48,475 nt of DNA from an uncultured bacterium (GTDB lineage: Bacteria > CAYJRR01). The stretch is from NCBI GenBank assembly GCA_964372275.1, contig CAYJRR010000017.1, positions 1-48,475 of the forward strand, read 5' to 3'. Shown in pieces: positions 1 to 48,475 of this stretch (position 1 is the stretch's first letter; each line of letters begins with the position of its first letter). The notes beneath the pieces are model-generated. The model was not told the DNA's origin and searched no databases. It worked only from the letters and a program-made list of their open reading frames with translations. A program made the translations under genes and the position numbers.

Positions 1-468
1 GACGACGTTCGACGGCGAGACGTCGCGGTGGACCAGTTCCAGGCGGCGGCCGCGCTCGTCCTGCTTGCGATGCGCGTAGTCGAGTCCGCGCAGGATCTCC
101 GCCGCGATGTAGGCCGCGACCGCCGGCGGCGCCGTCTGCCCGCGATCGCGCGCGCGCCGGAGAACCGACCGGAGATCGCGCCCCGGGAGGTGCTCCATCA
201 CGATGTACGGCTCCTCGCCGACCGTCCCGACCTCGAAGACCGGGACGATGTTGCCGTGCACCAGGTGGAGCGAGAGCTCCGCCTCCGCGCGGAACCGCTC
301 GACGAACTCCGGATCCCCCGCGAACTGCGGCAGGATCCGCTTCACCACCACCGGCTTTCCGCCCCCGTCGATCGGCCGCGCCAACCAGACCTCCGCCATG
401 CCGCCGACGGCGAGCCGGCGCAGGAGGACGTAGCGCCCGAAGGGGAGATTTTCGGCGGGGGACGGCAC
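1..468 (-). CDS. Ser/Thr protein kinase (Hanks/Pkn type), N-terminal part; runs off the window start
   Basis: Manual minus-strand translation from GTG 468: PFGRYVLLRRLAVGGMAEVWLA (Gly-rich loop), VVVKRILP (catalytic Lys), HGNIVPVFEVG, YIVMEHLPG, ELVHRDVSPSNVV (HRD loop). Absent from the ORF track because no stop falls inside the window. Confidence 0.95.
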   Translation of the reverse strand, partial: MPSPAENLPFGRYVLLRRLAVGGMAEVWLARPIDGGGKPVVVKRILPQFAGDPEFVERFRAEAELSLHLVHGNIVPVFEVGTVGEEPYIVMEHLPGRDLRSVLRRARDRGQTAPPAVAAYIAAEILRGLDYAHRKQDERGRRLELVHRDVSPSNVV

Positions 469-586
469 CGTGGTTCAAGGATACCGCCGCCGGAGGAATG
501 GATCCGAACCGATCGGTAGCGGTATCGGTGTCGGACTCCGATCCGATCCGACCCGAACCGTGGCGGCGTCCGCGAGGCGTGCGCGC

Positions 587-614
587 TTGACGACCCTCGA
601 CCCTCCGCTATGCT
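587..614 (+). promoter_or_regulatory. Putative sigma70 promoter of the tRNA genes
   Basis: TTGACG (587-592), 16-nt spacer, TATGCT (609-614), ending 11 nt upstream of tRNA-Lys. Confidence 0.6.
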
Positions 615-625
615 GCCTCGATCCC

Positions 626-701
626 GAGTCGGTAGCTCAGTTGGTAGAGCATGCGCCTTTTAAGCGCGTGGCCGCGGGTTCGAGTCCCGCCCGACTCACC
701 A
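626..701 (+). tRNA. tRNA-Lys (anticodon TTT)
   Basis: 76 nt; acceptor stem GAGTCGG/CCGACTC, D arm TAGCTCAGTTGGTAGAGC, anticodon loop CTTTTAA, T loop GGTTCGAGTCC, encoded CCA. Confidence 0.97.
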
Positions 702-872
702 AGGGAGTGTCACTTCGGGGCGCCGGTGACGTCTGGTTCGAAGAACAGAGTCACTCGCCCCGGAGTCCGGCCCGACTCACCAAGTCGACCATCCTTGCGT
801 CGAAAGGCGTTCCTTCGAGGCGCCAGCGGCCTCGGTCGACGCGCGGAGCCACTCGCCCCGGCCCGACTCACC
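682..872 (+). repeat. Direct repeats of the tRNA-Lys 3' end (3 copies including the tRNA)
   Basis: GAGTCCcGCCCGACTCACCAAG (682-703) vs GAGTCCgGCCCGACTCACCAAG (763-784), 21/22 identical; GCCCGACTCACC again at 861-872; CACTCGCCCCGG lies just before copies 2 and 3. Confidence 0.85.
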
Positions 873-940
873 GGCCTTCGGTCGTCGCCCGGTAGGAGTT
901 GCCTTTCTCCAGTCGCCCGTGTTTCATCGGCGCGCCTCTC

Positions 941-1016
941 GTCCCCATCGTCTAGAGGCCCAGGACGCGGCCCTTTCAAGGCTGCAACACGGGTTCGAAT
1001 CCCGTTGGGGACGCCA
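941..1016 (+). tRNA. tRNA-Glu (anticodon TTC)
   Basis: 76 nt; acceptor stem GTCCCCA/TGGGGAC, TCGTCTAGAGGCCCAGGAC D region typical of tRNA-Glu, anticodon loop CTTTCAA, GGTTCGAATCC, encoded CCA. Confidence 0.97.
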
Positions 1017-1018
1017 CG

Positions 1019-1579
1019 TCATCCACCCGCGCGCAATGCGCGCGCGAGCGACATGTAGGGGGCGTTCTGGAGATCGTCGGCGATCGGCTCGTCGGCGAGC
1101 TCACCCAAGGTTCGGGTCTGGCCGTCGGGGATCCAGAAGCTCTCCCAGGGGGCGTTCCCTTCGCCGCGCGGGGTGGCGGTGAGGCGGCCGGGGATGGCGG
1201 CTTCGTAGACGCGCGCCTCCCCCTCGCCGGCGGCGTAGCCGACGGCGATCCGCGCCACGCCGTGCGCGCCGTCGTGGCGTTTGCGCCAGGCCGAGCCCTC
1301 CGGGTCCTCGAACGCCTGGCGGAACGAGGCGCCGGAGACGACGCCGTCCGCGAGCTCGATCGACAACGCCTCGGCGAAGACGGGGGCGCCCAAGACCTTG
1401 AACGCCTCCTGCGCGCGAAAGCGGGCGACGGCGCCGGGGCCGCCGCTGGGCGGGACCGGGAGGCGCGCCGTACGGCGTTCGATCTGGACCTCGGCCTCCT
1501 CCTCCAGGAGGCCGGCGATCTCCTCGAACTTCTCCTCGTTGGTGGTCAGGAAAAAGGCGTGCGGAGCGGGGGCGTTCAC
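1019..1579 (-). CDS. Ham1/RdgB (ITPase)-fold protein with degenerate active site
   Basis: FLTTNEEKFEEIAGLL matches the Ham1 N-terminal TxNxxK motif; C-terminal GRLTATPRGEG-x-WESFWIPDGQTRTLGEL matches the family. Catalytic Asp and SHR motifs are missing. Start GTG 1579 chosen by domain boundary. Confidence 0.75.
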   Translation of the reverse strand: MNAPAPHAFFLTTNEEKFEEIAGLLEEEAEVQIERRTARLPVPPSGGPGAVARFRAQEAFKVLGAPVFAEALSIELADGVVSGASFRQAFEDPEGSAWRKRHDGAHGVARIAVGYAAGEGEARVYEAAIPGRLTATPRGEGNAPWESFWIPDGQTRTLGELADEPIADDLQNAPYMSLARALRAGG

Positions 1580-1630
1580 GCCCGGAAGGAGATACTCTCC
1601 CGGACGGCATTGCAAGCCGGAGGTCGGTCG

Positions 1631-2056
1631 ATGGCGTACGACGAGAAGCTGGTCGAGAGGATCCGCAAGGCGTTCCCCGCCGGTTCCAAGGCGGTGGAGA
1701 AGAAGATGTTCGGCGGCGTCGCCTTCCTGCTCGACGGGAAGATGACGGTCGGCGTGCTCGGGGACGAGCTGATTGCGCGCGTCCCGCCGGAGGAGAACGA
1801 CGCCCTCGTGCGGCGGCCGCACGCGCGGCAGTTCGACTACACCGGCCGCCCGATGAAGGGTTGGATCTACATCGCCCCCGCGGGCTTGAAGACACCGGCA
1901 TCGCTCAAGGGATGGATCGAAACCGCGGTCGGCTTCGCGCGGGCGCTGCCGGCCAAGACGCCGAAGAAACGCCCACCGCCGAAACTTCCCGGCCGCCGCG
2001 CCCGCACGAGGGAATCGGTGGCCGCCCCCTCCGGGCGTCGCGTGGTACGGGACTAA
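1631..2056 (+). CDS. TfoX/Sxy N-terminal domain protein
   Basis: MAYDEKLVERIR...EKKMFGGVAFLLDGKM...FDYTGRPMKGWIYI; GGAGG at 1619-1623 upstream of ATG 1631. Confidence 0.9.
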   Translation: MAYDEKLVERIRKAFPAGSKAVEKKMFGGVAFLLDGKMTVGVLGDELIARVPPEENDALVRRPHARQFDYTGRPMKGWIYIAPAGLKTPASLKGWIETAVGFARALPAKTPKKRPPPKLPGRRARTRESVAAPSGRRVVRD

Positions 2057-2242
2057 AAGCGTGAGTGACCGGTCGCGGACGTCCGGCGCAATCGTTCCGT
2101 CCCCGCAAGTCCGACTCGACCTTCCTGATTTCCAAGGTGAATCGGTGACCGTGTCCGGCCGGTCGCACCCTGGCGTCGGAGTTGCTCCCCTGACTCCTCG
2201 GAGGAGATCACGATGACCACGCGCACGCTCGTCACTAGACGG

Positions 2243-2398
2243 TCACTCCGAGCGGTCAGCCGACGTTCGGACGCACGTCTTCGAGGCGGGCCTGTCGGAC
2301 GCCTCAGGGTGCTGCTCTAACAAGTCGGTCTGCGGGGGCGCCCGCGCCGGAGCCACGGTCGGTGGATCGGTGGGGAGGCCGAGATGGCGAAGAATGCC
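2243..2398 (-). pseudogene. Remnant of an IS91/ISCR-like transposase C-terminus
   Basis: ILRHLGLPTDPPTVAPARAPPQ resembles the C-terminal tail of IS91-family transposases; no catalytic (HUH/Y) part upstream. Confidence 0.55.
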
Positions 2399-2553
2399 CA
2401 CCTGGCCGTTTCGAAGGCAACCGGCGCGCCGGTCGGGGGAGGCGAGCCCCGGACGCACCGGCCTTCGACGCCCGGCGCGTCAGCGCTTCGTCCCGCACAT
2501 GGCGCGGAAGTGGGGTTCCCCGGAGCGTGGGCGGAAGCGCTACGATCGCGCCG

Positions 2554-3165
2554 GTGATCCGACTCCTCGCGCTGCTCGTCCTTGCGTCGCCGCCAATCGA
2601 CAATGCGGTTCTTCCCGCTGATGCCGATGCCGGAGCCGCTGGGGAGGAAATGACCTCTTCACGACCCCTCCAGCTGAAGCTCGATGCCGGATGGGCGTTC
2701 TTTCGGAAGACGGACGAGGATGAAGACCGCATTTTCAGCGGGCGGCTCCCGTACGAATTGAGCGCATACCTGGGCTTCCCACGGCGTCTGATGCCGCGAG
2801 CGACCCCGTTCTACGGCTTCGGTGTGAGTGCCTCGGTGATCGGCGCTCACTACTACCAACTATCGGTTGGCCCGACGGCGAACGTCGGATTCGTTTTCTC
2901 GGGCCGAGACGTGGGGTTCCTCGATTTGTCGGTCACACCCGTGTTGGGTCGGCGCCTCACCGAAGGAGCCGGGGGGCGTCCGACCCGGATCGCCGGGATC
3001 GGAGGCGGGGGCCGAATTGGTATCGGGGTGGCGCTTCCATACCTGTTCGCACTCCGTTGTCCTAATCACGTCGAGGTGCTCTACGAGCACTACGTCGACT
3101 CGGACTACGGACCGCGGAGATCGTGGATCGCTCGAATCGGCATTGGCGGGATCGGTCGGCCGTAG
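2554..3165 (+). CDS. Hypothetical exported protein, possibly a small outer-membrane beta-barrel
   Basis: Signal-like N-terminus ([12 protein letters not shown]) and alternating strand-like segments ([45 protein letters not shown]); more A/T at third codon positions than neighbouring genes. Confidence 0.55.
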
Positions 3166-3348
3166 GCGCCCCGCCGGCCGATCCGAAAAGAGCGGATCGC
3201 GCGCACCCCCACGCCCGGCTCCCCGAGCGTTCGTTTCACCGCCGTCGGACGTGTGATCTCCCCTCTCCCGGAGTCACCCCGCGACGCGATCCTTCGTCTC
3301 CGCGGCCAGCACCTCCACGGCCCAGAAATACACCGGCTCGGTCTTCCC

Positions 3349-4284
3349 CTAGCGTCCTGTCCCAGAAAACAGCGATACAAATGGTCGGAAAATGGCGGCG
3401 TCGATTCGTCACCAACCGTCTGGACGGCCTTTTCGACGAGCCGCGGCCCGGTGCTCCCCGAACGATCTCCGATGCGGCCGTCGAGCGTGTGCTTACGCCC
3501 ACGCTCGAGAGCGTTCCCGAGGACGCAATGCATTGGTCGACGCGCTCCATGGCGAAGGCGTCGGGATTGAGCCGCAGCACCGTTCATCGTACTTGGCGCG
3601 CTTTCTCGCTCCACCCGCACCGGTCCGACACGTTCAAGCTGTCCAAGGATCCACTGTTCATCGAGAAGGTTCGCGACATCGTCGGCCTCTACCTGGACCC
3701 GCCGGACCGTGCGCTCGTTCTGTGCGTCGATGAGAAGAGCCAAATCCAGGCGCTCGACCGCAGCCAGCCGGTTCTTCCCATGCGGCCTGGCCAGATTGAG
3801 CGGAGAAGTCACGACTTCACTCGGCACGGAACGACCTCGCTCTTCGCCGCATTGGACGTGAAGGAAGGCCGCGTGATCGGCGAACTCCATCGGCGCCACC
3901 GCAGCATCGAATTCCGAAAGTTCCTGGAGACGATTGAAGCGAACGTTCCCGCCGACCTCGATCTCCACCTCGTCCTCGACAACTATGGAACGCACAAGAC
4001 TCCGTTGATCCGGCGATGGCTGAAGCGGCACCCACGCTTCAAACTGCACTTCACGCCGACCAGCGCCTCGTGGCTCAACCTGTTCGAGCGTTGGTTTGCG
4101 CTCCTCACGGAAAAACAGATCCGCCGAGGCGTTCACCGGAGCACGAGGGAACTCGAAGACGCGATCCGACGCTACCTGCGCCTCCACAACCACGATCCGA
4201 AGCCCTTCGTGTGGACGAAGACCGCCGACGAAATCCTCGCGAGCCTCGCCCGATTTTGTAATCGAATCTCTGGGAGGACACTAG
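3349..4284 (+). mobile_element. IS630-family insertion sequence, internally deleted
   Basis: Ends CTAGCGTCCTGTCCCAGA (3349) and TCTGGGAGGACACTAG (4284) form an imperfect inverted repeat; CTAG at both ends fits TA duplication; encloses a DDE transposase. Confidence 0.9.
3381..4284 (+). pseudogene. IS630 transposase, 5'-truncated with a frameshifted end
   Basis: [41 protein letters not shown] (D), VLDNYGTHK (D), [10 protein letters not shown] (E), [13 protein letters not shown]. The first HTH region is absent and the frame reads past the IS end to 4382. Confidence 0.85.
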
Positions 4285-5177
4285 CGCAGCGGATGGCGGC
4301 GCATCGTCGCGGCGAGCGAGGCGAAGAGGGTCCGCCGCGAATCGCCGGCGCGGAAGAAGAGCCGGAAGTGGTCGTGCAGTAGACGCACGCCGGGCAGGAT
4401 CGGTCGCAGCCGGCCGGCGCGCAGGTCGGGGGCGACCAGATAGGTCGGAAGGACGGCCACCCCCTCCCCTGCGAGGACGAGCGCCCGGATCGCGGCGATC
4501 GTTCCGAGCCGCAGCCGCCGGCCGAATGGCAGGCGGTCGCCGCCGCCGGGGGCGTCGCGCCAATAGGAGAAGAGCGGCAGGTCGGCGTCGACGTCGAGCA
4601 AGGTGTGCGCGCGTGCATCGGCCGGCCGCCGCAAGGGACGGAGGCGCAGAAGCGCGGGGCTCCCCACCAGGGCGTACGACTCGCGGTGGAGCGATTCGGC
4701 GGCGATCGCCGGGTCGGTGACGCGCATCGAGCCGACGGCGCAGTCGACCTCCTGCGTCCGCAGGCGGATCAGGAGGTCGGGACCGGAGCCGACGTAAAGA
4801 TGGACCGTCATCTCCGGGTGCGACCGGTGCAGCGACGGGAGCATCGGCACGATCCACGACATTCCCAACTCGTGGCGCGTCCCCAACGTGACCTCCGCAG
4901 GTAGCGGCGACGTCTCGCCGCGCGCGGCGCGGACGGCGAGCGCGACGGCGTCGAGCGCGGCATGGGCGTGCGGCAGGAGCGCCCTCCCCGGCTCGGTCAA
5001 CGCCATGCGGCGGGTGGTGCGCTCGAAGAGGCGCGACCCGACCTGCGCCTCGAGCTGGCGGACGCGCTGGCCGACGGCGGCCGGGGTGAGGGCGACGCGG
5101 CGGGCCGCGGCGCGGAAGCTCAGCGACCGCGCCGTCTCCACGAAGCAGCGAAGCGTCTCGATCGCCGGGAGATCCAC
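4281..5177 (-). CDS. LysR-family transcriptional regulator
   Basis: [56 protein letters not shown] wHTH plus substrate-binding domain; 298 aa. Confidence 0.95.
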
Positions 5178-5274
5178 GAGACGATTATAAAGACCCCCTT
5201 TTGTATTTAGAAAAGATCAGATCGATTCCGTATTTCATGCCGTCACCACTATCCTGCGGAACGTGGAGGTGGAC

Positions 5275-6633
5275 ATGTCCCTGCGACGACGAACGCTGGC
5301 GATGGCGATGCTGCTCTCCGGATGCACGGCCCCAGGGGGCGATCGGCCCGAACCGACCCCGGAGGAGACACTCCCCCCACCCGGCTGCGACGGACAGGTG
5401 CTGCTGGAGCTCGACGGGGCGGAGCTGGTCCGATCGGGGGTCGACGGCGCGCGGCAGACCCTGTTCCGGCTCGGAGAGTCGGCCGGACTGCCGCCGGAGA
5501 GCGTCGTCCCTCTGCAGTGGATCCACCGCGGCCAGTCGATCGCGGCGCTCGCCTTCCTCTACGACGACCCGGGCCACCGCTACGAGCTCGTCCGTCTCGA
5601 CCTCGGCGGGGAGGTGATGTTCCACCGGATCTTTCAGGCGGAGTACAACCCCACCCTGCACCTCGCGGACGACGGATCGATGGCGCTGGCCGGCGAGGAG
5701 AGCCTGGCGGTGCGCCCCGACGGCGACACGGTCGAGCTCGGTCCGGTCCATCCCCTCGCCGCCCCGCACGGCGATCACCTTCTCGTCGCCGACACCCCGC
5801 CCTGGCAGGGGGCACTCCACCCCGGCTGGCTCGACCTCCACGACTTGACGCGCGAGCCGCTCGACGAGACGCCGATCGAGTTCCCGGAGTTCGTCGACCT
5901 GGGGAGCTCCGTGCTCTACGAAGCGACGGGCGATCGCCTGGTCGTCACGTCGCCGATGGTCACCCGTGCCTTCGAGCATCCGGACCTCGGTCCGACGGCC
6001 GTCGCGGTCGTCTTGGACGTGACCTCCGACCCGACCTTCGTGTTGCTGGCGTCGAGCGACGGCGACCGGCTGGAGCGACTCGATCTCTACGCGCAGCGTC
6101 TCGACCCGATCGCGCTCGACGACTCCTCGAACGCCTGGACCTTCGACGCGCGCTTGACGCCGACGGGATCGGTGCTCGCGACCTCCCTCCTCGGGGACGG
6201 CCGCCCGCAGCTCCGCCGGACCGACGACCTCGGACTCACCTGGCAGCCGGTCGGAACGCCGATGACCTCCCAGGACGATCTCGGTTTCATGGACCACCTG
6301 CTCCCGATCGCGCGGGGGGACCGCGTGATGGTGCTCCACCTCTCGCGCGGGTACGGCGATTTCCTGCAGGAGGTGCAGTTCGTCTCCCCCGACGCGTCGG
6401 TCCAATCGATCGCGGCCGGTGGACTCTACGTGAACGCCGACCTCGACCCGGGCGCCGCCGCGCTCGCCGGGGACGGCGCCTGCGCCGCCACCTGGATCCG
6501 GCGCGCGGATGGCACGACCGGCGACGCGGTGTTCGATCTCCATTGGATCGACACCGTCACCGCGGAGAGGACGGCCGTCCGTTCTTCCGACCGCGTCTCC
6601 CGCCTCCTCTTCGGCGAACGTCCGGTCCCGTAA
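5275..6633 (+). CDS. Hypothetical acidic lipoprotein, probably beta-rich (propeller-like)
   Basis: RBS GGAGGT at 5265-5270; MSLRRRTLAMAMLLSG-C lipobox; BNR-like RTDDLGLTW segment; GC3-rich codon usage. Confidence 0.75.
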   Translation: MSLRRRTLAMAMLLSGCTAPGGDRPEPTPEETLPPPGCDGQVLLELDGAELVRSGVDGARQTLFRLGESAGLPPESVVPLQWIHRGQSIAALAFLYDDPGHRYELVRLDLGGEVMFHRIFQAEYNPTLHLADDGSMALAGEESLAVRPDGDTVELGPVHPLAAPHGDHLLVADTPPWQGALHPGWLDLHDLTREPLDETPIEFPEFVDLGSSVLYEATGDRLVVTSPMVTRAFEHPDLGPTAVAVVLDVTSDPTFVLLASSDGDRLERLDLYAQRLDPIALDDSSNAWTFDARLTPTGSVLATSLLGDGRPQLRRTDDLGLTWQPVGTPMTSQDDLGFMDHLLPIARGDRVMVLHLSRGYGDFLQEVQFVSPDASVQSIAAGGLYVNADLDPGAAALAGDGACAATWIRRADGTTGDAVFDLHWIDTVTAERTAVRSSDRVSRLLFGERPVP

Positions 6634-6712
6634 GGAACGTTCGCCGCAGGCGCCCCCGGGGCGCGGGTTCTGTCGCCCGCCGCCCTCGGGGAGTTGGGCT
6701 AGAGTGGCCCCC

Positions 6713-7729
6713 ATGTCCGACGACGTCCTGCGGTCGTTCCCGCTCGGGTTCCCCTGGCCGACGATCGATCCGTTCCTCTTCTGCGCCTACCACGACGACG
6801 CCTATCCGGCGGGGAACGAGGCGATGGGCCCGTCAACCCCGCTGGACGGGCGCCGCTTGGGGGAGGACTTCGAGCCGAAGGACGGCTGGCGGATGTACCA
6901 CGGGACGGCGATCCCCGGTTTCCCCCGGCATCCGCATCGCGGATTCGAAACGGTGACCGTGGTCCGGCGCGGAACGGTCGACCATTCCGACTCCCTCGGA
7001 GCGACGGCACGACTCGGGTCGGGGGATGTCCAGTGGATGACGGCGGGCAGAGGGATCGTCCACGCCGAGATGTTCCCTCTGCTCGACCGCGCCGCGCCGA
7101 ATCCGCTCGAGCTGTTCCAGGTCTGGCTCAACCTGCCCCGGCGCGACAAGCTCGCCGACCCGCACTTCGCGATGTTCTGGGCCGAGTCCGTTCCCCGCCT
7201 CCGTCTCGAGGCCCGCGGCGGCGCGGTCGACGTGACGGTCTGCGCCGGGGAGCTCGGCGGCCGCCGCGCCCCGCCACCGCCGCCCCGGTCCTGGGCCGCC
7301 TCCCCCGAGTCGGACGTGGCGATCTGGACGATCCGCGTCGACGCCGGCGCCGCCTGGACGCTGCCCCCCGCATCCGGGCCCGCGACGGGGCGCACGCTCT
7401 ACTTCCACCGCGGCACGCGGATCCGACTCGCCGGAACGACGATCGACGCCGGCAACGCCGCCGTGGTACGAGCCGATCGCCCGATCGAGATCGCCGCCGT
7501 CGGTTCGGCCGCCGACCTCCTGTTGCTGCAAGGACGCCCGATCGGCGAGCCGGTGGCTCCGTACGGACCGTTCGTGATGTCGACGCGGGAGGAGATCCTC
7601 CGCGCGTTCGACGACTACCGGCGTACCGAATTCGGCGGGTGGCCGTGGCCGAGCGACGGTCCGACGCACCCGCGGGAGGCCGGACGGTTCGCGCGACACG
7701 CCGACGGCCGCATCGAGCGCCCGACCTGA
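6713..7729 (+). CDS. Pirin family protein
   Basis: DPFLF, GFPRHPHRGFETVT, DHSDSLG, VQWMTAGRGIVHAE, FQVWLNLP, EPVAPYGPFVM. Confidence 0.95.
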   Translation: MSDDVLRSFPLGFPWPTIDPFLFCAYHDDAYPAGNEAMGPSTPLDGRRLGEDFEPKDGWRMYHGTAIPGFPRHPHRGFETVTVVRRGTVDHSDSLGATARLGSGDVQWMTAGRGIVHAEMFPLLDRAAPNPLELFQVWLNLPRRDKLADPHFAMFWAESVPRLRLEARGGAVDVTVCAGELGGRRAPPPPPRSWAASPESDVAIWTIRVDAGAAWTLPPASGPATGRTLYFHRGTRIRLAGTTIDAGNAAVVRADRPIEIAAVGSAADLLLLQGRPIGEPVAPYGPFVMSTREEILRAFDDYRRTEFGGWPWPSDGPTHPREAGRFARHADGRIERPT

Positions 7730-7790
7730 TTCCACCGCGGCCGGTCCGGTCCGCTTGAGATCCGCGCCCGATCCGGTACGCAACGGGTGC

Positions 7791-8927
7791 ATGAAGACCT
7801 CGCTCGGCCTCGCCGCCGCGTCGCTGCTCGCCGTGACCGCCGGCATCGGCTGCAACGACGGGCCGCTGGTCGGGCTTCCCGGAACACGCACCGAGATCCA
7901 CCAACAGGAGCACCGGGATCCGACGCCGCCGAAGGTCGACCTCCTCTGGGTGATCGACGACTCCGGGTCGATGGCCGACGAACAAGGCCGGCTCGCGGAG
8001 AGCTTCCAGGCGTTCGCCGACCGCGCCCTCGAGATCGGTCTCGACCTCCATCTGGCGGTGACCAGCGCCGATCCGACCGCCGGCGGCGAGCGAGGCCGCT
8101 TCGTCGGATCGCCCGCGGTCCTGACTTCCGACACCCCGAACTGGAGCGCCGAGTTCGTGCAGCGTGCGCTCCTCGGAACCGGCGGCAATTCACGCGAGGC
8201 CGGCCTGCAGACGGCGCGGATGGCCCTTTCCGAGCCGCTCCTCTCGGCCGAGAACGCGGGGTTCCGGCGGCCGGGCGCGCGCCTGGCGCTCGTCTTCCTG
8301 AGCGACGAGGACGACCAGACGTTGCCGGACGGCGCGCCCGAGCCGACGTCGGCGGAACTCCGGAGCGCCGCATGGCGAGACACGAACCTCGTCCCCGTCG
8401 CGGAGCTCACCGACTTCTTCTCGCAGCTCGACGGCGACGGGTCGCCGTCGCTCTACGCCACCGCCATCGTCGGCGATCCGGTCGGGGACCGGTCCGCCGG
8501 GGTCGACTTCGACCAGACCGGATGCGAGACCGATCCGACCAACGGCGACCACGACGCGCGTGGAGGGTTCCGGTACGCGGCCGCCGTCGCCGCCTTCGGT
8601 GGCGGATGGCACAGCATCTGCGGCGGCGTCGACCAGTTTCGCGCAATCCTGGAGGAGCTCGCCGACGACGTCGCCCCCCCTTCGCCGCTCCGAACCGAGT
8701 TCGCGCTCGAGCACGAACCCCTTCCCGGTAGCCTCTCCGTGACGGTCGACGGCGTCGACGTGCCCGACGATCCCGACTCCGGATGGAGCTGGGTCCCCGG
8801 CGTGGGCGTCGTCTTCTCGGAGGCCGCGATCCCGCCCTCCTGCGCCCGGATCGAGTTCCACTACCGGCTCCCCCCGGGCGTGCGCCACCCGCCGTCCCAG
8901 CCCCACACGTCGCCCGGCTGTTCCTAG
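7791..8927 (+). CDS. VWA-domain lipoprotein (myxobacterial type)
   Basis: Lipobox GIG-C; KVDLLWVIDDSGSM (MIDAS DxSxS), EAGL, GFRRPGARLALVFLSDEDD; Cys-containing C-terminal beta domain. Confidence 0.85.
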   Translation: MKTSLGLAAASLLAVTAGIGCNDGPLVGLPGTRTEIHQQEHRDPTPPKVDLLWVIDDSGSMADEQGRLAESFQAFADRALEIGLDLHLAVTSADPTAGGERGRFVGSPAVLTSDTPNWSAEFVQRALLGTGGNSREAGLQTARMALSEPLLSAENAGFRRPGARLALVFLSDEDDQTLPDGAPEPTSAELRSAAWRDTNLVPVAELTDFFSQLDGDGSPSLYATAIVGDPVGDRSAGVDFDQTGCETDPTNGDHDARGGFRYAAAVAAFGGGWHSICGGVDQFRAILEELADDVAPPSPLRTEFALEHEPLPGSLSVTVDGVDVPDDPDSGWSWVPGVGVVFSEAAIPPSCARIEFHYRLPPGVRHPPSQPHTSPGCS

Positions 8928-8968
8928 CGTTGACGCCGATCGCGCGCGCGTGTTCCGCTTCGAGCACG

Positions 8969-9343
8969 ATGAGCGTCGAAACCGTCGTCCTCTTCGCCGC
9001 CGCCCTGGTCTTCCTCGGCGTCGCCGTGCAGGGACTCTTCCTTCCCGGCCGGATCCTCGAGCCGCTCGGCCAGAAGATCGGGACGCCGAGCGTCGCGAAC
9101 GAGATCCGCGCGAACTACGGCGGCATGCACCTGGGGATCGCGGCGCTGATGGCGATCGGCGCCACCAAGCCGCCGCTCGCCGGACCGGCGCTCGCGCTCC
9201 TCTTCGCCTTCTGCGCCGGACTGTGCCTCGGGCGGGCGGTCAGCTGGCTCGCCGACGGCGCGCCGAACCGGTTCCTTCGCCTCTTCTTCGCGCTGGAAGC
9301 GGTCGGCGCCGCGGCCGCGCTGGCGCTCCTGCTTCGGCGCTAA
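8969..9343 (+). CDS. DUF4345-like 4-TM membrane protein
   Basis: NEIRANYGG motif, GRAVSWLADG, four hydrophobic segments. Confidence 0.8.
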   Translation: MSVETVVLFAAALVFLGVAVQGLFLPGRILEPLGQKIGTPSVANEIRANYGGMHLGIAALMAIGATKPPLAGPALALLFAFCAGLCLGRAVSWLADGAPNRFLRLFFALEAVGAAAALALLLRR

Positions 9344-10074
9344 CGAAAGTAGGCGTCGACCTCGTCGGTGACGCGGTTCATCACCGCCTCGAACTCGACG
9401 CGACGTCGTTCGAACGCCTCCCCTTCCAGCGCCGGATCGACCGCGAACGGCTCGCCGAACTTCACCACGCCGCGGGTGAACGGGAGGGGGATCATCGTGC
9501 GGTCCCACGACTTGAGGCGGATGCAGCGCTCGAACGCGAACTGGACCGGAACGATCGGCACCCCCGCGCGCTGCGCGATCGCCAACGCCCCGGGCTTGGC
9601 CACCTGCGCCGGTCCGCGGGGCGCGTCGGGGTTCAATCCGCACGGATGGCCCGCCTGGAGCTCCTCCACCATCCGCTGGATGGCGACCCGACCGCCGCGC
9701 GAGCTCGAACCGCGGACGGCTCGGTTCCCGAGGGCGCGGATGAGACCCACCGCCCATTCGCCGTCCCGGCTGGCCGAGGCCATGTAGTTGCCGTTGCGAC
9801 AACGCCAGAAGTAGATGGCAAACAAGACCCCGCGGTGCCAGGTGGCGTAGAACATCGGACCCCGGGCGCGAAGTCGCCGCTCCTCCTCCCCCCCGATCAC
9901 CGACAGCCGCACCGACCGGCACAGCGCCCACAACGCGATTGCGAACAGGCGGGTGACGGCGAAGACGAGTAGCCGGAAGTGCCACGGATGCCGGACCTGC
10001 TCGTCACGGCGATCGGCCGCGTCGCCCGGATCGGGAACGCCGACCGTCTGCGCCGGTTCCGCGGATGCGCGCAT
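9340..10074 (-). CDS. DUF374 / lysophospholipid acyltransferase family protein
   Basis: YATWH, MASASRDGE, VRGSSSRGG, PDAPRGP, LKSWDRTMIPLPF; start uncertain. Confidence 0.88.
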   Translation of the reverse strand: MRASAEPAQTVGVPDPGDAADRRDEQVRHPWHFRLLVFAVTRLFAIALWALCRSVRLSVIGGEEERRLRARGPMFYATWHRGVLFAIYFWRCRNGNYMASASRDGEWAVGLIRALGNRAVRGSSSRGGRVAIQRMVEELQAGHPCGLNPDAPRGPAQVAKPGALAIAQRAGVPIVPVQFAFERCIRLKSWDRTMIPLPFTRGVVKFGEPFAVDPALEGEAFERRRVEFEAVMNRVTDEVDAYFR

Positions 10075-10166
10075 CGCGCGAGAGGTTGTAGCACGCGAAC
10101 GACCGTGCCGGACGCCTCGACGAACGTGGCTCGACGGAACTATCCTTTGCAGCCAGGGGGAGTCCG

Positions 10167-11363
10167 ATGTCCCGACGGGCGATCTGGCAGGTGCCGACGT
10201 TGCAAGCAACGGCGGGGCACGAGCGGAAGGTCACCTGGCTCGAGCTTTTCTACGACCTGGTCCTGGTGGTCGTCGTTTCGGAGCTAGCCCACCGGCTTGT
10301 GGGGATCGAATCGGCGCGCGGTCTGGTCCCGTACGCGCTGCTGTTCGCGCCCGTCTGGTGGCTCTGGCTCGGGATCACCTTCTATTCCGAACGCTTCGAA
10401 ACCGACGGACTGGAGAATCGCCTCTTCTTCCTCTGCAACATGGTCCCGTTGGCCGGCTTCGCCGTCTTTGCACGCGACGGGATGGGGGCGGGCTCGACCG
10501 GCTTCGCCCTCTCCTACGTCCTCGCGCGATCGATCCTCGTCTTCATGTGGCTTCGCGCGTCGTACCACGTGCCGGCATTCCGGCCGACCGGCCGGATCTT
10601 CGGCGTCGGATTCTCCCTGTCGATCCTGCTCTTCCTCGCCTCGATCCACGTCGAGCCGCCGCTGAAGTTCGTCCTCTGGCTGGTCGCCGTGGTCGGCGAT
10701 CAGGTCACCCCCTGGTTCACGCTCCCCCACCAGGCGAAGCTTCCCCGCTTCAGCACCTCGCGTCTTCCGGAGCGGCTCGGCCTGTTCGTGATCATCGTGC
10801 TGGGGGAGTCGGTGGTCGCCGTCGTCCACGGGGTCGCGGAGCATCACCACCTCACCACCGAGGTGGTGGTTCGCAGCCTCCTGGGCTTGTGCGTCGGCTT
10901 CGCCCTGTGGTCGGTCTACTTCGACTTCATCGGACGCCGCGGCCCGCGCCCCAGCGCTCTGTCGACGATCTGCTGGACCAATCTGCACTTCCCGTTGGTC
11001 CTCTCGATCGCCGCCGCGGGACCGGGGATTCTCGGGACCATCACTCACCACGGCGCCGGGTGGCTCCTGCCGGTTGCAACCGGAACCGCGCTGGTGACGA
11101 TGGGGCTGATCGAGGCTGCGCTCGTCCGCGCGGACGACGAGCCGACGAACCTCTTCGTCAGCTCCTCCTTGAAGGTCGGGGCGGGCGCGGCGTCGTTCGC
11201 GTTCGCCGCGACACCGGTCGCGCACGGGCTTCCATCGCTCCTCGTCCCGCTGGCGCTGCTGTCGGTGCAAATGATCTACGGCGGATGGGTCTGGTTCCGT
11301 CAGGACGTGGCGTCGACGTCGCTGTCGGCCCACGTCGCGAACCAGCGCCCGCCGTCGGCGTAA
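10167..11363 (+). CDS. ltrA: Low temperature requirement protein A (LtrA) family membrane protein
   Basis: ERKVTWLELFYDLV, RLPERLGLFVIIVLGESV, multiple TM helices. Confidence 0.92.
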   Translation: MSRRAIWQVPTLQATAGHERKVTWLELFYDLVLVVVVSELAHRLVGIESARGLVPYALLFAPVWWLWLGITFYSERFETDGLENRLFFLCNMVPLAGFAVFARDGMGAGSTGFALSYVLARSILVFMWLRASYHVPAFRPTGRIFGVGFSLSILLFLASIHVEPPLKFVLWLVAVVGDQVTPWFTLPHQAKLPRFSTSRLPERLGLFVIIVLGESVVAVVHGVAEHHHLTTEVVVRSLLGLCVGFALWSVYFDFIGRRGPRPSALSTICWTNLHFPLVLSIAAAGPGILGTITHHGAGWLLPVATGTALVTMGLIEAALVRADDEPTNLFVSSSLKVGAGAASFAFAATPVAHGLPSLLVPLALLSVQMIYGGWVWFRQDVASTSLSAHVANQRPPSA

Positions 11364-12292
11364 AGGGCGGCGTCGCGCGTGCCCGCCGGGATCGTCACGT
11401 TCCACGGCAGCGACTCGCGTGCGAAGAATCCGAACCGCCAGAGCGCCAGCCGCGCCGCCTCCGTGCCGGTGGCGCGCAACTCCAGCGCCACCGCCCCCGC
11501 CGATTCGCGCAGCACGGCATGGAGAAGCTCGGCGAAGCGGTGGCGCGGCGCCACCCAGTCGATGATCCTCAATCGGCGTCCACATCGCTCCAGCGCCACC
11601 GCCGCGAACGGCCGGCCCCGGTCGACCGCCACGAAGCCACGCTGCCGCCCCGACGGGGACCGGGCGAAACGCCAGCCGTAGAAACGGGCGTCCCGGACGA
11701 CCGCGATGCCGGCAGGATCGGCGCACCGTTCCCAGACCTCGTCGACGCGCCGGTCGTCGCCGTCGATCGGCTCGAGGCGGATCTGGCTGGAGAAGTGGAG
11801 CCACGGCATCAGCAGGTTGCGCGCAACTTCCGTCCCGATCCCCGCCCGCGCGGCGAGCAGCGGCCGGACGTGCCGAATCAACCGCTCCACGTCGCGCGCG
11901 CCGACGTTCCGGAGCGGCGTCCCGTTCGCCGGGAGCGGCGTGCCGTGGACGAACTCGATCCCCCGTTCCCGCATCGCCGCTCCGGCGGCCCGGTGGAGGG
12001 CGGTGCCGATCCCCCGCCGGCGGTAGCCGGGTCGAACGAAATCGTCGCCGCCCAGGGCGGAACGCACCTCGCGGCCGGCCGCCCTCACCCGGCGCGGAAA
12101 GACGGAACACATCCCCGCCGTTGCCCCGGAATCGTCGTCGACGGCGAGGACGGTCGACGCGTCGCCGTCCGGATTCTCGCGATACAACCACGCGTGGCGC
12201 CGTGCCACGTCGGTCCCCGGCATCAGCTCCGCCATCAGCTCGAGAATGCGCCCGTCGTCCCCGCCACCCGCCCGTCGGATTCCGATCGCCAT
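11300..12292 (-). CDS. GNAT family N-acetyltransferase
   Basis: WLYRENPDG, DDFVRPGYRRRGIGTAL (acetyl-CoA-binding motif A), second GNAT-like half VRDARFYGWRF. Confidence 0.85.
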   Translation of the reverse strand: MAIGIRRAGGGDDGRILELMAELMPGTDVARRHAWLYRENPDGDASTVLAVDDDSGATAGMCSVFPRRVRAAGREVRSALGGDDFVRPGYRRRGIGTALHRAAGAAMRERGIEFVHGTPLPANGTPLRNVGARDVERLIRHVRPLLAARAGIGTEVARNLLMPWLHFSSQIRLEPIDGDDRRVDEVWERCADPAGIAVVRDARFYGWRFARSPSGRQRGFVAVDRGRPFAAVALERCGRRLRIIDWVAPRHRFAELLHAVLRESAGAVALELRATGTEAARLALWRFGFFARESLPWNVTIPAGTRDAALYADGGRWFATWADSDVDATS

Positions 12293-12353
12293 GGAACCAC
12301 GGATGTGAACGAAAGGGTCCGTGGCAACTCGTCGTATACTGGACGGCGAAGCC

Positions 12354-15300
12354 ATGGCCAGCGTCGTCGTCCAGGAGTTCGAGAAGGCCGCGTGGGCCGA
12401 CCCCGCACAGCTGGAGCAGTTCGTCGCGTCGGTCGCTTCGCTCGACCTCTCCGAGACGAAGAAGATGCTCGCCATCCTCACCAACATCCGGACGGCGTCG
12501 GACGCCGCCGCGCATCGGAAGCGATGCGTCGTCTTCGGGCGGTTGGCGGCGAAGTTCCCCCACAAGGAGATGTTCCTCGAGTTCGTCCAGGTCCTGAAGG
12601 GCGAGGACCCGCAGGTTCGGGCGCTCATGGCGCTGCTGTTGCCGGCGGTGAACAACGTCACGCAGCATCCCGAGCTTTGCGCCGTCCTGCGCCACGGAAA
12701 CCCCGACGTGCGGCGCGCCGCCGCCGGGGTCTTGCGCCAGATCGGCGGGAAGACGGTCTTCCGGCTGCTCGGTGAGTTCCTGACCGAGCGCGTCTTCGCC
12801 GGTCGCATCGAGGCGATGGACATCCTGGTCGGGGTCGCGGGGCACCACGCGATCCCGTCGCTCGCGCCGGTCCTGGCCACCGGCACCGACGAGGACAAGA
12901 TGCACGTCCTCGCGCTCCTTTCCGACGCCCGCTACATGGCGGCGGCACGGGCGTCGGCGATCAAGGCGATCCTCCCGGCGCTGCGCGACCTGAACGAGGA
13001 GGTGGTCGTCCGCGCCGTCCAGGCGATCAACGCCGAAGGCGCCGAGGACGACTTCTTCGTGCACCTGGAACCGCGTCTCGACGCGGCGAATCTGCGCTTG
13101 ACCCGCGCCATCCTCGAGGGGCTCAAGCGCTTCAACAGTCCGCGGGCGATCAACACCTTGCAGGAGCGGTTCCGGGCCGGTCCGAACAAGGTGCGCCTCA
13201 TCGTGCTGGAGATCCTGGAACAGATCGGGACGACGGCAATCGTTCCGATCCTGGTCGAGGCCGCGAACAGCCGGTATCTGCAGGTGCGCACCTCCGCCGC
13301 CGGCGTGCTCTCCAACCTCGGAAAGTCGGGAAAGATCGATCCGGCGATCACCATCCTGGGACTCTTGCGCAGCTCGGACGAGGTGGTCCGCCGCATCGCC
13401 GCGGACGTCGCCGCCAACATGGGCAAGGCCGACACCGAGCTCTGGAAGCGCCTGCTCGGCTACTTGCGCGATGAAGACTGGTGGGTGCGCGAGCGGGTGA
13501 TGGACGCGCTCCTGCAGATGACCGGGTCGGAGCTTTCGAGCCACGTCCTGTGGCTCCTGAACGACCCGTCGGAGGTCGTCCGTCGATTCGCGGTGAACGC
13601 GTTGATGCGCCTGAAGCCGCCCGAGGCGCTGCAACCGCTGGCCAAGGCCGCCACCTCCGACCCCGACTGGTGGGTGCAGGAGCTTTCGATCGAGGCGATC
13701 GGCGTGCTCGGCGACAAGCGCGCGGTGCCCTTCCTGCTCGAGCGCCTCTTCGCCAACGAGGACACGCGACTGGTCTGCATACGGGCGCTCGCCGCGCTGG
13801 GGGACCCGTCGGCGGCGCCGCACCTCGCCAAGCTCCTCGCCGCGGCCGAGCCCGACCTGCGCATGGCAGCCCTGCAGGCGTTGGCCACTCTCAACGACCG
13901 CGAGCAGCGCCTCGCCATCCAACCGCTCACCGAGGATCCCGACGTCCGCGTGCGCGCCTTCGCGCGGGAGTTGCTGGGCCGATGGGGCCTCAACTGGAAG
14001 GACGCGCAGACCGGCGCCATCGGCAGGGCCCTTTCGCCGCTCGATCAACTTCTCGTCTCGTGCGCGCAGGCAAGCGGCGACGACCTGATCCTGCTCGCAT
14101 GGCGGCCACCGACGGTAAAGAGCATGGGGGTGACCGTCGCGCTCTCGGACAACCTGATCAGCGCCGACGACATGGAGAAGCTGATCTACCCGTGCCTGAC
14201 CTCCGAGCAGAAGGAGGACCTCAAGGCGCTCCGCGACGTCGACTTCTCCTACGAGGTCCGTTCGGAGGGCCTGCGCTTCCGCGTCAACGTATTCCGCCAT
14301 ACGACGGGGCTGGGGGCGGTCTTCCGGATCATCAAGGGCGAAGTCCCCGACATCGAGAAACTGGGGCTTCCGCCGATCGTGCAGGGCCTCGGCGACCTGA
14401 AGAACGGCCTGGTGCTGGTCGGCGGGCCGACCGGCGCCGGGAAGTCGACCACCCTCGCCGCGCTGATCGACTCGATCAATCGCAAGTACCCCAAGCACAT
14501 CCTCACCATCGAGGACCCCATCGAGGTGATCCACCAGGGGAAGCGCGGTCGCGCCACGCAACGCGAACTGGGCACGCATGCGCGCTCGTTCACGTCGGCG
14601 TTGCGCTCGACCTTGCGCGAAGATCCCGACGTCATCCTGGTCGGAGAGCTGCGCGACCTGGAGACGATCTCGTTCGCCGTCACCGCCGCCGAGACCGGCC
14701 ACCTGGTGCTGGGCACGGTCCACGCCGTGTCGGCCGATTCGGTCGTCGACCGTCTCATCAACGCCTTCCCCGCCGGGCAGCAGCCGCAGGTCCGCTCGAT
14801 GCTCGCCTCCTCGCTTCGCGCCGTGATCTGCCAGTACCTGATCCCGAAGAAGGACGGGAGCGGTCGCACGCTCGCCATCGAGATCATGTTGAACACCGAC
14901 GCCGTCTCCAACCTGATCCGCAAGGGGAAGGCGTTCCAGATCTCGTCGGTGATCGCCACCTCCCGTACCAACGGGATGCAGCTGATGGACGTGGAGCTCA
15001 CCCGGCTCTACCAGGAGGGGGTGATCACGGCCGAGGACGCCTACATGAAGGCGCGGTCGAAGAAGGACTTCGAGAAGATGCTCGCCGAGTCGGCCGATGC
15101 CGCGTCGGTGGCGGCGGGGGTCGCCGCGAGCGCCACCAACAAGCAGGCAGGCAGCCCGAACGCCGCCCCCCGCCCGATCCATCCCGCCGCCGCCGCGCCT
15201 TCGCCCCCCGGAGCGGTTCGTCCGGGGGTGGTCGGAACCGGCGCCCCCGCGCGCCCGGTTGTCCCCGCGCCGGCGACGGCGCAGGCGGCAACGCCGCCGT

Positions 15301-15437
15301 CCGCGCCGACCGCGCGGCCCGGCGTGCCGGGACCAAATCCGGCCGCAGCGACCGCCGCGCGACCGACGAACCCGCCCGGACCCGGCGCGCCGGCCGGTGG
15401 ACCGCCGGCGCCGACCACCGCCACGGGAACGAAGTAG
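12354..15437 (+). CDS. HEAT-repeat-PilT/PilU ATPase fusion with a Pro/Ala-rich tail
   Basis: About 550 aa of HEAT repeats (DVRRAAAGVL, DWWVRERVMDAL, EVVRRFAVNAL, DVRVRAFARELL), then RFRVNVF, Walker A GPTGAGKST, Asp box TIEDPIE, Walker B DVILVGELRD, His box TGHLVLGTVH, AVSNLIRK. Alternative start GTG 12321. Confidence 0.92.
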   Translation: MASVVVQEFEKAAWADPAQLEQFVASVASLDLSETKKMLAILTNIRTASDAAAHRKRCVVFGRLAAKFPHKEMFLEFVQVLKGEDPQVRALMALLLPAVNNVTQHPELCAVLRHGNPDVRRAAAGVLRQIGGKTVFRLLGEFLTERVFAGRIEAMDILVGVAGHHAIPSLAPVLATGTDEDKMHVLALLSDARYMAAARASAIKAILPALRDLNEEVVVRAVQAINAEGAEDDFFVHLEPRLDAANLRLTRAILEGLKRFNSPRAINTLQERFRAGPNKVRLIVLEILEQIGTTAIVPILVEAANSRYLQVRTSAAGVLSNLGKSGKIDPAITILGLLRSSDEVVRRIAADVAANMGKADTELWKRLLGYLRDEDWWVRERVMDALLQMTGSELSSHVLWLLNDPSEVVRRFAVNALMRLKPPEALQPLAKAATSDPDWWVQELSIEAIGVLGDKRAVPFLLERLFANEDTRLVCIRALAALGDPSAAPHLAKLLAAAEPDLRMAALQALATLNDREQRLAIQPLTEDPDVRVRAFARELLGRWGLNWKDAQTGAIGRALSPLDQLLVSCAQASGDDLILLAWRPPTVKSMGVTVALSDNLISADDMEKLIYPCLTSEQKEDLKALRDVDFSYEVRSEGLRFRVNVFRHTTGLGAVFRIIKGEVPDIEKLGLPPIVQGLGDLKNGLVLVGGPTGAGKSTTLAALIDSINRKYPKHILTIEDPIEVIHQGKRGRATQRELGTHARSFTSALRSTLREDPDVILVGELRDLETISFAVTAAETGHLVLGTVHAVSADSVVDRLINAFPAGQQPQVRSMLASSLRAVICQYLIPKKDGSGRTLAIEIMLNTDAVSNLIRKGKAFQISSVIATSRTNGMQLMDVELTRLYQEGVITAEDAYMKARSKKDFEKMLAESADAASVAAGVAASATNKQAGSPNAAPRPIHPAAAAPSPPGAVRPGVVGTGAPARPVVPAPATAQAATPPSAPTARPGVPGPNPAAATAARPTNPPGPGAPAGGPPAPTTATGTK

Positions 15438-16514
15438 ATGGCCCGCATCGACTCCTTCCTGCGACTGGTCGCCGAGCAACGCGCGAGCGATCTGCACTTC
15501 GGCGCCGGAAACATCCCGATGGTCCGCCACGACGGCGACCTGGTCCCGCTGCCGTTCCGCGCGCTGTCGGAGACCGAAGCGGAACGTTTCCTCCTCGAGA
15601 TCATGAGTCCGGACCAGCGCCGGGTCCTGAAGGAAGAGCAGCAGGTCGACTTCGTCTACGCCCTCGAAGGGTACGGCCGCTACCGGGCCAACGCCTTCCG
15701 CCACTCCAAGGGTCTCGGCGCGGTCTTCCGGATCATCCCCGACCGCATCCCGTCGATGGAGGACCTGAAGCTTCCGGCGTCGCTGAAGAAGCTCACCGAG
15801 ATGGCGAACGGCCTGGTGCTGGTCACCGGTCCCACCGGCAGCGGCAAGAGCACCACGCTGGCGGCGCTGGTGGCGGAGATCAACCGCACCTCCAACCGGC
15901 ACATCATCACCATCGAGGATCCGGTCGAGTTCCTCCACGAGCCGATCAACTGCGTCGTCACCCAACGGCAGGTCGGGCTCCACGCCGAGAGCTTCGCCGC
16001 GGCGCTGCGCTCGGCGCTACGGGAGTCGCCCGACGTGCTGGTGGTGGGCGAGATGCGCGACATGGAGACGATCTCGCTCGCGCTGTCCGCCGCCGAGACC
16101 GGCGTGCTCGTCTTCGGAACGCTCCACACCAACTCCGCCCCCAAGGCGGTCGACCGCATCCTCGACTCCTATCCGGAGGAGTCGCGCGATCCGGTCCGGG
16201 GCGTGCTCTCGGTCCTGCTCAAGGGGGCGATCGCCCAGCACCTGATCCGCGTCTCGAGCGGCGACGGCCGGCTGGGAGTGTTCGAGGTAATGCTTCACGA
16301 CTACGCCGTGGCGAACCTGATCCGCGAGAACAAGCTGCACCAGATCGACGGCTATCTCGCGTCGGCGGAGAACGCCAATACCGGCGTGCAGAGCCTCGAC
16401 GGCCACCTGATCCGGCTCCTCCGGCAGGGCCTGGTCACGCTCGACGACGCGCTGCTCGTCGCCAACCACCCCGACCGCATCCGGAAGGCGGCGGCCGAGC
16501 TGCAGGAGGAGTAG
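15438..16514 (+). CDS. pilT: PilT/PilU-family type IV pilus retraction ATPase paralogue
   Basis: ASDLH, RYRANAF, GPTGSGKST, TIEDPVE, DVLVVGEMRD, GTLHTNSA, AVANLIRE; ATG directly follows the upstream TAG. Confidence 0.93.
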   Translation: MARIDSFLRLVAEQRASDLHFGAGNIPMVRHDGDLVPLPFRALSETEAERFLLEIMSPDQRRVLKEEQQVDFVYALEGYGRYRANAFRHSKGLGAVFRIIPDRIPSMEDLKLPASLKKLTEMANGLVLVTGPTGSGKSTTLAALVAEINRTSNRHIITIEDPVEFLHEPINCVVTQRQVGLHAESFAAALRSALRESPDVLVVGEMRDMETISLALSAAETGVLVFGTLHTNSAPKAVDRILDSYPEESRDPVRGVLSVLLKGAIAQHLIRVSSGDGRLGVFEVMLHDYAVANLIRENKLHQIDGYLASAENANTGVQSLDGHLIRLLRQGLVTLDDALLVANHPDRIRKAAAELQEE

Positions 16515-16570
16515 GGCCGAGTCGTGGCGCCGGAGCGCTCGCCTCCGGGTGCGCTGCGGCCCGCCCCGGA

Positions 16571-17455
16571 TCAGCGCGCCTGGCCGGCGCCGGCCGACGA
16601 TCCCGTGCCGGAGGTCGCGGTGACGGCGCCGCTCGCGGGGCCGCGGCCGACGTTCGATCCGCCGGCGAGCGGCTCGGCGACGATCATCGGGAGCGCGCCT
16701 TGGACCGGCCGGCTGGCGGTCGTCGCCCGCAGCATCGTGGCGCCGCTGATCCGTTCCTGTCCCAGGATCCCGGACATCCAGACCACCTTGCCCGAGCGGT
16801 CCGCCCACTTCTTGCCGGAGACGAGCAGATGCCGGCCCGGCGCGACCGTCAAGCGGCCGGTCTGTCCGTTCATGCCGTGGCGAAACGGGTGGTACTGGCC
16901 GCGGACCGCGATCGGGCTCTCGACACCGCCGAGGAAGCCCGGGTTGCAGGGGCAGCGGTAGAACGTGGTCGGGCCCTTCAGCGTGACGGTCGCGCCGCTC
17001 AAGGCGTGGAGCCGTCCCGCGAGGTCGAGGTCCTTGACGTCGTAGATGACCGTCCCCATGCGGATGCCGACGATCGGCCGACAACGCGCGTTCGGCGGAC
17101 AGGCCGGATCGTTACGAAGTTCGACGACGCCGGTGATGAACTCGTCGGAGCGGCCGGGGGCGAAGCCGACCGCCTCGATCGACGGCGCCGGCGTCGAGCG
17201 CCCCTTCGCGACCCCCTTCACCGTCACGACCTTCCGGTCGAAGGCCTGCAGGTCGGCCACGAGATCCCCGCGGACGCGCATCCACCGGTCGCCGTCGGCC
17301 AGCGCGACGATCGGCTTGCACGGGCCGGGGTAGCAGCGCGGGACCGAAACCTCCACGCGACCGGTGAACGACGTCAGGCCCCTCTCCGCGGCGGCGATGG
17401 CGGGAAGGAGGACGGCGGCGGCGACGAAAACGCTCTTCATCGATCGTGCGGTCAT
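16571..17455 (-). CDS. Secreted hypothetical protein with internally repeated Cys-containing modules
   Basis: RBS AGGAGA (17461-17466); signal peptide MKSVFVAAAVLLPAIAAA; repeats FTGRVEV..CYPGPCKPIVAL..DLQAFDRKVVTVKG and ITGVVEL..CPPNARCRPIVGI..RLHALSGATVTLKG. Confidence 0.75.
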   Translation of the reverse strand: MTARSMKSVFVAAAVLLPAIAAAERGLTSFTGRVEVSVPRCYPGPCKPIVALADGDRWMRVRGDLVADLQAFDRKVVTVKGVAKGRSTPAPSIEAVGFAPGRSDEFITGVVELRNDPACPPNARCRPIVGIRMGTVIYDVKDLDLAGRLHALSGATVTLKGPTTFYRCPCNPGFLGGVESPIAVRGQYHPFRHGMNGQTGRLTVAPGRHLLVSGKKWADRSGKVVWMSGILGQERISGATMLRATTASRPVQGALPMIVAEPLAGGSNVGRGPASGAVTATSGTGSSAGAGQAR

Positions 17456-17494
17456 GTCGGTCTCCTGGCGGTTCGGGCGTGGACGCCGCCGCCA

Positions 17495-17508
17495 GCAATG
17501 CCCATGCC
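17495..17508 (-). promoter_or_regulatory. Putative sigma54 -24/-12 promoter
   Basis: Minus strand CGGCAT-GGGCA-TTGCT (GG-N10-GC), 40 nt upstream of ATG 17455. Confidence 0.6.
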
Positions 17509-17684
17509 GGCCATCGCGCGAGAAATCGCTTTCGCGCCGCGGTGCGATCGCGGGATCGCCCTGCGATGTGGGGCATGGCCGTCTCATCCGATCCGGTCGC
17601 TGCGGTGAATCGTGGATCAACGTCCGGGCCGCGTCGTCGCCGTCGCATGGCGCGTCCCTCCGGAGCCGCTATCTTCGATCTCCT

Positions 17685-18485
17685 GTGCCGTCGATCCCGC
17701 CCGCCGTCGAGTCGCTCGATGCGCTCGAGCGACCCCGACCCCCGCCGAGTCCCTTCGACGTCTCGATCACCATCCGTCGGTTCGCGCTGCTGACCTACGC
17801 GGTCGATCCGGCGCGCGTGCAGCGCCATCTTCCAGCCACTCTCGAGGCCGAGCGCTTCGACCTCGGACCGGAGCGCGCGTTCGTGTCGGCGGTGGCGTTC
17901 GTCAACGACGGTCTCCGTTTCGGGTTCGCACCCTGGGCCCGCCTCCGCGTGCCCCAGGTCAATCTCCGGGCGTACGTCCGCCGCGGCGACGAGCGCGCGG
18001 TCTGGTTCTTCGCGACGGCCCTCGGCAGCCGGTGGGTCGCCGTTCCCCGGCGGCTGTGGCGCCTACCGTGGAGCCTCGCCCGAATCGGGATCGACGCCTC
18101 CGACTCCGACGGCCGCACCGCCGGGTACCGACTGCGCGCGACGACGGCGCTCGGATCGGTCGAGCTCGACGCCGAAGGAACCGACGAACCGGCCGGACGA
18201 CTGCCCGGCTTCGCCGACGACGTCGAGACGGCAGGCGTGCTCACCCACCCGGTCCGTGGATACTACCGCCGGAGCGACGGTCGCCTCGCGCGCCTCGACG
18301 TCTGGCATCGACGGATGGAGGCGTTCCGCGCCCGTCCGACGCACGCGCGCGTCGAGCCGTTCGAGCGGTTGGGGATCGTCTCGACCGGAGAGCCGCCGCA
18401 TTCGGTCCTCCTCTGCCGCGACTTCGACCTGCGGGTGATCCTCCCCCCCCACGTCCACCGCGAGCTTCCTCGCGCGCCCGCCTAG
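17685..18485 (+). CDS. DUF2071 (YqjF-like) family protein
   Basis: FALLTYAVDPARVQRHLP, AFVSAVAF, QVNLRAYV, AVWFF, RRLWRLPW; start uncertain. Confidence 0.8.
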   Translation: MPSIPPAVESLDALERPRPPPSPFDVSITIRRFALLTYAVDPARVQRHLPATLEAERFDLGPERAFVSAVAFVNDGLRFGFAPWARLRVPQVNLRAYVRRGDERAVWFFATALGSRWVAVPRRLWRLPWSLARIGIDASDSDGRTAGYRLRATTALGSVELDAEGTDEPAGRLPGFADDVETAGVLTHPVRGYYRRSDGRLARLDVWHRRMEAFRARPTHARVEPFERLGIVSTGEPPHSVLLCRDFDLRVILPPHVHRELPRAPA

Positions 18486-18625
18486 GCACGGCCAGCCGCT
18501 CCGCCGAGACGGGCGAAGGGAAAAGATTCCCCACCCTGGACAGAGGCGATCCCAGGTCGCCGCCGCGATTCGCCACCGACGGCCGGAACCGGGCGTGAAA
18601 CCGACGGTCGCCGCGGCGTCTCCGG

Positions 18626-18641
18626 TGGCATGCCCATTGCT
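18626..18641 (+). promoter_or_regulatory. Putative sigma54 -24/-12 promoter
   Basis: TGGCAT-GCCCA-TTGCT, near consensus. Confidence 0.65.
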
Positions 18642-18653
18642 CGGTCGGCCGCA

Positions 18654-19259
18654 ATGCCCCATCGGTCGCACCGCCGGCTCCTCCTGCTCGTGGCGACGGC
18701 GTCCGCGCTGCACCTCGCCCCCGTCGCGCAGGCGGCGCCGCCGCGGGCGGCGGCCGCGAGCGTCACGGCCGGCGGTGGGTTCGCGAACGCGTCCGCGCGT
18801 CGCGCCTCGGGCGCCGACGCGATTGCCGACGGGCGGGTCGACCTCGCGCGCCGAATCGTCTGGCAACGCCGGCGCGCCGACCACGCGCTCGCGGCGGGCG
18901 GGCCGGATGGGCTCGCCGTCTTCCTCGCCTTCTCGCGACGCGCCGACGCCGACGAAGAGAGGCTCCGGCGAAAGGCGGGAGACGGCGCCGCATCGAGCCT
19001 GCTGCGCGCCGCCTCCGGGTGGTCGCCGCGCACCGACGCCGAGCGCGATCTCGAGATCGCGAAACGGATCGTCCTCGAACGTCGCGTCGCCGCCGCCGGG
19101 CGGGCCGAGGGCGGTGTGCACGGCGCCCGCGTGCAGGCGGCGCTCGACGCGAGCGCCGACCGGGTCGAGCAACGGCTCCGTTCCCGTCGTCCCGCCGACG
19201 CCGATCGCCTCCTCGACCGAGCCCGACTCGTCATCGAACGGCCGCTCGCGCCGCGTTGA
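18654..19259 (+). CDS. Hypothetical secreted, Arg/Ala-rich helical protein
   Basis: Signal peptide HRRLLLLVATASALHLAPVAQA; fills the gap between convergent neighbours; sigma54-like promoter just upstream. Confidence 0.55.
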   Translation: MPHRSHRRLLLLVATASALHLAPVAQAAPPRAAAASVTAGGGFANASARRASGADAIADGRVDLARRIVWQRRRADHALAAGGPDGLAVFLAFSRRADADEERLRRKAGDGAASSLLRAASGWSPRTDAERDLEIAKRIVLERRVAAAGRAEGGVHGARVQAALDASADRVEQRLRSRRPADADRLLDRARLVIERPLAPR

Positions 19260-19282
19260 GAGGTCCACCGCGGAGCCGCGGG

Positions 19283-20137
19283 TCAGCGCGCGCGGATCCG
19301 CGGACGGTCGGACGCCGCGCCGCAGGACGCGGCCGGCAGGCGGTCGTTCCCGTTCACCCGTTTCGACGCCCGGTACTCCTTGCGGGCACGGGGAAGAACC
19401 GCCTTCAGGTCGCGGATGCGGTGCTCGGTCGACGGATGGGTGGAGAGGAACTCCGGCGGACTGCCGCCGTTCTTCGTCGCCTTCTGGAATCGCTCCCAGA
19501 AGCCGACCGCCTCCTCCGGGTCGTATCCGGCCCGCGCCATCAGCACCATCCCGATCTCGTCCGCCTCCGACTCCATCTCGCGCCCGTAGGGCATCAGCAC
19601 GCCGAGCGCCGCGCCGGCGCCGAGCGAGCCGACGATCACGTCACGGTTTTTCGAGTCCCCGACGGAAAGGCTCGCCGCGGTGAGGCCGAGCTGGACCAGC
19701 ATCCCCTGGCTTACCCGTTCCGCGCCGTGCCGGGCGACCGCGTGCGCCACCTCGTGGCCCATCACCGTCGCCAGTCCCGCTTCGGTCCGCGCCGGCTCGA
19801 AGATCCCGGTGTAGACCGCGACCTTCCCTCCGGGCAACGCGAAGGCGTTGAGCGTCTCGCCCGCGTCGATGACGCGGAACTCCCACTTCCAGGTCCGCCG
19901 CCCGGAGACGTTGGCGATGCGGCGGCCGATCCGGGAGACCGCCCCTTGGACGCCGGGGTCGGCGCACACCTTCTCCTCCTTCAACGCCTCTTCGTAGGAG
20001 TCGGCCCCCAGCCGGAGCTCGTCCTTCTCCGACAGGAGCACGAACGCCTTGCGCCCCGTCACCGGCGTCTTGACGCAGGCGAGGAGGAGCGCCGCCACCA
20101 GCACCGTTCGGGTCCGCCGATTCAAGAGTCCGTCCAA
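19283..20137 (-). CDS. M48 family metallopeptidase (lipoprotein)
   Basis: Lipobox LLA-C, NAFALPGGKVAVYTG, HEVAH, ESEAD, FLSTHP. Confidence 0.95.
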   Translation of the reverse strand: MDGLLNRRTRTVLVAALLLACVKTPVTGRKAFVLLSEKDELRLGADSYEEALKEEKVCADPGVQGAVSRIGRRIANVSGRRTWKWEFRVIDAGETLNAFALPGGKVAVYTGIFEPARTEAGLATVMGHEVAHAVARHGAERVSQGMLVQLGLTAASLSVGDSKNRDVIVGSLGAGAALGVLMPYGREMESEADEIGMVLMARAGYDPEEAVGFWERFQKATKNGGSPPEFLSTHPSTEHRIRDLKAVLPRARKEYRASKRVNGNDRLPAASCGAASDRPRIRAR

Positions 20138-20181
20138 CGCCTCCGCTTGATCTCACCGCCCCGAACCCTACGTCAAGATCG

Positions 20182-20439
20182 ATGAACCAGCTGAGCACCA
20201 TTTCCAAGATCCTGCTCGCCTTCGCGCTCGTCGGGGCGATCAACTGGGGGCTCGTCGGCTTCTTCAACTGGAACCTCGTCGACGCCATCTTCGGCGGCGG
20301 TTCGCAGGAGGAGACCAGCGGCCTGAGCCGCTTCCTCTACGCGTTGATCGGCCTGGCCGGGGCGTGGCTCCTGTTCGCGCTCCCGCGCTTCCGCGAGGTT
20401 CCCGGCCGCGTCACCGGCCGGGCCGAGGTCCGCCCGTGA
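20182..20439 (+). CDS. DUF378 (YuzA-like) small membrane protein
   Basis: LVGAINWGLVGFFNWNLVDAIFG...SRFLYALIGLAG. Confidence 0.9.
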   Translation: MNQLSTISKILLAFALVGAINWGLVGFFNWNLVDAIFGGGSQEETSGLSRFLYALIGLAGAWLLFALPRFREVPGRVTGRAEVRP

Positions 20440-21202
20440 CGCCGTCCGCGCCGGCGCCCCGGTCGCGGACCGTCCAGTAACGCTCCTCGCGCACCTGCCG
20501 TTCGGGAACGCCGGCCCGCCGGAGGATGGCTCGCGCGTTCTCGACCATGCGGGGATTTCCGCACAGGTAGGCGAGCGTACGGGCGGGGAACCGTTCGCTC
20601 CCGTCGGTGAGCTTCCGCAGGACGTCTTCGCACCGACCCCGCTCACCGATCCAGTCCCCCTCCTCCGACGCCCGGCTCAACGTCGGCACGTAGCGCAACC
20701 ACGGCCGATCGACCGCTCGGAGCTCCTCGGCGTAGCCGAGCTCCGCCGTCCGGCTCGCGCCGTGGAGGAGCAGCATCCGCGCGCCACGCCCGACCCGCCG
20801 CTCGTCCGCCCGCAGGTGCCGGATCGCGCTGACGAAGGGGGCGACGCCGGTGACGGTCGCGACCAGCAGGTAGTCGAGCTCCGGCTCCATCGCCGGCAGG
20901 ACGAAGCGACCCTTGGCCGCCGTTCCGAGGAGAACCGACCCACCCCTTTCGAGCGCGGCGAGCCGGCCGCTGAGACGGCCCCCCGGGACCTCTTCCAGGA
21001 AGAACTCGAGCTCCTCCTCGGAGGGGGCGGAGACGATCGAATAGGGCCGCGCCACGACCCGGTCTCCGTCGGCGAGCCCCAACGTCGCGTACTGCCCCGG
21101 TATGTACGACAGCGGTCGCTCCGGCCGCACGCGCATCGTCCACAGCGACTCGGTCAGGCGCCGGATCGCGGTGACCGACGCCGACCGATACGGGTGCTCC
21201 AC
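20411..21202 (-). CDS. fpr: Ferredoxin-NADP+ reductase (bacterial FPR type)
   Basis: PGQYATLG, RPYSIVS (FAD binding), GGRLS, ATVTGVAPF, YLCGNPRM, C-terminal ERYW; start uncertain. Confidence 0.88.
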   Translation of the reverse strand: MEHPYRSASVTAIRRLTESLWTMRVRPERPLSYIPGQYATLGLADGDRVVARPYSIVSAPSEEELEFFLEEVPGGRLSGRLAALERGGSVLLGTAAKGRFVLPAMEPELDYLLVATVTGVAPFVSAIRHLRADERRVGRGARMLLLHGASRTAELGYAEELRAVDRPWLRYVPTLSRASEEGDWIGERGRCEDVLRKLTDGSERFPARTLAYLCGNPRMVENARAILRRAGVPERQVREERYWTVRDRGAGADGVTGGPRPGR

Positions 21203-21329
21203 CGGACGCCGATGGGGATCCCGCCTCGCGCCGCAAGGGGCGATCCGCGGGCGTCGGGCGATTCCCCGGGGCCGTCCCCGGTATCCCTGGCTTGACCGGC
21301 ACGCGAGACGCACTACCTCGCCGGGGACG

Positions 21330-22733
21330 ATGACCGTCCGACGTGCGGGATTGGCGGGGGCCGGCGCGGCACTCGTGGCGGGCCTCGCCCTGCAGACGAT
21401 CGGAGCGGTGCCGGCGGCCGATCCCGAGAGGTTCGAGCTGGCGTCGGTCGCCCCGTTGGTCGACCGCGTCCGTGCCGCGGTGGTGAACGTGGAGGTCGTG
21501 GCGCGGGTCACCGGACGCCCCCGCGGGGACGAGGAGCTGTTCGACCTGTTCTTCGGACCGCGCGATCGCCCGCGCTTCCGGCAGGGGCTGGGGTCGGGCG
21601 TGATCGTCGACCGACGCGGCCGGATCCTGAGCAATCAGCACGTGGTCGAAGGGGCGCAGTCGATCCGCGTCCGTCTCGACGACGGACGCGCCTTCGACGC
21701 TCGTGTCCTCGGCGGCGATTCGTTGACCGACCTGGCGCTCCTGGCGCTCGTCGGCAGCCCCGACGACCTCCCCTCCGTTCCACTGGGCGATTCGGACGCG
21801 CTGCGCGTCGGCGACGGATTGGTCGCGATCGGAAACCCGTTCGGCCTCGCCTCCAGCGTCAGCGTCGGAATCCTTTCCGCGCGCGCGCGCGATATCCAGC
21901 TCGGTCCCCTGGACGACTTCCTCCAGACCGACGCGGCGATCAATCCGGGAAACTCCGGCGGCCCGCTCTTCTCCGGACGGGGCGAGGTGGTGGGGATCGC
22001 CACGGCGATCGTCGGTGGCGGATCGGGCATCGGCTTCGCCGTCCCGTCGAACACCGCGCGCACGCTCCTGCCTCAACTCGAGACGGGCGCGCCGGTCCGG
22101 CGAGGGTGGCTCGGCCTCGCGGCACAGGACCTGACACCGGACCTCGCCCGTGCGCTCGGCGTTCCGGTCCACCGCGGCGCGGTGGTGGCGGAGGTCGTCC
22201 CGGGCTCGCCCGCCGACCGTGCCGATCTCCGTGGCGATGACGTCGTGACCTCGCTCGACGGAAAACCGATCGACGGCGCGCAAGGGCTGACGCGGCGCGT
22301 GGCGATGGTGCCGCCGGGGACCGACGTCCGGATCACGGTCCAACGCGGGGCCTCCCGCCTCGAGCGGGCGGCGACGTTGGGTGCCCGGCCCGATCCCGGA
22401 GAGGTGCAGCCGGTTCGCGGATCCAACCCCCCCGTCCCGGACCGATCCCCCGCGGACGCGATCGGCCTGACCTTCCGCGACGTCGATCCGCGGATCGGCG
22501 CCGCGAGCGGAGCGCCGCCGCGCGGCGCATGGATCACCGACGTCCTTCCCGGGTCGGCGGCCGATCGCGCCGACCTTCGACCCGGGATGGTGGTGGTCGA
22601 AGCCGCCGGCCGCCCGGTTCGCAGCGCCGCCGATCTGGCGCGCAACCTCCGCAACGCGCCACGCGGGTCGGCGCTTCTGCTGCGGATCCGCGTCGACGGC
22701 GCCCGCCTCCTCCGCGCACTCGTCGTCCCGTAG
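21330..22733 (+). CDS. HtrA/DegP-family serine protease with two PDZ domains
   Basis: GSGVIV, SNQHVV (His), TDLALL (Asp), QTDAAINPGNSGG (Ser), RGWLG PDZ start; signal peptide. Confidence 0.95.
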   Translation: MTVRRAGLAGAGAALVAGLALQTIGAVPAADPERFELASVAPLVDRVRAAVVNVEVVARVTGRPRGDEELFDLFFGPRDRPRFRQGLGSGVIVDRRGRILSNQHVVEGAQSIRVRLDDGRAFDARVLGGDSLTDLALLALVGSPDDLPSVPLGDSDALRVGDGLVAIGNPFGLASSVSVGILSARARDIQLGPLDDFLQTDAAINPGNSGGPLFSGRGEVVGIATAIVGGGSGIGFAVPSNTARTLLPQLETGAPVRRGWLGLAAQDLTPDLARALGVPVHRGAVVAEVVPGSPADRADLRGDDVVTSLDGKPIDGAQGLTRRVAMVPPGTDVRITVQRGASRLERAATLGARPDPGEVQPVRGSNPPVPDRSPADAIGLTFRDVDPRIGAASGAPPRGAWITDVLPGSAADRADLRPGMVVVEAAGRPVRSAADLARNLRNAPRGSALLLRIRVDGARLLRALVVP

Positions 22734-22770
22734 TCCGCGCCGTCCCGCTCCGCCGGGAAACCGACACTCC

Positions 22771-23343
22771 CTACCGCGTGACCGGCGGCTCGGCTCCGGC
22801 TTGCCGCCGGGGATCGTCCTTCGGATCGACGTAGACGATCCCCCAAGGACCGGTGCCGTGCAGCTGGATCACCGTTTCGGTGTCGGTCGTCCAGGCGAAG
22901 TGGCGCATCCCGCGCGGGAGGAGCGCGAACCCGCCTGCCGCGAGGGCCGTGCCGGCCGTGGCGTCGAAGCGTTCCCCCATGCCGAGATGGAACTCGCCGG
23001 AGATCACCGATACGTGCTCGTCGGCGGGATGGGAATGCGGCGGGATGCGGTACCCCGGGGGCATCTTCAGCCGCATCGTGAACGGACCGCTGCGCATCGG
23101 GTCGCCCTCCAACAGGGCGATCTCCGCGCCGCGTGGAAGCGCGTTCGGTCCCGGCTGCCACCGGATCCGTTCCGGCGGCAGCAGGACGTGCGTCGCCGGC
23201 GCCTTCGCGGTCTCCGGTGGCGGCGCCTGGCGTCCGGTCGCCCCCTCCGGCCGCGACGCACCCGCCGCGGCGATCCCGGCCAGTCCACCGATCGCCGCCG
23301 CCAATCCGAGAGCCGCACCCCTGTTTCGAACCGGTCGATTCAT
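22771..23343 (-). CDS. Secreted cupin-domain protein (DUF4437-like)
   Basis: LEGDP, RLKMPPGYRIPPHSHPADEHVSVISG, MRHFAW, QLHGTGPW. Confidence 0.88.
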   Translation of the reverse strand: MNRPVRNRGAALGLAAAIGGLAGIAAAGASRPEGATGRQAPPPETAKAPATHVLLPPERIRWQPGPNALPRGAEIALLEGDPMRSGPFTMRLKMPPGYRIPPHSHPADEHVSVISGEFHLGMGERFDATAGTALAAGGFALLPRGMRHFAWTTDTETVIQLHGTGPWGIVYVDPKDDPRRQAGAEPPVTR

Positions 23344-23449
23344 CGTTCCCCCCTCGCTTCGCGACCGATAGGTCGGCCGACGCGGGGATGCACGGCGTCC
23401 GGCACCGGCGGTCGCGCCGGCGCGCCAGGCGCGTTACGCTTCGGGGACG

Positions 23450-24706
23450 TTGACCTCCCGCCGCCTCCTCCTCGCGCTCTCCTTCGCCGGCCCCGTCGTC
23501 GCGATCGCGCTCGTTTGGCTGGTGTGGCGCGCGCTCGATCCCGCCGGAGGCCGGGCCGATCGGCCGTCCGACGGGAGACTGGCCGCCGCCTCGCACCGGG
23601 CGCCGACGTGGTTGCCGTGGCACGACCGGTCGCCCGACCCCGAGACGGCTTCGGCGCTCGCCGCGATCGGCGAGGCGCTGGGCTCCCTCGCCTCCGCGCT
23701 GGCGGCCGACGATCCCGACGGCTCTCGCGCCGCCTCCGACGCGCTGCGCGCCCTCCTCCTCGAACGGCCGGAGTTGGTCTCCGAGGTTGCGCCGGTCCTG
23801 GGCGATCCCCGCGCCGGATCGAGAACGCGCCAGGGGCTGGCGGCGGTGATCGGAACGATGCCGGGCCCGGCCGCGGCGCGCGCGCTCGCCGAAAGCCTCG
23901 GGGCGGGCGACGGAAAGGACGATCCGGCGGTGGAGCGCGCGCTCGTCCTCTCGGCCGGCGCGGCGCGCCTCGACGCCGAGGCGGAGGACGGCTTCGATCG
24001 CGCGGACGTCCCCAACGGCCTCCGCATAGTCGGCGGAATCGGCGTCGTCGTCGACGGTCCGATCGAGGACACGTCGCTCCGCGATGCGGTGGCGATGCGG
24101 CTCTCGGACGCGTCGACGCCCGACGCCGGCGTACGCTGGGCCGCCGCGCGGGCGCTCGGAGGCTCGATCCCCGACCCGGAGATCCGCCGACTCTGCCTCG
24201 AGCGCGTGGCCCTCGAACGCGACGGGGAGGTGCAAGGGGAGCTGGGGGCCGGGCTCGCCGACTGGATCGCGCGACCGGGCGCGGGGGCCGACCGGTCGGT
24301 GGCCGCCGATCGCCTGCTCGAGGTGGCCGCGCGCCCCGACGCCGGCGCGCTCCGTTTCCGGATCGAATCGGCCCTCGGGAGGGCTCCGCTCGACGAGTCG
24401 CAGGAGGCGCGCCTCGCGGCGCAGTCGGCCGACGCCGATCCGGGGACCCGGCTGTTCGCGCTGCAGATCGCGGGATCGCGGCTGCGCGCCGACGGCCCGA
24501 CGAACGCGGCGCTACGCGAGGCGGCGCAGGAGCGCCTGCGCCGCGATCCTCACCCCAAGGTGCGTGCGGCGGCGGCGCGGGCGCTCGCCGGACTCGCCTC
24601 GCGCGACCCCAAGGCGACCGTGGCGCTGGAGGAAGCGGCGAAGGCCGACCGCGAGCCGAGCGTGCGCGCCGCGGCCGCGGCCGCGCTCGGACGCGGCGTA
24701 GATTAG
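23450..24706 (+). CDS. Membrane-anchored HEAT-repeat protein
   Basis: N-terminal TM helix; repeats GVRWAAARALG, DPHPKVRAAAARALA, DREPSVRAAAAAALG. Confidence 0.8.
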   Translation: MTSRRLLLALSFAGPVVAIALVWLVWRALDPAGGRADRPSDGRLAAASHRAPTWLPWHDRSPDPETASALAAIGEALGSLASALAADDPDGSRAASDALRALLLERPELVSEVAPVLGDPRAGSRTRQGLAAVIGTMPGPAAARALAESLGAGDGKDDPAVERALVLSAGAARLDAEAEDGFDRADVPNGLRIVGGIGVVVDGPIEDTSLRDAVAMRLSDASTPDAGVRWAAARALGGSIPDPEIRRLCLERVALERDGEVQGELGAGLADWIARPGAGADRSVAADRLLEVAARPDAGALRFRIESALGRAPLDESQEARLAAQSADADPGTRLFALQIAGSRLRADGPTNAALREAAQERLRRDPHPKVRAAAARALAGLASRDPKATVALEEAAKADREPSVRAAAAAALGRGVD

Positions 24707-25848
24707 AGCGCCGGCGTCGGCTCCGGCGTCGGCGGCGGCTGGACCGCGGCCGAGGCGTCGATGATGCCGATCACGCCGCCGTCGGGGGCCGTCGGACCCG
24801 GCTGCAGGGTCGATTCGATGCGGCCTCGCACCTCCCAATTGGAGCCGTTCCAACCGTTGGCCGTCCAGACCAGGCCGGCGAGCCCGGAGACGAACGGGGT
24901 CGCCATCGAGGTTCCGCTCAGGTAGGCGTACTGGTCGGCCCCCTTGCGGGTCCGAAGGTAGGTCGAAAGGATCGAGCTTCCGGGAGCGGCGACGTCGACC
25001 CAAGGGCCGTAGTTGCTGTAGCTCGCCAGGGCGCGCCCGGCGTCGGTCGCCGCGACGGCGATGCAGTTGTCGTACGCGCCGGGGTACTGCTTCGCGCTGC
25101 TTCCGTTGTTGCCCGCGGCGGCAACGAGCACCGCCCCTTTCCCCCAGGCGTAGTTGACGGCGTTCTCCAACGTCGTGCTCGCGCTGCCGCTGCCGAGCGA
25201 CATGCTGATGACGTTCGCCCCGTTGTCGGCGGCGAAGGTGATCCCGTTGGCGACCCACGACGTGTAGCCGGAGCCGGTGTCGCCCAGCACCTTCACGTTC
25301 ATCAGCGAGCTCGCGAACCCCAGCGCCGCGACCCCTTTCGCGTTGTCGGTCGACGCGCCGGCAATCCCGGCGGTGTGGGTCCCGTGTCCCTGTTTGTCGG
25401 CGGTGGTGCGGCTGGTGGTGAAGTTCTTGTTGAGGACGACCTTGCCGGATAGGTCGGAGTGAAGGGTATCGACTCCGGTGTCGAGGATGGCGATCTTCAC
25501 CGCGCCGCTGCCGGCGGTGACGGACCACGCCGAGTCGGCATGGACCTGGTCGAGGCCGTACTGGTTTGCGCGCAGCGTGTCGCTCACGTCGGCGGTGACG
25601 ACCGCGTCCGCCTCGACGTAGGCGACACCGTCGGCGAGGCGCAGGTGCGACACGGCGGCGGCCGGAAGCCGCGCCGCCAGCGTCCGAAGCGTGTCGTTGC
25701 GGCCGTCGACCTCGCCGCCGTGCGCGGCGACGGTGGCCTCGTTGGGGGTGCCTTCGAATCCGACGATCACGCGGACCGGTTCGGCCCGGGCGGAGCCGGC
25801 GGCGAGCGCCAGGGCGGAGACGAGGGACAGGAGCGGAAGTCGTCGCAT
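24703..25848 (-). CDS. S8 subtilisin-like (thermitase-like) serine protease with propeptide
   Basis: Signal peptide, I9-like prodomain (VAYVEAD), ILDTG (D), GHGTHTAG (H), AAAGN, SGTSMATP (S). Confidence 0.96.
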   Translation of the reverse strand: MRRLPLLSLVSALALAAGSARAEPVRVIVGFEGTPNEATVAAHGGEVDGRNDTLRTLAARLPAAAVSHLRLADGVAYVEADAVVTADVSDTLRANQYGLDQVHADSAWSVTAGSGAVKIAILDTGVDTLHSDLSGKVVLNKNFTTSRTTADKQGHGTHTAGIAGASTDNAKGVAALGFASSLMNVKVLGDTGSGYTSWVANGITFAADNGANVISMSLGSGSASTTLENAVNYAWGKGAVLVAAAGNNGSSAKQYPGAYDNCIAVAATDAGRALASYSNYGPWVDVAAPGSSILSTYLRTRKGADQYAYLSGTSMATPFVSGLAGLVWTANGWNGSNWEVRGRIESTLQPGPTAPDGGVIGIIDASAAVQPPPTPEPTPAL

Positions 25849-25889
25849 GGGGTCACACCTTTCGGTCGATCGAGGAGGCGTCCCGACGA

Positions 25890-25905
25890 AGCAATTCCTG
25901 CGCCT
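25890..25905 (-). promoter_or_regulatory. Putative sigma54 promoter of the subtilisin gene
   Basis: Minus strand AGGCGC-AGGAA-TTGCT (GG-N10-GC), about 42 nt upstream of ATG 25848. Confidence 0.55.
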
Positions 25906-26092
25906 CCAAGGGGCCGGAAACGCTACGCGAGGATCTATCGGTTGTCACTCGATTTCGCTCCCGCCAGGGGGAAAATCGGGCACCGTACCCGATGAAAAAA
26001 CGACTCGTCCGGCGGCCAAACGACCCACCGACTTCCCGGTGCGATCGACGGGTCACACCCCGGGGCGCAGCCGCCGGCGCGGGGTGTTCCCG

Positions 26093-27172
26093 CTACTTTC
26101 GCACGCGCGCGGCGAAAACGCTGTCGAGGCCCGGACCTTCGAGCGAGCCGCCCGTGACGTAGAGGTGATCTCCCGCGAGGACGAGGTCGTGATTGGTGCG
26201 CCCTTCCGGCAGCGGCTCGGTCTCCGCCCAGGCCCCGAGGCCGCCGTCGGCGCCGGCCGCCGCGACGAAGACGGTCGCCTCCCCCGTCGCGCCGAAGATC
26301 GCCTCGCGTCCACCGACGACGAAAACGTAGCCGTCGACGCCGATCGCCTCGCCGAAGGTGCGCGGCGCCGGAAGCGCCGTCGTCGACCGGTCGGCGCCGA
26401 CGGACCGGTCGGAATCGACCGCGGCGACCGAGACCGATCCCACCACCTCGTTCCCCTCCGAGGCGCCGAGGTATCCGCCGATCACGTAGAGCCGGTTCCC
26501 CTCGAAGGCGAACTGGGCCTGGCCGCGAAATCCGATCGACCAGTCGTCGCTCTGCCAGTCGGCGATCCCGTCCCCGTCGATCTCGCCGAGGAGGGTGACC
26601 GACGACTCGTCCCCTTCGACGATCACCGTATCCATCAGATAGAGCGTTCCGTCCTCGATCCAGGCCTCCGACGAGATCGCGCGCCGATCACCCAGATCGC
26701 CCGCCACCGCGAACGTCGACAGCTCACCGCCGCCGGAGAGCGTCGCCGACCAGACCTTCCCCTCGTCGGCCGCGTCCTCGAACAGACCGTCGACCAGGTA
26801 GAGCGTGCGCCCGTCGGCCGCGGCGTTGCATTCGGTCACCGCGCTCGGGGTTCGCCCGGCGAGCCGCCAGGCTCCCAGCGTCCCGTCCGCCTCGATCGGC
26901 GCGGCGTGCACCTCGTCGCTCGTGATCCACTCGTCACCCTCGCGGTAGTTTCCCCCGACGACGACCAGGAAACCGCCGACCGCGGCGCTGCAATGGTTGG
27001 CGCGCGGGTGCGGCATCGGGGCGACCTCGCGCCAGGCGGTGATCGAACCATCGGCGCGTCCCCGCCCTCCCTCCTCGGCCGCGCACGCTGCCGCGACCGA
27101 GACGAGCGGCGCCGCGGCGAGAAGAAACCTCCTCGAGACACCCTTCCGCGAATCGCGATCTCGACCGTGCAT
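26093..27172 (-). CDS. Kelch-repeat protein, possible Tat lipoprotein
   Basis: SRRFLL twin-Arg motif then AAA-C; kelch blades (MPHPRANH..LVVVGG, LYVIGG, LPAPRTF..VFVVGG, LPEGRTNH..LYVTGG). Confidence 0.85.
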   Translation of the reverse strand: MHGRDRDSRKGVSRRFLLAAAPLVSVAAACAAEEGGRGRADGSITAWREVAPMPHPRANHCSAAVGGFLVVVGGNYREGDEWITSDEVHAAPIEADGTLGAWRLAGRTPSAVTECNAAADGRTLYLVDGLFEDAADEGKVWSATLSGGGELSTFAVAGDLGDRRAISSEAWIEDGTLYLMDTVIVEGDESSVTLLGEIDGDGIADWQSDDWSIGFRGQAQFAFEGNRLYVIGGYLGASEGNEVVGSVSVAAVDSDRSVGADRSTTALPAPRTFGEAIGVDGYVFVVGGREAIFGATGEATVFVAAAGADGGLGAWAETEPLPEGRTNHDLVLAGDHLYVTGGSLEGPGLDSVFAARVRK

Positions 27173-27307
27173 CGTTGCCACCTCCGACCGTTCCCTCGCT
27201 CCCCCAAAAAGGTCGGGGCGCCGCGCCTTCGTGCCCTCCCGCGCACGGGAGGAGCGGCGCGCGCGCCCCGTTCCTGGCGATCGCCCTCCCTCGAGGGCGC
27301 GTCGTCC

Positions 27308-27619
27308 CTACGACAGGTGCTTGGCGACCAGCGCCGTCATCTCGAACATCGAGACCTGCTTCTTGCCGCCGAAGATCGCCTTCAGCTTGTCGTCGGCGTT
27401 GATCTGCCGGCGGTTCTTGGTGTCCTGCAGCTTGTTCTTGCGGATGTAGTCCCAGATCTTGCTGGTGACTTCGGTGCGCGGAATCGGCTTCGCGCCGACG
27501 ATCGCCGCGAGCGACTCCGACGGCTGCATCGGCTTCATGAACGCCGCGTTCGGGGTCCGCTTCGAGGTCTTCTTCGTAGGCTTCGTCGACTTCTTCGCCG
27601 TCTTCTTCTTCGCCGCCAT
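27308..27619 (-). CDS. Stand-alone SWIB/MDM2 domain protein with a Lys-rich N-terminus
   Basis: AFMKPMQPSESLAAIVG..PRTEVTSKIWDYIRKNKLQD..INADDKLKAIFGGKKQVSMFEM. Confidence 0.95.
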   Translation of the reverse strand: MAAKKKTAKKSTKPTKKTSKRTPNAAFMKPMQPSESLAAIVGAKPIPRTEVTSKIWDYIRKNKLQDTKNRRQINADDKLKAIFGGKKQVSMFEMTALVAKHLS

Positions 27620-27765
27620 CGGATGAAACTCCCTGTTCAAGGTTGCGGGCGGGTGAGGCCACTCCCCCGTTACGTTCCGCCCATCGAGCGGTGCGCAGCA
27701 TACGCGCATCGGAGCGAAAGGTGGAAGCCTCCTTCGAGGGAGGCTAGGCTTGACGACCCGACGCG

Positions 27766-28272
27766 ATGCTCCGGATCGTCCTCCTCGCCACGCCTCTCCT
27801 CCTCGCCGCCGAGCCGGTTCCGGCTCCGACCGCGGCCGCGACCGTGGCGACTCCGGGCCCTACGCCCACCCCCTCGTTGCAGCCGATCGAGATCCACTCC
27901 GAGCGGTCGGTCTACGAGGGTTCCGGCGCCGAACGCCGGGCAATCCTGTCGGGGAATGTCGTGGCCCGCCAAGGGGATCTGACGATCCGCGCCACCCAGG
28001 TGGAGGCGATCCTCGCCGGTCCCGACAACCGCATCGAACGGGTCGTCGCGCACGGGGGGATCGGCGTCACCTCCGGCGGCCGACACGCCCGCGCCGACCG
28101 TGTGGAGTTCGACAACGCCCGCCGGACACTGGTCCTGTCCGGGGACCCCAAGCTCTGGGACAGGGACACGCGGGTGGTGGGCGAACGGATCGTGCTCCAC
28201 GTCGACGAGGGAACGCTGGAGTGCTTCCGTTGCCGCCTCGACCTGGACCCCGCCCAGCTCCCGAGCCCTTAG
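27766..28272 (+). CDS. lptA: LptA/OstA family periplasmic protein
   Basis: PIEIHSE, LSGNVVARQGDLTIRA, IERVVAHG, LVLSGDPKLW, GERIV. Confidence 0.85.
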   Translation: MLRIVLLATPLLLAAEPVPAPTAAATVATPGPTPTPSLQPIEIHSERSVYEGSGAERRAILSGNVVARQGDLTIRATQVEAILAGPDNRIERVVAHGGIGVTSGGRHARADRVEFDNARRTLVLSGDPKLWDRDTRVVGERIVLHVDEGTLECFRCRLDLDPAQLPSP

Positions 28273-31055
28273 GCCCGCTTCTTCCTAAATTCTTCGTACC
28301 ACCGCGGGAACCAGCGCTCCACGATCATCCGCGAGAACGGGTCGCGCGGGTTCAACAGTTCGAAGACCGACGTCGCGTTCCGGCGCTCGAAACCGCGGAA
28401 GACCATGCTCCCGGCGTAGCGGAAGATGTGCGATGGGCGATCGGCGTCGACCGGAAGGACGAACACCAGTCGGATCGACGGTCCGTCGAAGGCGAACATC
28501 GCGTGGAACTCGCGGTCGAGCTCCGCCACCGAGATCGTCTTGTCGAGGAAGGCGCGGCGGTCGCGGGTCACGCGCTGGAACGCCCCGAGCGCCTCCTCCG
28601 ACAACGCCACTCCGGCGTTGTAGAGGTCCTGGGTGCCGGTGAGGATGTCGAGGGTGAGCGCGCCGCCGCGCGCCACGGCGTCGGCGAACTCGGCTCGCGC
28701 CTGCTCGCCGATTCCGGCGAAGACGTTGGCCGCGAGGAGCGGGTCCTTGGCGTCGATCGCGTTCCCCAGGTGGGTCGCCAACGAGGGCGGAATCGCCAGG
28801 TTCCATACCTTGTCGACGAAGACGCGGAACGGGTAGGTCAGCGTCGGTACGCCGCTCGTCGCCCTCGCTTCGGCGACGACGGCGTCGAGTCTCCGCTTCA
28901 CTTCGCCGTTGCGGGCGGTGCCGCGCGCCGCCTCGTTGATCTTCTCGGCGATCGCCACCTTCACCGAACCGAACGCCGTCTCCGGCAGGGTCAGCAGCAG
29001 CGCCTGGGAGCCGAAGGAGATGAACGCGCCGGCGGTCAGGTCGCTCCCCAGCAGGAACTCCTGGCTCTGGGTCAACTCCTCCTTCAGCTTCGCCGCCAGC
29101 TCCTCCAGGCGGAACAGCTCGTTGTCGATCCGGTGCAGGTCCCCCAGAACCCCCGCCCCGGTGTGGAATTCGCCCGACCTCTCCTCCTCCCGGGAGGCGG
29201 CCGATTCGATCGCGGTCCGCTCCTCGACCAGCGAACGCCGTCTCTCCTCCAGCTTCTTGTTCTCCTCGAGGAACTTCGCCCGGAGCCGCTCCAGCTCCCC
29301 CTTCACCACCGACTCCGGCATCCGCGCCCGCAGCTTCTCCCGGTAGCGGTTCAACATCTCCTGCGCCGCGTCGGCGAAATCGATCAGCGAGATCATCTCC
29401 CCGGAGACGCACAACGCGTCGCCGAGCAGGTTGTTGAGGACGATCGTCTGCGGGCCCCGCTTCTTGATCAGGTCGCCGGCGATGGCGAGCAGCGGCCCGT
29501 AGAACTCCCGCTTCAGGAAGTCGGCCATGTTGACCTCCTTCAGCGAGTGCGTCTTCTTGGTGAAGTCCTTCAGGTCGATGAAGAAGTGGCCCTCCTCGCG
29601 GACGATCTCCTGGCGCAGGATCGGCAGGTCGTCGGCGGCGATCCGGTAGAGGCGTCCCGACTCGTACTCCGCCCGTACCTGGGTGACCGTCCGCTCCTCG
29701 GCACGCCGGTCGACGAGCACCGACGCGGCTCGGTCGACGATCTCCTTCGCCTGGCGGTCGATCTGGTAGACCGCCACCCCCGCCACCGCCTCGCGCAGGA
29801 GCGCCTCCGGCACGACGTCCCGCCCGAACGCCTTGGTCGGCATCCGCTGCAGCAGCTCGGCGCTCCCCAGGTGCTGCGACAGCGCCCCCAGCCGCGCGAC
29901 CAGGCCGGGATCGCCGCGCTCCTGCTGGAACCGCAGCAACAGCTTCCCGCGCGTGGCGCGGCCGAACGCCGTCTCGCGCACCCGCCGCGGATCGTTCATG
30001 AGCGACGCGAGCTCGATCGCCAGGTCGACGCTCGGGGAGACGTCGTGGGCGAGGACCCGGGCGATGTGCATCCGCACGTCGCGGATCCAGGCCGCTTCGA
30101 CCACCGGCGTCAACTGCTTGAGCGCCGTACGCGATGCCGCCACCTCGATCGACGCGTCGAGGTCGTTCCGCACGAGGTCGACGCCGCGCCAGTGCCACAT
30201 CACGTCGGCGAACAGATCCGGGCTGAATCCGTAGGGATTGATCTCCCAGGTGAGCGCGCGGCCGGGATCCCGTACGAAGGTGGCCGGCGAGACGGTGGAA
30301 CGGAGGGCGGTCGGGGTGTGCGGGTGGATGCCCGCGCTCTCCTGGATCACCGGGCTGTCCAGGACGGCGGAAAACGCCTCGTCGAACAACGCGTACATCA
30401 GGAGCGCGACCGCCGGTTCCGCGCGCGCCGCGAACGCCGCGTTGGCGAGCGTCGCCAGCCGCGCCGACCAGATCGGTAGCAGATGCCGGAGCACGGCGAG
30501 CTGGTTCAGGTAGGCCGACGGTTCCTTGCGGTAGAGGTTGTGCTCCTCGACGAGCGACTTGCGGCAGACGCTGCCGAGCTGCGCGGCGAGCGCCGCCCCC
30601 TTTCCGCGCGCGAGCCAATGGCGAACCAACGCCGGGTCGAGCCACGGATCGAGCGCGACCTGGGCCCGCGCGACCTTTTCCGAGAACGGCGCGGCGGCGC
30701 CCGCCGTTCCCGCGGTGAGGGAGTACGACGCGGCGTCGAGGTCGATCGACGCGTAGGCGGGGAGCTGCGAGATGCGTTCGTACTCCTCCGGTTCGAGCCG
30801 GTCGGAATGGCGGATCTGCGCCAACAGCAGCAGCTCGTCGATCGCCTCCTCGACCGCCTTGGTGAAGACCGGCGCCGTCGCGAACGGCACCTTCAGGTTC
30901 TGGAACGACTCGCCGACGGAGAAGCGGAGGCGGTCGAACGGGATCGCCCAGAACCGTTCCGGATCGATCCGCTCCTGGAGGCAGTGCCGCTGGATGGCGC
31001 GATAGGTCCCGTACCGCCGCGCGACGAGCGTCGTCTCCGGAACCGTCGAAGCCAC
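28269..31055 (-). CDS. Large protein with a divergent class III nucleotidyl cyclase-like domain and coiled-coil insert
   Basis: FFIDLKDFT, NLLGDAL, AGAFISFG, INEAAR, VALSEEA and FRGFE appear in class III cyclase order; 928-aa ORF with strong codon bias. Confidence 0.7.
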   Translation of the reverse strand: MASTVPETTLVARRYGTYRAIQRHCLQERIDPERFWAIPFDRLRFSVGESFQNLKVPFATAPVFTKAVEEAIDELLLLAQIRHSDRLEPEEYERISQLPAYASIDLDAASYSLTAGTAGAAAPFSEKVARAQVALDPWLDPALVRHWLARGKGAALAAQLGSVCRKSLVEEHNLYRKEPSAYLNQLAVLRHLLPIWSARLATLANAAFAARAEPAVALLMYALFDEAFSAVLDSPVIQESAGIHPHTPTALRSTVSPATFVRDPGRALTWEINPYGFSPDLFADVMWHWRGVDLVRNDLDASIEVAASRTALKQLTPVVEAAWIRDVRMHIARVLAHDVSPSVDLAIELASLMNDPRRVRETAFGRATRGKLLLRFQQERGDPGLVARLGALSQHLGSAELLQRMPTKAFGRDVVPEALLREAVAGVAVYQIDRQAKEIVDRAASVLVDRRAEERTVTQVRAEYESGRLYRIAADDLPILRQEIVREEGHFFIDLKDFTKKTHSLKEVNMADFLKREFYGPLLAIAGDLIKKRGPQTIVLNNLLGDALCVSGEMISLIDFADAAQEMLNRYREKLRARMPESVVKGELERLRAKFLEENKKLEERRRSLVEERTAIESAASREEERSGEFHTGAGVLGDLHRIDNELFRLEELAAKLKEELTQSQEFLLGSDLTAGAFISFGSQALLLTLPETAFGSVKVAIAEKINEAARGTARNGEVKRRLDAVVAEARATSGVPTLTYPFRVFVDKVWNLAIPPSLATHLGNAIDAKDPLLAANVFAGIGEQARAEFADAVARGGALTLDILTGTQDLYNAGVALSEEALGAFQRVTRDRRAFLDKTISVAELDREFHAMFAFDGPSIRLVFVLPVDADRPSHIFRYAGSMVFRGFERRNATSVFELLNPRDPFSRMIVERWFPRWYEEFRKKRA

Positions 31056-31065
31056 GTCCTGGATT

Positions 31066-33069
31066 CTAATGGATCACGGGGGACGGCGGCGGTTCCTCGC
31101 GACCGAACGTGCCGAGGAACTGATCGAGCGCGCCGACGTCGACCGGCTTGCGGAAGACGGCGTCGACCAGCGCCAGGTTCTGCCGACTCTGCCCGCGGAG
31201 ATCGGCACCGGTGACGATCGCGATCGCCGCCTCGGGCGTGAGGCGGCGGATCTCGCGCGCCACGTCCCAACCGGACCGGTCGGGCATCACCGCGTCGATC
31301 AGCGCCGCGTCGGGCCGGACCGATCCCCACAGCCGGATCGCGCCGTCGCCGGTGTGCGCGGTGCGGACGTCGTACCCTTCCTCGGTCAGCACCTCGGAAA
31401 GCGCGCGCGCGTTCTCCAGGTCGTCGTCGACGACCAGCACGCGGTGGATTCGGCCGGCGGGGGTCGGTCCAGACGCGGCCCCGGAAGCGGGAATCCGCGG
31501 CAGCTCCTCCTCCCGGACCGGGAGCCGCAATTCGCAGCCGATGCCGCGTCCGTCGGGAAGGTTCTCCCACCGGAGCGTTCCCCCCATCCGTTCCACCTGA
31601 TTCCGCCCGACCGAAAGCAGCAGCGCACGGCGCGGATTCGGGTATCGGCCCTTCAGCGGCTCGGCCAGGTTCGCGAGCTCCTCGGGCGAGAACGGCTTCG
31701 CCCCCGCCTCGATGCGGAGCTCGAACCGGTCGTCCCTCCGTCCCCCGGCGACCCGGATCCGCGCGCCCGGATCGACCCGCTCGCAGATTGCGAGCAGGAC
31801 GTTGACGACCAGCTCCGACAGCAGCTCCGTGTCGGCAACGATCGGCGTCGAGCCCTCGAGCTCCCGCTCGATCGACGTTCCGGGTGCGCGCGCGGTGAGT
31901 TCCTGCCTCGCCCGGTCGAGCGCCCGTTCGATCCGCGGCTCCGCCGGACCGACCACGGGACTGTCGGCGGCGCGCCGGATCTCGGAGAGCGCCTGCAGCC
32001 GCTCGACCGTTTCGCGCACCCCGCGCATCGCCGGTTCCAGCGCGTCGACGGCCGCGCCCTCCCGCTTCGCGCGGTCGATCTTCAGCGACAACACGTTCAG
32101 GGCGTTGTTGAGGGCGTGGGCGGCGGTGGCGGCCAGGCTCCCGATCGCCTCCCCCTGCGTCCGTTCCAGGAAGCGCGCCTCCATCTCCCGCAGCTCCTGG
32201 TAGGCGTGGGTCAGCTCGCGCGCGCTTCGCTCCTGCTCCGTGCGGTCGGCGACCGTCTGCAGAACGCCGACCAACGACGTCTCTTCCGCCGGTGGCTCCT
32301 CGCCGGGCGTCGGCTGTCGGCGCAGGAGCGTGGCGCTCATCTCCAGCACCGCTTCGGATCCATCGGGGAGACGGTCGATCGTCATCCGCACGCCACGCAC
32401 ATCGCGCCGCTCCTTCAGCGCCCGCACGTACGGCATCTCCGCCGGCCGGAACGGCGTACCGTCCGGTTTGCGCGCGCGGACAGAGACCAGCACCGATCGG
32501 AGCGCTTCGGCGGCGCGCGTGCCGACCAGCGCCCGCACCGGGACTCCGAGGATGCGGGTGACCGCGGGGGTGGCGAACGAGATCGTCCCGTCGCCGTCGA
32601 CCAGCAGGATCCCGACCTCGACGTTTTCCAGCACCGACTCCATCACCGCCGCCTCGCGGAAGCGGACCTCCTCGCTCGCCAGGCACCGGTCGAACCCGGC
32701 GTGGACGGAGGCGGCCGCTTCGCCGATCAGCTCGGTGATCAGCTCCACCATCTCCGGCTCGAACCGGCCGCTGTGCCGGGCGTAGACGCGGAGGAGCACC
32801 TGCTGGAGCGCCTTCATCTCCCGCGCGACGTCTTCGGACTGGAACCTCTGCCGATAGCGCCACGCGCCGTGGCCGCGCATCGACTCCGGCCAGAGCCAGA
32901 ACGCCTCCTCTCCGCGCTGGTCGAGCAGCCGCGCGAGCTCGTCGACGATGCGCGCCAGCGGCGCGCGCAGATCCCGCCCCGGAAGGTCGAGCTCGCGCAG
33001 TTCGTCGCGCAGCCGCTTCGACCAGAGCCTCGCGATCCGGTCCTTCTCGGCCGCGACGAAATCCGCCAT
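31066..33069 (-). CDS. Hybrid sensor protein: RsbRD_N/globin-like + PAS + HisKA + degenerate HATPase + REC
   Basis: HGAWRYRQRF sensor helix, VLENVEVGILLVDGDG PAS, AHALNNAL H-box, REC VLVVDDD/LIDAVMPD/VTG/RKPVD. Start ATG 33069; the longer ORF-track start lies inside a repeat. Confidence 0.88.
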   Translation of the reverse strand: MADFVAAEKDRIARLWSKRLRDELRELDLPGRDLRAPLARIVDELARLLDQRGEEAFWLWPESMRGHGAWRYRQRFQSEDVAREMKALQQVLLRVYARHSGRFEPEMVELITELIGEAAASVHAGFDRCLASEEVRFREAAVMESVLENVEVGILLVDGDGTISFATPAVTRILGVPVRALVGTRAAEALRSVLVSVRARKPDGTPFRPAEMPYVRALKERRDVRGVRMTIDRLPDGSEAVLEMSATLLRRQPTPGEEPPAEETSLVGVLQTVADRTEQERSARELTHAYQELREMEARFLERTQGEAIGSLAATAAHALNNALNVLSLKIDRAKREGAAVDALEPAMRGVRETVERLQALSEIRRAADSPVVGPAEPRIERALDRARQELTARAPGTSIERELEGSTPIVADTELLSELVVNVLLAICERVDPGARIRVAGGRRDDRFELRIEAGAKPFSPEELANLAEPLKGRYPNPRRALLLSVGRNQVERMGGTLRWENLPDGRGIGCELRLPVREEELPRIPASGAASGPTPAGRIHRVLVVDDDLENARALSEVLTEEGYDVRTAHTGDGAIRLWGSVRPDAALIDAVMPDRSGWDVAREIRRLTPEAAIAIVTGADLRGQSRQNLALVDAVFRKPVDVGALDQFLGTFGREEPPPSPVIH

Positions 33070-33164
33070 CTGGGCTATCAGTTCGTTGCGGGCTGGACGC
33101 AAAGGAAACACCGGGTACCGATGCGCATCGGCCCTGAGGACGCCAGGCCGGACAAGGGGGGCTT

Positions 33165-33262
33165 GAGAATCGAGAATTGGAAACTGGAAATTGGAAATTG
33201 AAAACCGACAACGAAGGGCGGTCGCCAATCGTCGGTTTTCAATTTCCAATTTTTCATTTCGA
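33165..33262. repeat. AT-rich heptamer tandem repeat forming a long palindrome
   Basis: Six heptamers GAGAATC GAGAATT GGAAACT GGAAATT GGAAATT GAAAACC (33165-33206); perfect 22-bp inverted repeat at 33188-33209 / 33231-33252. Confidence 0.9.
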
Positions 33263-33309
33263 ATCCCTTCTCCTTGCTACGCAGCGCCGCCGGAGCAGGC
33301 GATACTCTG

Positions 33310-34044
33310 GTGCCGCTCGAGACGAAGCCACGCACCCCGGCCGAGGCGGCGCCGCTCTCGGCGCCGGTCCTGGTGCAGCTGTTTCGCGGCGAGCTGGCCC
33401 GGTCCGATACCTGGCGGATGCGCCTCGACACCACCACCAACTGGTCGCTGACGACGACCGCGGCCGTGCTCTCTCTGGGTTTTGCCAGCCCCACCGTTCC
33501 GCACACCATTCTCCTGATCGGCGTATGGATGGTCTTCTCGTTCCTTCTGATCGAAGCGCGTCGCTACCGCTACTACGACCTCTGGAACCGCCGGGTCCGG
33601 CTGATGGAGGACGGCTATTGGGCGCCGTTGTTGCGCGCGGAGCCGATCGACGCCGACGCGCTGTCGGAGCTGGCTCACGAGATGAGCCGCCCCCGGATCC
33701 GCCTCTCCCTGTTCAGCGCGATGGCGTTGCGCTTGAACCGCGCCTACGGACCGATCCTGCTGGTTCTGCTCGGCGGCTGGTTCGTGAAGGTGAACGGCCA
33801 CCCGGTACCGGCCGCCTCCTTCCGCGAAGTACTGCTTCGCGCCCACGTCGGACCGATCGGCGGCACCTGGGTCATGGCGTTCATGGCGCTGTCTACGGTC
33901 GGATTCCTCCTCCTGTTCGCGTCCGCGATGATCGCTCGCCCACCGCTCGGCGAGATCCAGGTCGGCCGCACGGCGCGCCGCTCGTTCTGGGAGGCGATCC
34001 TCCGTCCCTACGGCGCTCCGGCCGTCCTCCGCAGCCGGCGTTAG
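33310..34044 (+). CDS. DUF2270 family integral membrane protein
   Basis: LFRGELARSDTWRMRLDTTTNW, IEARRYRYYDLW..RVRLME, RLNRAYG. Confidence 0.9.
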   Translation: MPLETKPRTPAEAAPLSAPVLVQLFRGELARSDTWRMRLDTTTNWSLTTTAAVLSLGFASPTVPHTILLIGVWMVFSFLLIEARRYRYYDLWNRRVRLMEDGYWAPLLRAEPIDADALSELAHEMSRPRIRLSLFSAMALRLNRAYGPILLVLLGGWFVKVNGHPVPAASFREVLLRAHVGPIGGTWVMAFMALSTVGFLLLFASAMIARPPLGEIQVGRTARRSFWEAILRPYGAPAVLRSRR

Positions 34045-35024
34045 CCGAAGGAGGCGCCGAGGTGCGCCAGGGCCCAGCGTTCGGCGGCAAACTCCGGCCG
34101 GCGCCACGTGCCGGAGACGAAGCCGACGTGGCCGCCCCGCGCGGAGAGCACCAGTACGAGGTGCGGATTCGATTCGATCTCCACCGTCGGGATCGCCTCC
34201 GGCGGCACGATCGGGTCGTCGGCCGCGGAGAGGAGCAGCGTCGGGCGGCGGATCGCGGCGAGGTATTTCGCGGACGAACAACGGTCCCAATAGTCGAGCG
34301 CGTCCCGGAATCCGTTCAGCGGAGCGGTCACCGCTCCGTCGAACTCGCAGAAGGTGCGGCAACGACGGATGGCGGCGGCGTCGAGCGTCGCCGGGTGTCG
34401 GCGGGCGCCGGCCAGCGCCTTGCGCTTCAGGCTCCGCAGGAATCGCCGGCGGTACAGCGCCGGCAAGAGGCCCGGCCGGTCGAGCGCGGCGGCGCAGAGG
34501 CCCAAGTCGAACGGCGTGGAGACGGCCACCGCGGAGTCGCACGGGACGGCGTCGCCCCGTTCCCCCATCCACTTGAGCAGTACGTTCGCGCCCAGCGAAA
34601 ATCCGACCGCCCCCACCGGAACGCGCCCCCAGCGCGCGCGCAGCCGGGCGACGACGTCGTCGAGGTCGTCGGTATGACCCGAGTGGTAGGTGCGGGCGTA
34701 ACGCCACGGCGACGGACCGCACGAGCGGAAGTTCAACGCCGCGCCGTTCCATCCGTTCGCCTCGACCGCCCGCAGGACTCCCCGGACGTACCCCGCCCGG
34801 GAGGAGCCTTCGAGTCCGTGCAGGACCAGCACCCCGGGCCTTCCGGGAAGGGCGGGGAGGAGGTCGACGTCGAGGCGGTCACCGTCGGCGGCGGCCCAGG
34901 TCTCCGGTCGGACGCCGGGGCGCGGATCGGGGCGCGCCACTGTGGCGAAGACGGTCTGGAGGTGTGGGTTGGCCAGGCCCGCGAGCGGACGGAACTCCAC
35001 CGAGGGTCGTGATAGCCCTTTCAC
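34041..35024 (-). CDS. YheT-family alpha/beta hydrolase
   Basis: NPHLQT, LHGLEGSS, NFRSC, GFSLG nucleophile, DDPIV, GGHVGF. Confidence 0.93.
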   Translation of the reverse strand: MKGLSRPSVEFRPLAGLANPHLQTVFATVARPDPRPGVRPETWAAADGDRLDVDLLPALPGRPGVLVLHGLEGSSRAGYVRGVLRAVEANGWNGAALNFRSCGPSPWRYARTYHSGHTDDLDDVVARLRARWGRVPVGAVGFSLGANVLLKWMGERGDAVPCDSAVAVSTPFDLGLCAAALDRPGLLPALYRRRFLRSLKRKALAGARRHPATLDAAAIRRCRTFCEFDGAVTAPLNGFRDALDYWDRCSSAKYLAAIRRPTLLLSAADDPIVPPEAIPTVEIESNPHLVLVLSARGGHVGFVSGTWRRPEFAAERWALAHLGASFG

Positions 35025-35027
35025 CGG

Positions 35028-36320
35028 TCACGTGCCAGGCGCACGTTCGGCCAGGGCGTCCTGGAGCCGGTCGACGCGGCGCAGGTCGGGGAACAGGACG
35101 CTCCAGGCGGCGACGACCAGGAGGGTGCCGATCCCCCCGAGCACCACCGCCGGTTCGGTTCCGAACCAGGCGGCGGTGATCCCCGATTCGAACTCCCCCA
35201 GCTCGTTGCTGGCGCCGATGAAGACCAGGTTCACCGCGCTCACCCGACCGCGAAGCTCCGGCGGCGTCGCCATCTGCACCAGCGTGTGACGAACGACGAC
35301 GCTCACCATGTCGGCGGCGCCGACCAGGAACAGCGCGGCGAGCGAGAGTGGAAAGCTTCGCGACAGGCCGAAGACGACCGTCATCGCGCCGAACAACGCG
35401 ACGGAGACGAACAGCACCACGCCGCTCCGGCGAAGCGGCGGGAGATGGGCCAACAGCACCGCCATCGCTCCGGCGCCGATCGCCGGCGCGCTTCGCAGCA
35501 CCCCGAGGCCTCCCGGTCCGACGCGGAGGATGTCGCGGGCATAGATCGGGAGGAGGGCCACCGCCCCTCCGAGCAGCACCGCGAACAGGTCGAGCGAGAT
35601 CGCGCCGAGAACGACCTTCCGGTTCCAGACGTAACGGACCCCCGCCAGCACGCCCCGCAGACTGCGGTCCGGGACCGCGGGCCTGCCGCCGGCGTCGAGG
35701 GTCGTGGCCTCCGCGTGAGGTCCGATGCGCAGCGCGAAGGCGGCGGCGATCCCCCACAGCGAGGCGCAGACGAGGTAGGCCGAGCCCGGGCCCCCCAGAT
35801 CGCAGAGCAGTCCGCCGATCGCCGGTCCCGCGACGATCGCCGCCTGCCAGATCGAGGAACTCCAGGCGACGGCGTTTTCGAAGTGGCGCTTCGGCACCAG
35901 CTGCGGCATCAGCGCCTGCCCGGCGGGACCGGCGAAGACGCGTGCCACGCCGGTCAAGGTGAGCACCGCGTAGAGCGGCGCGGTTCCGAGCGACTCGATC
36001 CGCGCGCCGAAGACGAACAGCCCCACCGCGCAGAGGGCCAGGGCCGACTGGCTCACCGCGATCACCCGGCGCCGATCGGTTCGATCGGCGACCTGGCCTG
36101 CGACGAGCGCCAACAGCAACGCCGGAAGGAACTGGGCGAGACCGACCAACCCTAGGTCGAGCGCCCGTTCGGTCGCGTTGTAGACCTGCCACCCGACGGC
36201 GACCGACTGCGCCTGGAGCGCCACCATCCCCAGGAACCGCGAGACCTGGAAGAGGCGAAAATCGCGGTGCCCGAACGCCGCCCGAGGCGGCACGCGTTCG
36301 GCGGAGGCGATCGCGCCCAC
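35028..36320 (-). CDS. MFS transporter (DHA3/EntS-like)
   Basis: HRDFRLF, AGQVADRTDRR motif A, SLDLFAVLLGG, LRGRVSAVN, SNELGEFESG; about 12 TM segments. Confidence 0.93.
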   Translation of the reverse strand: MGAIASAERVPPRAAFGHRDFRLFQVSRFLGMVALQAQSVAVGWQVYNATERALDLGLVGLAQFLPALLLALVAGQVADRTDRRRVIAVSQSALALCAVGLFVFGARIESLGTAPLYAVLTLTGVARVFAGPAGQALMPQLVPKRHFENAVAWSSSIWQAAIVAGPAIGGLLCDLGGPGSAYLVCASLWGIAAAFALRIGPHAEATTLDAGGRPAVPDRSLRGVLAGVRYVWNRKVVLGAISLDLFAVLLGGAVALLPIYARDILRVGPGGLGVLRSAPAIGAGAMAVLLAHLPPLRRSGVVLFVSVALFGAMTVVFGLSRSFPLSLAALFLVGAADMVSVVVRHTLVQMATPPELRGRVSAVNLVFIGASNELGEFESGITAAWFGTEPAVVLGGIGTLLVVAAWSVLFPDLRRVDRLQDALAERAPGT

Positions 36321-36325
36321 GACCC

Positions 36326-36592
36326 CTAGGATACGCCGGCGGAAGGCGCGGGCGTGCGTTCGACCGACTCGACGGTCGACCTTTCCCGATCGACCCGCAG
36401 GCGCGTCGTCCGACCGCACGCGTCGCAGGCGATCGAGATCGATACGCCTTCGCCCGTGGACGGTCGCAGGTCGAGCGACAGGCACGGGAGCTTGGGCTGG
36501 GCGTTGGCCGACCGATTCAGCGAGGCCGCGCAACAGTACGGCAGCGACCGCGCCGCCCGGGAGAGCTCGTCGAAGAGGGTAAGCCCCGCCAT
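36326..36592 (-). CDS. Small Cys-rich hypothetical protein (possible Zn-binding)
   Basis: 88 aa with YCC, PC and CDAC; sits co-directionally between neighbours with short gaps. Confidence 0.5.
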   Translation of the reverse strand: MAGLTLFDELSRAARSLPYCCAASLNRSANAQPKLPCLSLDLRPSTGEGVSISIACDACGRTTRLRVDRERSTVESVERTPAPSAGVS

Positions 36593-36622
36593 CGTCCGCG
36601 GATCTTACGCGATCCGCCGTCG

Positions 36623-37219
36623 CTAAAGCGACGGGTGCAACGGCGCGGCGTAGAACAGGATCGGCGGCACCACCGTGACCGTCTGGTCGAGCGAGACGGT
36701 CTCCTCCGTCGCGTCGACGGGCTCGCAGCCGTTCGGACCGAGGCGGGAGGCGAGCGGCACCGCCATCTGCGCGGCGTCATCGCGCCGGACGCGGGCGGCC
36801 GTCTCGCCGCGGACGACGAAGGTGGCCCGCGGGATCGGCGGAGACGGGATCCGGGCCGAGCCCGTGCAGTCGGAGCTCTCGAAGTGCAGTTCCAGCGGCC
36901 CCGGAACGGCCTCGCCGACCATGGCCGTCCCCGGATCGAGCCGCCACAGGTTTCCGCCCGCGTCGACGTAGAGGAGGTGCGAGAGGCTTCCCGGTCCGAC
37001 GAGCGGCACGCCGTAGACCGCGTTCTGCACCGCCGCGCCCCCCGCATCGCGCCACTCCATCGCCCCCTTCCCGGCCGGCCCCGCCGGACCCGGAGCCCCG
37101 GTCGGTCCGCGGGGACCGGCGGGCCCCGGCCGTAGGATCCGATCGCGGTCGCCTCCACCCCCCGATCGATCGCACGCCGGGACGGCCGCGAGCAGGAGAG
37201 GGAAGACGGCGACCCTCAT
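36623..37219 (-). CDS. Lipoprotein with a short collagen-like repeat
   Basis: MRVAVFPLLLAAVPA-C; seven G-X-Y triplets GPAGPRGPTGAPGPAGPAGKG (37064-37126); HFESSDCTG segment. Confidence 0.75.
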   Translation of the reverse strand: MRVAVFPLLLAAVPACDRSGGGGDRDRILRPGPAGPRGPTGAPGPAGPAGKGAMEWRDAGGAAVQNAVYGVPLVGPGSLSHLLYVDAGGNLWRLDPGTAMVGEAVPGPLELHFESSDCTGSARIPSPPIPRATFVVRGETAARVRRDDAAQMAVPLASRLGPNGCEPVDATEETVSLDQTVTVVPPILFYAAPLHPSL

Positions 37220-37364
37220 CGCCGCGATCGACGGACGCCCCCGGAGCGGACGGCGGGCCTTCATGGGGCGCGAACGTAGGTGGCGGTACATGCGTCGCAA
37301 CCGGTCGGCCGCAGGAAGGACCGAGCCGGCCGAAGCGGAGCGACGGGCGCGATCCGATCCGCGG

Positions 37365-39383
37365 TCACGACCGCGGCGTCTTCACCTCGGCGAGGACCGT
37401 CATCTCCGGATCCCAGGTCGTCGTCGCGATCTCGAAGTCGACCTCGACTTCGATCTCCGTCCCCTCGACGACCTCGACCGTCTTCGTCCGGCCCTCCGGT
37501 CCCGTCAGCAGCAGCGGCACCGTGAGCCCCTTCGCCCCTTCGTTCCTCGCGGCGAGCGCGACGCGCGCGCGACCGCCCCGCAGCTCGACCGTGCCGTCGA
37601 GGGCGGGGAGTTCGTCGATCGCGTTCCAACGCGCGAACCAAGACTCAAGGTCGACCCCCGATTCGCGCTTCACGTGCCGCAGGAAGCCGGCGGTGGAGAC
37701 CGGCTCGAAACGGTGGGCGCGATACCAGCTCCGGAGCACGTCGTCGAAGCGCTCGGTCCCGAGCTTCACCTCGATCATCCGCAGCATCCACGCCCCCATC
37801 TCGTAGGGGATCGCGTCGAAGAAGGTGTGCACGTCGGTGCCGTCGGCCGGTCGGAGCGGGTGCGGACCCGCGCGAAGTTGCGCCTTCACCGCCGAGCGAC
37901 CGGCCCGGAGGAGCTTGCGGTAGGCCTTCTCGCCGTGCGCGTGGCGGTAGTAGCGCCAGGTGGCGTAGTCGGTGAACCCTTCGCTCATCCAGAACTCCGG
38001 CCAGGAGGCGATGCGCAGGTTGTCGCCGAACCAATGGTGCGCCACCTCGTGCGCCGCCGTCTCCTCGGCGCTCGCCGGATCCCGGGCCGCGTCGAGCATC
38101 ACCGCCACGGCGGTGGCGTGCTCCATCCCCCCCATCCCTCCGGCATCGAGCTCGACGATGCTCATCGATTCGCCGAACTCGTAGGCCCCGAGCCAGCTCG
38201 AGTAGAAGGCCAGCGCGGCGGCGGCGGCGGTGCGGTAGAGCGTCCGCGTCTCCGCCGAGACTTCGCGGCCGATGCCGTACCCGTGCAACAGCGCCACGTC
38301 GTGCCCACCATGCGCGGGCGGGACGGCGACCGACGCGTGCTCGAACTCGGGCGCGGAGTAGAAGGCGATGGCGTACGGCGGCGTCTCGCGGTCGAGGGTG
38401 AAGACGTTCCCCTCGCGCCGCCCGGTCGCCACCACCGCTCGTTGGTCGCAGGCCACGACCTCGACCGACGAACGGACGCCGTCCGACGGGTCGGGATTCG
38501 ACGGGAAGAGCGAGCCGGTGAAGTACGGCCAGGTCATCGTCCAGATCCGACCGCTCCGCCGATCGCGCACCAGCCCGTGACCCGACCGCTCGTTCGTGGC
38601 GCGGACCCGGTAGCCGATCTCCAGCCGCCGGGCGCCGGGGGCCTCGATCGTGAGCCGTCCGTCGGCGACCGAATGCCGCGCGGCGCGGCCGTCGGCCGTG
38701 ACCGAGAGGATCTCGAGTCGGTCGGGATCGGCTTCGAGGCGGGCCACCGCCGGCAGCGGCCCCTCCGCGTCGATCCGCGCGAACGCCTCGACGAGGTCGT
38801 CGGCGCCGCACAGGTCGAATCGCAACGCGTATCGCTCGACGCGGATGTCGGCGGGCGGAACGGCCCTCCCGAGCGCCGCCTCGAGATCGGGGGGGAGCGC
38901 GGCCGATCCGTGGAGCCGGACGAGGAGCGCGCGGGCGCGGTCGACCTCGTCCCGGTCGAGCTCGTGGTCGTGGCGGACCAGGTCGAGCAGCGCCGACCCG
39001 ATCGCCTGGATCGGGGCCGGAAGCGCCATTCCCGCGAGCGCGATCGGATAGAGCTCGGTCTCGGTGAGCCGTCCGCCGCCGGAAAGGGCGCGCGCGAAGG
39101 CGTCGAGCAGCGCGCGTTCCGGGGGCGGCTCGTCCACGTCCGGTGGCGGCGGGACCGCGCCGCCCGCCGCCGCCGCCTCGGCGATCGACGCCCCGACCTC
39201 GGCCACCGCCTCCGATCCCGGCGCGCAGTCGCCGTCGGCCGCCGCCGCAGCCGCGGCGTGGGGGGACGCGGCCGCGCGGTCGGCCACGCCGATCGTCAGC
39301 GCCGCGAAGGCGACGACGAGACCGGCGCCCGCCCACGCCGCGGGGCACGATCGTACGAGACGGTCCAGGGTCGACGCGCGCAC
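37365..39383 (-). CDS. M1 family aminopeptidase with N-terminal extension
   Basis: GGMEH, HEVAH-x18-E (FWMSEG), YEMGAWMLRM; start uncertain. Confidence 0.9.
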   Translation of the reverse strand: MRASTLDRLVRSCPAAWAGAGLVVAFAALTIGVADRAAASPHAAAAAAADGDCAPGSEAVAEVGASIAEAAAAGGAVPPPPDVDEPPPERALLDAFARALSGGGRLTETELYPIALAGMALPAPIQAIGSALLDLVRHDHELDRDEVDRARALLVRLHGSAALPPDLEAALGRAVPPADIRVERYALRFDLCGADDLVEAFARIDAEGPLPAVARLEADPDRLEILSVTADGRAARHSVADGRLTIEAPGARRLEIGYRVRATNERSGHGLVRDRRSGRIWTMTWPYFTGSLFPSNPDPSDGVRSSVEVVACDQRAVVATGRREGNVFTLDRETPPYAIAFYSAPEFEHASVAVPPAHGGHDVALLHGYGIGREVSAETRTLYRTAAAAALAFYSSWLGAYEFGESMSIVELDAGGMGGMEHATAVAVMLDAARDPASAEETAAHEVAHHWFGDNLRIASWPEFWMSEGFTDYATWRYYRHAHGEKAYRKLLRAGRSAVKAQLRAGPHPLRPADGTDVHTFFDAIPYEMGAWMLRMIEVKLGTERFDDVLRSWYRAHRFEPVSTAGFLRHVKRESGVDLESWFARWNAIDELPALDGTVELRGGRARVALAARNEGAKGLTVPLLLTGPEGRTKTVEVVEGTEIEVEVDFEIATTTWDPEMTVLAEVKTPRS

Positions 39384-39397
39384 GGGGGCGGCGGCTC

Positions 39398-39412
39398 GCA
39401 ACAAACGTGCCC
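39398..39412 (-). promoter_or_regulatory. Putative sigma54 promoter of the M1 peptidase gene
   Basis: Minus strand GGGCAC-GTTTG-TTGC (GG-N10-GC). Confidence 0.6.
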
Positions 39413-39449
39413 CGAACCATCCGCCGACCAGGAGCCCTTCATGATTAAA

Positions 39450-39462
39450 TATCAAATGGTTG
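39450..39462 (+). promoter_or_regulatory. IHF binding site
   Basis: TATCAA-ATGG-TTG is an exact match to WATCAANNNNTTR, inside a short AT-rich island about 40 bp upstream of the sigma54 -24 box. Confidence 0.65.
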
Positions 39463-39684
39463 CGACTTTTTTCGAATGCGTTTCTGTAGCCGAGCGCGGG
39501 GCGTCGGCGTCCACGTCGTCCCAGGTCTGTCCCCGGCGCCGGAGCTCGGCGCGGGTCCCGCCCGAAGCCCGGACGGCGCACGGCGTCCTGGCAGTCGCAC
39601 CGGCCATCGTGCGGAACGGTCACGAATGGCATCCCTTCCGCCACCCGTCCCGTCGATTCGCGCCGATTCCCTCGCGGCGTCGCG

Positions 39685-39700
39685 AGGAATGCCTCTTGCT
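39685..39700 (+). promoter_or_regulatory. Putative sigma54 promoter of the DUF1501 operon
   Basis: AGGAAT-GCCTC-TTGCT (GG-N10-GC); weaker -24 box. Confidence 0.45.
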
Positions 39701-39781
39701 ACATCGTTCGATCCACCCGCGGAAAGGTGACCGATTCGGGGGTGGCGCGTTCTACAGTACGTACGTCGGGTCGGAGGGGCC

Positions 39782-41320
39782 GTGAAGCGGCGAGATTTCC
39801 TCAAGCTGTCGGGGGCGGCCGGCGCGTCGGTCTCCTCCGGCTTGCTCGCCCGCCGTGCCCACGCCGCGCCCTTCGGCGAGTTCCCCACCTCCGCCGCCTC
39901 GCTCCTCCTCCCGCCCGAACGGCGCGCGACGCAGGTGCTGGAGATCTTCCTCTACGGGGGGCTGTCCTGCTGGGAGTCGCTCTACCTCGTCGACGACTAC
40001 GGCCAACCGACCGACCCGCAGTATCCGAACCAGCAGTTCTACACCTTCTCCGGAACCGGACCCGACAGCGTCTCGGCGGCGCGGTCGGCGTGCGGCATCG
40101 CGCCGCAGGAGCCGAACGGCGTCGACTTCGCGACCGACAGCCTCGGCAAGACGGTGGCGCTCGGGCCCTTCGCGCTGCCGCTCCGCAACCGCGCCGACCT
40201 CGTCGCCCGGATGCGGCTGATCGTGCAGCGTCACAACCTCGAGCCGCACGAAGCGGCGGTGCCGCTGGCGCTCACCGGGAAGCCGGTCGGTCACCCGTCG
40301 CTCGCCGGTCTCGGAAGCCACATCCAGCGCTACTTCCTCGACCGCGACACGACCGGACGGAAGTCCCCGTTCAGCTACGTCTTCGCCACCGGCGGGCTTC
40401 CCGGCGACAACGTCGCGGCGGCGGCGGCGACCGGGCTCCACCCGGGGATCGTCCGCCCGCTGATGATCAAGGTCGACAATGCGGCGCGCCTCTACGAGCT
40501 GCTCGAACGAGGCGCGCTCGGAACGGCGCAGGACCGCGCCCGCTACGACGCGCTGGTCGCCGTGCACGGCGAGCTGTTCCGGCGGCGCCTGCGCTTCGAC
40601 GGCCGCGGAGACGCGCTGCGCAGCCGCCGCTTCTCCAACCTCTCGCAGGCGGCGTCCGCCGTCGCCAACGCCGACAGCGTCGCCTCGGTGTTGGACCCGT
40701 CGCTGTTCCTCGCGCAGCCGGCAACCGTCTGCGGCGATTCGAAGTCGTCCGGGAACATCCCCGCGATGAGCCTGAAGACGGCGGCGCACCTGCTCACCCA
40801 CCCCACCGAGCCGGCCCGCTACGTCTGCGTCTCCGACACCGGCCTCTACGAGGCCTCCGGCGGCGGCGGGTACGACACCCACACCGACAACTCCCACGAC
40901 ACCGCGCGCAACCTGGTCAACGTGCTGCAGGAGCTGGCGGCGGTGGTGAACGAGCCGGGCGAGCTCGATCCGGACAAGATCGACCTCGACCGGACGCTGA
41001 TCGTCCTCAACACCGAGTTCGGCCGGACGCCGACGCGGCAGGGGGGCGGCAATGGACGCAATCATCATCCCTACGGCTACGTTTCGGCGTTGATCGGCGG
41101 TCCGATCGGCGAAGCGCAAAAGGGGATCCACGGCGCGATCGGACCCGACGGACGCGCCTCCACCTGGATGACGCCGGCCGAGGCGCGGATCGCGGCGCTC
41201 CTGGCGATGGGGATCTGGCCCTTCTCCCCCGAGGCGTTCTTCGTCTCCGACGTGCAAGGGGTGTCGACCGAGCCCGACGCCGCCGCCAGCGTCCTCGATC
41301 GCGCGCTGGGGGGGCTGTAG
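39782..41320 (+). CDS. DUF1501 domain protein with Tat signal
   Basis: MKRRDFLK, IFLYGGLS, GGYDTH, TEFGRTP, GRNHHP. Confidence 0.88.
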   Translation: MKRRDFLKLSGAAGASVSSGLLARRAHAAPFGEFPTSAASLLLPPERRATQVLEIFLYGGLSCWESLYLVDDYGQPTDPQYPNQQFYTFSGTGPDSVSAARSACGIAPQEPNGVDFATDSLGKTVALGPFALPLRNRADLVARMRLIVQRHNLEPHEAAVPLALTGKPVGHPSLAGLGSHIQRYFLDRDTTGRKSPFSYVFATGGLPGDNVAAAAATGLHPGIVRPLMIKVDNAARLYELLERGALGTAQDRARYDALVAVHGELFRRRLRFDGRGDALRSRRFSNLSQAASAVANADSVASVLDPSLFLAQPATVCGDSKSSGNIPAMSLKTAAHLLTHPTEPARYVCVSDTGLYEASGGGGYDTHTDNSHDTARNLVNVLQELAAVVNEPGELDPDKIDLDRTLIVLNTEFGRTPTRQGGGNGRNHHPYGYVSALIGGPIGEAQKGIHGAIGPDGRASTWMTPAEARIAALLAMGIWPFSPEAFFVSDVQGVSTEPDAAASVLDRALGGL

Positions 41321-41321
41321 C

Positions 41322-43199
41322 ATGTCGGGCTGGCGCCGCGGGCTCGCTCTCGCGCTGTTCCCGGCGATCGCCGGCTGCGCCGGCGGGTGCGAAGAGAAGC
41401 GCGACCGCGACGACGGAAGCCTCCTCGAGTGCCAAGCGTCGATGCCGGCGTTCGTCCGCAACGCCCACCTCGCGATCCTGGGTTCCCGGCCGCTCGGGGC
41501 CGCGGAGGTGAGCGACTACCTGCTGCTCGCGAGCGGAGGGGACGCCGCCGCCGCGCGGACCGCCGTCGTGGAGGCCCTGTTCGAGCGCGACGAGTTCGTC
41601 GACCGCTGGACCGACCACCTGATGGACGCGCTGCGGGTGCAGCGGATCGACGACCAGGAAATGTCCCCCTGTTACGCCCAGGAGCTGCGCGCCGACGACG
41701 ACGGCGCGCTCGCGCGGCACGTGCGGGACACCTTCGCCACCGACGAAGGGGACGGCCTCGGCGAGTTCACGATGCGCGACCTCCTCGAGTCGGCGATCCG
41801 CGGCGACGACCTCTCCACCGCCTACCGCGCCCATCTCTTCCCGATGGTCGCCTACACCACCGCGGCGGCGAACGTCGACACGGTCGAAGCGGAGCTGGCG
41901 CGCCGCGAGGACTACGGCGCCGTCTTCGACGCCGCCTACCTGAATCGGGACCTGGTCTGCCTCGGCTGCCACAACAGCGAGTCGTCGGTCACCTTCTCCG
42001 AGAACGACGCCGAGAACCGCCATTGGCCGCTGCCCGGCCATTTCGAGAAGTCGCTCTTCGGAGCCTCGACCGGGGTGGAGCCGGAGCGCGCCCACGCCGT
42101 CTTCCGCTACGACGGGTTCGTGCGGAACTTCGGCGAGCGCCCCTGGGGCTGGGCCCCCGAGTGCGGCGACTACGATCCGGTGCCGAACGACCTCGATCCG
42201 GCCGGCATCGACGCCAAGTTCGGCGCGATCACCGGACAGCGGGTGACGGTCTACGACCTCGAAGCATCGCTCAAACGCGGGGTCGACGCCCTCGCGTCCA
42301 ACGGACTGCGGATCTCCCCCGCCGGCGAGATCGACGATCCCGACCAGGCGTTCGCCTACCTCGTCGGCGCGACTGTGGCCGAGGGGGTGTGGGAGGAGGT
42401 GATCGGTTCGCCGCTGACGATCGCCAACTACTTCCCGCGGAACGAAGCGTCGCGGGACGTGCTCCGCTCGATCACCGACACCTTCGTCCGCAGCCACTTC
42501 TCGCTCAAGGCGCTGCTCGCCGAGATCGTCGCCAGTCCCTACTTCTCGCGGAGCGCCCCGGAGAACGGCTGCGGCGCCGCGTACGACCTGCCGAACGTGT
42601 ACGACCCGTGGGTGGTCGGCGAGGACGACCCGGAGTTGCGGCACAACGGCACCGCCGACGGCGTCGCCGACCTCTCCGGCCGGACGCTGGTGCGGTCGGT
42701 CTACCGCGCGCTGGAGTGGAACCTGCCGACGCACTGGACCTTCCCCAACGGATCCGAGACCGAGTTCCAGCGCGGAATCGGCCTCTACCTGAAGAACGGC
42801 GAGCCCGGCTTCCGCGGGCTCGACTTCCAGGCGCGCCTCACCTGGGAGGACCGATTCGGCGCGTGCCAGAAACCGTCCGGCGCCGCCGACTTCGTCGACC
42901 GGCTCACCGATCCGGCCGCGTTGCAGGGCGGCGCGACGGTGAAGGACGTGGTGATCGCGCTGAAGGACCGGATCCTGAACGACGCGCGGCTCGACGAGCT
43001 CCCGGTCGCCGACGGCGGCAGCGGCGAGGCCGAGGCGGTCGAAGCACTGGTGGGCTCGAGCCTCGAGGATCCCGCGTCGGGCGTTTCGGGTCTCGAATCC
43101 AGGGTGCGCAAGCTGTGCGGCGCCTACCTCTCCACTCCCCAGTTCCTTCTCGGGGGCCTGGCCCACGATCGGGTCGACCCCGTCCCCGCCGTGCCGTAG
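41322..43199 (+). CDS. Lipoprotein with a c-type heme motif, DUF1549/DUF1553(PSD)-like partner of DUF1501
   Basis: Lipobox IAG-C; FVRNAHLAILGSRP..VVEALF..FVDRW; CLGCH; FVRSHFSLKALLAEIVASPYF; 1 nt after the upstream stop. Confidence 0.75.
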   Translation: MSGWRRGLALALFPAIAGCAGGCEEKRDRDDGSLLECQASMPAFVRNAHLAILGSRPLGAAEVSDYLLLASGGDAAAARTAVVEALFERDEFVDRWTDHLMDALRVQRIDDQEMSPCYAQELRADDDGALARHVRDTFATDEGDGLGEFTMRDLLESAIRGDDLSTAYRAHLFPMVAYTTAAANVDTVEAELARREDYGAVFDAAYLNRDLVCLGCHNSESSVTFSENDAENRHWPLPGHFEKSLFGASTGVEPERAHAVFRYDGFVRNFGERPWGWAPECGDYDPVPNDLDPAGIDAKFGAITGQRVTVYDLEASLKRGVDALASNGLRISPAGEIDDPDQAFAYLVGATVAEGVWEEVIGSPLTIANYFPRNEASRDVLRSITDTFVRSHFSLKALLAEIVASPYFSRSAPENGCGAAYDLPNVYDPWVVGEDDPELRHNGTADGVADLSGRTLVRSVYRALEWNLPTHWTFPNGSETEFQRGIGLYLKNGEPGFRGLDFQARLTWEDRFGACQKPSGAADFVDRLTDPAALQGGATVKDVVIALKDRILNDARLDELPVADGGSGEAEAVEALVGSSLEDPASGVSGLESRVRKLCGAYLSTPQFLLGGLAHDRVDPVPAVP

Positions 43200-43231
43200 C
43201 CCGGAGAGCGTCGTTGACCTCCTCCAGGCGG

Positions 43232-44038
43232 TCAGGGGAGCGCGGGACCGGCGGCGCCCCAGACGGTCGCCGGACCGCCGGTGAAGGTTCCGAGGATCGT
43301 CGCCTGGCCCGTCGTTTCGTCGACGCGCGCCAGGCGCGGAGGATAGGCGGCGAGCAGCGCATAGAGCTCGCCGTCGCAGCCGTAGTCCAGGCCGTATGCC
43401 TGCGGCGATCCGAGATCCCCCACCGTCTCGACCGATCCGGCGGCGGTGTCGAAGGCCACGAGCTGGTCGTTGGCGTTTGATCCTTGGGCGGCGAACGCGC
43501 GCGTCGCGCTGACGGCGGCGATGTCGCCGGAGAACCAGCCGGCGGGGAGGGAGCCCCAGCTTTCCTGTGCGCCGGTCCCGAGATCGACCGCCACCATCTG
43601 GTTCCCGCCACCGACGAGCAGCCGTCCGTCCGGCAGCGAGTCGAGCGAGTTCATCCCGGCGACCCAGGCGCCGGCGTCGATGATCGTGGCGGCGCCGGTC
43701 GACGGATTGACCTGGTAGGTGTTCGAGAAGCTGATCCCGATCAACCCATTCGCGGGGGTGATCGCGATGTCGGTGAGGCCGGGGATGCCGGTCGGGCCGA
43801 CGACGGTTGCGGAGACCGTCTCCGGGTCGATCACCCACAAGCTGCTGTCGGAGTCGACCGCATAGAACATGCAGGGTTCCGGCGTGGCGGTCGGCGAGGG
43901 CTCCGGCGTCGGCTCGTCGCTCGGGGTCGGCGACGGCGTCTCGAACGCCGGGTCGGATTCGCCGACGATCGAGCTGTCATTGCAGCCGATCGAAAGGCCG
44001 CCGAGCAGAACGGCCATCCGTGCGGGTCGAAGGTCCAT
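43232..44038 (-). CDS. Beta-propeller lipoprotein
   Basis: LSIG-C, PT-rich linker, repeated blades (LWVIDPET, LTDIAITP, VAVDLGTG, VAFDTAAG, ARVDETTG). Confidence 0.8.
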   Translation of the reverse strand: MDLRPARMAVLLGGLSIGCNDSSIVGESDPAFETPSPTPSDEPTPEPSPTATPEPCMFYAVDSDSSLWVIDPETVSATVVGPTGIPGLTDIAITPANGLIGISFSNTYQVNPSTGAATIIDAGAWVAGMNSLDSLPDGRLLVGGGNQMVAVDLGTGAQESWGSLPAGWFSGDIAAVSATRAFAAQGSNANDQLVAFDTAAGSVETVGDLGSPQAYGLDYGCDGELYALLAAYPPRLARVDETTGQATILGTFTGGPATVWGAAGPALP

Positions 44039-44151
44039 CGGCCCCCCTCTCGAAGAGGGGCGCACCGTAGCACACTCGACATGAATGAACAATCACTCAC
44101 GAGCGCCCGGAACCTCCGTTCGCAATTTCGGGTTCACCGTTCCGTACCGCC

Positions 44152-45048
44152 CTACGAGCAGCCGCCCGACGGGTCGACGTTGCCGTGGGCGTCTCCGAAC
44201 GTGTCGCCGTACATCGTGCCGTGGAGATCGCCGTAGCGATCACCGAACTGATCGCCGTAGAAATCGCCGTGCTGGTCTCCGTAGTGATCGCCGAAGAGGT
44301 TTCCGAAGCGGTTCCCGTAGAGAGTCCCGTGAAGGTCTCCGAACTGGTCGCCGTACAGGTCTCCGTGGATGTCTCCGTAGACGTCTCCGAACAGGTCGCC
44401 GTAGATGGCGCCGACGCCGTCCGGGCAATCGTCGCCGTCGATGTCGCCCCCGCCGGCGCTGCCGTCGCCGCCATCGCTGCCACCACCGCTCCCGTCGTCA
44501 CCGCCGCCACTCCCGTCGTCCCCGTCATCGCCGCCGTCCCCGCCGGTTCCGCCGTCGCCGTCACCGCCGTCCAGCACGCGGAAGTTGTCGGTCCGACTCT
44601 CCGACGGCTTGAAGCCGCTTTTCACCCCCGGCCCTGACGCCGGGTAGAGCTCCGCCTTCATCGCCCACGCCTTGTAGACGGTGTTCGGGCTGTTCCCGAA
44701 CGGCGCCAGCGCGAGGAGCTCGGTGAACTCTCCCCTCGACACCTCGACCGTCTTCAGTGGCAGCGGCGAGAGGAGCGTTTCGCCCGACGGATCGGTCACG
44801 CCGACGACGTAGGTCCCGTCCGGAAGCCCCGCCGCGCCGGGCTGCGCCGGCCCACCGTTCAGGTGCACCTCCGATCTGTTCGAGAAGGTGTTCTCCTGCA
44901 CGCGGCTTCCGCTGCCGTCCGTGACGAAGATCGCCCCTTGCAGTTGAATCGCCGACCCGAGCCCCGACAGCGGATCGAATCCGGCGCACCCGACGACGAT
45001 GACGCCACCCGAAAGAACGGCCCAGACCGCTCCGACGATCGCGCGCAT
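44152..45048 (-). CDS. Lipoprotein with a Gly/Asp linker and C-terminal tetrapeptide-repeat domain
   Basis: RBS GAGGTG; MRAIVGAVWAVLSGGVIVVG-C; globular domain GAIFVTD..SRTDNFRV; GD-rich linker; 19 x [YFH]G[DNT]x. Confidence 0.85.
   Translation of the reverse strand: MRAIVGAVWAVLSGGVIVVGCAGFDPLSGLGSAIQLQGAIFVTDGSGSRVQENTFSNRSEVHLNGGPAQPGAAGLPDGTYVVGVTDPSGETLLSPLPLKTVEVSRGEFTELLALAPFGNSPNTVYKAWAMKAELYPASGPGVKSGFKPSESRTDNFRVLDGGDGDGGTGGDGGDDGDDGSGGGDDGSGGGSDGGDGSAGGGDIDGDDCPDGVGAIYGDLFGDVYGDIHGDLYGDQFGDLHGTLYGNRFGNLFGDHYGDQHGDFYGDQFGDRYGDLHGTMYGDTFGDAHGNVDPSGGCS
44176..44403 (-). repeat. 12-bp-period coding repeat (19 units)
   Basis: YGDL FGDV YGDI HGDL YGDQ FGDL HGTL YGNR FGNL FGDH YGDQ HGDF YGDQ FGDR YGDL HGTM YGDT FGDA HGNV; 228 nt. 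Confidence 0.95.
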
Positions 45049-45201
45049 GTTGGTCACCTCCCGTGCCCGGCAGGTCGACGATTCGACGGCCTGCACGCCG
45101 ACTTCATTCGGCCGGCCGAACCGGCTGTCGACGCAGAGAAATTCCCTTCGACGACCGGCGACGGTCGCCGTCCAGAGCGCGCGACGATAGACTTCGCGCG
45201 C

Positions 45202-45921
45202 GTGCGACGAGCGCTCCTGTTCACCGATGGCGCATGCTCCGGCAACCCCGGCCCCGGGGGATGGGCCGCGATCGTGCGCCTCCCCGACGGAACGGTCCGC
45301 GAGCTCGGCGGATGCGATCCGCGAACGACCAACAACCGGATGGAGTTGATCGCGACGATCGAGGGTTTGCGCGCGGTCGAGTCGCTGCCCGAGCTCCCGG
45401 TCGACCTCTACACCGATTCGACGTACGTCATCTCCGGAATCACGCAGTGGGTCCACGGCTGGAAGCGCAAGGGCTGGACGAAGGCCGACGGCGAACCGGT
45501 TCTGAACCGCGATCTGTGGGAGACGCTCGACCGCCTGAACGCCATGCGCCGCGGCGAAGGCGCGGTGGCGTGGCAGTTCGTCCGCGGGCACTCCGGCAAT
45601 CCCGGGAACGAGCGCTGCGATGCGATCTCGGTCGCCTTTTCCCGCGGCGACAGGCCACCGCTCTACCGCGGTCCGGAGACCGGGTACGACGTCGACCTGT
45701 CGATCGTCCCCGCCGCGGCCCCGCCCCCCGCGCTGCGCGCGAAGGAGCGACGCGCCCCATCGGGAAAACCGGTCTACCTGAGCTACCTCGACGGCCGCCT
45801 CGAGCGACACGCCACCTGGAACGAGTGCCAGGCGCGCGTCCGCGGACGCTCGAACGCCCGCTTCCGCAAGGTCACGAGTCCCGAGGAAGAGAAGGTCGTG
45901 CTGAAGAGTTGGGGACTCTAG
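45202..45921 (+). CDS. rnhA: Ribonuclease HI with a C-terminal hybrid-binding (Cauli_VI-like) domain
   Basis: FTDGACSGNPGPGGW, TTNNRMEL, YTDSTYV, VRGHSG..NERCD (D-E-D-D); C-terminal HATWNECQARVRGRSNARFRKV. Confidence 0.93.
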   Translation: MRRALLFTDGACSGNPGPGGWAAIVRLPDGTVRELGGCDPRTTNNRMELIATIEGLRAVESLPELPVDLYTDSTYVISGITQWVHGWKRKGWTKADGEPVLNRDLWETLDRLNAMRRGEGAVAWQFVRGHSGNPGNERCDAISVAFSRGDRPPLYRGPETGYDVDLSIVPAAAPPPALRAKERRAPSGKPVYLSYLDGRLERHATWNECQARVRGRSNARFRKVTSPEEEKVVLKSWGL

Positions 45922-45985
45922 CGGACCGGTCCCGCGAGCCGGGGGCTCCAAAGCGGGCGGACGCTGTGCTACCACTCCCCACTTC

Positions 45986-47080
45986 ATGAAGCTCGGGATC
46001 GTCGGTCTCCCCAACGTCGGCAAGTCGACGCTGTTCAACGCGCTCACCGCGGTCGGCGCGCCGGCGGAGAACTATCCGTTCTGCACCGTCGACCCGAACG
46101 TCGGCGTCGTCGAGGTGCCCGATCCGCGGCTCGACGTGCTCGAACAGAAGGTGAAGCCCAAGAAGAAGGTGCCGGCGACGGTGCAGTTCGTCGACATCGC
46201 GGGTCTGGTCAAAGGGGCCTCCGCCGGCGAGGGGCTCGGCAACCAGTTCCTGGCGCACATCCGCGAGACCGACGCCATCGTCCACGTGGTGCGGTGCTTC
46301 GACGATCCGAACGTGGTCCACGTGATGGGCGGAGTCGATCCGGTGCGCGACCGGGAGATCATCAACCTGGAGCTGGCGCTCGCCGACCTGCAGAGCCTCG
46401 AGAAGCGGCTGGAGAAGACGAAGAAGGCGGCCAAGGTCGGGAACAAGGAGGTGCTGGCGGAGCTCGCGCTGCTGGAGCGCGCGCAGGCGGAGCTGTCGAA
46501 CGGACGGCCGGCGCGCCTCGCCGACCTCGACGACGAGCAACGCAAGATCGTCTCGACCTTCGGCCTCCTGACGGCGAAGCCGGTCCTCTACCTCGCCAAC
46601 GTGGCGGAGGACGACCTCGACGGAAACGGACCGCACGTGGCGGCGCTCCGGAAGGCGGTCGAGGCGTCGGGCGAGCGGGCGGAGATCATCCCGATCTGCT
46701 CCAAGATCGAGGCCGAGCTGGCCGAGCTCGACCCGAGCGAGCGCGCGGAGTTCCTCCGCTCGCTCGGTGTCAAGGAACCCGGATTGAACCGCCTCATCCG
46801 CTCCGGCTACCGGCTGCTCGGCCTCCAGACCTACTTCACCGCCGGCGAGCCGGAAGTGCGCGCCTGGACGGTGCCGGTCGGGGCCAAGGCGCCGCAGGCG
46901 GCCGGGGTGATCCATTCCGACTTCGAGCGCGGCTTCATCCGCGCGGAGACGGTCGGCTACGCCGACTTCGAACGGCTCGGAAGCCTGAAGGCAGCGCGCG
47001 AGCAGGGACTGATGCGCTCCGAAGGAAAGGACTACGTCGTCGCCGACGGCGACATCCTCCTGTTCCGGTTCAACGTCTGA
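45986..47080 (+). CDS. ychF: Redox-regulated ATPase YchF (Obg family)
   Basis: GIVGLPNVGKSTLFNALT, NYPFCTVDPN, DIAGLVKGAS, TGS domain ending EGKDYVVADGDILLFRFNV. Confidence 0.98.
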   Translation: MKLGIVGLPNVGKSTLFNALTAVGAPAENYPFCTVDPNVGVVEVPDPRLDVLEQKVKPKKKVPATVQFVDIAGLVKGASAGEGLGNQFLAHIRETDAIVHVVRCFDDPNVVHVMGGVDPVRDREIINLELALADLQSLEKRLEKTKKAAKVGNKEVLAELALLERAQAELSNGRPARLADLDDEQRKIVSTFGLLTAKPVLYLANVAEDDLDGNGPHVAALRKAVEASGERAEIIPICSKIEAELAELDPSERAEFLRSLGVKEPGLNRLIRSGYRLLGLQTYFTAGEPEVRAWTVPVGAKAPQAAGVIHSDFERGFIRAETVGYADFERLGSLKAAREQGLMRSEGKDYVVADGDILLFRFNV

Positions 47081-47117
47081 TGGCGGGAACCTCGCACCGG
47101 CTCCGGATCCACGCCTG

Positions 47118-47945
47118 ATGGGACTCCTCGAGCTCGTCCTCCTCGGGATCGTCCAGGGGCTGACCGAGTTCTTGCCGATCTCCAGCGACGGGCACCTGGC
47201 GTTGGCGCAGCGCCTCTTCGGCGCGGAGAGCCCGAGCCTCGCGATCACGGTTGCGCTGCACGCCGGGACGCTCGCCGCGGTCGTCGTCTACTTCCGAGGC
47301 GACCTTGCGCGAATCGTGCGGTCGCTGCCGGCCGTGCTCGCGCGCAAGGCCCCGGTGGCCGACCGGCGTCTGGCGTGGGCCATTGCCGTCGGTTCGGTCC
47401 CGACGGCGATACTGGGGCTCGCGCTCAAGGGGCCGACCGCGGTGATGAGCGAGGACCTGCTCGCGATCGCCGCGTGCCTTTCGGTGTCGGGGCTGTGGAA
47501 CGGGATCGTCGTGCTGCGCGCGCGCGGTATGCCCGCCGCAGGCGCGACCGGCGCCTCGGGAACGCGCGGGGCGGAGACGTTGAGCGCCGCGGACGCGCTG
47601 GCGATCGGCGCGGTGCAGGGGTTGGCGGTGCTGCCCGGCCTTTCGAGGAGCGCCTCCACGATCGGGATGGGGGTGGCGCTGGGGCTCTCCCGCGACGTCG
47701 CCGCGCGCTTCTCCTTCCTGCTGTCGCTGCCCGCCGTGGCCGGAGCGCTCCTGCTCGAGGCGAAAGACCTGTCGGGGCTCCCGGCCGAGGCGATCGTCCC
47801 GGTGGCAGTCGGTGTCGCCGTCTCCTTCGCGGTCGGCATGCTGGCGCTTCGGCTGCTGTTCGCGGTGCTACGCCGCGGGCGGTTCGACCTGTTCGCCTAC
47901 TACTGCTTTGCGCTCGCCGCCTTCCTCGCCTGGCGCGCGACGTAA
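47118..47945 (+). CDS. uppP: Undecaprenyl-diphosphate phosphatase (BacA)
   Basis: GIVQGLTEFLPISSDGHL, LHAGT, PGLSRSASTI, ARFSFLLS. Confidence 0.96.
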   Translation: MGLLELVLLGIVQGLTEFLPISSDGHLALAQRLFGAESPSLAITVALHAGTLAAVVVYFRGDLARIVRSLPAVLARKAPVADRRLAWAIAVGSVPTAILGLALKGPTAVMSEDLLAIAACLSVSGLWNGIVVLRARGMPAAGATGASGTRGAETLSAADALAIGAVQGLAVLPGLSRSASTIGMGVALGLSRDVAARFSFLLSLPAVAGALLLEAKDLSGLPAEAIVPVAVGVAVSFAVGMLALRLLFAVLRRGRFDLFAYYCFALAAFLAWRAT

Positions 47946-48007
47946 GGTCGAGGCCCAGATCCGACCCGAATCGGTATCCGTAACCGGTTCCGATCCGCCC
48001 GAATCTC

Positions 48008-48475
48008 TCAGCAAGCCCTCCGTCCGAGGAGGATCCCGCCCGCCACCGCCACGGCGAGGGCGAGAACCCCAGCGCGCGTGCCCGTGCCGGAGCGATGCGG
48101 ACCACCCGCGCCGTGGCGATGCGAACGACCGGTCACGTGGCAGGCGGAGGCCTCACCCCCACCGCGTCCGGACGGCGCCGCCGGGACCTCGACCGTCGTC
48201 GCCACGGAGTGACCCTGCCGGCCGGCGCCGTCGATCGCCCAGACGACGACCGTCACCTCGCTCCGCTCCGGGACGGCGATCGTCCCTTGGCTGGCGACGA
48301 ACGACAGCGAGTGCGGCGCCGCTTCGGCGGTGGCGGGGGCGAACTCGGGGACGAGGTCTTCGACCTGGACCGAAAGCGCGTAGACCACCTGGCTCGCGTC
48401 CTCGGTGTCCGGCCAGTCGACCGCGAGCGGAAAGTACCCGGCGCGCAGACAGTCGTCCTCCTCGACCGGCGGAAC
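48008..48475 (-). CDS. C-terminal part of a surface protein with FN3/Ig-like domain and MYXO-CTERM-like anchor (runs off the window end)
   Basis: Frame open to the window end; VDWP..VVYAL..VVVWAIDGAGRQ; ends Gly-rich linker, SAC, hydrophobic GVLALAVAVAGGILL, RR. Confidence 0.7.
   Translation of the reverse strand, partial: VPPVEEDDCLRAGYFPLAVDWPDTEDASQVVYALSVQVEDLVPEFAPATAEAAPHSLSFVASQGTIAVPERSEVTVVVWAIDGAGRQGHSVATTVEVPAAPSGRGGGEASACHVTGRSHRHGAGGPHRSGTGTRAGVLALAVAVAGGILLGRRAC

Follow-up and report, generated by a model that had tools for sequence, protein, structure and literature searches.

A hitherto undescribed, conserved pair of genes for a HEAT-armed PilT-family ATPase and its partner ATPase

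The motors of the PilT family are viewed as stand-alone homohexamers with subunits of about 350-400 residues, and both PilT and PilB use a two-fold open/closed pattern. PR65, CAND1 and karyopherin-beta2 have an established role in holding other proteins. In PilT, residues D32, S73 and E178 and the His box from T221 to H230 are described as belonging to its open and closed interfaces (PMC6858323), and in PilB the first His-box histidine is said to help sandwich the Thr of an inter-chain contact (PMC5424180). PilU is reported to be dependent on PilT (PMC6762196). The two have been modelled as stacked homohexamers, and in the same report a bacterial two-hybrid assay in M. xanthus gave no PilT-PilU contact (PMC13584747). 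That source also describes MXAN_6705 and MXAN_6706, adjoining M. xanthus PilT paralogues outside the pil cluster that are highly conserved across the Myxococcales, and a partial S-motility defect upon deletion of MXAN_6706 (PMC13584747).

Two adjoining genes for PilT-family ATPases were analysed in the DNA of an uncultured bacterium, within a window of 48,475 nucleotides (GCA_964372275.1, CAYJRR010000017.1:1-48475). The first-pass annotation had described them as a HEAT-PilT fusion abutting a second PilT, an architecture unusual for PilT. Open reading frames, Pfam and TIGR01420 matches, independent contigs and relatives confirm this description, including the large N-terminal solenoid in gene 1 (Table 1).

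Table 1. Features of the gene pair, in positions of the window
Feature	Position	Strand	Evidence
Gene 1 (P0001), HEAT-solenoid::PilT-family ATPase fusion, 1027 aa + stop	12354..15437	+	Open ORF; Pfam, NCBIfam
Predicted HEAT solenoid arm, residues 1-545, 34 helices, ~17 hairpins	12354..13988	+	Pfam HEAT_2; AF2 model
Predicted flexible linker, residues 547-559 (~13 aa)	13992..14030	+	pLDDT <50 in full-length model
Gene 1 PilT-family ATPase domain, residues 563-905	14040..15068	+	TIGR01420, 406.5 bits; motifs
Pro/Ala-rich C-terminal tail, residues 916-1027	15099..15434	+	Translation
Gene 2 (P0002), partner PilT-family ATPase, 358 aa + stop	15438..16514	+	TIGR01420, 410.2 bits

The frame of gene 1 is open from a GTG start option at 12321 as well as from the ATG at 12354, and it is with this ATG that the N-terminus of the homologues lines up in their consensus. 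Gene 1 matches Pfam HEAT_2 (E 1.2e-45, 8 stretches), HEAT (E 3.6e-22) and T2SSE (E 7.5e-43). Both proteins score above the curated cut-off of 319.1 bits for NCBIfam TIGR01420, the PilT/PilU family, gene 1 over model positions 2-343 and gene 2, with its residues 4-345, over positions 2-341. The ATPase of gene 1 is in frame and full, as first annotated, and it has Walker A, the Asp box and Walker B along with the two His-box histidines. The HEAT block had been placed from about 12600 with a length of about 550 aa; the length holds (~545 aa), but the block begins near residue 4, at nt ~12363. The Pro/Ala tail of about 110 aa likewise exists but is poorly kept in relatives (alignment occupancy 0.16-0.47, conservation 0.06-0.22), most of which are 907-970 aa long against the 1027 aa found here. 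At the gene boundary (15435-15440 region) the DNA reads ...AAGTAG and continues directly with ATGGCC..., so the TAG-ATG abutment is correct and the ATG of gene 2 stands at the base after the TAG of gene 1. The closest solved relative of gene 2 is PilT 3jvu (E 7.6e-92, full length).

In the structure models the N-terminal part of gene 1 is a solenoid of the scaffold type, attached by a flexible tether. The arm was modelled with a pLDDT of 90.5 and a pTM of 0.73; the full-length model has a mean pLDDT of 84.3 yet a pTM of just 0.48. The top Foldseek matches of the arm are PP2A-A/PR65, CAND1, karyopherin-beta2 and SF3B1. Its conservation among homologues peaks at residues ~300-450, where the motifs at 371-382 and 436-443 are near-invariant.

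The fusion is not confined to this genome. Gene 1 has 418 database relatives at E<=1e-3, and the 119 of these that were listed share 47-53% identity with it, are 875-1296 aa long and all carry HEAT and T2SSE. At least 512 metagenome matches were confirmed. Among 80 metagenome loci that were kept, the fusion is in frame in 73, cut by contig ends in 5 and split in 2. In all 59 metagenome loci that could be assessed the partner comes directly downstream of the fusion, at a spacing of -13 to +62 nt; three distant genomes show this arrangement in 7 of their 8 loci. Exceptions to the pairing are a fusion with no partner within 3.6 kb (L037), two stand-alone ATPases after one fusion (L036) and a gene of the partner type with no fusion near it (L053). 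In one genome there are as many as 5 copies of the pair, and their arms are highly divergent. In a single read-through protein (P0003, 1296 aa; n=1), HEAT, PilT and partner form one natural chain. These sequence comparisons support the view that the genes are obligately paired and diverge together, and that the pair is conserved in uncultured soil bacteria. No published description of a HEAT-armed PilT with a partner gene was found in the literature, and the pair is a conserved one so far undescribed. It has probably gone unstudied because all its named carriers are uncultured and known from metagenome-assembled genomes.

It could be argued that a HEAT gene and a pilT gene were joined by misassembly or a frameshift, as the window comes from a metagenome-assembled genome of 225 contigs and in two of the related loci, L096 and L112, the fusion is split. 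The annotation had asked for a check across 13980-14040. Contigs of independent assemblies span the HEAT/ATPase junction (X1 13708-14518, X2 13688-14149, X3 13808-14518) and the boundary between the genes (X2 15198-16020, X3 15150-15683). They come from three runs in two studies, with no insertions or deletions reported. GC3 is even along gene 1 (0.91 overall, against 0.93 in gene 2). Given the bridging contigs, the 73 fused loci and the 119 database homologues, an artefact is rejected and its probability is negligible. An ordinary PilT-PilU pair, with gene 2 or gene 1 as the PilU orthologue, was considered as another alternative; tandems of two PilT-family genes are what pilT-pilU operons look like, and TIGR01420 covers both families. 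The ATPase tree (51 rows, in which the PilU-like clade stands without a named reference PilU sequence) speaks against this. A split with support of 100/98 sets canonical PilT, encoded beside pilB/pilC, and the PilU-like copies apart from all fused and partner domains. A canonical PilT (C122) and a PilU-like gene (C161) are present in the host genome itself, both across this split, and the pair is only 39-40% identical to them (40% to the canonical PilT). The PilU-like clade (C161, L043, L044) has a support of 98/92, the partner clade 100/96, and 18 of 19 fused domains fall in one clade (86/96). By this phylogeny the fused and partner ATPases are two sister clades, separate from PilT and from the PilU-like genes, and the branching order L011, L034, (L038,L039), (L035,L036) is mirrored in both. 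In the motif AIRNLIRE, which we take to be a PilT signature, the genome's canonical PilT reads AIRNLIRE, gene 1 AVSNLIRK and gene 2 AVANLIRE, the last two without the Arg; the PilU-like gene on C161 has no LIR-type motif. Naming gene 2 PilU, or the two genes PilT and PilU, is unsupported and very improbable, as neither falls within the clades formed by the PilT and PilU-like copies of the same genomes.

The two ATPases differ from each other at sites known from PilT (positions in PilT-Gm/P0002 numbering). Gene 1 has altered N-domain interface residues (I at 20, K at 30, M at 32). Gene 2 has its catalytic residues intact, with Val in place of the first His-box histidine (223), Val at 73 and Gln at 178. 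Across the sequences from the metagenome loci (66 fused, 51 partner), position 223 is H in 66/66 fused and V in 51/51 partner sequences, position 20 is I/V/L against H, position 32 is M/V/L/F against D/E/N/Q and position 73 is S against I/V/M/A, each without exception; position 178 is E in 66/66 fused sequences, and in the partners Q in 47 and E in 4. K137, E164, E205, H230, R81, R195 and R278 are retained in both. The same pattern is present in 9 fused and 9 partner distant copies and among the database homologues (119 fused, 119 partner), a set that overlaps the loci to some extent, where the first His-box histidine is V in 116 of the 119 partners. Judged from these alignments, published inter-subunit interface residues of PilT are changed reciprocally, each subunit retaining what the other has lost, which is new here.

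The annotation's observation that the window lacks pilin, PilC and secretin genes was borne out by Pfam for the 28 other ORFs scanned (2100-4200, 44092-45905 and the window ends lay outside the scan). No pilus genes were seen beside the pair in 8 distant loci, or by Pfam among 10 representatives of the recurrent neighbours in the 80 metagenome loci. In searches of the whole host genome, which is 94.6% complete, every T2SSF platform and secretin match lies on contigs other than that of the window: pilB-pilT-pilC on C122, more T2SSF genes on C21, C129, C30, C183 and C25, and secretins on C184, C12, C183 and C30. Another PilT paralogue of this genome carries a PilZ domain. The PADLOC anti-phage defence models gave no specific match, only generic partial HEAT/P-loop ones (best HEAT-ARM_XIII, 2.4e-17, 90 residues). 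Of 43 metagenome loci that could be assessed, 16 have directly downstream of the pair, and on its strand, a gene for a Ser/Thr kinase with a TPR-like N-terminal region of ~490 aa; L011 and L034 have it too. In the window the kinase is absent from the operon; the downstream gene there runs on the opposite strand and matched no family. The kinase's N-terminal region, used as the query, was not found in the host genome.

The sequences of both proteins suggest a single joint motor. The reading that we favour, at a little better than an even chance, is that the pair is a self-contained two-gene operon for specialised PilT-like hexameric ATPases that act as one motor with tethered scaffold arms. Subunit A would contribute the ~545-residue HEAT arm, the ~13-residue tether and a catalytically complete PilT-type ATPase, and subunit B a stand-alone ATPase, also catalytically complete. 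It is plausible from the sequences that the two bind each other in a heteromeric motor, as the annotation had proposed, and we infer both the association and its stoichiometry. As different interface residues are lost in each subunit and retained in the other, a mixed ring, for example an alternating A3B3 with three arms, would be the most likely assembly; stacked A and B rings, as proposed for PilT-PilU, would be less likely. Complex prediction, which paired the arm with the partner and not ring with ring, points weakly to contact between HEAT domain and partner: the score is 0.39 against 0.00 for the best control. Of 157 solved complexes 116 reached the mark, as did 2 of 215 mismatched pairs; at 0.60 or under, those that did so were just 18 of the 157, along with both mismatches. 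Contacts agreed by at least 47% between runs, and the partner pLDDT was at least 82. The arm may serve to anchor the motor at a site or on a partner protein, or gate access to it; substrate recruitment or localisation, suggested in the annotation, may also be its task. The motor would probably work on a type IV pilus-like platform whose genes lie elsewhere in the genome, a role that we infer from family membership only, with the pair as an accessory or conditional retraction-type motor. A bolder proposal is tentative and rather doubtful. By this the pair would be an obligate alternating A3B3, the first hetero-oligomeric ring of the PilT/VirB11 ATPase superfamily, in which A-B and B-A interfaces hard-wire a three-fold open/closed pattern. 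Its three arms would link the ring with a non-canonical partner, and Ser/Thr kinases would exert control in many lineages, making it a distinct motor class and not an accessory pilus retraction ATPase.

Two other explanations are unlikely. The genes may be merely co-transcribed and encode independent motors, separate homohexamers that act apart or in sequence, with each set of substitutions tuning the dynamics of its own interface. All catalytic residues are kept in both subunits, and therefore each could form its own homohexamer, as PilT-family proteins do in all the solved structures listed; D31 changes in PilT-Pa are reported to alter rather than abolish function (PMC6858323), and L037 and L053 hold the fusion and the partner type apart. 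Against independence stand the adjacency in 59 of 59 loci together with the mirrored branching, the strict reciprocity of the changes, the one read-through chain and the weak predicted signal between arm and partner. Alternatively, and with no better prospects, the arm might bind a cargo or regulator and the ring act on a non-pilus substrate, as a signalling or remodelling motor in a Ser/Thr-phosphorylation module. The downstream TPR kinase, the absence of pilus genes in cis at all loci examined, the up to 5 copies in one genome with such divergent arms and the regulatory add-ons, such as the PilZ domain, on the genome's other PilT paralogues are all in keeping with this. However, the window's own pair has no kinase beside it, that query did not find the kinase's N-terminal region in its genome, both ATPases are well over the TIGR01420 cut-off with PilT as their nearest solved structures, and M. 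xanthus PilT paralogues outside pilus clusters are reported still to affect pilus-dependent motility (PMC13584747).

The pair departs from the usual PilT in being widespread, in having a scaffold arm larger than the motor and in the way its subunits complement each other in their changes at the interface through which ATP hydrolysis is coupled from chain to chain. Should the two form a mixed ring, the pair would be a natural experiment on the open and closed interfaces that drive such motors, and a concrete handle on why myxobacteria-like organisms retain many PilT paralogues.

Compared with PilT of P. aeruginosa (3jvu), Aquifex (2gsz/2ewv) and Geobacter (6ojx/5zfq), both window proteins share the family score and have in common Walker A, the Asp box, Walker B, the arginines and the second His-box residue. 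They differ in their separate clade, in 40% identity to the genome's own PilT and in the reciprocal interface changes; gene 1 differs further by its 545-aa N-terminal solenoid, and the pair is not beside pilB or pilC. PR65, CAND1 and karyopherin-beta2 are, like the arm of gene 1, all-alpha hairpin solenoids of similar length (Foldseek E 1e-10 to 1e-8), but with TM-scores of only 0.3-0.4 and 13-17% identity there is no sign of common descent or shared ligands. The PilT-PilU tandems of Pseudomonas, Vibrio and Neisseria (in M. xanthus PilU is MXAN_1995) also combine two PilT-family ATPases, which presumably cooperate. PilU, however, is without a solenoid, neither window protein falls in the PilU-like clade, and reciprocal interface changes are not a feature reported for these tandems in the available text of the sources. 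Similar in layout are MXAN_6705 and MXAN_6706, compared here by description only, which are adjacent paralogues with a longer N-terminus on the first (PMC13584747). The MXAN_6705 extension is, however, described as predicted to be disordered, in contrast to the confidently folded solenoid of 17 hairpins modelled for gene 1, and the M. xanthus paralogues are given as 58-66% identical to PilT, against 40% for the window pair (PMC13584747).

A HEAT-repeat::PilT fusion (gene 1, encoding P0001) with a second PilT-family gene abutting it (gene 2, encoding P0002), as proposed in the first-pass annotation, was confirmed by ORF search, Pfam and TIGR01420, with the TAG|ATG boundary at 15437/15438. GC3 is 0.91 in gene 1 and 0.93 in gene 2, as expected for real genes in 70% GC DNA, and the N-termini of aligned homologues agree with the ATG at 12354. 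Pfam places eight HEAT_2 stretches (E 1.2e-45) in the 1027-residue P0001, followed by an ATPase domain, T2SSE; residues 563-905 of the protein are a full-length match to TIGR01420, the curated PilT/PilU model (406.5 bits, cut-off 319.1). P0002, the 358-residue partner, is likewise a full-length TIGR01420 match (410.2 bits), and the two ATPase domains are 44% identical. A scan for promoters and terminators was uninformative: it found no sigma-70-like promoter, and a single terminator-like site, on the minus strand inside gene 1, against a shuffle mean of 1.6.

Coordinates of the gene pair, of linked kinases and of other features observed (window positions unless a locus is named)
Feature	Position	Strand	Remark
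Gene 1 ORF	12321 (GTG) or 12354 (ATG) to TAG 15435-15437	+	ORF search
Gene 2 ORF	ATG 15438 to 16514	+	ORF search
Ser/Thr kinase	L079:5200-7500	+	directly after partner gene
Ser/Thr kinase	L011:9828-12134	+	directly after partner gene
Ser/Thr kinase	L034:1952-4234	-	directly after partner gene
High-GC3 ORF directly downstream of the pair	16571-17668	-	no Pfam family, no PADLOC match
Sizeable high-GC3 ORF	28269-31073	-	no Pfam family
Sizeable high-GC3 ORF	5191-6633	+	no Pfam family
Sizeable high-GC3 ORF	7578-8927	+	no Pfam family
TfoX-domain ORF	956-2056	+	TfoX N-terminal domain, E 1.3e-14
Second, unrelated HEAT_2 protein	23372-24706	+	E 6.6e-13
Stand-alone PilT-like gene pair (L050)	G022:C34:144058-148083		no HEAT arm
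PilT-family paralogue, contig C37	L004:3-1817	+	PilZ domain, Pfam E 2e-10, 41.4 bits
PilT-family paralogue, contig C16	L003:1081-2604	+	N-terminal extension without Pfam match
PilU-like copy, contig C161	L002:378-2183	-	no AIRNLIRE-type motif

The fusion is not peculiar to one assembly. Both the TAG-ATG boundary and the HEAT/ATPase junction are spanned by independent contigs from three public runs in two studies; these show no indels and no more than 2 base differences. Short 'joints' with sides of 20-24 letters link conserved motifs of the paralogous ATPase domains and are read as cross-matches rather than as rearrangements. A database search gave 418 proteins of the same architecture; those listed, 119 in number, have 47-53% identity and lengths of 875-1296 residues, and all combine HEAT with T2SSE. 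A HEAT-only search with a query alignment of 5 sequences gave at least 512 confirmed metagenome-contig matches. Of the 80 metagenome loci retained, the fusion is in frame in 73; in 5 the contig ends before the ATPase, and the remaining 2 are interrupted, by a frame change in L096 and by an in-frame stop in L112. The 20,888 representative proteins matched by the HEAT profile at E<=1e-30 are mostly giant generic HEAT proteins, and this search was unusable for counting fusions. The HEAT::PilT fusion with its partner is real and conserved.

By source name, the carriers among the matches listed are all uncultured assemblies, labelled Myxococcaceae, Myxococcales, Polyangia, Polyangiaceae, Bradymonadia and 'Deltaproteobacteria'. 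In the ESM Atlas, most clusters of this architecture come from Myxococcota and one from Acidobacteriota. Full-length copies were found in 2 of 60 other genomes sampled across Bacteria (two in G022 and five in G045), all 60 being related to the window's own genome, G000, at domain level only, and the 'phylum' scope consisting of G000 alone. A scan of genome contigs with poorly conserved query peptides gave 3 loci, one of which is a full-length fusion in a metagenome-assembled genome titled 'Rickettsiales' by its submitter (L011). The G000 assembly is 4.6 Mb in 225 contigs and 94.6% complete; its organism seems to be a member of a very sparsely sampled lineage, though the pair is closest to Myxococcota-labelled assemblies. 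The five HEAT-PilT modules of G045 (L036-L040), with arms 17-25% identical to that of the window, are among 15 PilT-family genes in that genome, and G022 has two modules (L034, L035) and 10 such genes. A 90%-identity protein cluster represented by a 939-residue fusion also includes many 'PilT' members of 348-373 residues on up to 28 contigs; these short members may stem from internal start calls, may be fragments, or may be unfused copies of nearly the same sequence.

The pairing is strict. In all 59 assessable metagenome loci the partner lies directly 3' of the fusion, the gap being estimated at -13 to +62 nt, and so it does in 7 of 8 loci from the distant genomes. No partner lies within 3.6 kb in L037; in L036 two stand-alone ATPases follow the fusion. 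One metagenome record, P0003 (1296 residues), is a read-through of HEAT, PilT and partner in a single chain, which may be genuine or may result from a sequencing error in the stop codon. The two adjacent PilT-like genes of L050 show an asymmetry like that of the pair, with Ile at the first His-box position in one and His in the other, and may represent the pair in a form without the arm.

The surroundings are otherwise variable. No pilin, platform or secretin gene was found by Pfam among the 28 other window ORFs scanned, beside the pair in the distant loci, or among the annotated recurrent neighbours of the metagenome loci. Only one gene recurs beside the pair, for a Ser/Thr kinase whose N-terminal region of about 490 residues is TPR-like; it is directly 3' and co-oriented in 16 of 43 assessable metagenome loci, and also in L011 and L034, from two distant genomes. 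It is absent beside the pair in the window, and one query for its N-terminal region found no match in the 94.6% complete G000. Elsewhere in the window, four high-GC3 ORFs match no Pfam family, and the second HEAT_2 protein adjoins S8 subtilase and Kelch-repeat genes. Another window ORF encodes an N-terminal TfoX domain; in other bacteria, competence pili are under the control of TfoX-type regulators.

The relationship of the pair to PilT and PilU was addressed with a maximum-likelihood tree of 51 ATPase domains, including all PilT-family copies of G000, G022 and G045, the L011 pair, and every 7th fused and every 6th partner sequence of the metagenome set, with the degenerate long-branch copy L065 left out. 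A 100/98 split sets all fused and partner domains apart from a PilU-like clade (98/92) and from the canonical PilT, whose gene adjoins pilB and pilC on contig C122. The window proteins are just 39-40% identical to the PilT and PilU-like copies of G000 itself. They are therefore neither PilT nor PilU, and a reading of the two genes as a PilT-PilU tandem is not supported. The partner clade (100/96) holds 17 partners and L053, and the fused clade (86/96) holds 18 of 19 fused domains. Branching order is mirrored between the two clades; inheritance and duplication have therefore acted on the pair as a whole. A quick tree agreed with this.

Other PilT-family paralogues of G000 also carry extensions. 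The C37 copy has about 250 C-terminal residues with a PilZ domain and looks like PilT fused to a c-di-GMP-receptor-type domain. The C16 copy, 66% identical to it, has about 140 additional N-terminal residues, and both lie near the fused clade in the tree. The PilU-like C161 copy has a Pro/Ala-rich C-terminal tail, recalling the disordered C-terminus of about 112 residues reported for M. xanthus PilU.

P0002 numbering coincides with that of Geobacter PilT (T133, T221, H230, D32). Neither family varies in the Walker A Lys, the Glu residues of the Asp box, the Walker B Glu, the arginines or the second histidine of the His box. Other conserved residues change in strictly complementary fashion between fused and partner sequences.

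Residues at complementary positions (PilT numbering) in 66 fused and 51 partner sequences
Position	Fused	Partner
223 (first His-box histidine)	H 66/66	V 51/51
20 (His of N-domain ASDLH motif)	I/V/L 66/66	H 51/51
30	K 65, M 1	R 51/51
32	M/V/L/F 66/66	D/E/N/Q 51/51
73	S 66/66	I/V/M/A 51/51
178	E 66/66	Q 47, E 4

The pattern repeats in 119 fused and 119 partner database homologues, whose overlap with the loci is of unknown extent, and in the 9 + 9 most distant copies; His is present at 223 in 8 of 8 canonical and PilU-like copies. Several of these positions are published interface residues. According to McCallum et al. 2019 (PMC6858323), D32 contacts P271 and G277 at the closed interface between PilT packing units, E178-S73 and I163-S73 are open/closed-interface contacts, and the His box carries the inter-chain contact T221-H230. 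In PilB, the two His-box histidines enclose the Thr side chain, the box being proposed to mediate inter-chain cooperativity (PMC5424180). Through these changes each subunit lacks a portion of the conserved interface and retains the portion that is missing from the other. Position 20 of the fused protein and position 223 of the partner gave no clear pattern of size compensation in 8 distant pairs (I-V, Y-T, F-T, F-S, I-A, Y-I, F-V, F-M).

The solenoid noted in the first-pass annotation is present, but it begins at the N-terminus rather than near 12600. Modelled from a 75-sequence alignment, it has 34 helices (pLDDT 90.5, pTM 0.73), and its best structural matches are the scaffold solenoids PP2A-A/PR65, CAND1, karyopherin-beta2 and SF3B1 (TM 0.3-0.4). 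A 915-residue model folds well in each half (mean pLDDT 84.3); the pTM of 0.48 and a pLDDT below 50 at residues 547-559 indicate an arm that is tethered to the ATPase, not packed on it. Conservation of the arm is highest at residues 300-450, and the Pro/Ala tail, also noted earlier, exists and is lineage-specific (occupancy 0.16-0.47); one of the two conservation alignments, that giving the occupancy, contained unrelated IleRS and histidine kinase ORFs, slightly lowering conservation. The near-invariant acidic Trp-Trp motif within residues 300-450 should not be over-read because part of it resembles the generic HEAT_2 consensus. Complex prediction of arm with partner scored 0.39 (runs 0.36, 0.39 and 0.47; best control 0.00), the runs sharing at least 47% of contacts with partner pLDDT of at least 82. 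Of 157 solved complexes 116 pass the mark for such predictions, as do 2 of 215 mismatched pairs; 18 of the 157 and both mismatches pass it at 0.60 or less. The prediction weakly supports binding.

The preferred reading is of the pair as one motor, and strict pairing, co-divergence and complementary interface changes favour a mixed ring. An alternating A3B3 ring of fused (A) and partner (B) subunits would combine two kinds of interface with three arms; a ring face carrying six arms of 60 kDa each would be crowded. A stacked double ring, as modelled for PilT-PilU in PMC13584747, is the chief other form that such a single motor could take. The arm would serve to hold a partner protein or to position the motor. 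This mechanism is a well-motivated hypothesis, not a result.

On the basis of family membership, the most likely target is among the type IV filament platforms that G000 encodes on other contigs. PilT paralogues outside the pil cluster of M. xanthus influence pilus-dependent motility, according to PMC13584747. Synteny nowhere ties the pair to pili, and given the frequent Ser/Thr kinase neighbour a signalling or non-pilus role is possible. A role as an anti-phage defence system was rejected, PADLOC giving generic matches and no system match.

No specific curated family was found for either protein, only the generic TIGR01420, and among the papers found, judged by title and abstract, none combines PilT with HEAT repeats in this architecture. 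The search gave no published description of the pair, which represents a variant within a known class of motor. The closest described case, likened by description, is MXAN_6705/MXAN_6706 of M. xanthus, for which the only literature found on MXAN_6705 was a 2026 PilU paper. According to PMC13584747, these two are an adjacent pair conserved across the Myxococcales, and MXAN_6705 has a longer N-terminus, described there as disordered.

Follow-up and report, generated by a model that had tools for sequence, protein, structure and literature searches.

In this study, a window of 48,475 nucleotides from an uncultured bacterium was analysed, and the gene at 28269..31055 on its (-) strand was found to encode a cytosolic protein of 928 residues. 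On the evidence of its predicted structure, residues ~484-905 form a very divergent homology domain of the class III nucleotidyl-cyclase type. The protein is probably an active, homodimeric class III cyclase that represents a new subfamily. In bacteria and eukaryotes, cAMP and cGMP come mainly from class III cyclases, whose censuses depend on models of the PF00211 type. An earlier note, made from the letters alone, had proposed such a cyclase with atypical base-specifying residues and had predicted that it would be annotated as hypothetical. Of the 17 members listed in two Archangium/Vitiosangium clusters, 15 bear out this prediction; the other two, both IMG copies, already carry the name 'class 3 adenylate cyclase'.

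The cyclase homology domain and its catalytic residues

The gene begins with GTG and ends in a stop codon at 28269-28271, and the starts of homologues coincide with this start at the same alignment position. The frame is supported as coding by its codon-position GC (0.69/0.45/0.94) together with 202 homologous clusters, and no membrane helix is predicted because no 19-residue window exceeds a Kyte-Doolittle value of 1.55. Searches of the whole protein against Pfam, NCBIfam, PADLOC and the PDB sequences returned no significant match. The PF00211 model (Guanylate_cyc; curated gathering cut-off of 21.9 bits, which the protein does not reach) gave no row even at E ≤ 10, and the protein was absent from the 23 matches at E ≤ 0.001 that this model found genome-wide. 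Of those matches, 22 are canonical cyclase domains above the Pfam cut-off, by which count the host genome appears to invest heavily in cyclase signalling. Likewise, none of 37 family members had a Pfam match at E ≤ 0.001, and a family profile found no cyclase among the PDB sequences. Standard models miss the C-terminal cyclase domain because it is strongly diverged and is split by two inserts. Both the PF00211 miss and the failure of the family profile to match a PDB cyclase were counted against an active cyclase.

The fold was nevertheless evident from an AF2 model of residues 430-928 (pLDDT 93.9, pTM 0.88). In a VIA-align structural search covering 48,161 chains, the best match was CyaB of P. 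aeruginosa (3r5g_B; Z 16.0, rmsd 2.7 Å, 177/196 residues), followed by Cya2 (Z 15.2), a eukaryotic guanylate cyclase (15.1), Rv1900c (14.8) and CyaC (14.8). Rows 1-24 were class III cyclase-type chains without exception, with unrelated helical matches appearing from Z 10.3 down. Foldseek with the same model gave 15 matches at E ≤ 0.001 (best E 1.7e-4), and the listed rows were all adenylyl or guanylyl cyclases. Taken together, the bacterial enzymes CyaB (3r5g), Cya2 of Synechocystis (2w01), CyaC of S. platensis (1wc1) and Rv1900c of M. tuberculosis (1ybt) superposed at Z 14.8-16.0 and rmsd 2.6-3.1 Å over 164-180 residues. The protein has in common with class III cyclases the two metal Asp, an Asp/Glu before the Asn, the Asn-x3-Arg helix and, as a prediction here, the homodimer; unlike them, it escapes PF00211 and carries an 89-residue hairpin and a module of ~87 residues inside the core. 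The earlier note had staked its reading on a cyclase fold in a structural model and on homologues keeping both Asp residues together with the Asn and Arg, and both were found.

In the model, strand beta-1 is preceded by ~483 residues, close to the ~490 of the earlier note, and the core then runs in three parts, all on the (-) strand. The first (residues 484-580, 29316..29606; beta1-alpha1-alpha2-beta2-beta3-alpha3), delimited by hhalign and model secondary structure, carries the metal residues D494 (29574-29576) and D546 (29418-29420) as well as N542 (29430-29432). The second (residues 670-716, 28908..29048) comprises a beta4-beta5 arm, a strand at 696-702 and a helix at 704-711, and holds V700 (28956-28958), E704, N707 (28935-28937), R711 (28923-28925) and R715. 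The third part, with two C-terminal helices (residues 804-928, 28272..28646), was placed by VIA superposition and conservation; it includes strands with N813 and S819 and an F-[KR]-G-F-E loop at 886-890 with R887 (28395-28397), and the VIA superpositions extend to model residues 471-484 (protein 900-913). The motifs on which the proposal was built were recovered in place, namely FIDLKDFT at residues 492-499 (29559-29582), GD at 545-546 (29418-29423), INEAAR at 706-711 (28923-28940), ALSEE at 817-821 and FRGFE at 886-890.

These motifs are not chance occurrences, since they are kept across a 106-row family alignment whose members are 22-53% identical to the query. The metal residues D494 (92/92) and D546 (93/98) and the transition-state pair N707 (98/106) and R711 (100/106) are conserved, and so are S819 (100/106), G888 (100/105) and K/R887 (99/106). 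Moreover, the family has near-invariant residues without a canonical counterpart: K496 (82/93), E708 (102/106), R715 (105/106), N813 (105/106) and E899 (105/106). Judged from these sequences, the catalytic set appears to be under purifying selection. For comparison, the same genome supplied 12 canonical PF00211 domains for a profile. With hhalign, the first half aligned with these domains at a probability of 76.9% (E 2.1e-5, 87 columns), and the core with insert columns removed at E 3.5e-6 to 9.7e-6 over 151-164 columns. D494 and D546 fell on both invariant Asp columns, N707 on the invariant Asn, R711 on the invariant Arg and E704 on the Asp of GDxVN, which bears out the metal and N-x3-R assignments of the earlier note. 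In class III cyclases generally, these Asp lie at the end of beta1 and in the beta2-beta3 turn, and the Asn and Arg on helix alpha4. The last third of the domain gave no significant profile alignment with the canonical domains, and K/R887 may be the equivalent of the phosphate-binding Lys in the canonical KG motif. The profile-profile probabilities are moderate (46-83%), which, like the unaligned last third, was counted against an active cyclase. Active cyclases may themselves deviate from the canonical residues, as described for Ma1120, with Ala in place of the Asn (PMC4215837), and for Rv1900c, with His (PMC4886424).

Inserts, dimer contact and the N-terminal domain

Two inserts interrupt the core. 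The first, described in the earlier note as a coiled coil of ~85 residues, lies between alpha3 and beta4 and forms in the model an antiparallel helical hairpin of 89 residues (residues 581-669, 29049..29315, (-) strand; helices 581-622 and 636-669). The model has pLDDT 72-76 in the loop blocks, the length of the insert is variable (much longer in 6 of 17 aligned members and shorter in 3), and its structural matches (VIA rows 25 and below) were generic helical hairpins only. The second insert, put at ~95 residues in the earlier note and covering ~87 in the model (residues 717-803, 28647..28907, (-) strand), is an alpha/beta module that follows the Asn/Arg helix and leads into the next strand of the core, with a helix at 717-734, a strand at 745-753 and helices at 757-769 and 772-796; P742 (96/106) and F743 (86/106) are conserved in it.

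Bacterial class III cyclases are described as working homodimers with active sites at the interface (PMC4174876). In a homodimer test, the protein scored 0.45 against 0.00 for the best control; 20 of 30 solved same-chain pairs and 1 of 23 solved single chains attained that score, and the pass could partly reflect likeness to known complexes, as solved cyclase dimers exist. The runs agreed in at least 54% of contacts, with partner pLDDT of at least 67. The confident contacts lay at model residues 289-374 (protein 718-803), that is, in the second insert, which is thus predicted to form a family-specific homodimer interface; the canonical head-to-tail surface, on which D494/D546 of one chain would face N707/R711 of the other, was neither confidently recovered nor contradicted, and this placement of the contacts was counted against an active cyclase.

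The N-terminal domain (residues 1-440, 29736..31055, (-) strand) is all-helical in its AF2 model (22 helices; pLDDT 94.0, pTM 0.93). It has no recognisable relative in the structural searches: VIA gave at best Z 7.1 over 93 residues, below the noise quoted for helical proteins, Foldseek at best E 0.16, and Atlas no usable match. Within the family, G48, P57, R82, D140, W147, G153, P257, R328 and D433 are near-invariant, and the domain is presumed to be a sensor or regulatory module.

Gene neighbourhood and distribution

In the window, the gene is flanked by a hybrid sensor kinase gene and an LptA-like gene. The former lies upstream on the same strand (31066..33249, (-) strand; RsbRD_N-like, PAS, kinase-core-like region and receiver), ends with TAG at 31066-31068, 10 nt before the GTG, and is probably co-transcribed with the cyclase gene. 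Its product matches Pfam Response_reg (4.1e-16) and PAS (6.1e-6) and has weak NCBIfam similarity, far under the cut-off, to EspA/EspC-type hybrid kinases. The longer frame crosses a repeat hairpin, and translation of this gene therefore probably begins at the ATG at 33069. This pairing is not conserved at other loci. Among 80 related loci, no neighbour family was common to more than 20 and no effector-like family recurred. The recurring neighbours were glnA, P-II, PP-loop ATPases, GGDEF and TPR genes, mostly on the opposite strand, and the paralogue and the locus L096 each adjoin a sigma54 activator gene. The family has neither a conserved operon partner nor a Pycsar-like effector.

The family comprises 202 representative clusters among 1.84 billion proteins and includes cultured Archangium and Vitiosangium strains within Myxococcota-type lineages. 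Within the phylum of Archangium, 84 of 301 sampled genomes carry it, usually in single copy; together with clade-level synteny, this distribution in one phylum suggests that the gene is inherited vertically and does not belong to a defence island. Divergent class III relatives overlooked by annotation have been described before: the predicted cyclase-like DUF2652 proteins, identified by their fold and catalytic residues, average 250 residues, consist of a single domain and come from Actinobacteria, Bacteroidetes and Proteobacteria (Ramakrishnan et al. 2016, PMC4886424). The present protein, in contrast, has 928 residues, belongs to Myxococcota-type lineages and gave no row with the DUF2652 model at E ≤ 10.

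Base specificity, proposed catalysis and competing readings

Purine selection has been attributed to two positions (PMC4215837). One, four residues ahead of the second metal Asp, is Lys in adenylyl and Glu in guanylyl cyclases; its partner, seven residues ahead of the Asn, is Asp/Thr/Ser or Cys/Gly. In this study, the profile-profile alignment placed N542 at the first of these positions, as the earlier note had aligned it by hand, in a column that is Lys in all 12 canonical domains of the same genome. Of 97 family members, 81 have Asn at this position, 9 Ser, 2 Arg and 5 another residue, which sets the family apart from canonical class III cyclases. For Rv1900c, we take the Lys position to be Asn as well. 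Loss of the invariant Lys accompanies lost or changed function in a minority of known cases, and was counted against an active cyclase. The second position, given as Val by the earlier note, is probably Val/Ile (Val 94 and Ile 9 of 106 members); V700 sits seven residues before N707 and opposite the canonical Asp in the ungapped local hhalign alignment only, a register that the secondary structure fits, and the assignment is tentative because the insert-free core alignment gaps that stretch. The canonical purine-specificity pair of an adenylyl or guanylyl cyclase proper was thus not found, and since the base pocket is unlike that of either, the substrate nucleotide is not readable from sequence.

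If the protein is active, D494 and D546 would hold two Mg/Mn ions that activate the 3'-OH on the ribose of a bound NTP, the transition state would be stabilised by N707 and R711, and K/R887 would hold the outgoing pyrophosphate, giving a 3',5'-cyclic NMP and PPi. The base would be read by a pocket with Asn for Lys/Glu and probably Val for Asp/Thr/Cys. The second insert would add the family-specific dimer contact and the first would project as a hairpin of variable length, while regulatory input would likely come through the 440-residue helical domain, to which the co-directional sensor kinase may add at this locus. We infer both catalysis and the class of product. Given catalysis, cAMP and/or cGMP made with relaxed specificity has a slightly better than even chance, a non-standard cyclic nucleotide, pyrimidine or otherwise, is possible at perhaps half that likelihood, and some other nucleotidyl-transfer product is doubtful. 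The more ambitious proposal, that the family is a non-defence housekeeping synthase of cUMP/cCMP or of a base-promiscuous mixture, in which the Asn/Val pocket selects the base and the helical sensor controls output of a second messenger across much of Myxococcota, is regarded as speculative and rather improbable.

The protein could instead be a catalytically silent pseudo-cyclase that binds a nucleotide or nothing and serves as a sensor or scaffold. Consistent with this are the replaced substrate Lys, the dominance of large inserts and a helical domain without recognisable relatives, the canonical dimer surface that was not confidently recovered, and a match (Z 9.9, 159 aligned residues) to P. 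aeruginosa 6yii, titled 'Class III adenylyl cyclase-like ATP-binding protein', in which a cyclase-homology fold likewise lies in a larger protein. However, active cyclases match far better (Z 14-16), and D494, D546, N707, R711 and K/R887 are almost always kept in ~100 diverged sequences, which is hard to explain without catalysis; this reading is accordingly judged unlikely.

Another form of nucleotidyl transfer, yielding a linear or cyclic di- or oligonucleotide in the style of the GGDEF/Cas10 palm or a nucleotidylated substrate, is also quite unlikely. The fold is common to GGDEF (3icl; Z 9.1 over 120 residues) and Cmr2/Cas10 (4h4k; Z 9.0), the base pocket is altered, and the near-invariant K496, E708, R715, N813 and E899 are peculiar to the family, but these matches are far weaker than those to cyclases, the conserved set is that of class III cyclases position for position, and the hairpin turn is LLGDA rather than GG[DE]EF, with no row for Pfam GGDEF (PF00990).

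The earlier note had also pointed to the Pycsar pyrimidine cyclases, whose PycC enzymes are described as divergent class III-type cyclases with clade-specific non-canonical base-selecting residues that act together with a TIR or TM effector encoded next to them (PMC11224242). PycC structures are among the matches (BcPycC 7r65, Z 13.0; EaPycC 8jsf, 12.3; AnPycC 8jsz, 12.1), the base-selecting R142 of EaPycC lies four residues ahead of metal D146, at the N542 position, and Asn is reported to recognise uracil in PycTIR and some CD-NTases (PMC11224242). As a type of system, the kinship found no support: an anti-phage cyclase making cCMP or cUMP upon infection to trigger an effector is highly improbable here, because adenylyl and guanylyl cyclases match better, solved PycC chains have 229-259 residues rather than 928, inheritance appears to be vertical within one phylum, no effector gene adjoins in the window, the recurring neighbours are housekeeping or signalling genes, and no PADLOC model passes (the single row at E ≤ 10, the unrelated candidate PDC-M15B, has E 0.016, and no PycC model matched).

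In conclusion, an active class III cyclase of a new subfamily is the reading we favour. An entire cyclase-like family escapes PF00211-type censuses though it is common in myxobacteria, and with the catalytic machinery kept and the Lys that reads purines lost, the family makes a testable candidate for another nucleotide specificity. Its two new structural modules, the predicted in-domain dimerisation insert and the 440-residue helical domain, could show new cyclase regulation. If the product is cAMP or cGMP, the finding would be a useful correction of annotation and would widen the known sequence space of the family; if it is something else, the way would be open to a new signalling pathway among developmentally complex bacteria, and a pyrimidine cyclic nucleotide messenger in Myxococcota, if true, would be the first such signalling outside phage defence.

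The gene and the fold of its cyclase-like half

The ORF at 28269-31055 on the minus strand encodes a 928-residue protein that begins at a GTG codon, with which the N-termini of the homologues coincide in the alignment, and its codon-position GC (0.69/0.45/0.94, in a genome of 70% GC) is the signature of a genuine gene. No membrane helix was detected in the protein, the highest hydrophobicity of any 19-residue window being 1.55. The earlier note had read this protein as a divergent class III nucleotidyl cyclase from a series of short motifs, all of which were found as quoted: FIDLKDFT at residues 492-499, GD at 545-546, INEAAR at 706-711, ALSEE at 817-821 and FRGFE at 886-890. That reading was supported by structure comparison and by a catalytic set that is kept family-wide.

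Residues 430-928 were modelled by AlphaFold2 from a 106-row alignment with a mean pLDDT of 93.9 and a pTM of 0.88. When this model was compared by VIA-align with 48,161 representative chains, CyaB of P. aeruginosa ranked top (Z 16.0, 177 of 196 residues at an rmsd of 2.7 A); next came Cya2, a eukaryotic guanylate cyclase, Rv1900c, CyaC and trypanosomal and mammalian cyclases; three Pycsar cyclases were also matched at Z 12.1-13.0. Every one of the first 24 matches was a class III cyclase-type chain, and the matches below them (Z <= 10.3) were generic helical hairpins covering only residues 150-245 of the model, which is numbered from protein residue 430. GGDEF (Z 9.1) and Cas10/Cmr2 (Z 9.0) domains trailed far behind the cyclases. 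An independent Foldseek search returned only adenylyl and guanylyl cyclases among the matches listed, 15 of them at E <= 0.001.

Two inserts interrupt the core in the model. The first (residues 581-669) is predicted to form two long helices packed as an antiparallel hairpin between alpha3 and beta4, and its length varies, being much longer in 6 and shorter in 3 of 17 aligned members. The second (approximately 717-803) is predicted as a helix-strand-helix-helix module that leads from the Asn/Arg helix to the next core strand. A controlled homodimer prediction with residues 430-928 scored 0.45 against 0.00 for the best control, above a mark attained by 20 of 30 proteins whose solved structure is a same-chain pair and by 1 of 23 whose solved structure is a single chain; contact agreement between runs was at least 54% and the partner pLDDT at least 67. 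The confident symmetric contacts lay at model residues 289-374, corresponding to protein residues 718-803, which is the second insert. This insert may plausibly be a family-specific dimerisation element, and the prediction falls short of showing canonical head-to-tail active sites.

The N-terminal region was also modelled with confidence (residues 1-440, 22 helices, pLDDT 94.0, pTM 0.93). Its best VIA match reached Z 7.1 over 93 residues, under the quoted noise level for helical proteins, the best Foldseek match had an E-value of 0.16, and Atlas gave no usable match. Thus, for a region searched as one 440-residue model, no relative of the predicted domain is recognised, and a new fold is not claimed.

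Predicted active site residues and base pocket

Residue equivalences were drawn by profile-profile comparison of the family with 12 canonical PF00211 domains of the same genome. The whole alignment matched at E 2.1e-4 (probability 46%), residues 469-579 alone at E 2.1e-5 (77%, 87 columns), and the core without the insert columns at E 3.5e-6 in global mode (164 columns) and 9.7e-6 in local mode (151 columns, 83%). D494 and D546 were aligned to the two invariant Asp residues, G545 to the invariant Gly, E704 to the GDxVN Asp, and the N707/R711 pair to the invariant Asn and Arg. According to PMC4215837 and PMC4174876, such positions are metal-binding, transition-state and substrate-specifying in class III cyclases, and the bacterial enzymes are homodimers with two interfacial sites.

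The atypical Asn that the earlier note had placed at the base-specifying Lys position was confirmed, as N542 falls on a column that is Lys in 12 of 12 canonical domains. Its second proposal, Val as the other specificity residue, was borne out in part. V700 lies seven residues N-terminal of N707, on the modelled strand that enters the Asn/Arg helix, and is aligned with the canonical Asp/Thr in an ungapped local alignment; this assignment is only probable, because that alignment is not significant by itself (E 0.035) and the core alignment without insert columns gaps the stretch. The last third of the cyclase domain gave no sequence-level alignment to the canonical domains, and a superposition reaching 900-913, together with likeness of motif, suggests that F-[KR]-G-F-E (886-890) corresponds to the canonical KG motif.

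Conservation was counted in the 106-row alignment, whose rows share 22-53% identity with the query. The catalytic set was kept as D494 in 92/92, D546 in 93/98, N707 in 98/106, R711 in 100/106 and K/R887 in 99/106 rows, and the specificity positions as N542 in 81/97 (Ser in 9) and V700 in 94/106 (Ile in 9). Family-specific residues, namely K496 (82/93), E708 (102/106), G712 and R715 (105/106 each), N813 (105/106), S819 (100/106) and E899 (105/106), are as tightly kept as the catalytic set. This is how selection on an active site would show in the sequences, here combined with a different base pocket. We consider that the protein probably represents a new subfamily of class III-type cyclases and is active, dimeric and cytosolic. 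That it is instead a silent pseudo-cyclase that binds nucleotide is unlikely, and that it catalyses a different nucleotidyl transfer is rated slightly lower again.

If the protein is an active cyclase, the Asn/Val pocket alone is no proof of a new product, because active cyclases without the canonical residues exist; in Rv1900c, the Lys itself is probably replaced by Asn. Ma1120 is an active cyclase even though Ala replaces the Asn (PMC4215837), and both activities are present in Rv1900c, where His replaces the Asn (PMC4886424). Pycsar cyclases carry clade-specific residues, one of them at the position equivalent to N542 (PMC11224242). A counterpoint to exceptions of the Rv1900c type is that the Lys-to-Asn change is fixed family-wide, while the 12 aligned canonical domains of the genome keep Lys.

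Distribution of the family and its place in sequence libraries

A word-indexed search of 5.8 billion clusters yielded 17 proteins, the query among them (26-50% identity), of which three were named, all as 'hypothetical protein'. Exhaustive HMMER against 1.84 billion representatives gave 202 matches at E <= 0.001, 162 at <= 1e-10 and 104 at <= 1e-30. In GTDB, with one genome per species, a relative was encoded in 228 of 276 pattern-matched stretches, and the 80 related loci retained came from Myxococcales, 'Deltaproteobacteria' and Thermodesulfobacteriota assemblies, including the cultured genera Archangium and Vitiosangium. In the phylum of Archangium gephyra, 84 of 301 sampled genomes held a match at E <= 1e-10. 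None was found in 40 comparison genomes, which are same-domain kin only. The host has no close relative among the species genomes of the collection.

The sole matches to the target at E <= 10 were at noise level: DUF7900 in Pfam (E 0.42), TIGR03843 in NCBIfam (E 0.088; 12 bits, where the cut-off is 172) and PDC-M15B in PADLOC (E 0.016). Neither phmmer with the target alone nor hmmsearch with the 17-sequence family profile retrieved a cyclase from 177,635 PDB sequences, the matches being coiled-coil-type noise (E 0.19-9.7). The target, on contig C17, is absent from the 23 PF00211 matches of the whole genome, and none of 37 family members, picked to cover close and distant relatives, had a Pfam domain at E <= 0.001. 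The host genome (4.6 Mb, 94.6% complete) carries 22 canonical PF00211 domains over the cut-off. The forecast that such a protein would be annotated as hypothetical agreed with two Archangium/Vitiosangium clusters, in which 15 of 17 members are hypothetical or uncharacterized; two IMG copies among the 17 cluster members carry the name 'class 3 adenylate cyclase', so the similarity is within marginal reach of at least one pipeline. Full-text literature searches turned up no prior description of the family; only the DUF2652 paper surfaced (Ramakrishnan et al. 2016, PMC4886424), which concerns a different family.

Genomic context and the paralogue

Upstream of the target, across a gap of 10 nt, lies a gene for a hybrid sensor protein (RsbRD_N-like, PAS and receiver domains), and co-transcription of the two is plausible as a single observation. 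The target converges on a downstream LptA/OstA-like gene (27766-28272, plus strand), beyond which lie genes for a SWIB/MDM2-domain protein (27308-27709, minus strand, E 4.9e-29) and a Kelch-repeat protein (26093-27181, minus strand). SWIB domains are uncommon in bacteria. No sigma70 promoter-like site and four terminator-like sites (3.1 expected) were found around the target, which is uninformative. When eight window neighbours were compared by tblastn with the 80 related loci, one matched (a receiver domain, at locus L046) and the other seven did not.

A near-perfect, AT-rich inverted repeat occupies 33168-33262, between the sensor gene and a DUF2270 gene (33274-34044). Its folding energy is -46.5 kcal/mol (z -6.6), which none of 200 shuffled sequences equalled. 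The pattern of its 20-nt arm was matched 45 times at <= 3 mismatches on many contigs of the genome, whereas the reversed pattern, used as a control, had 0 matches; most of the 45 form inverted pairs with a spacing of 40-55 nt. The repeat is a hairpin element of the dispersed REP/MITE-like type. It also makes the ORF called for the sensor gene too long; the gene probably starts at the ATG at 33069.

No conserved operon partner emerged from clustering of flanking ORFs (477 of 1750, chosen by a third-position GC heuristic), which yielded clade-limited neighbours, mostly on the strand opposite the homologue: a TPR protein at 20 of 80 loci (the maximum), glutamine synthetase at 18, two PP-loop/ThiI-like genes at 17 each, a GGDEF protein at 16 and P-II at 14, each cluster being named by Pfam from a single representative. 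The earlier analogy with Pycsar was not supported, since no neighbour in the window or at the related loci resembles a Pycsar effector, and a Pycsar-like defence enzyme is very improbable. At 9 of 80 loci, of the Archangium type, a canonical CHASE2-PF00211 cyclase is encoded no more than 4 kb from the family member (for example L079:8847-11306, minus strand).

The same genome encodes a paralogue of 45% identity, a 909-aa ORF on contig C13 (47271-49946; 13251-15980, plus strand, of locus L095), divergent from which is a gene for an NtrC-type sigma54 response regulator of 451 aa (L095:11690-13045, minus strand). Of two metagenomic scans for close orthologues with context, the first returned none and the second one locus, L096, where the regulator pairing recurs (72% identity between regulators). 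Its protein is orthologous to the paralogue (52% identity) rather than to the target, which leaves the window as the only case of the pairing with a sensor kinase. A -24/-12 promoter for sigma54 regulation of the paralogue lineage was sought and not found: the best sites scored 6/12 (L095) and 4/12 (L096), whereas the modal score of 2000 random windows of 200 nt was 6-7. In one Myxococcales clade (a subset of L019-L078; for example L041:3920-6433 and L066:689-1117), the glutamine synthetase and P-II genes are found upstream of the homologue and oppositely oriented to it; these related loci amount to roughly one observation. Considered alongside the NtrC-type regulator next to the paralogue, they hint at a link to nitrogen signalling.

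In conclusion, this probable cyclase belongs to a phylum-wide subfamily of class III cyclases that Pfam does not recognise. Characteristic of the subfamily are its altered base pocket, the two inserts within the cyclase domain and an unrecognised N-terminal domain.
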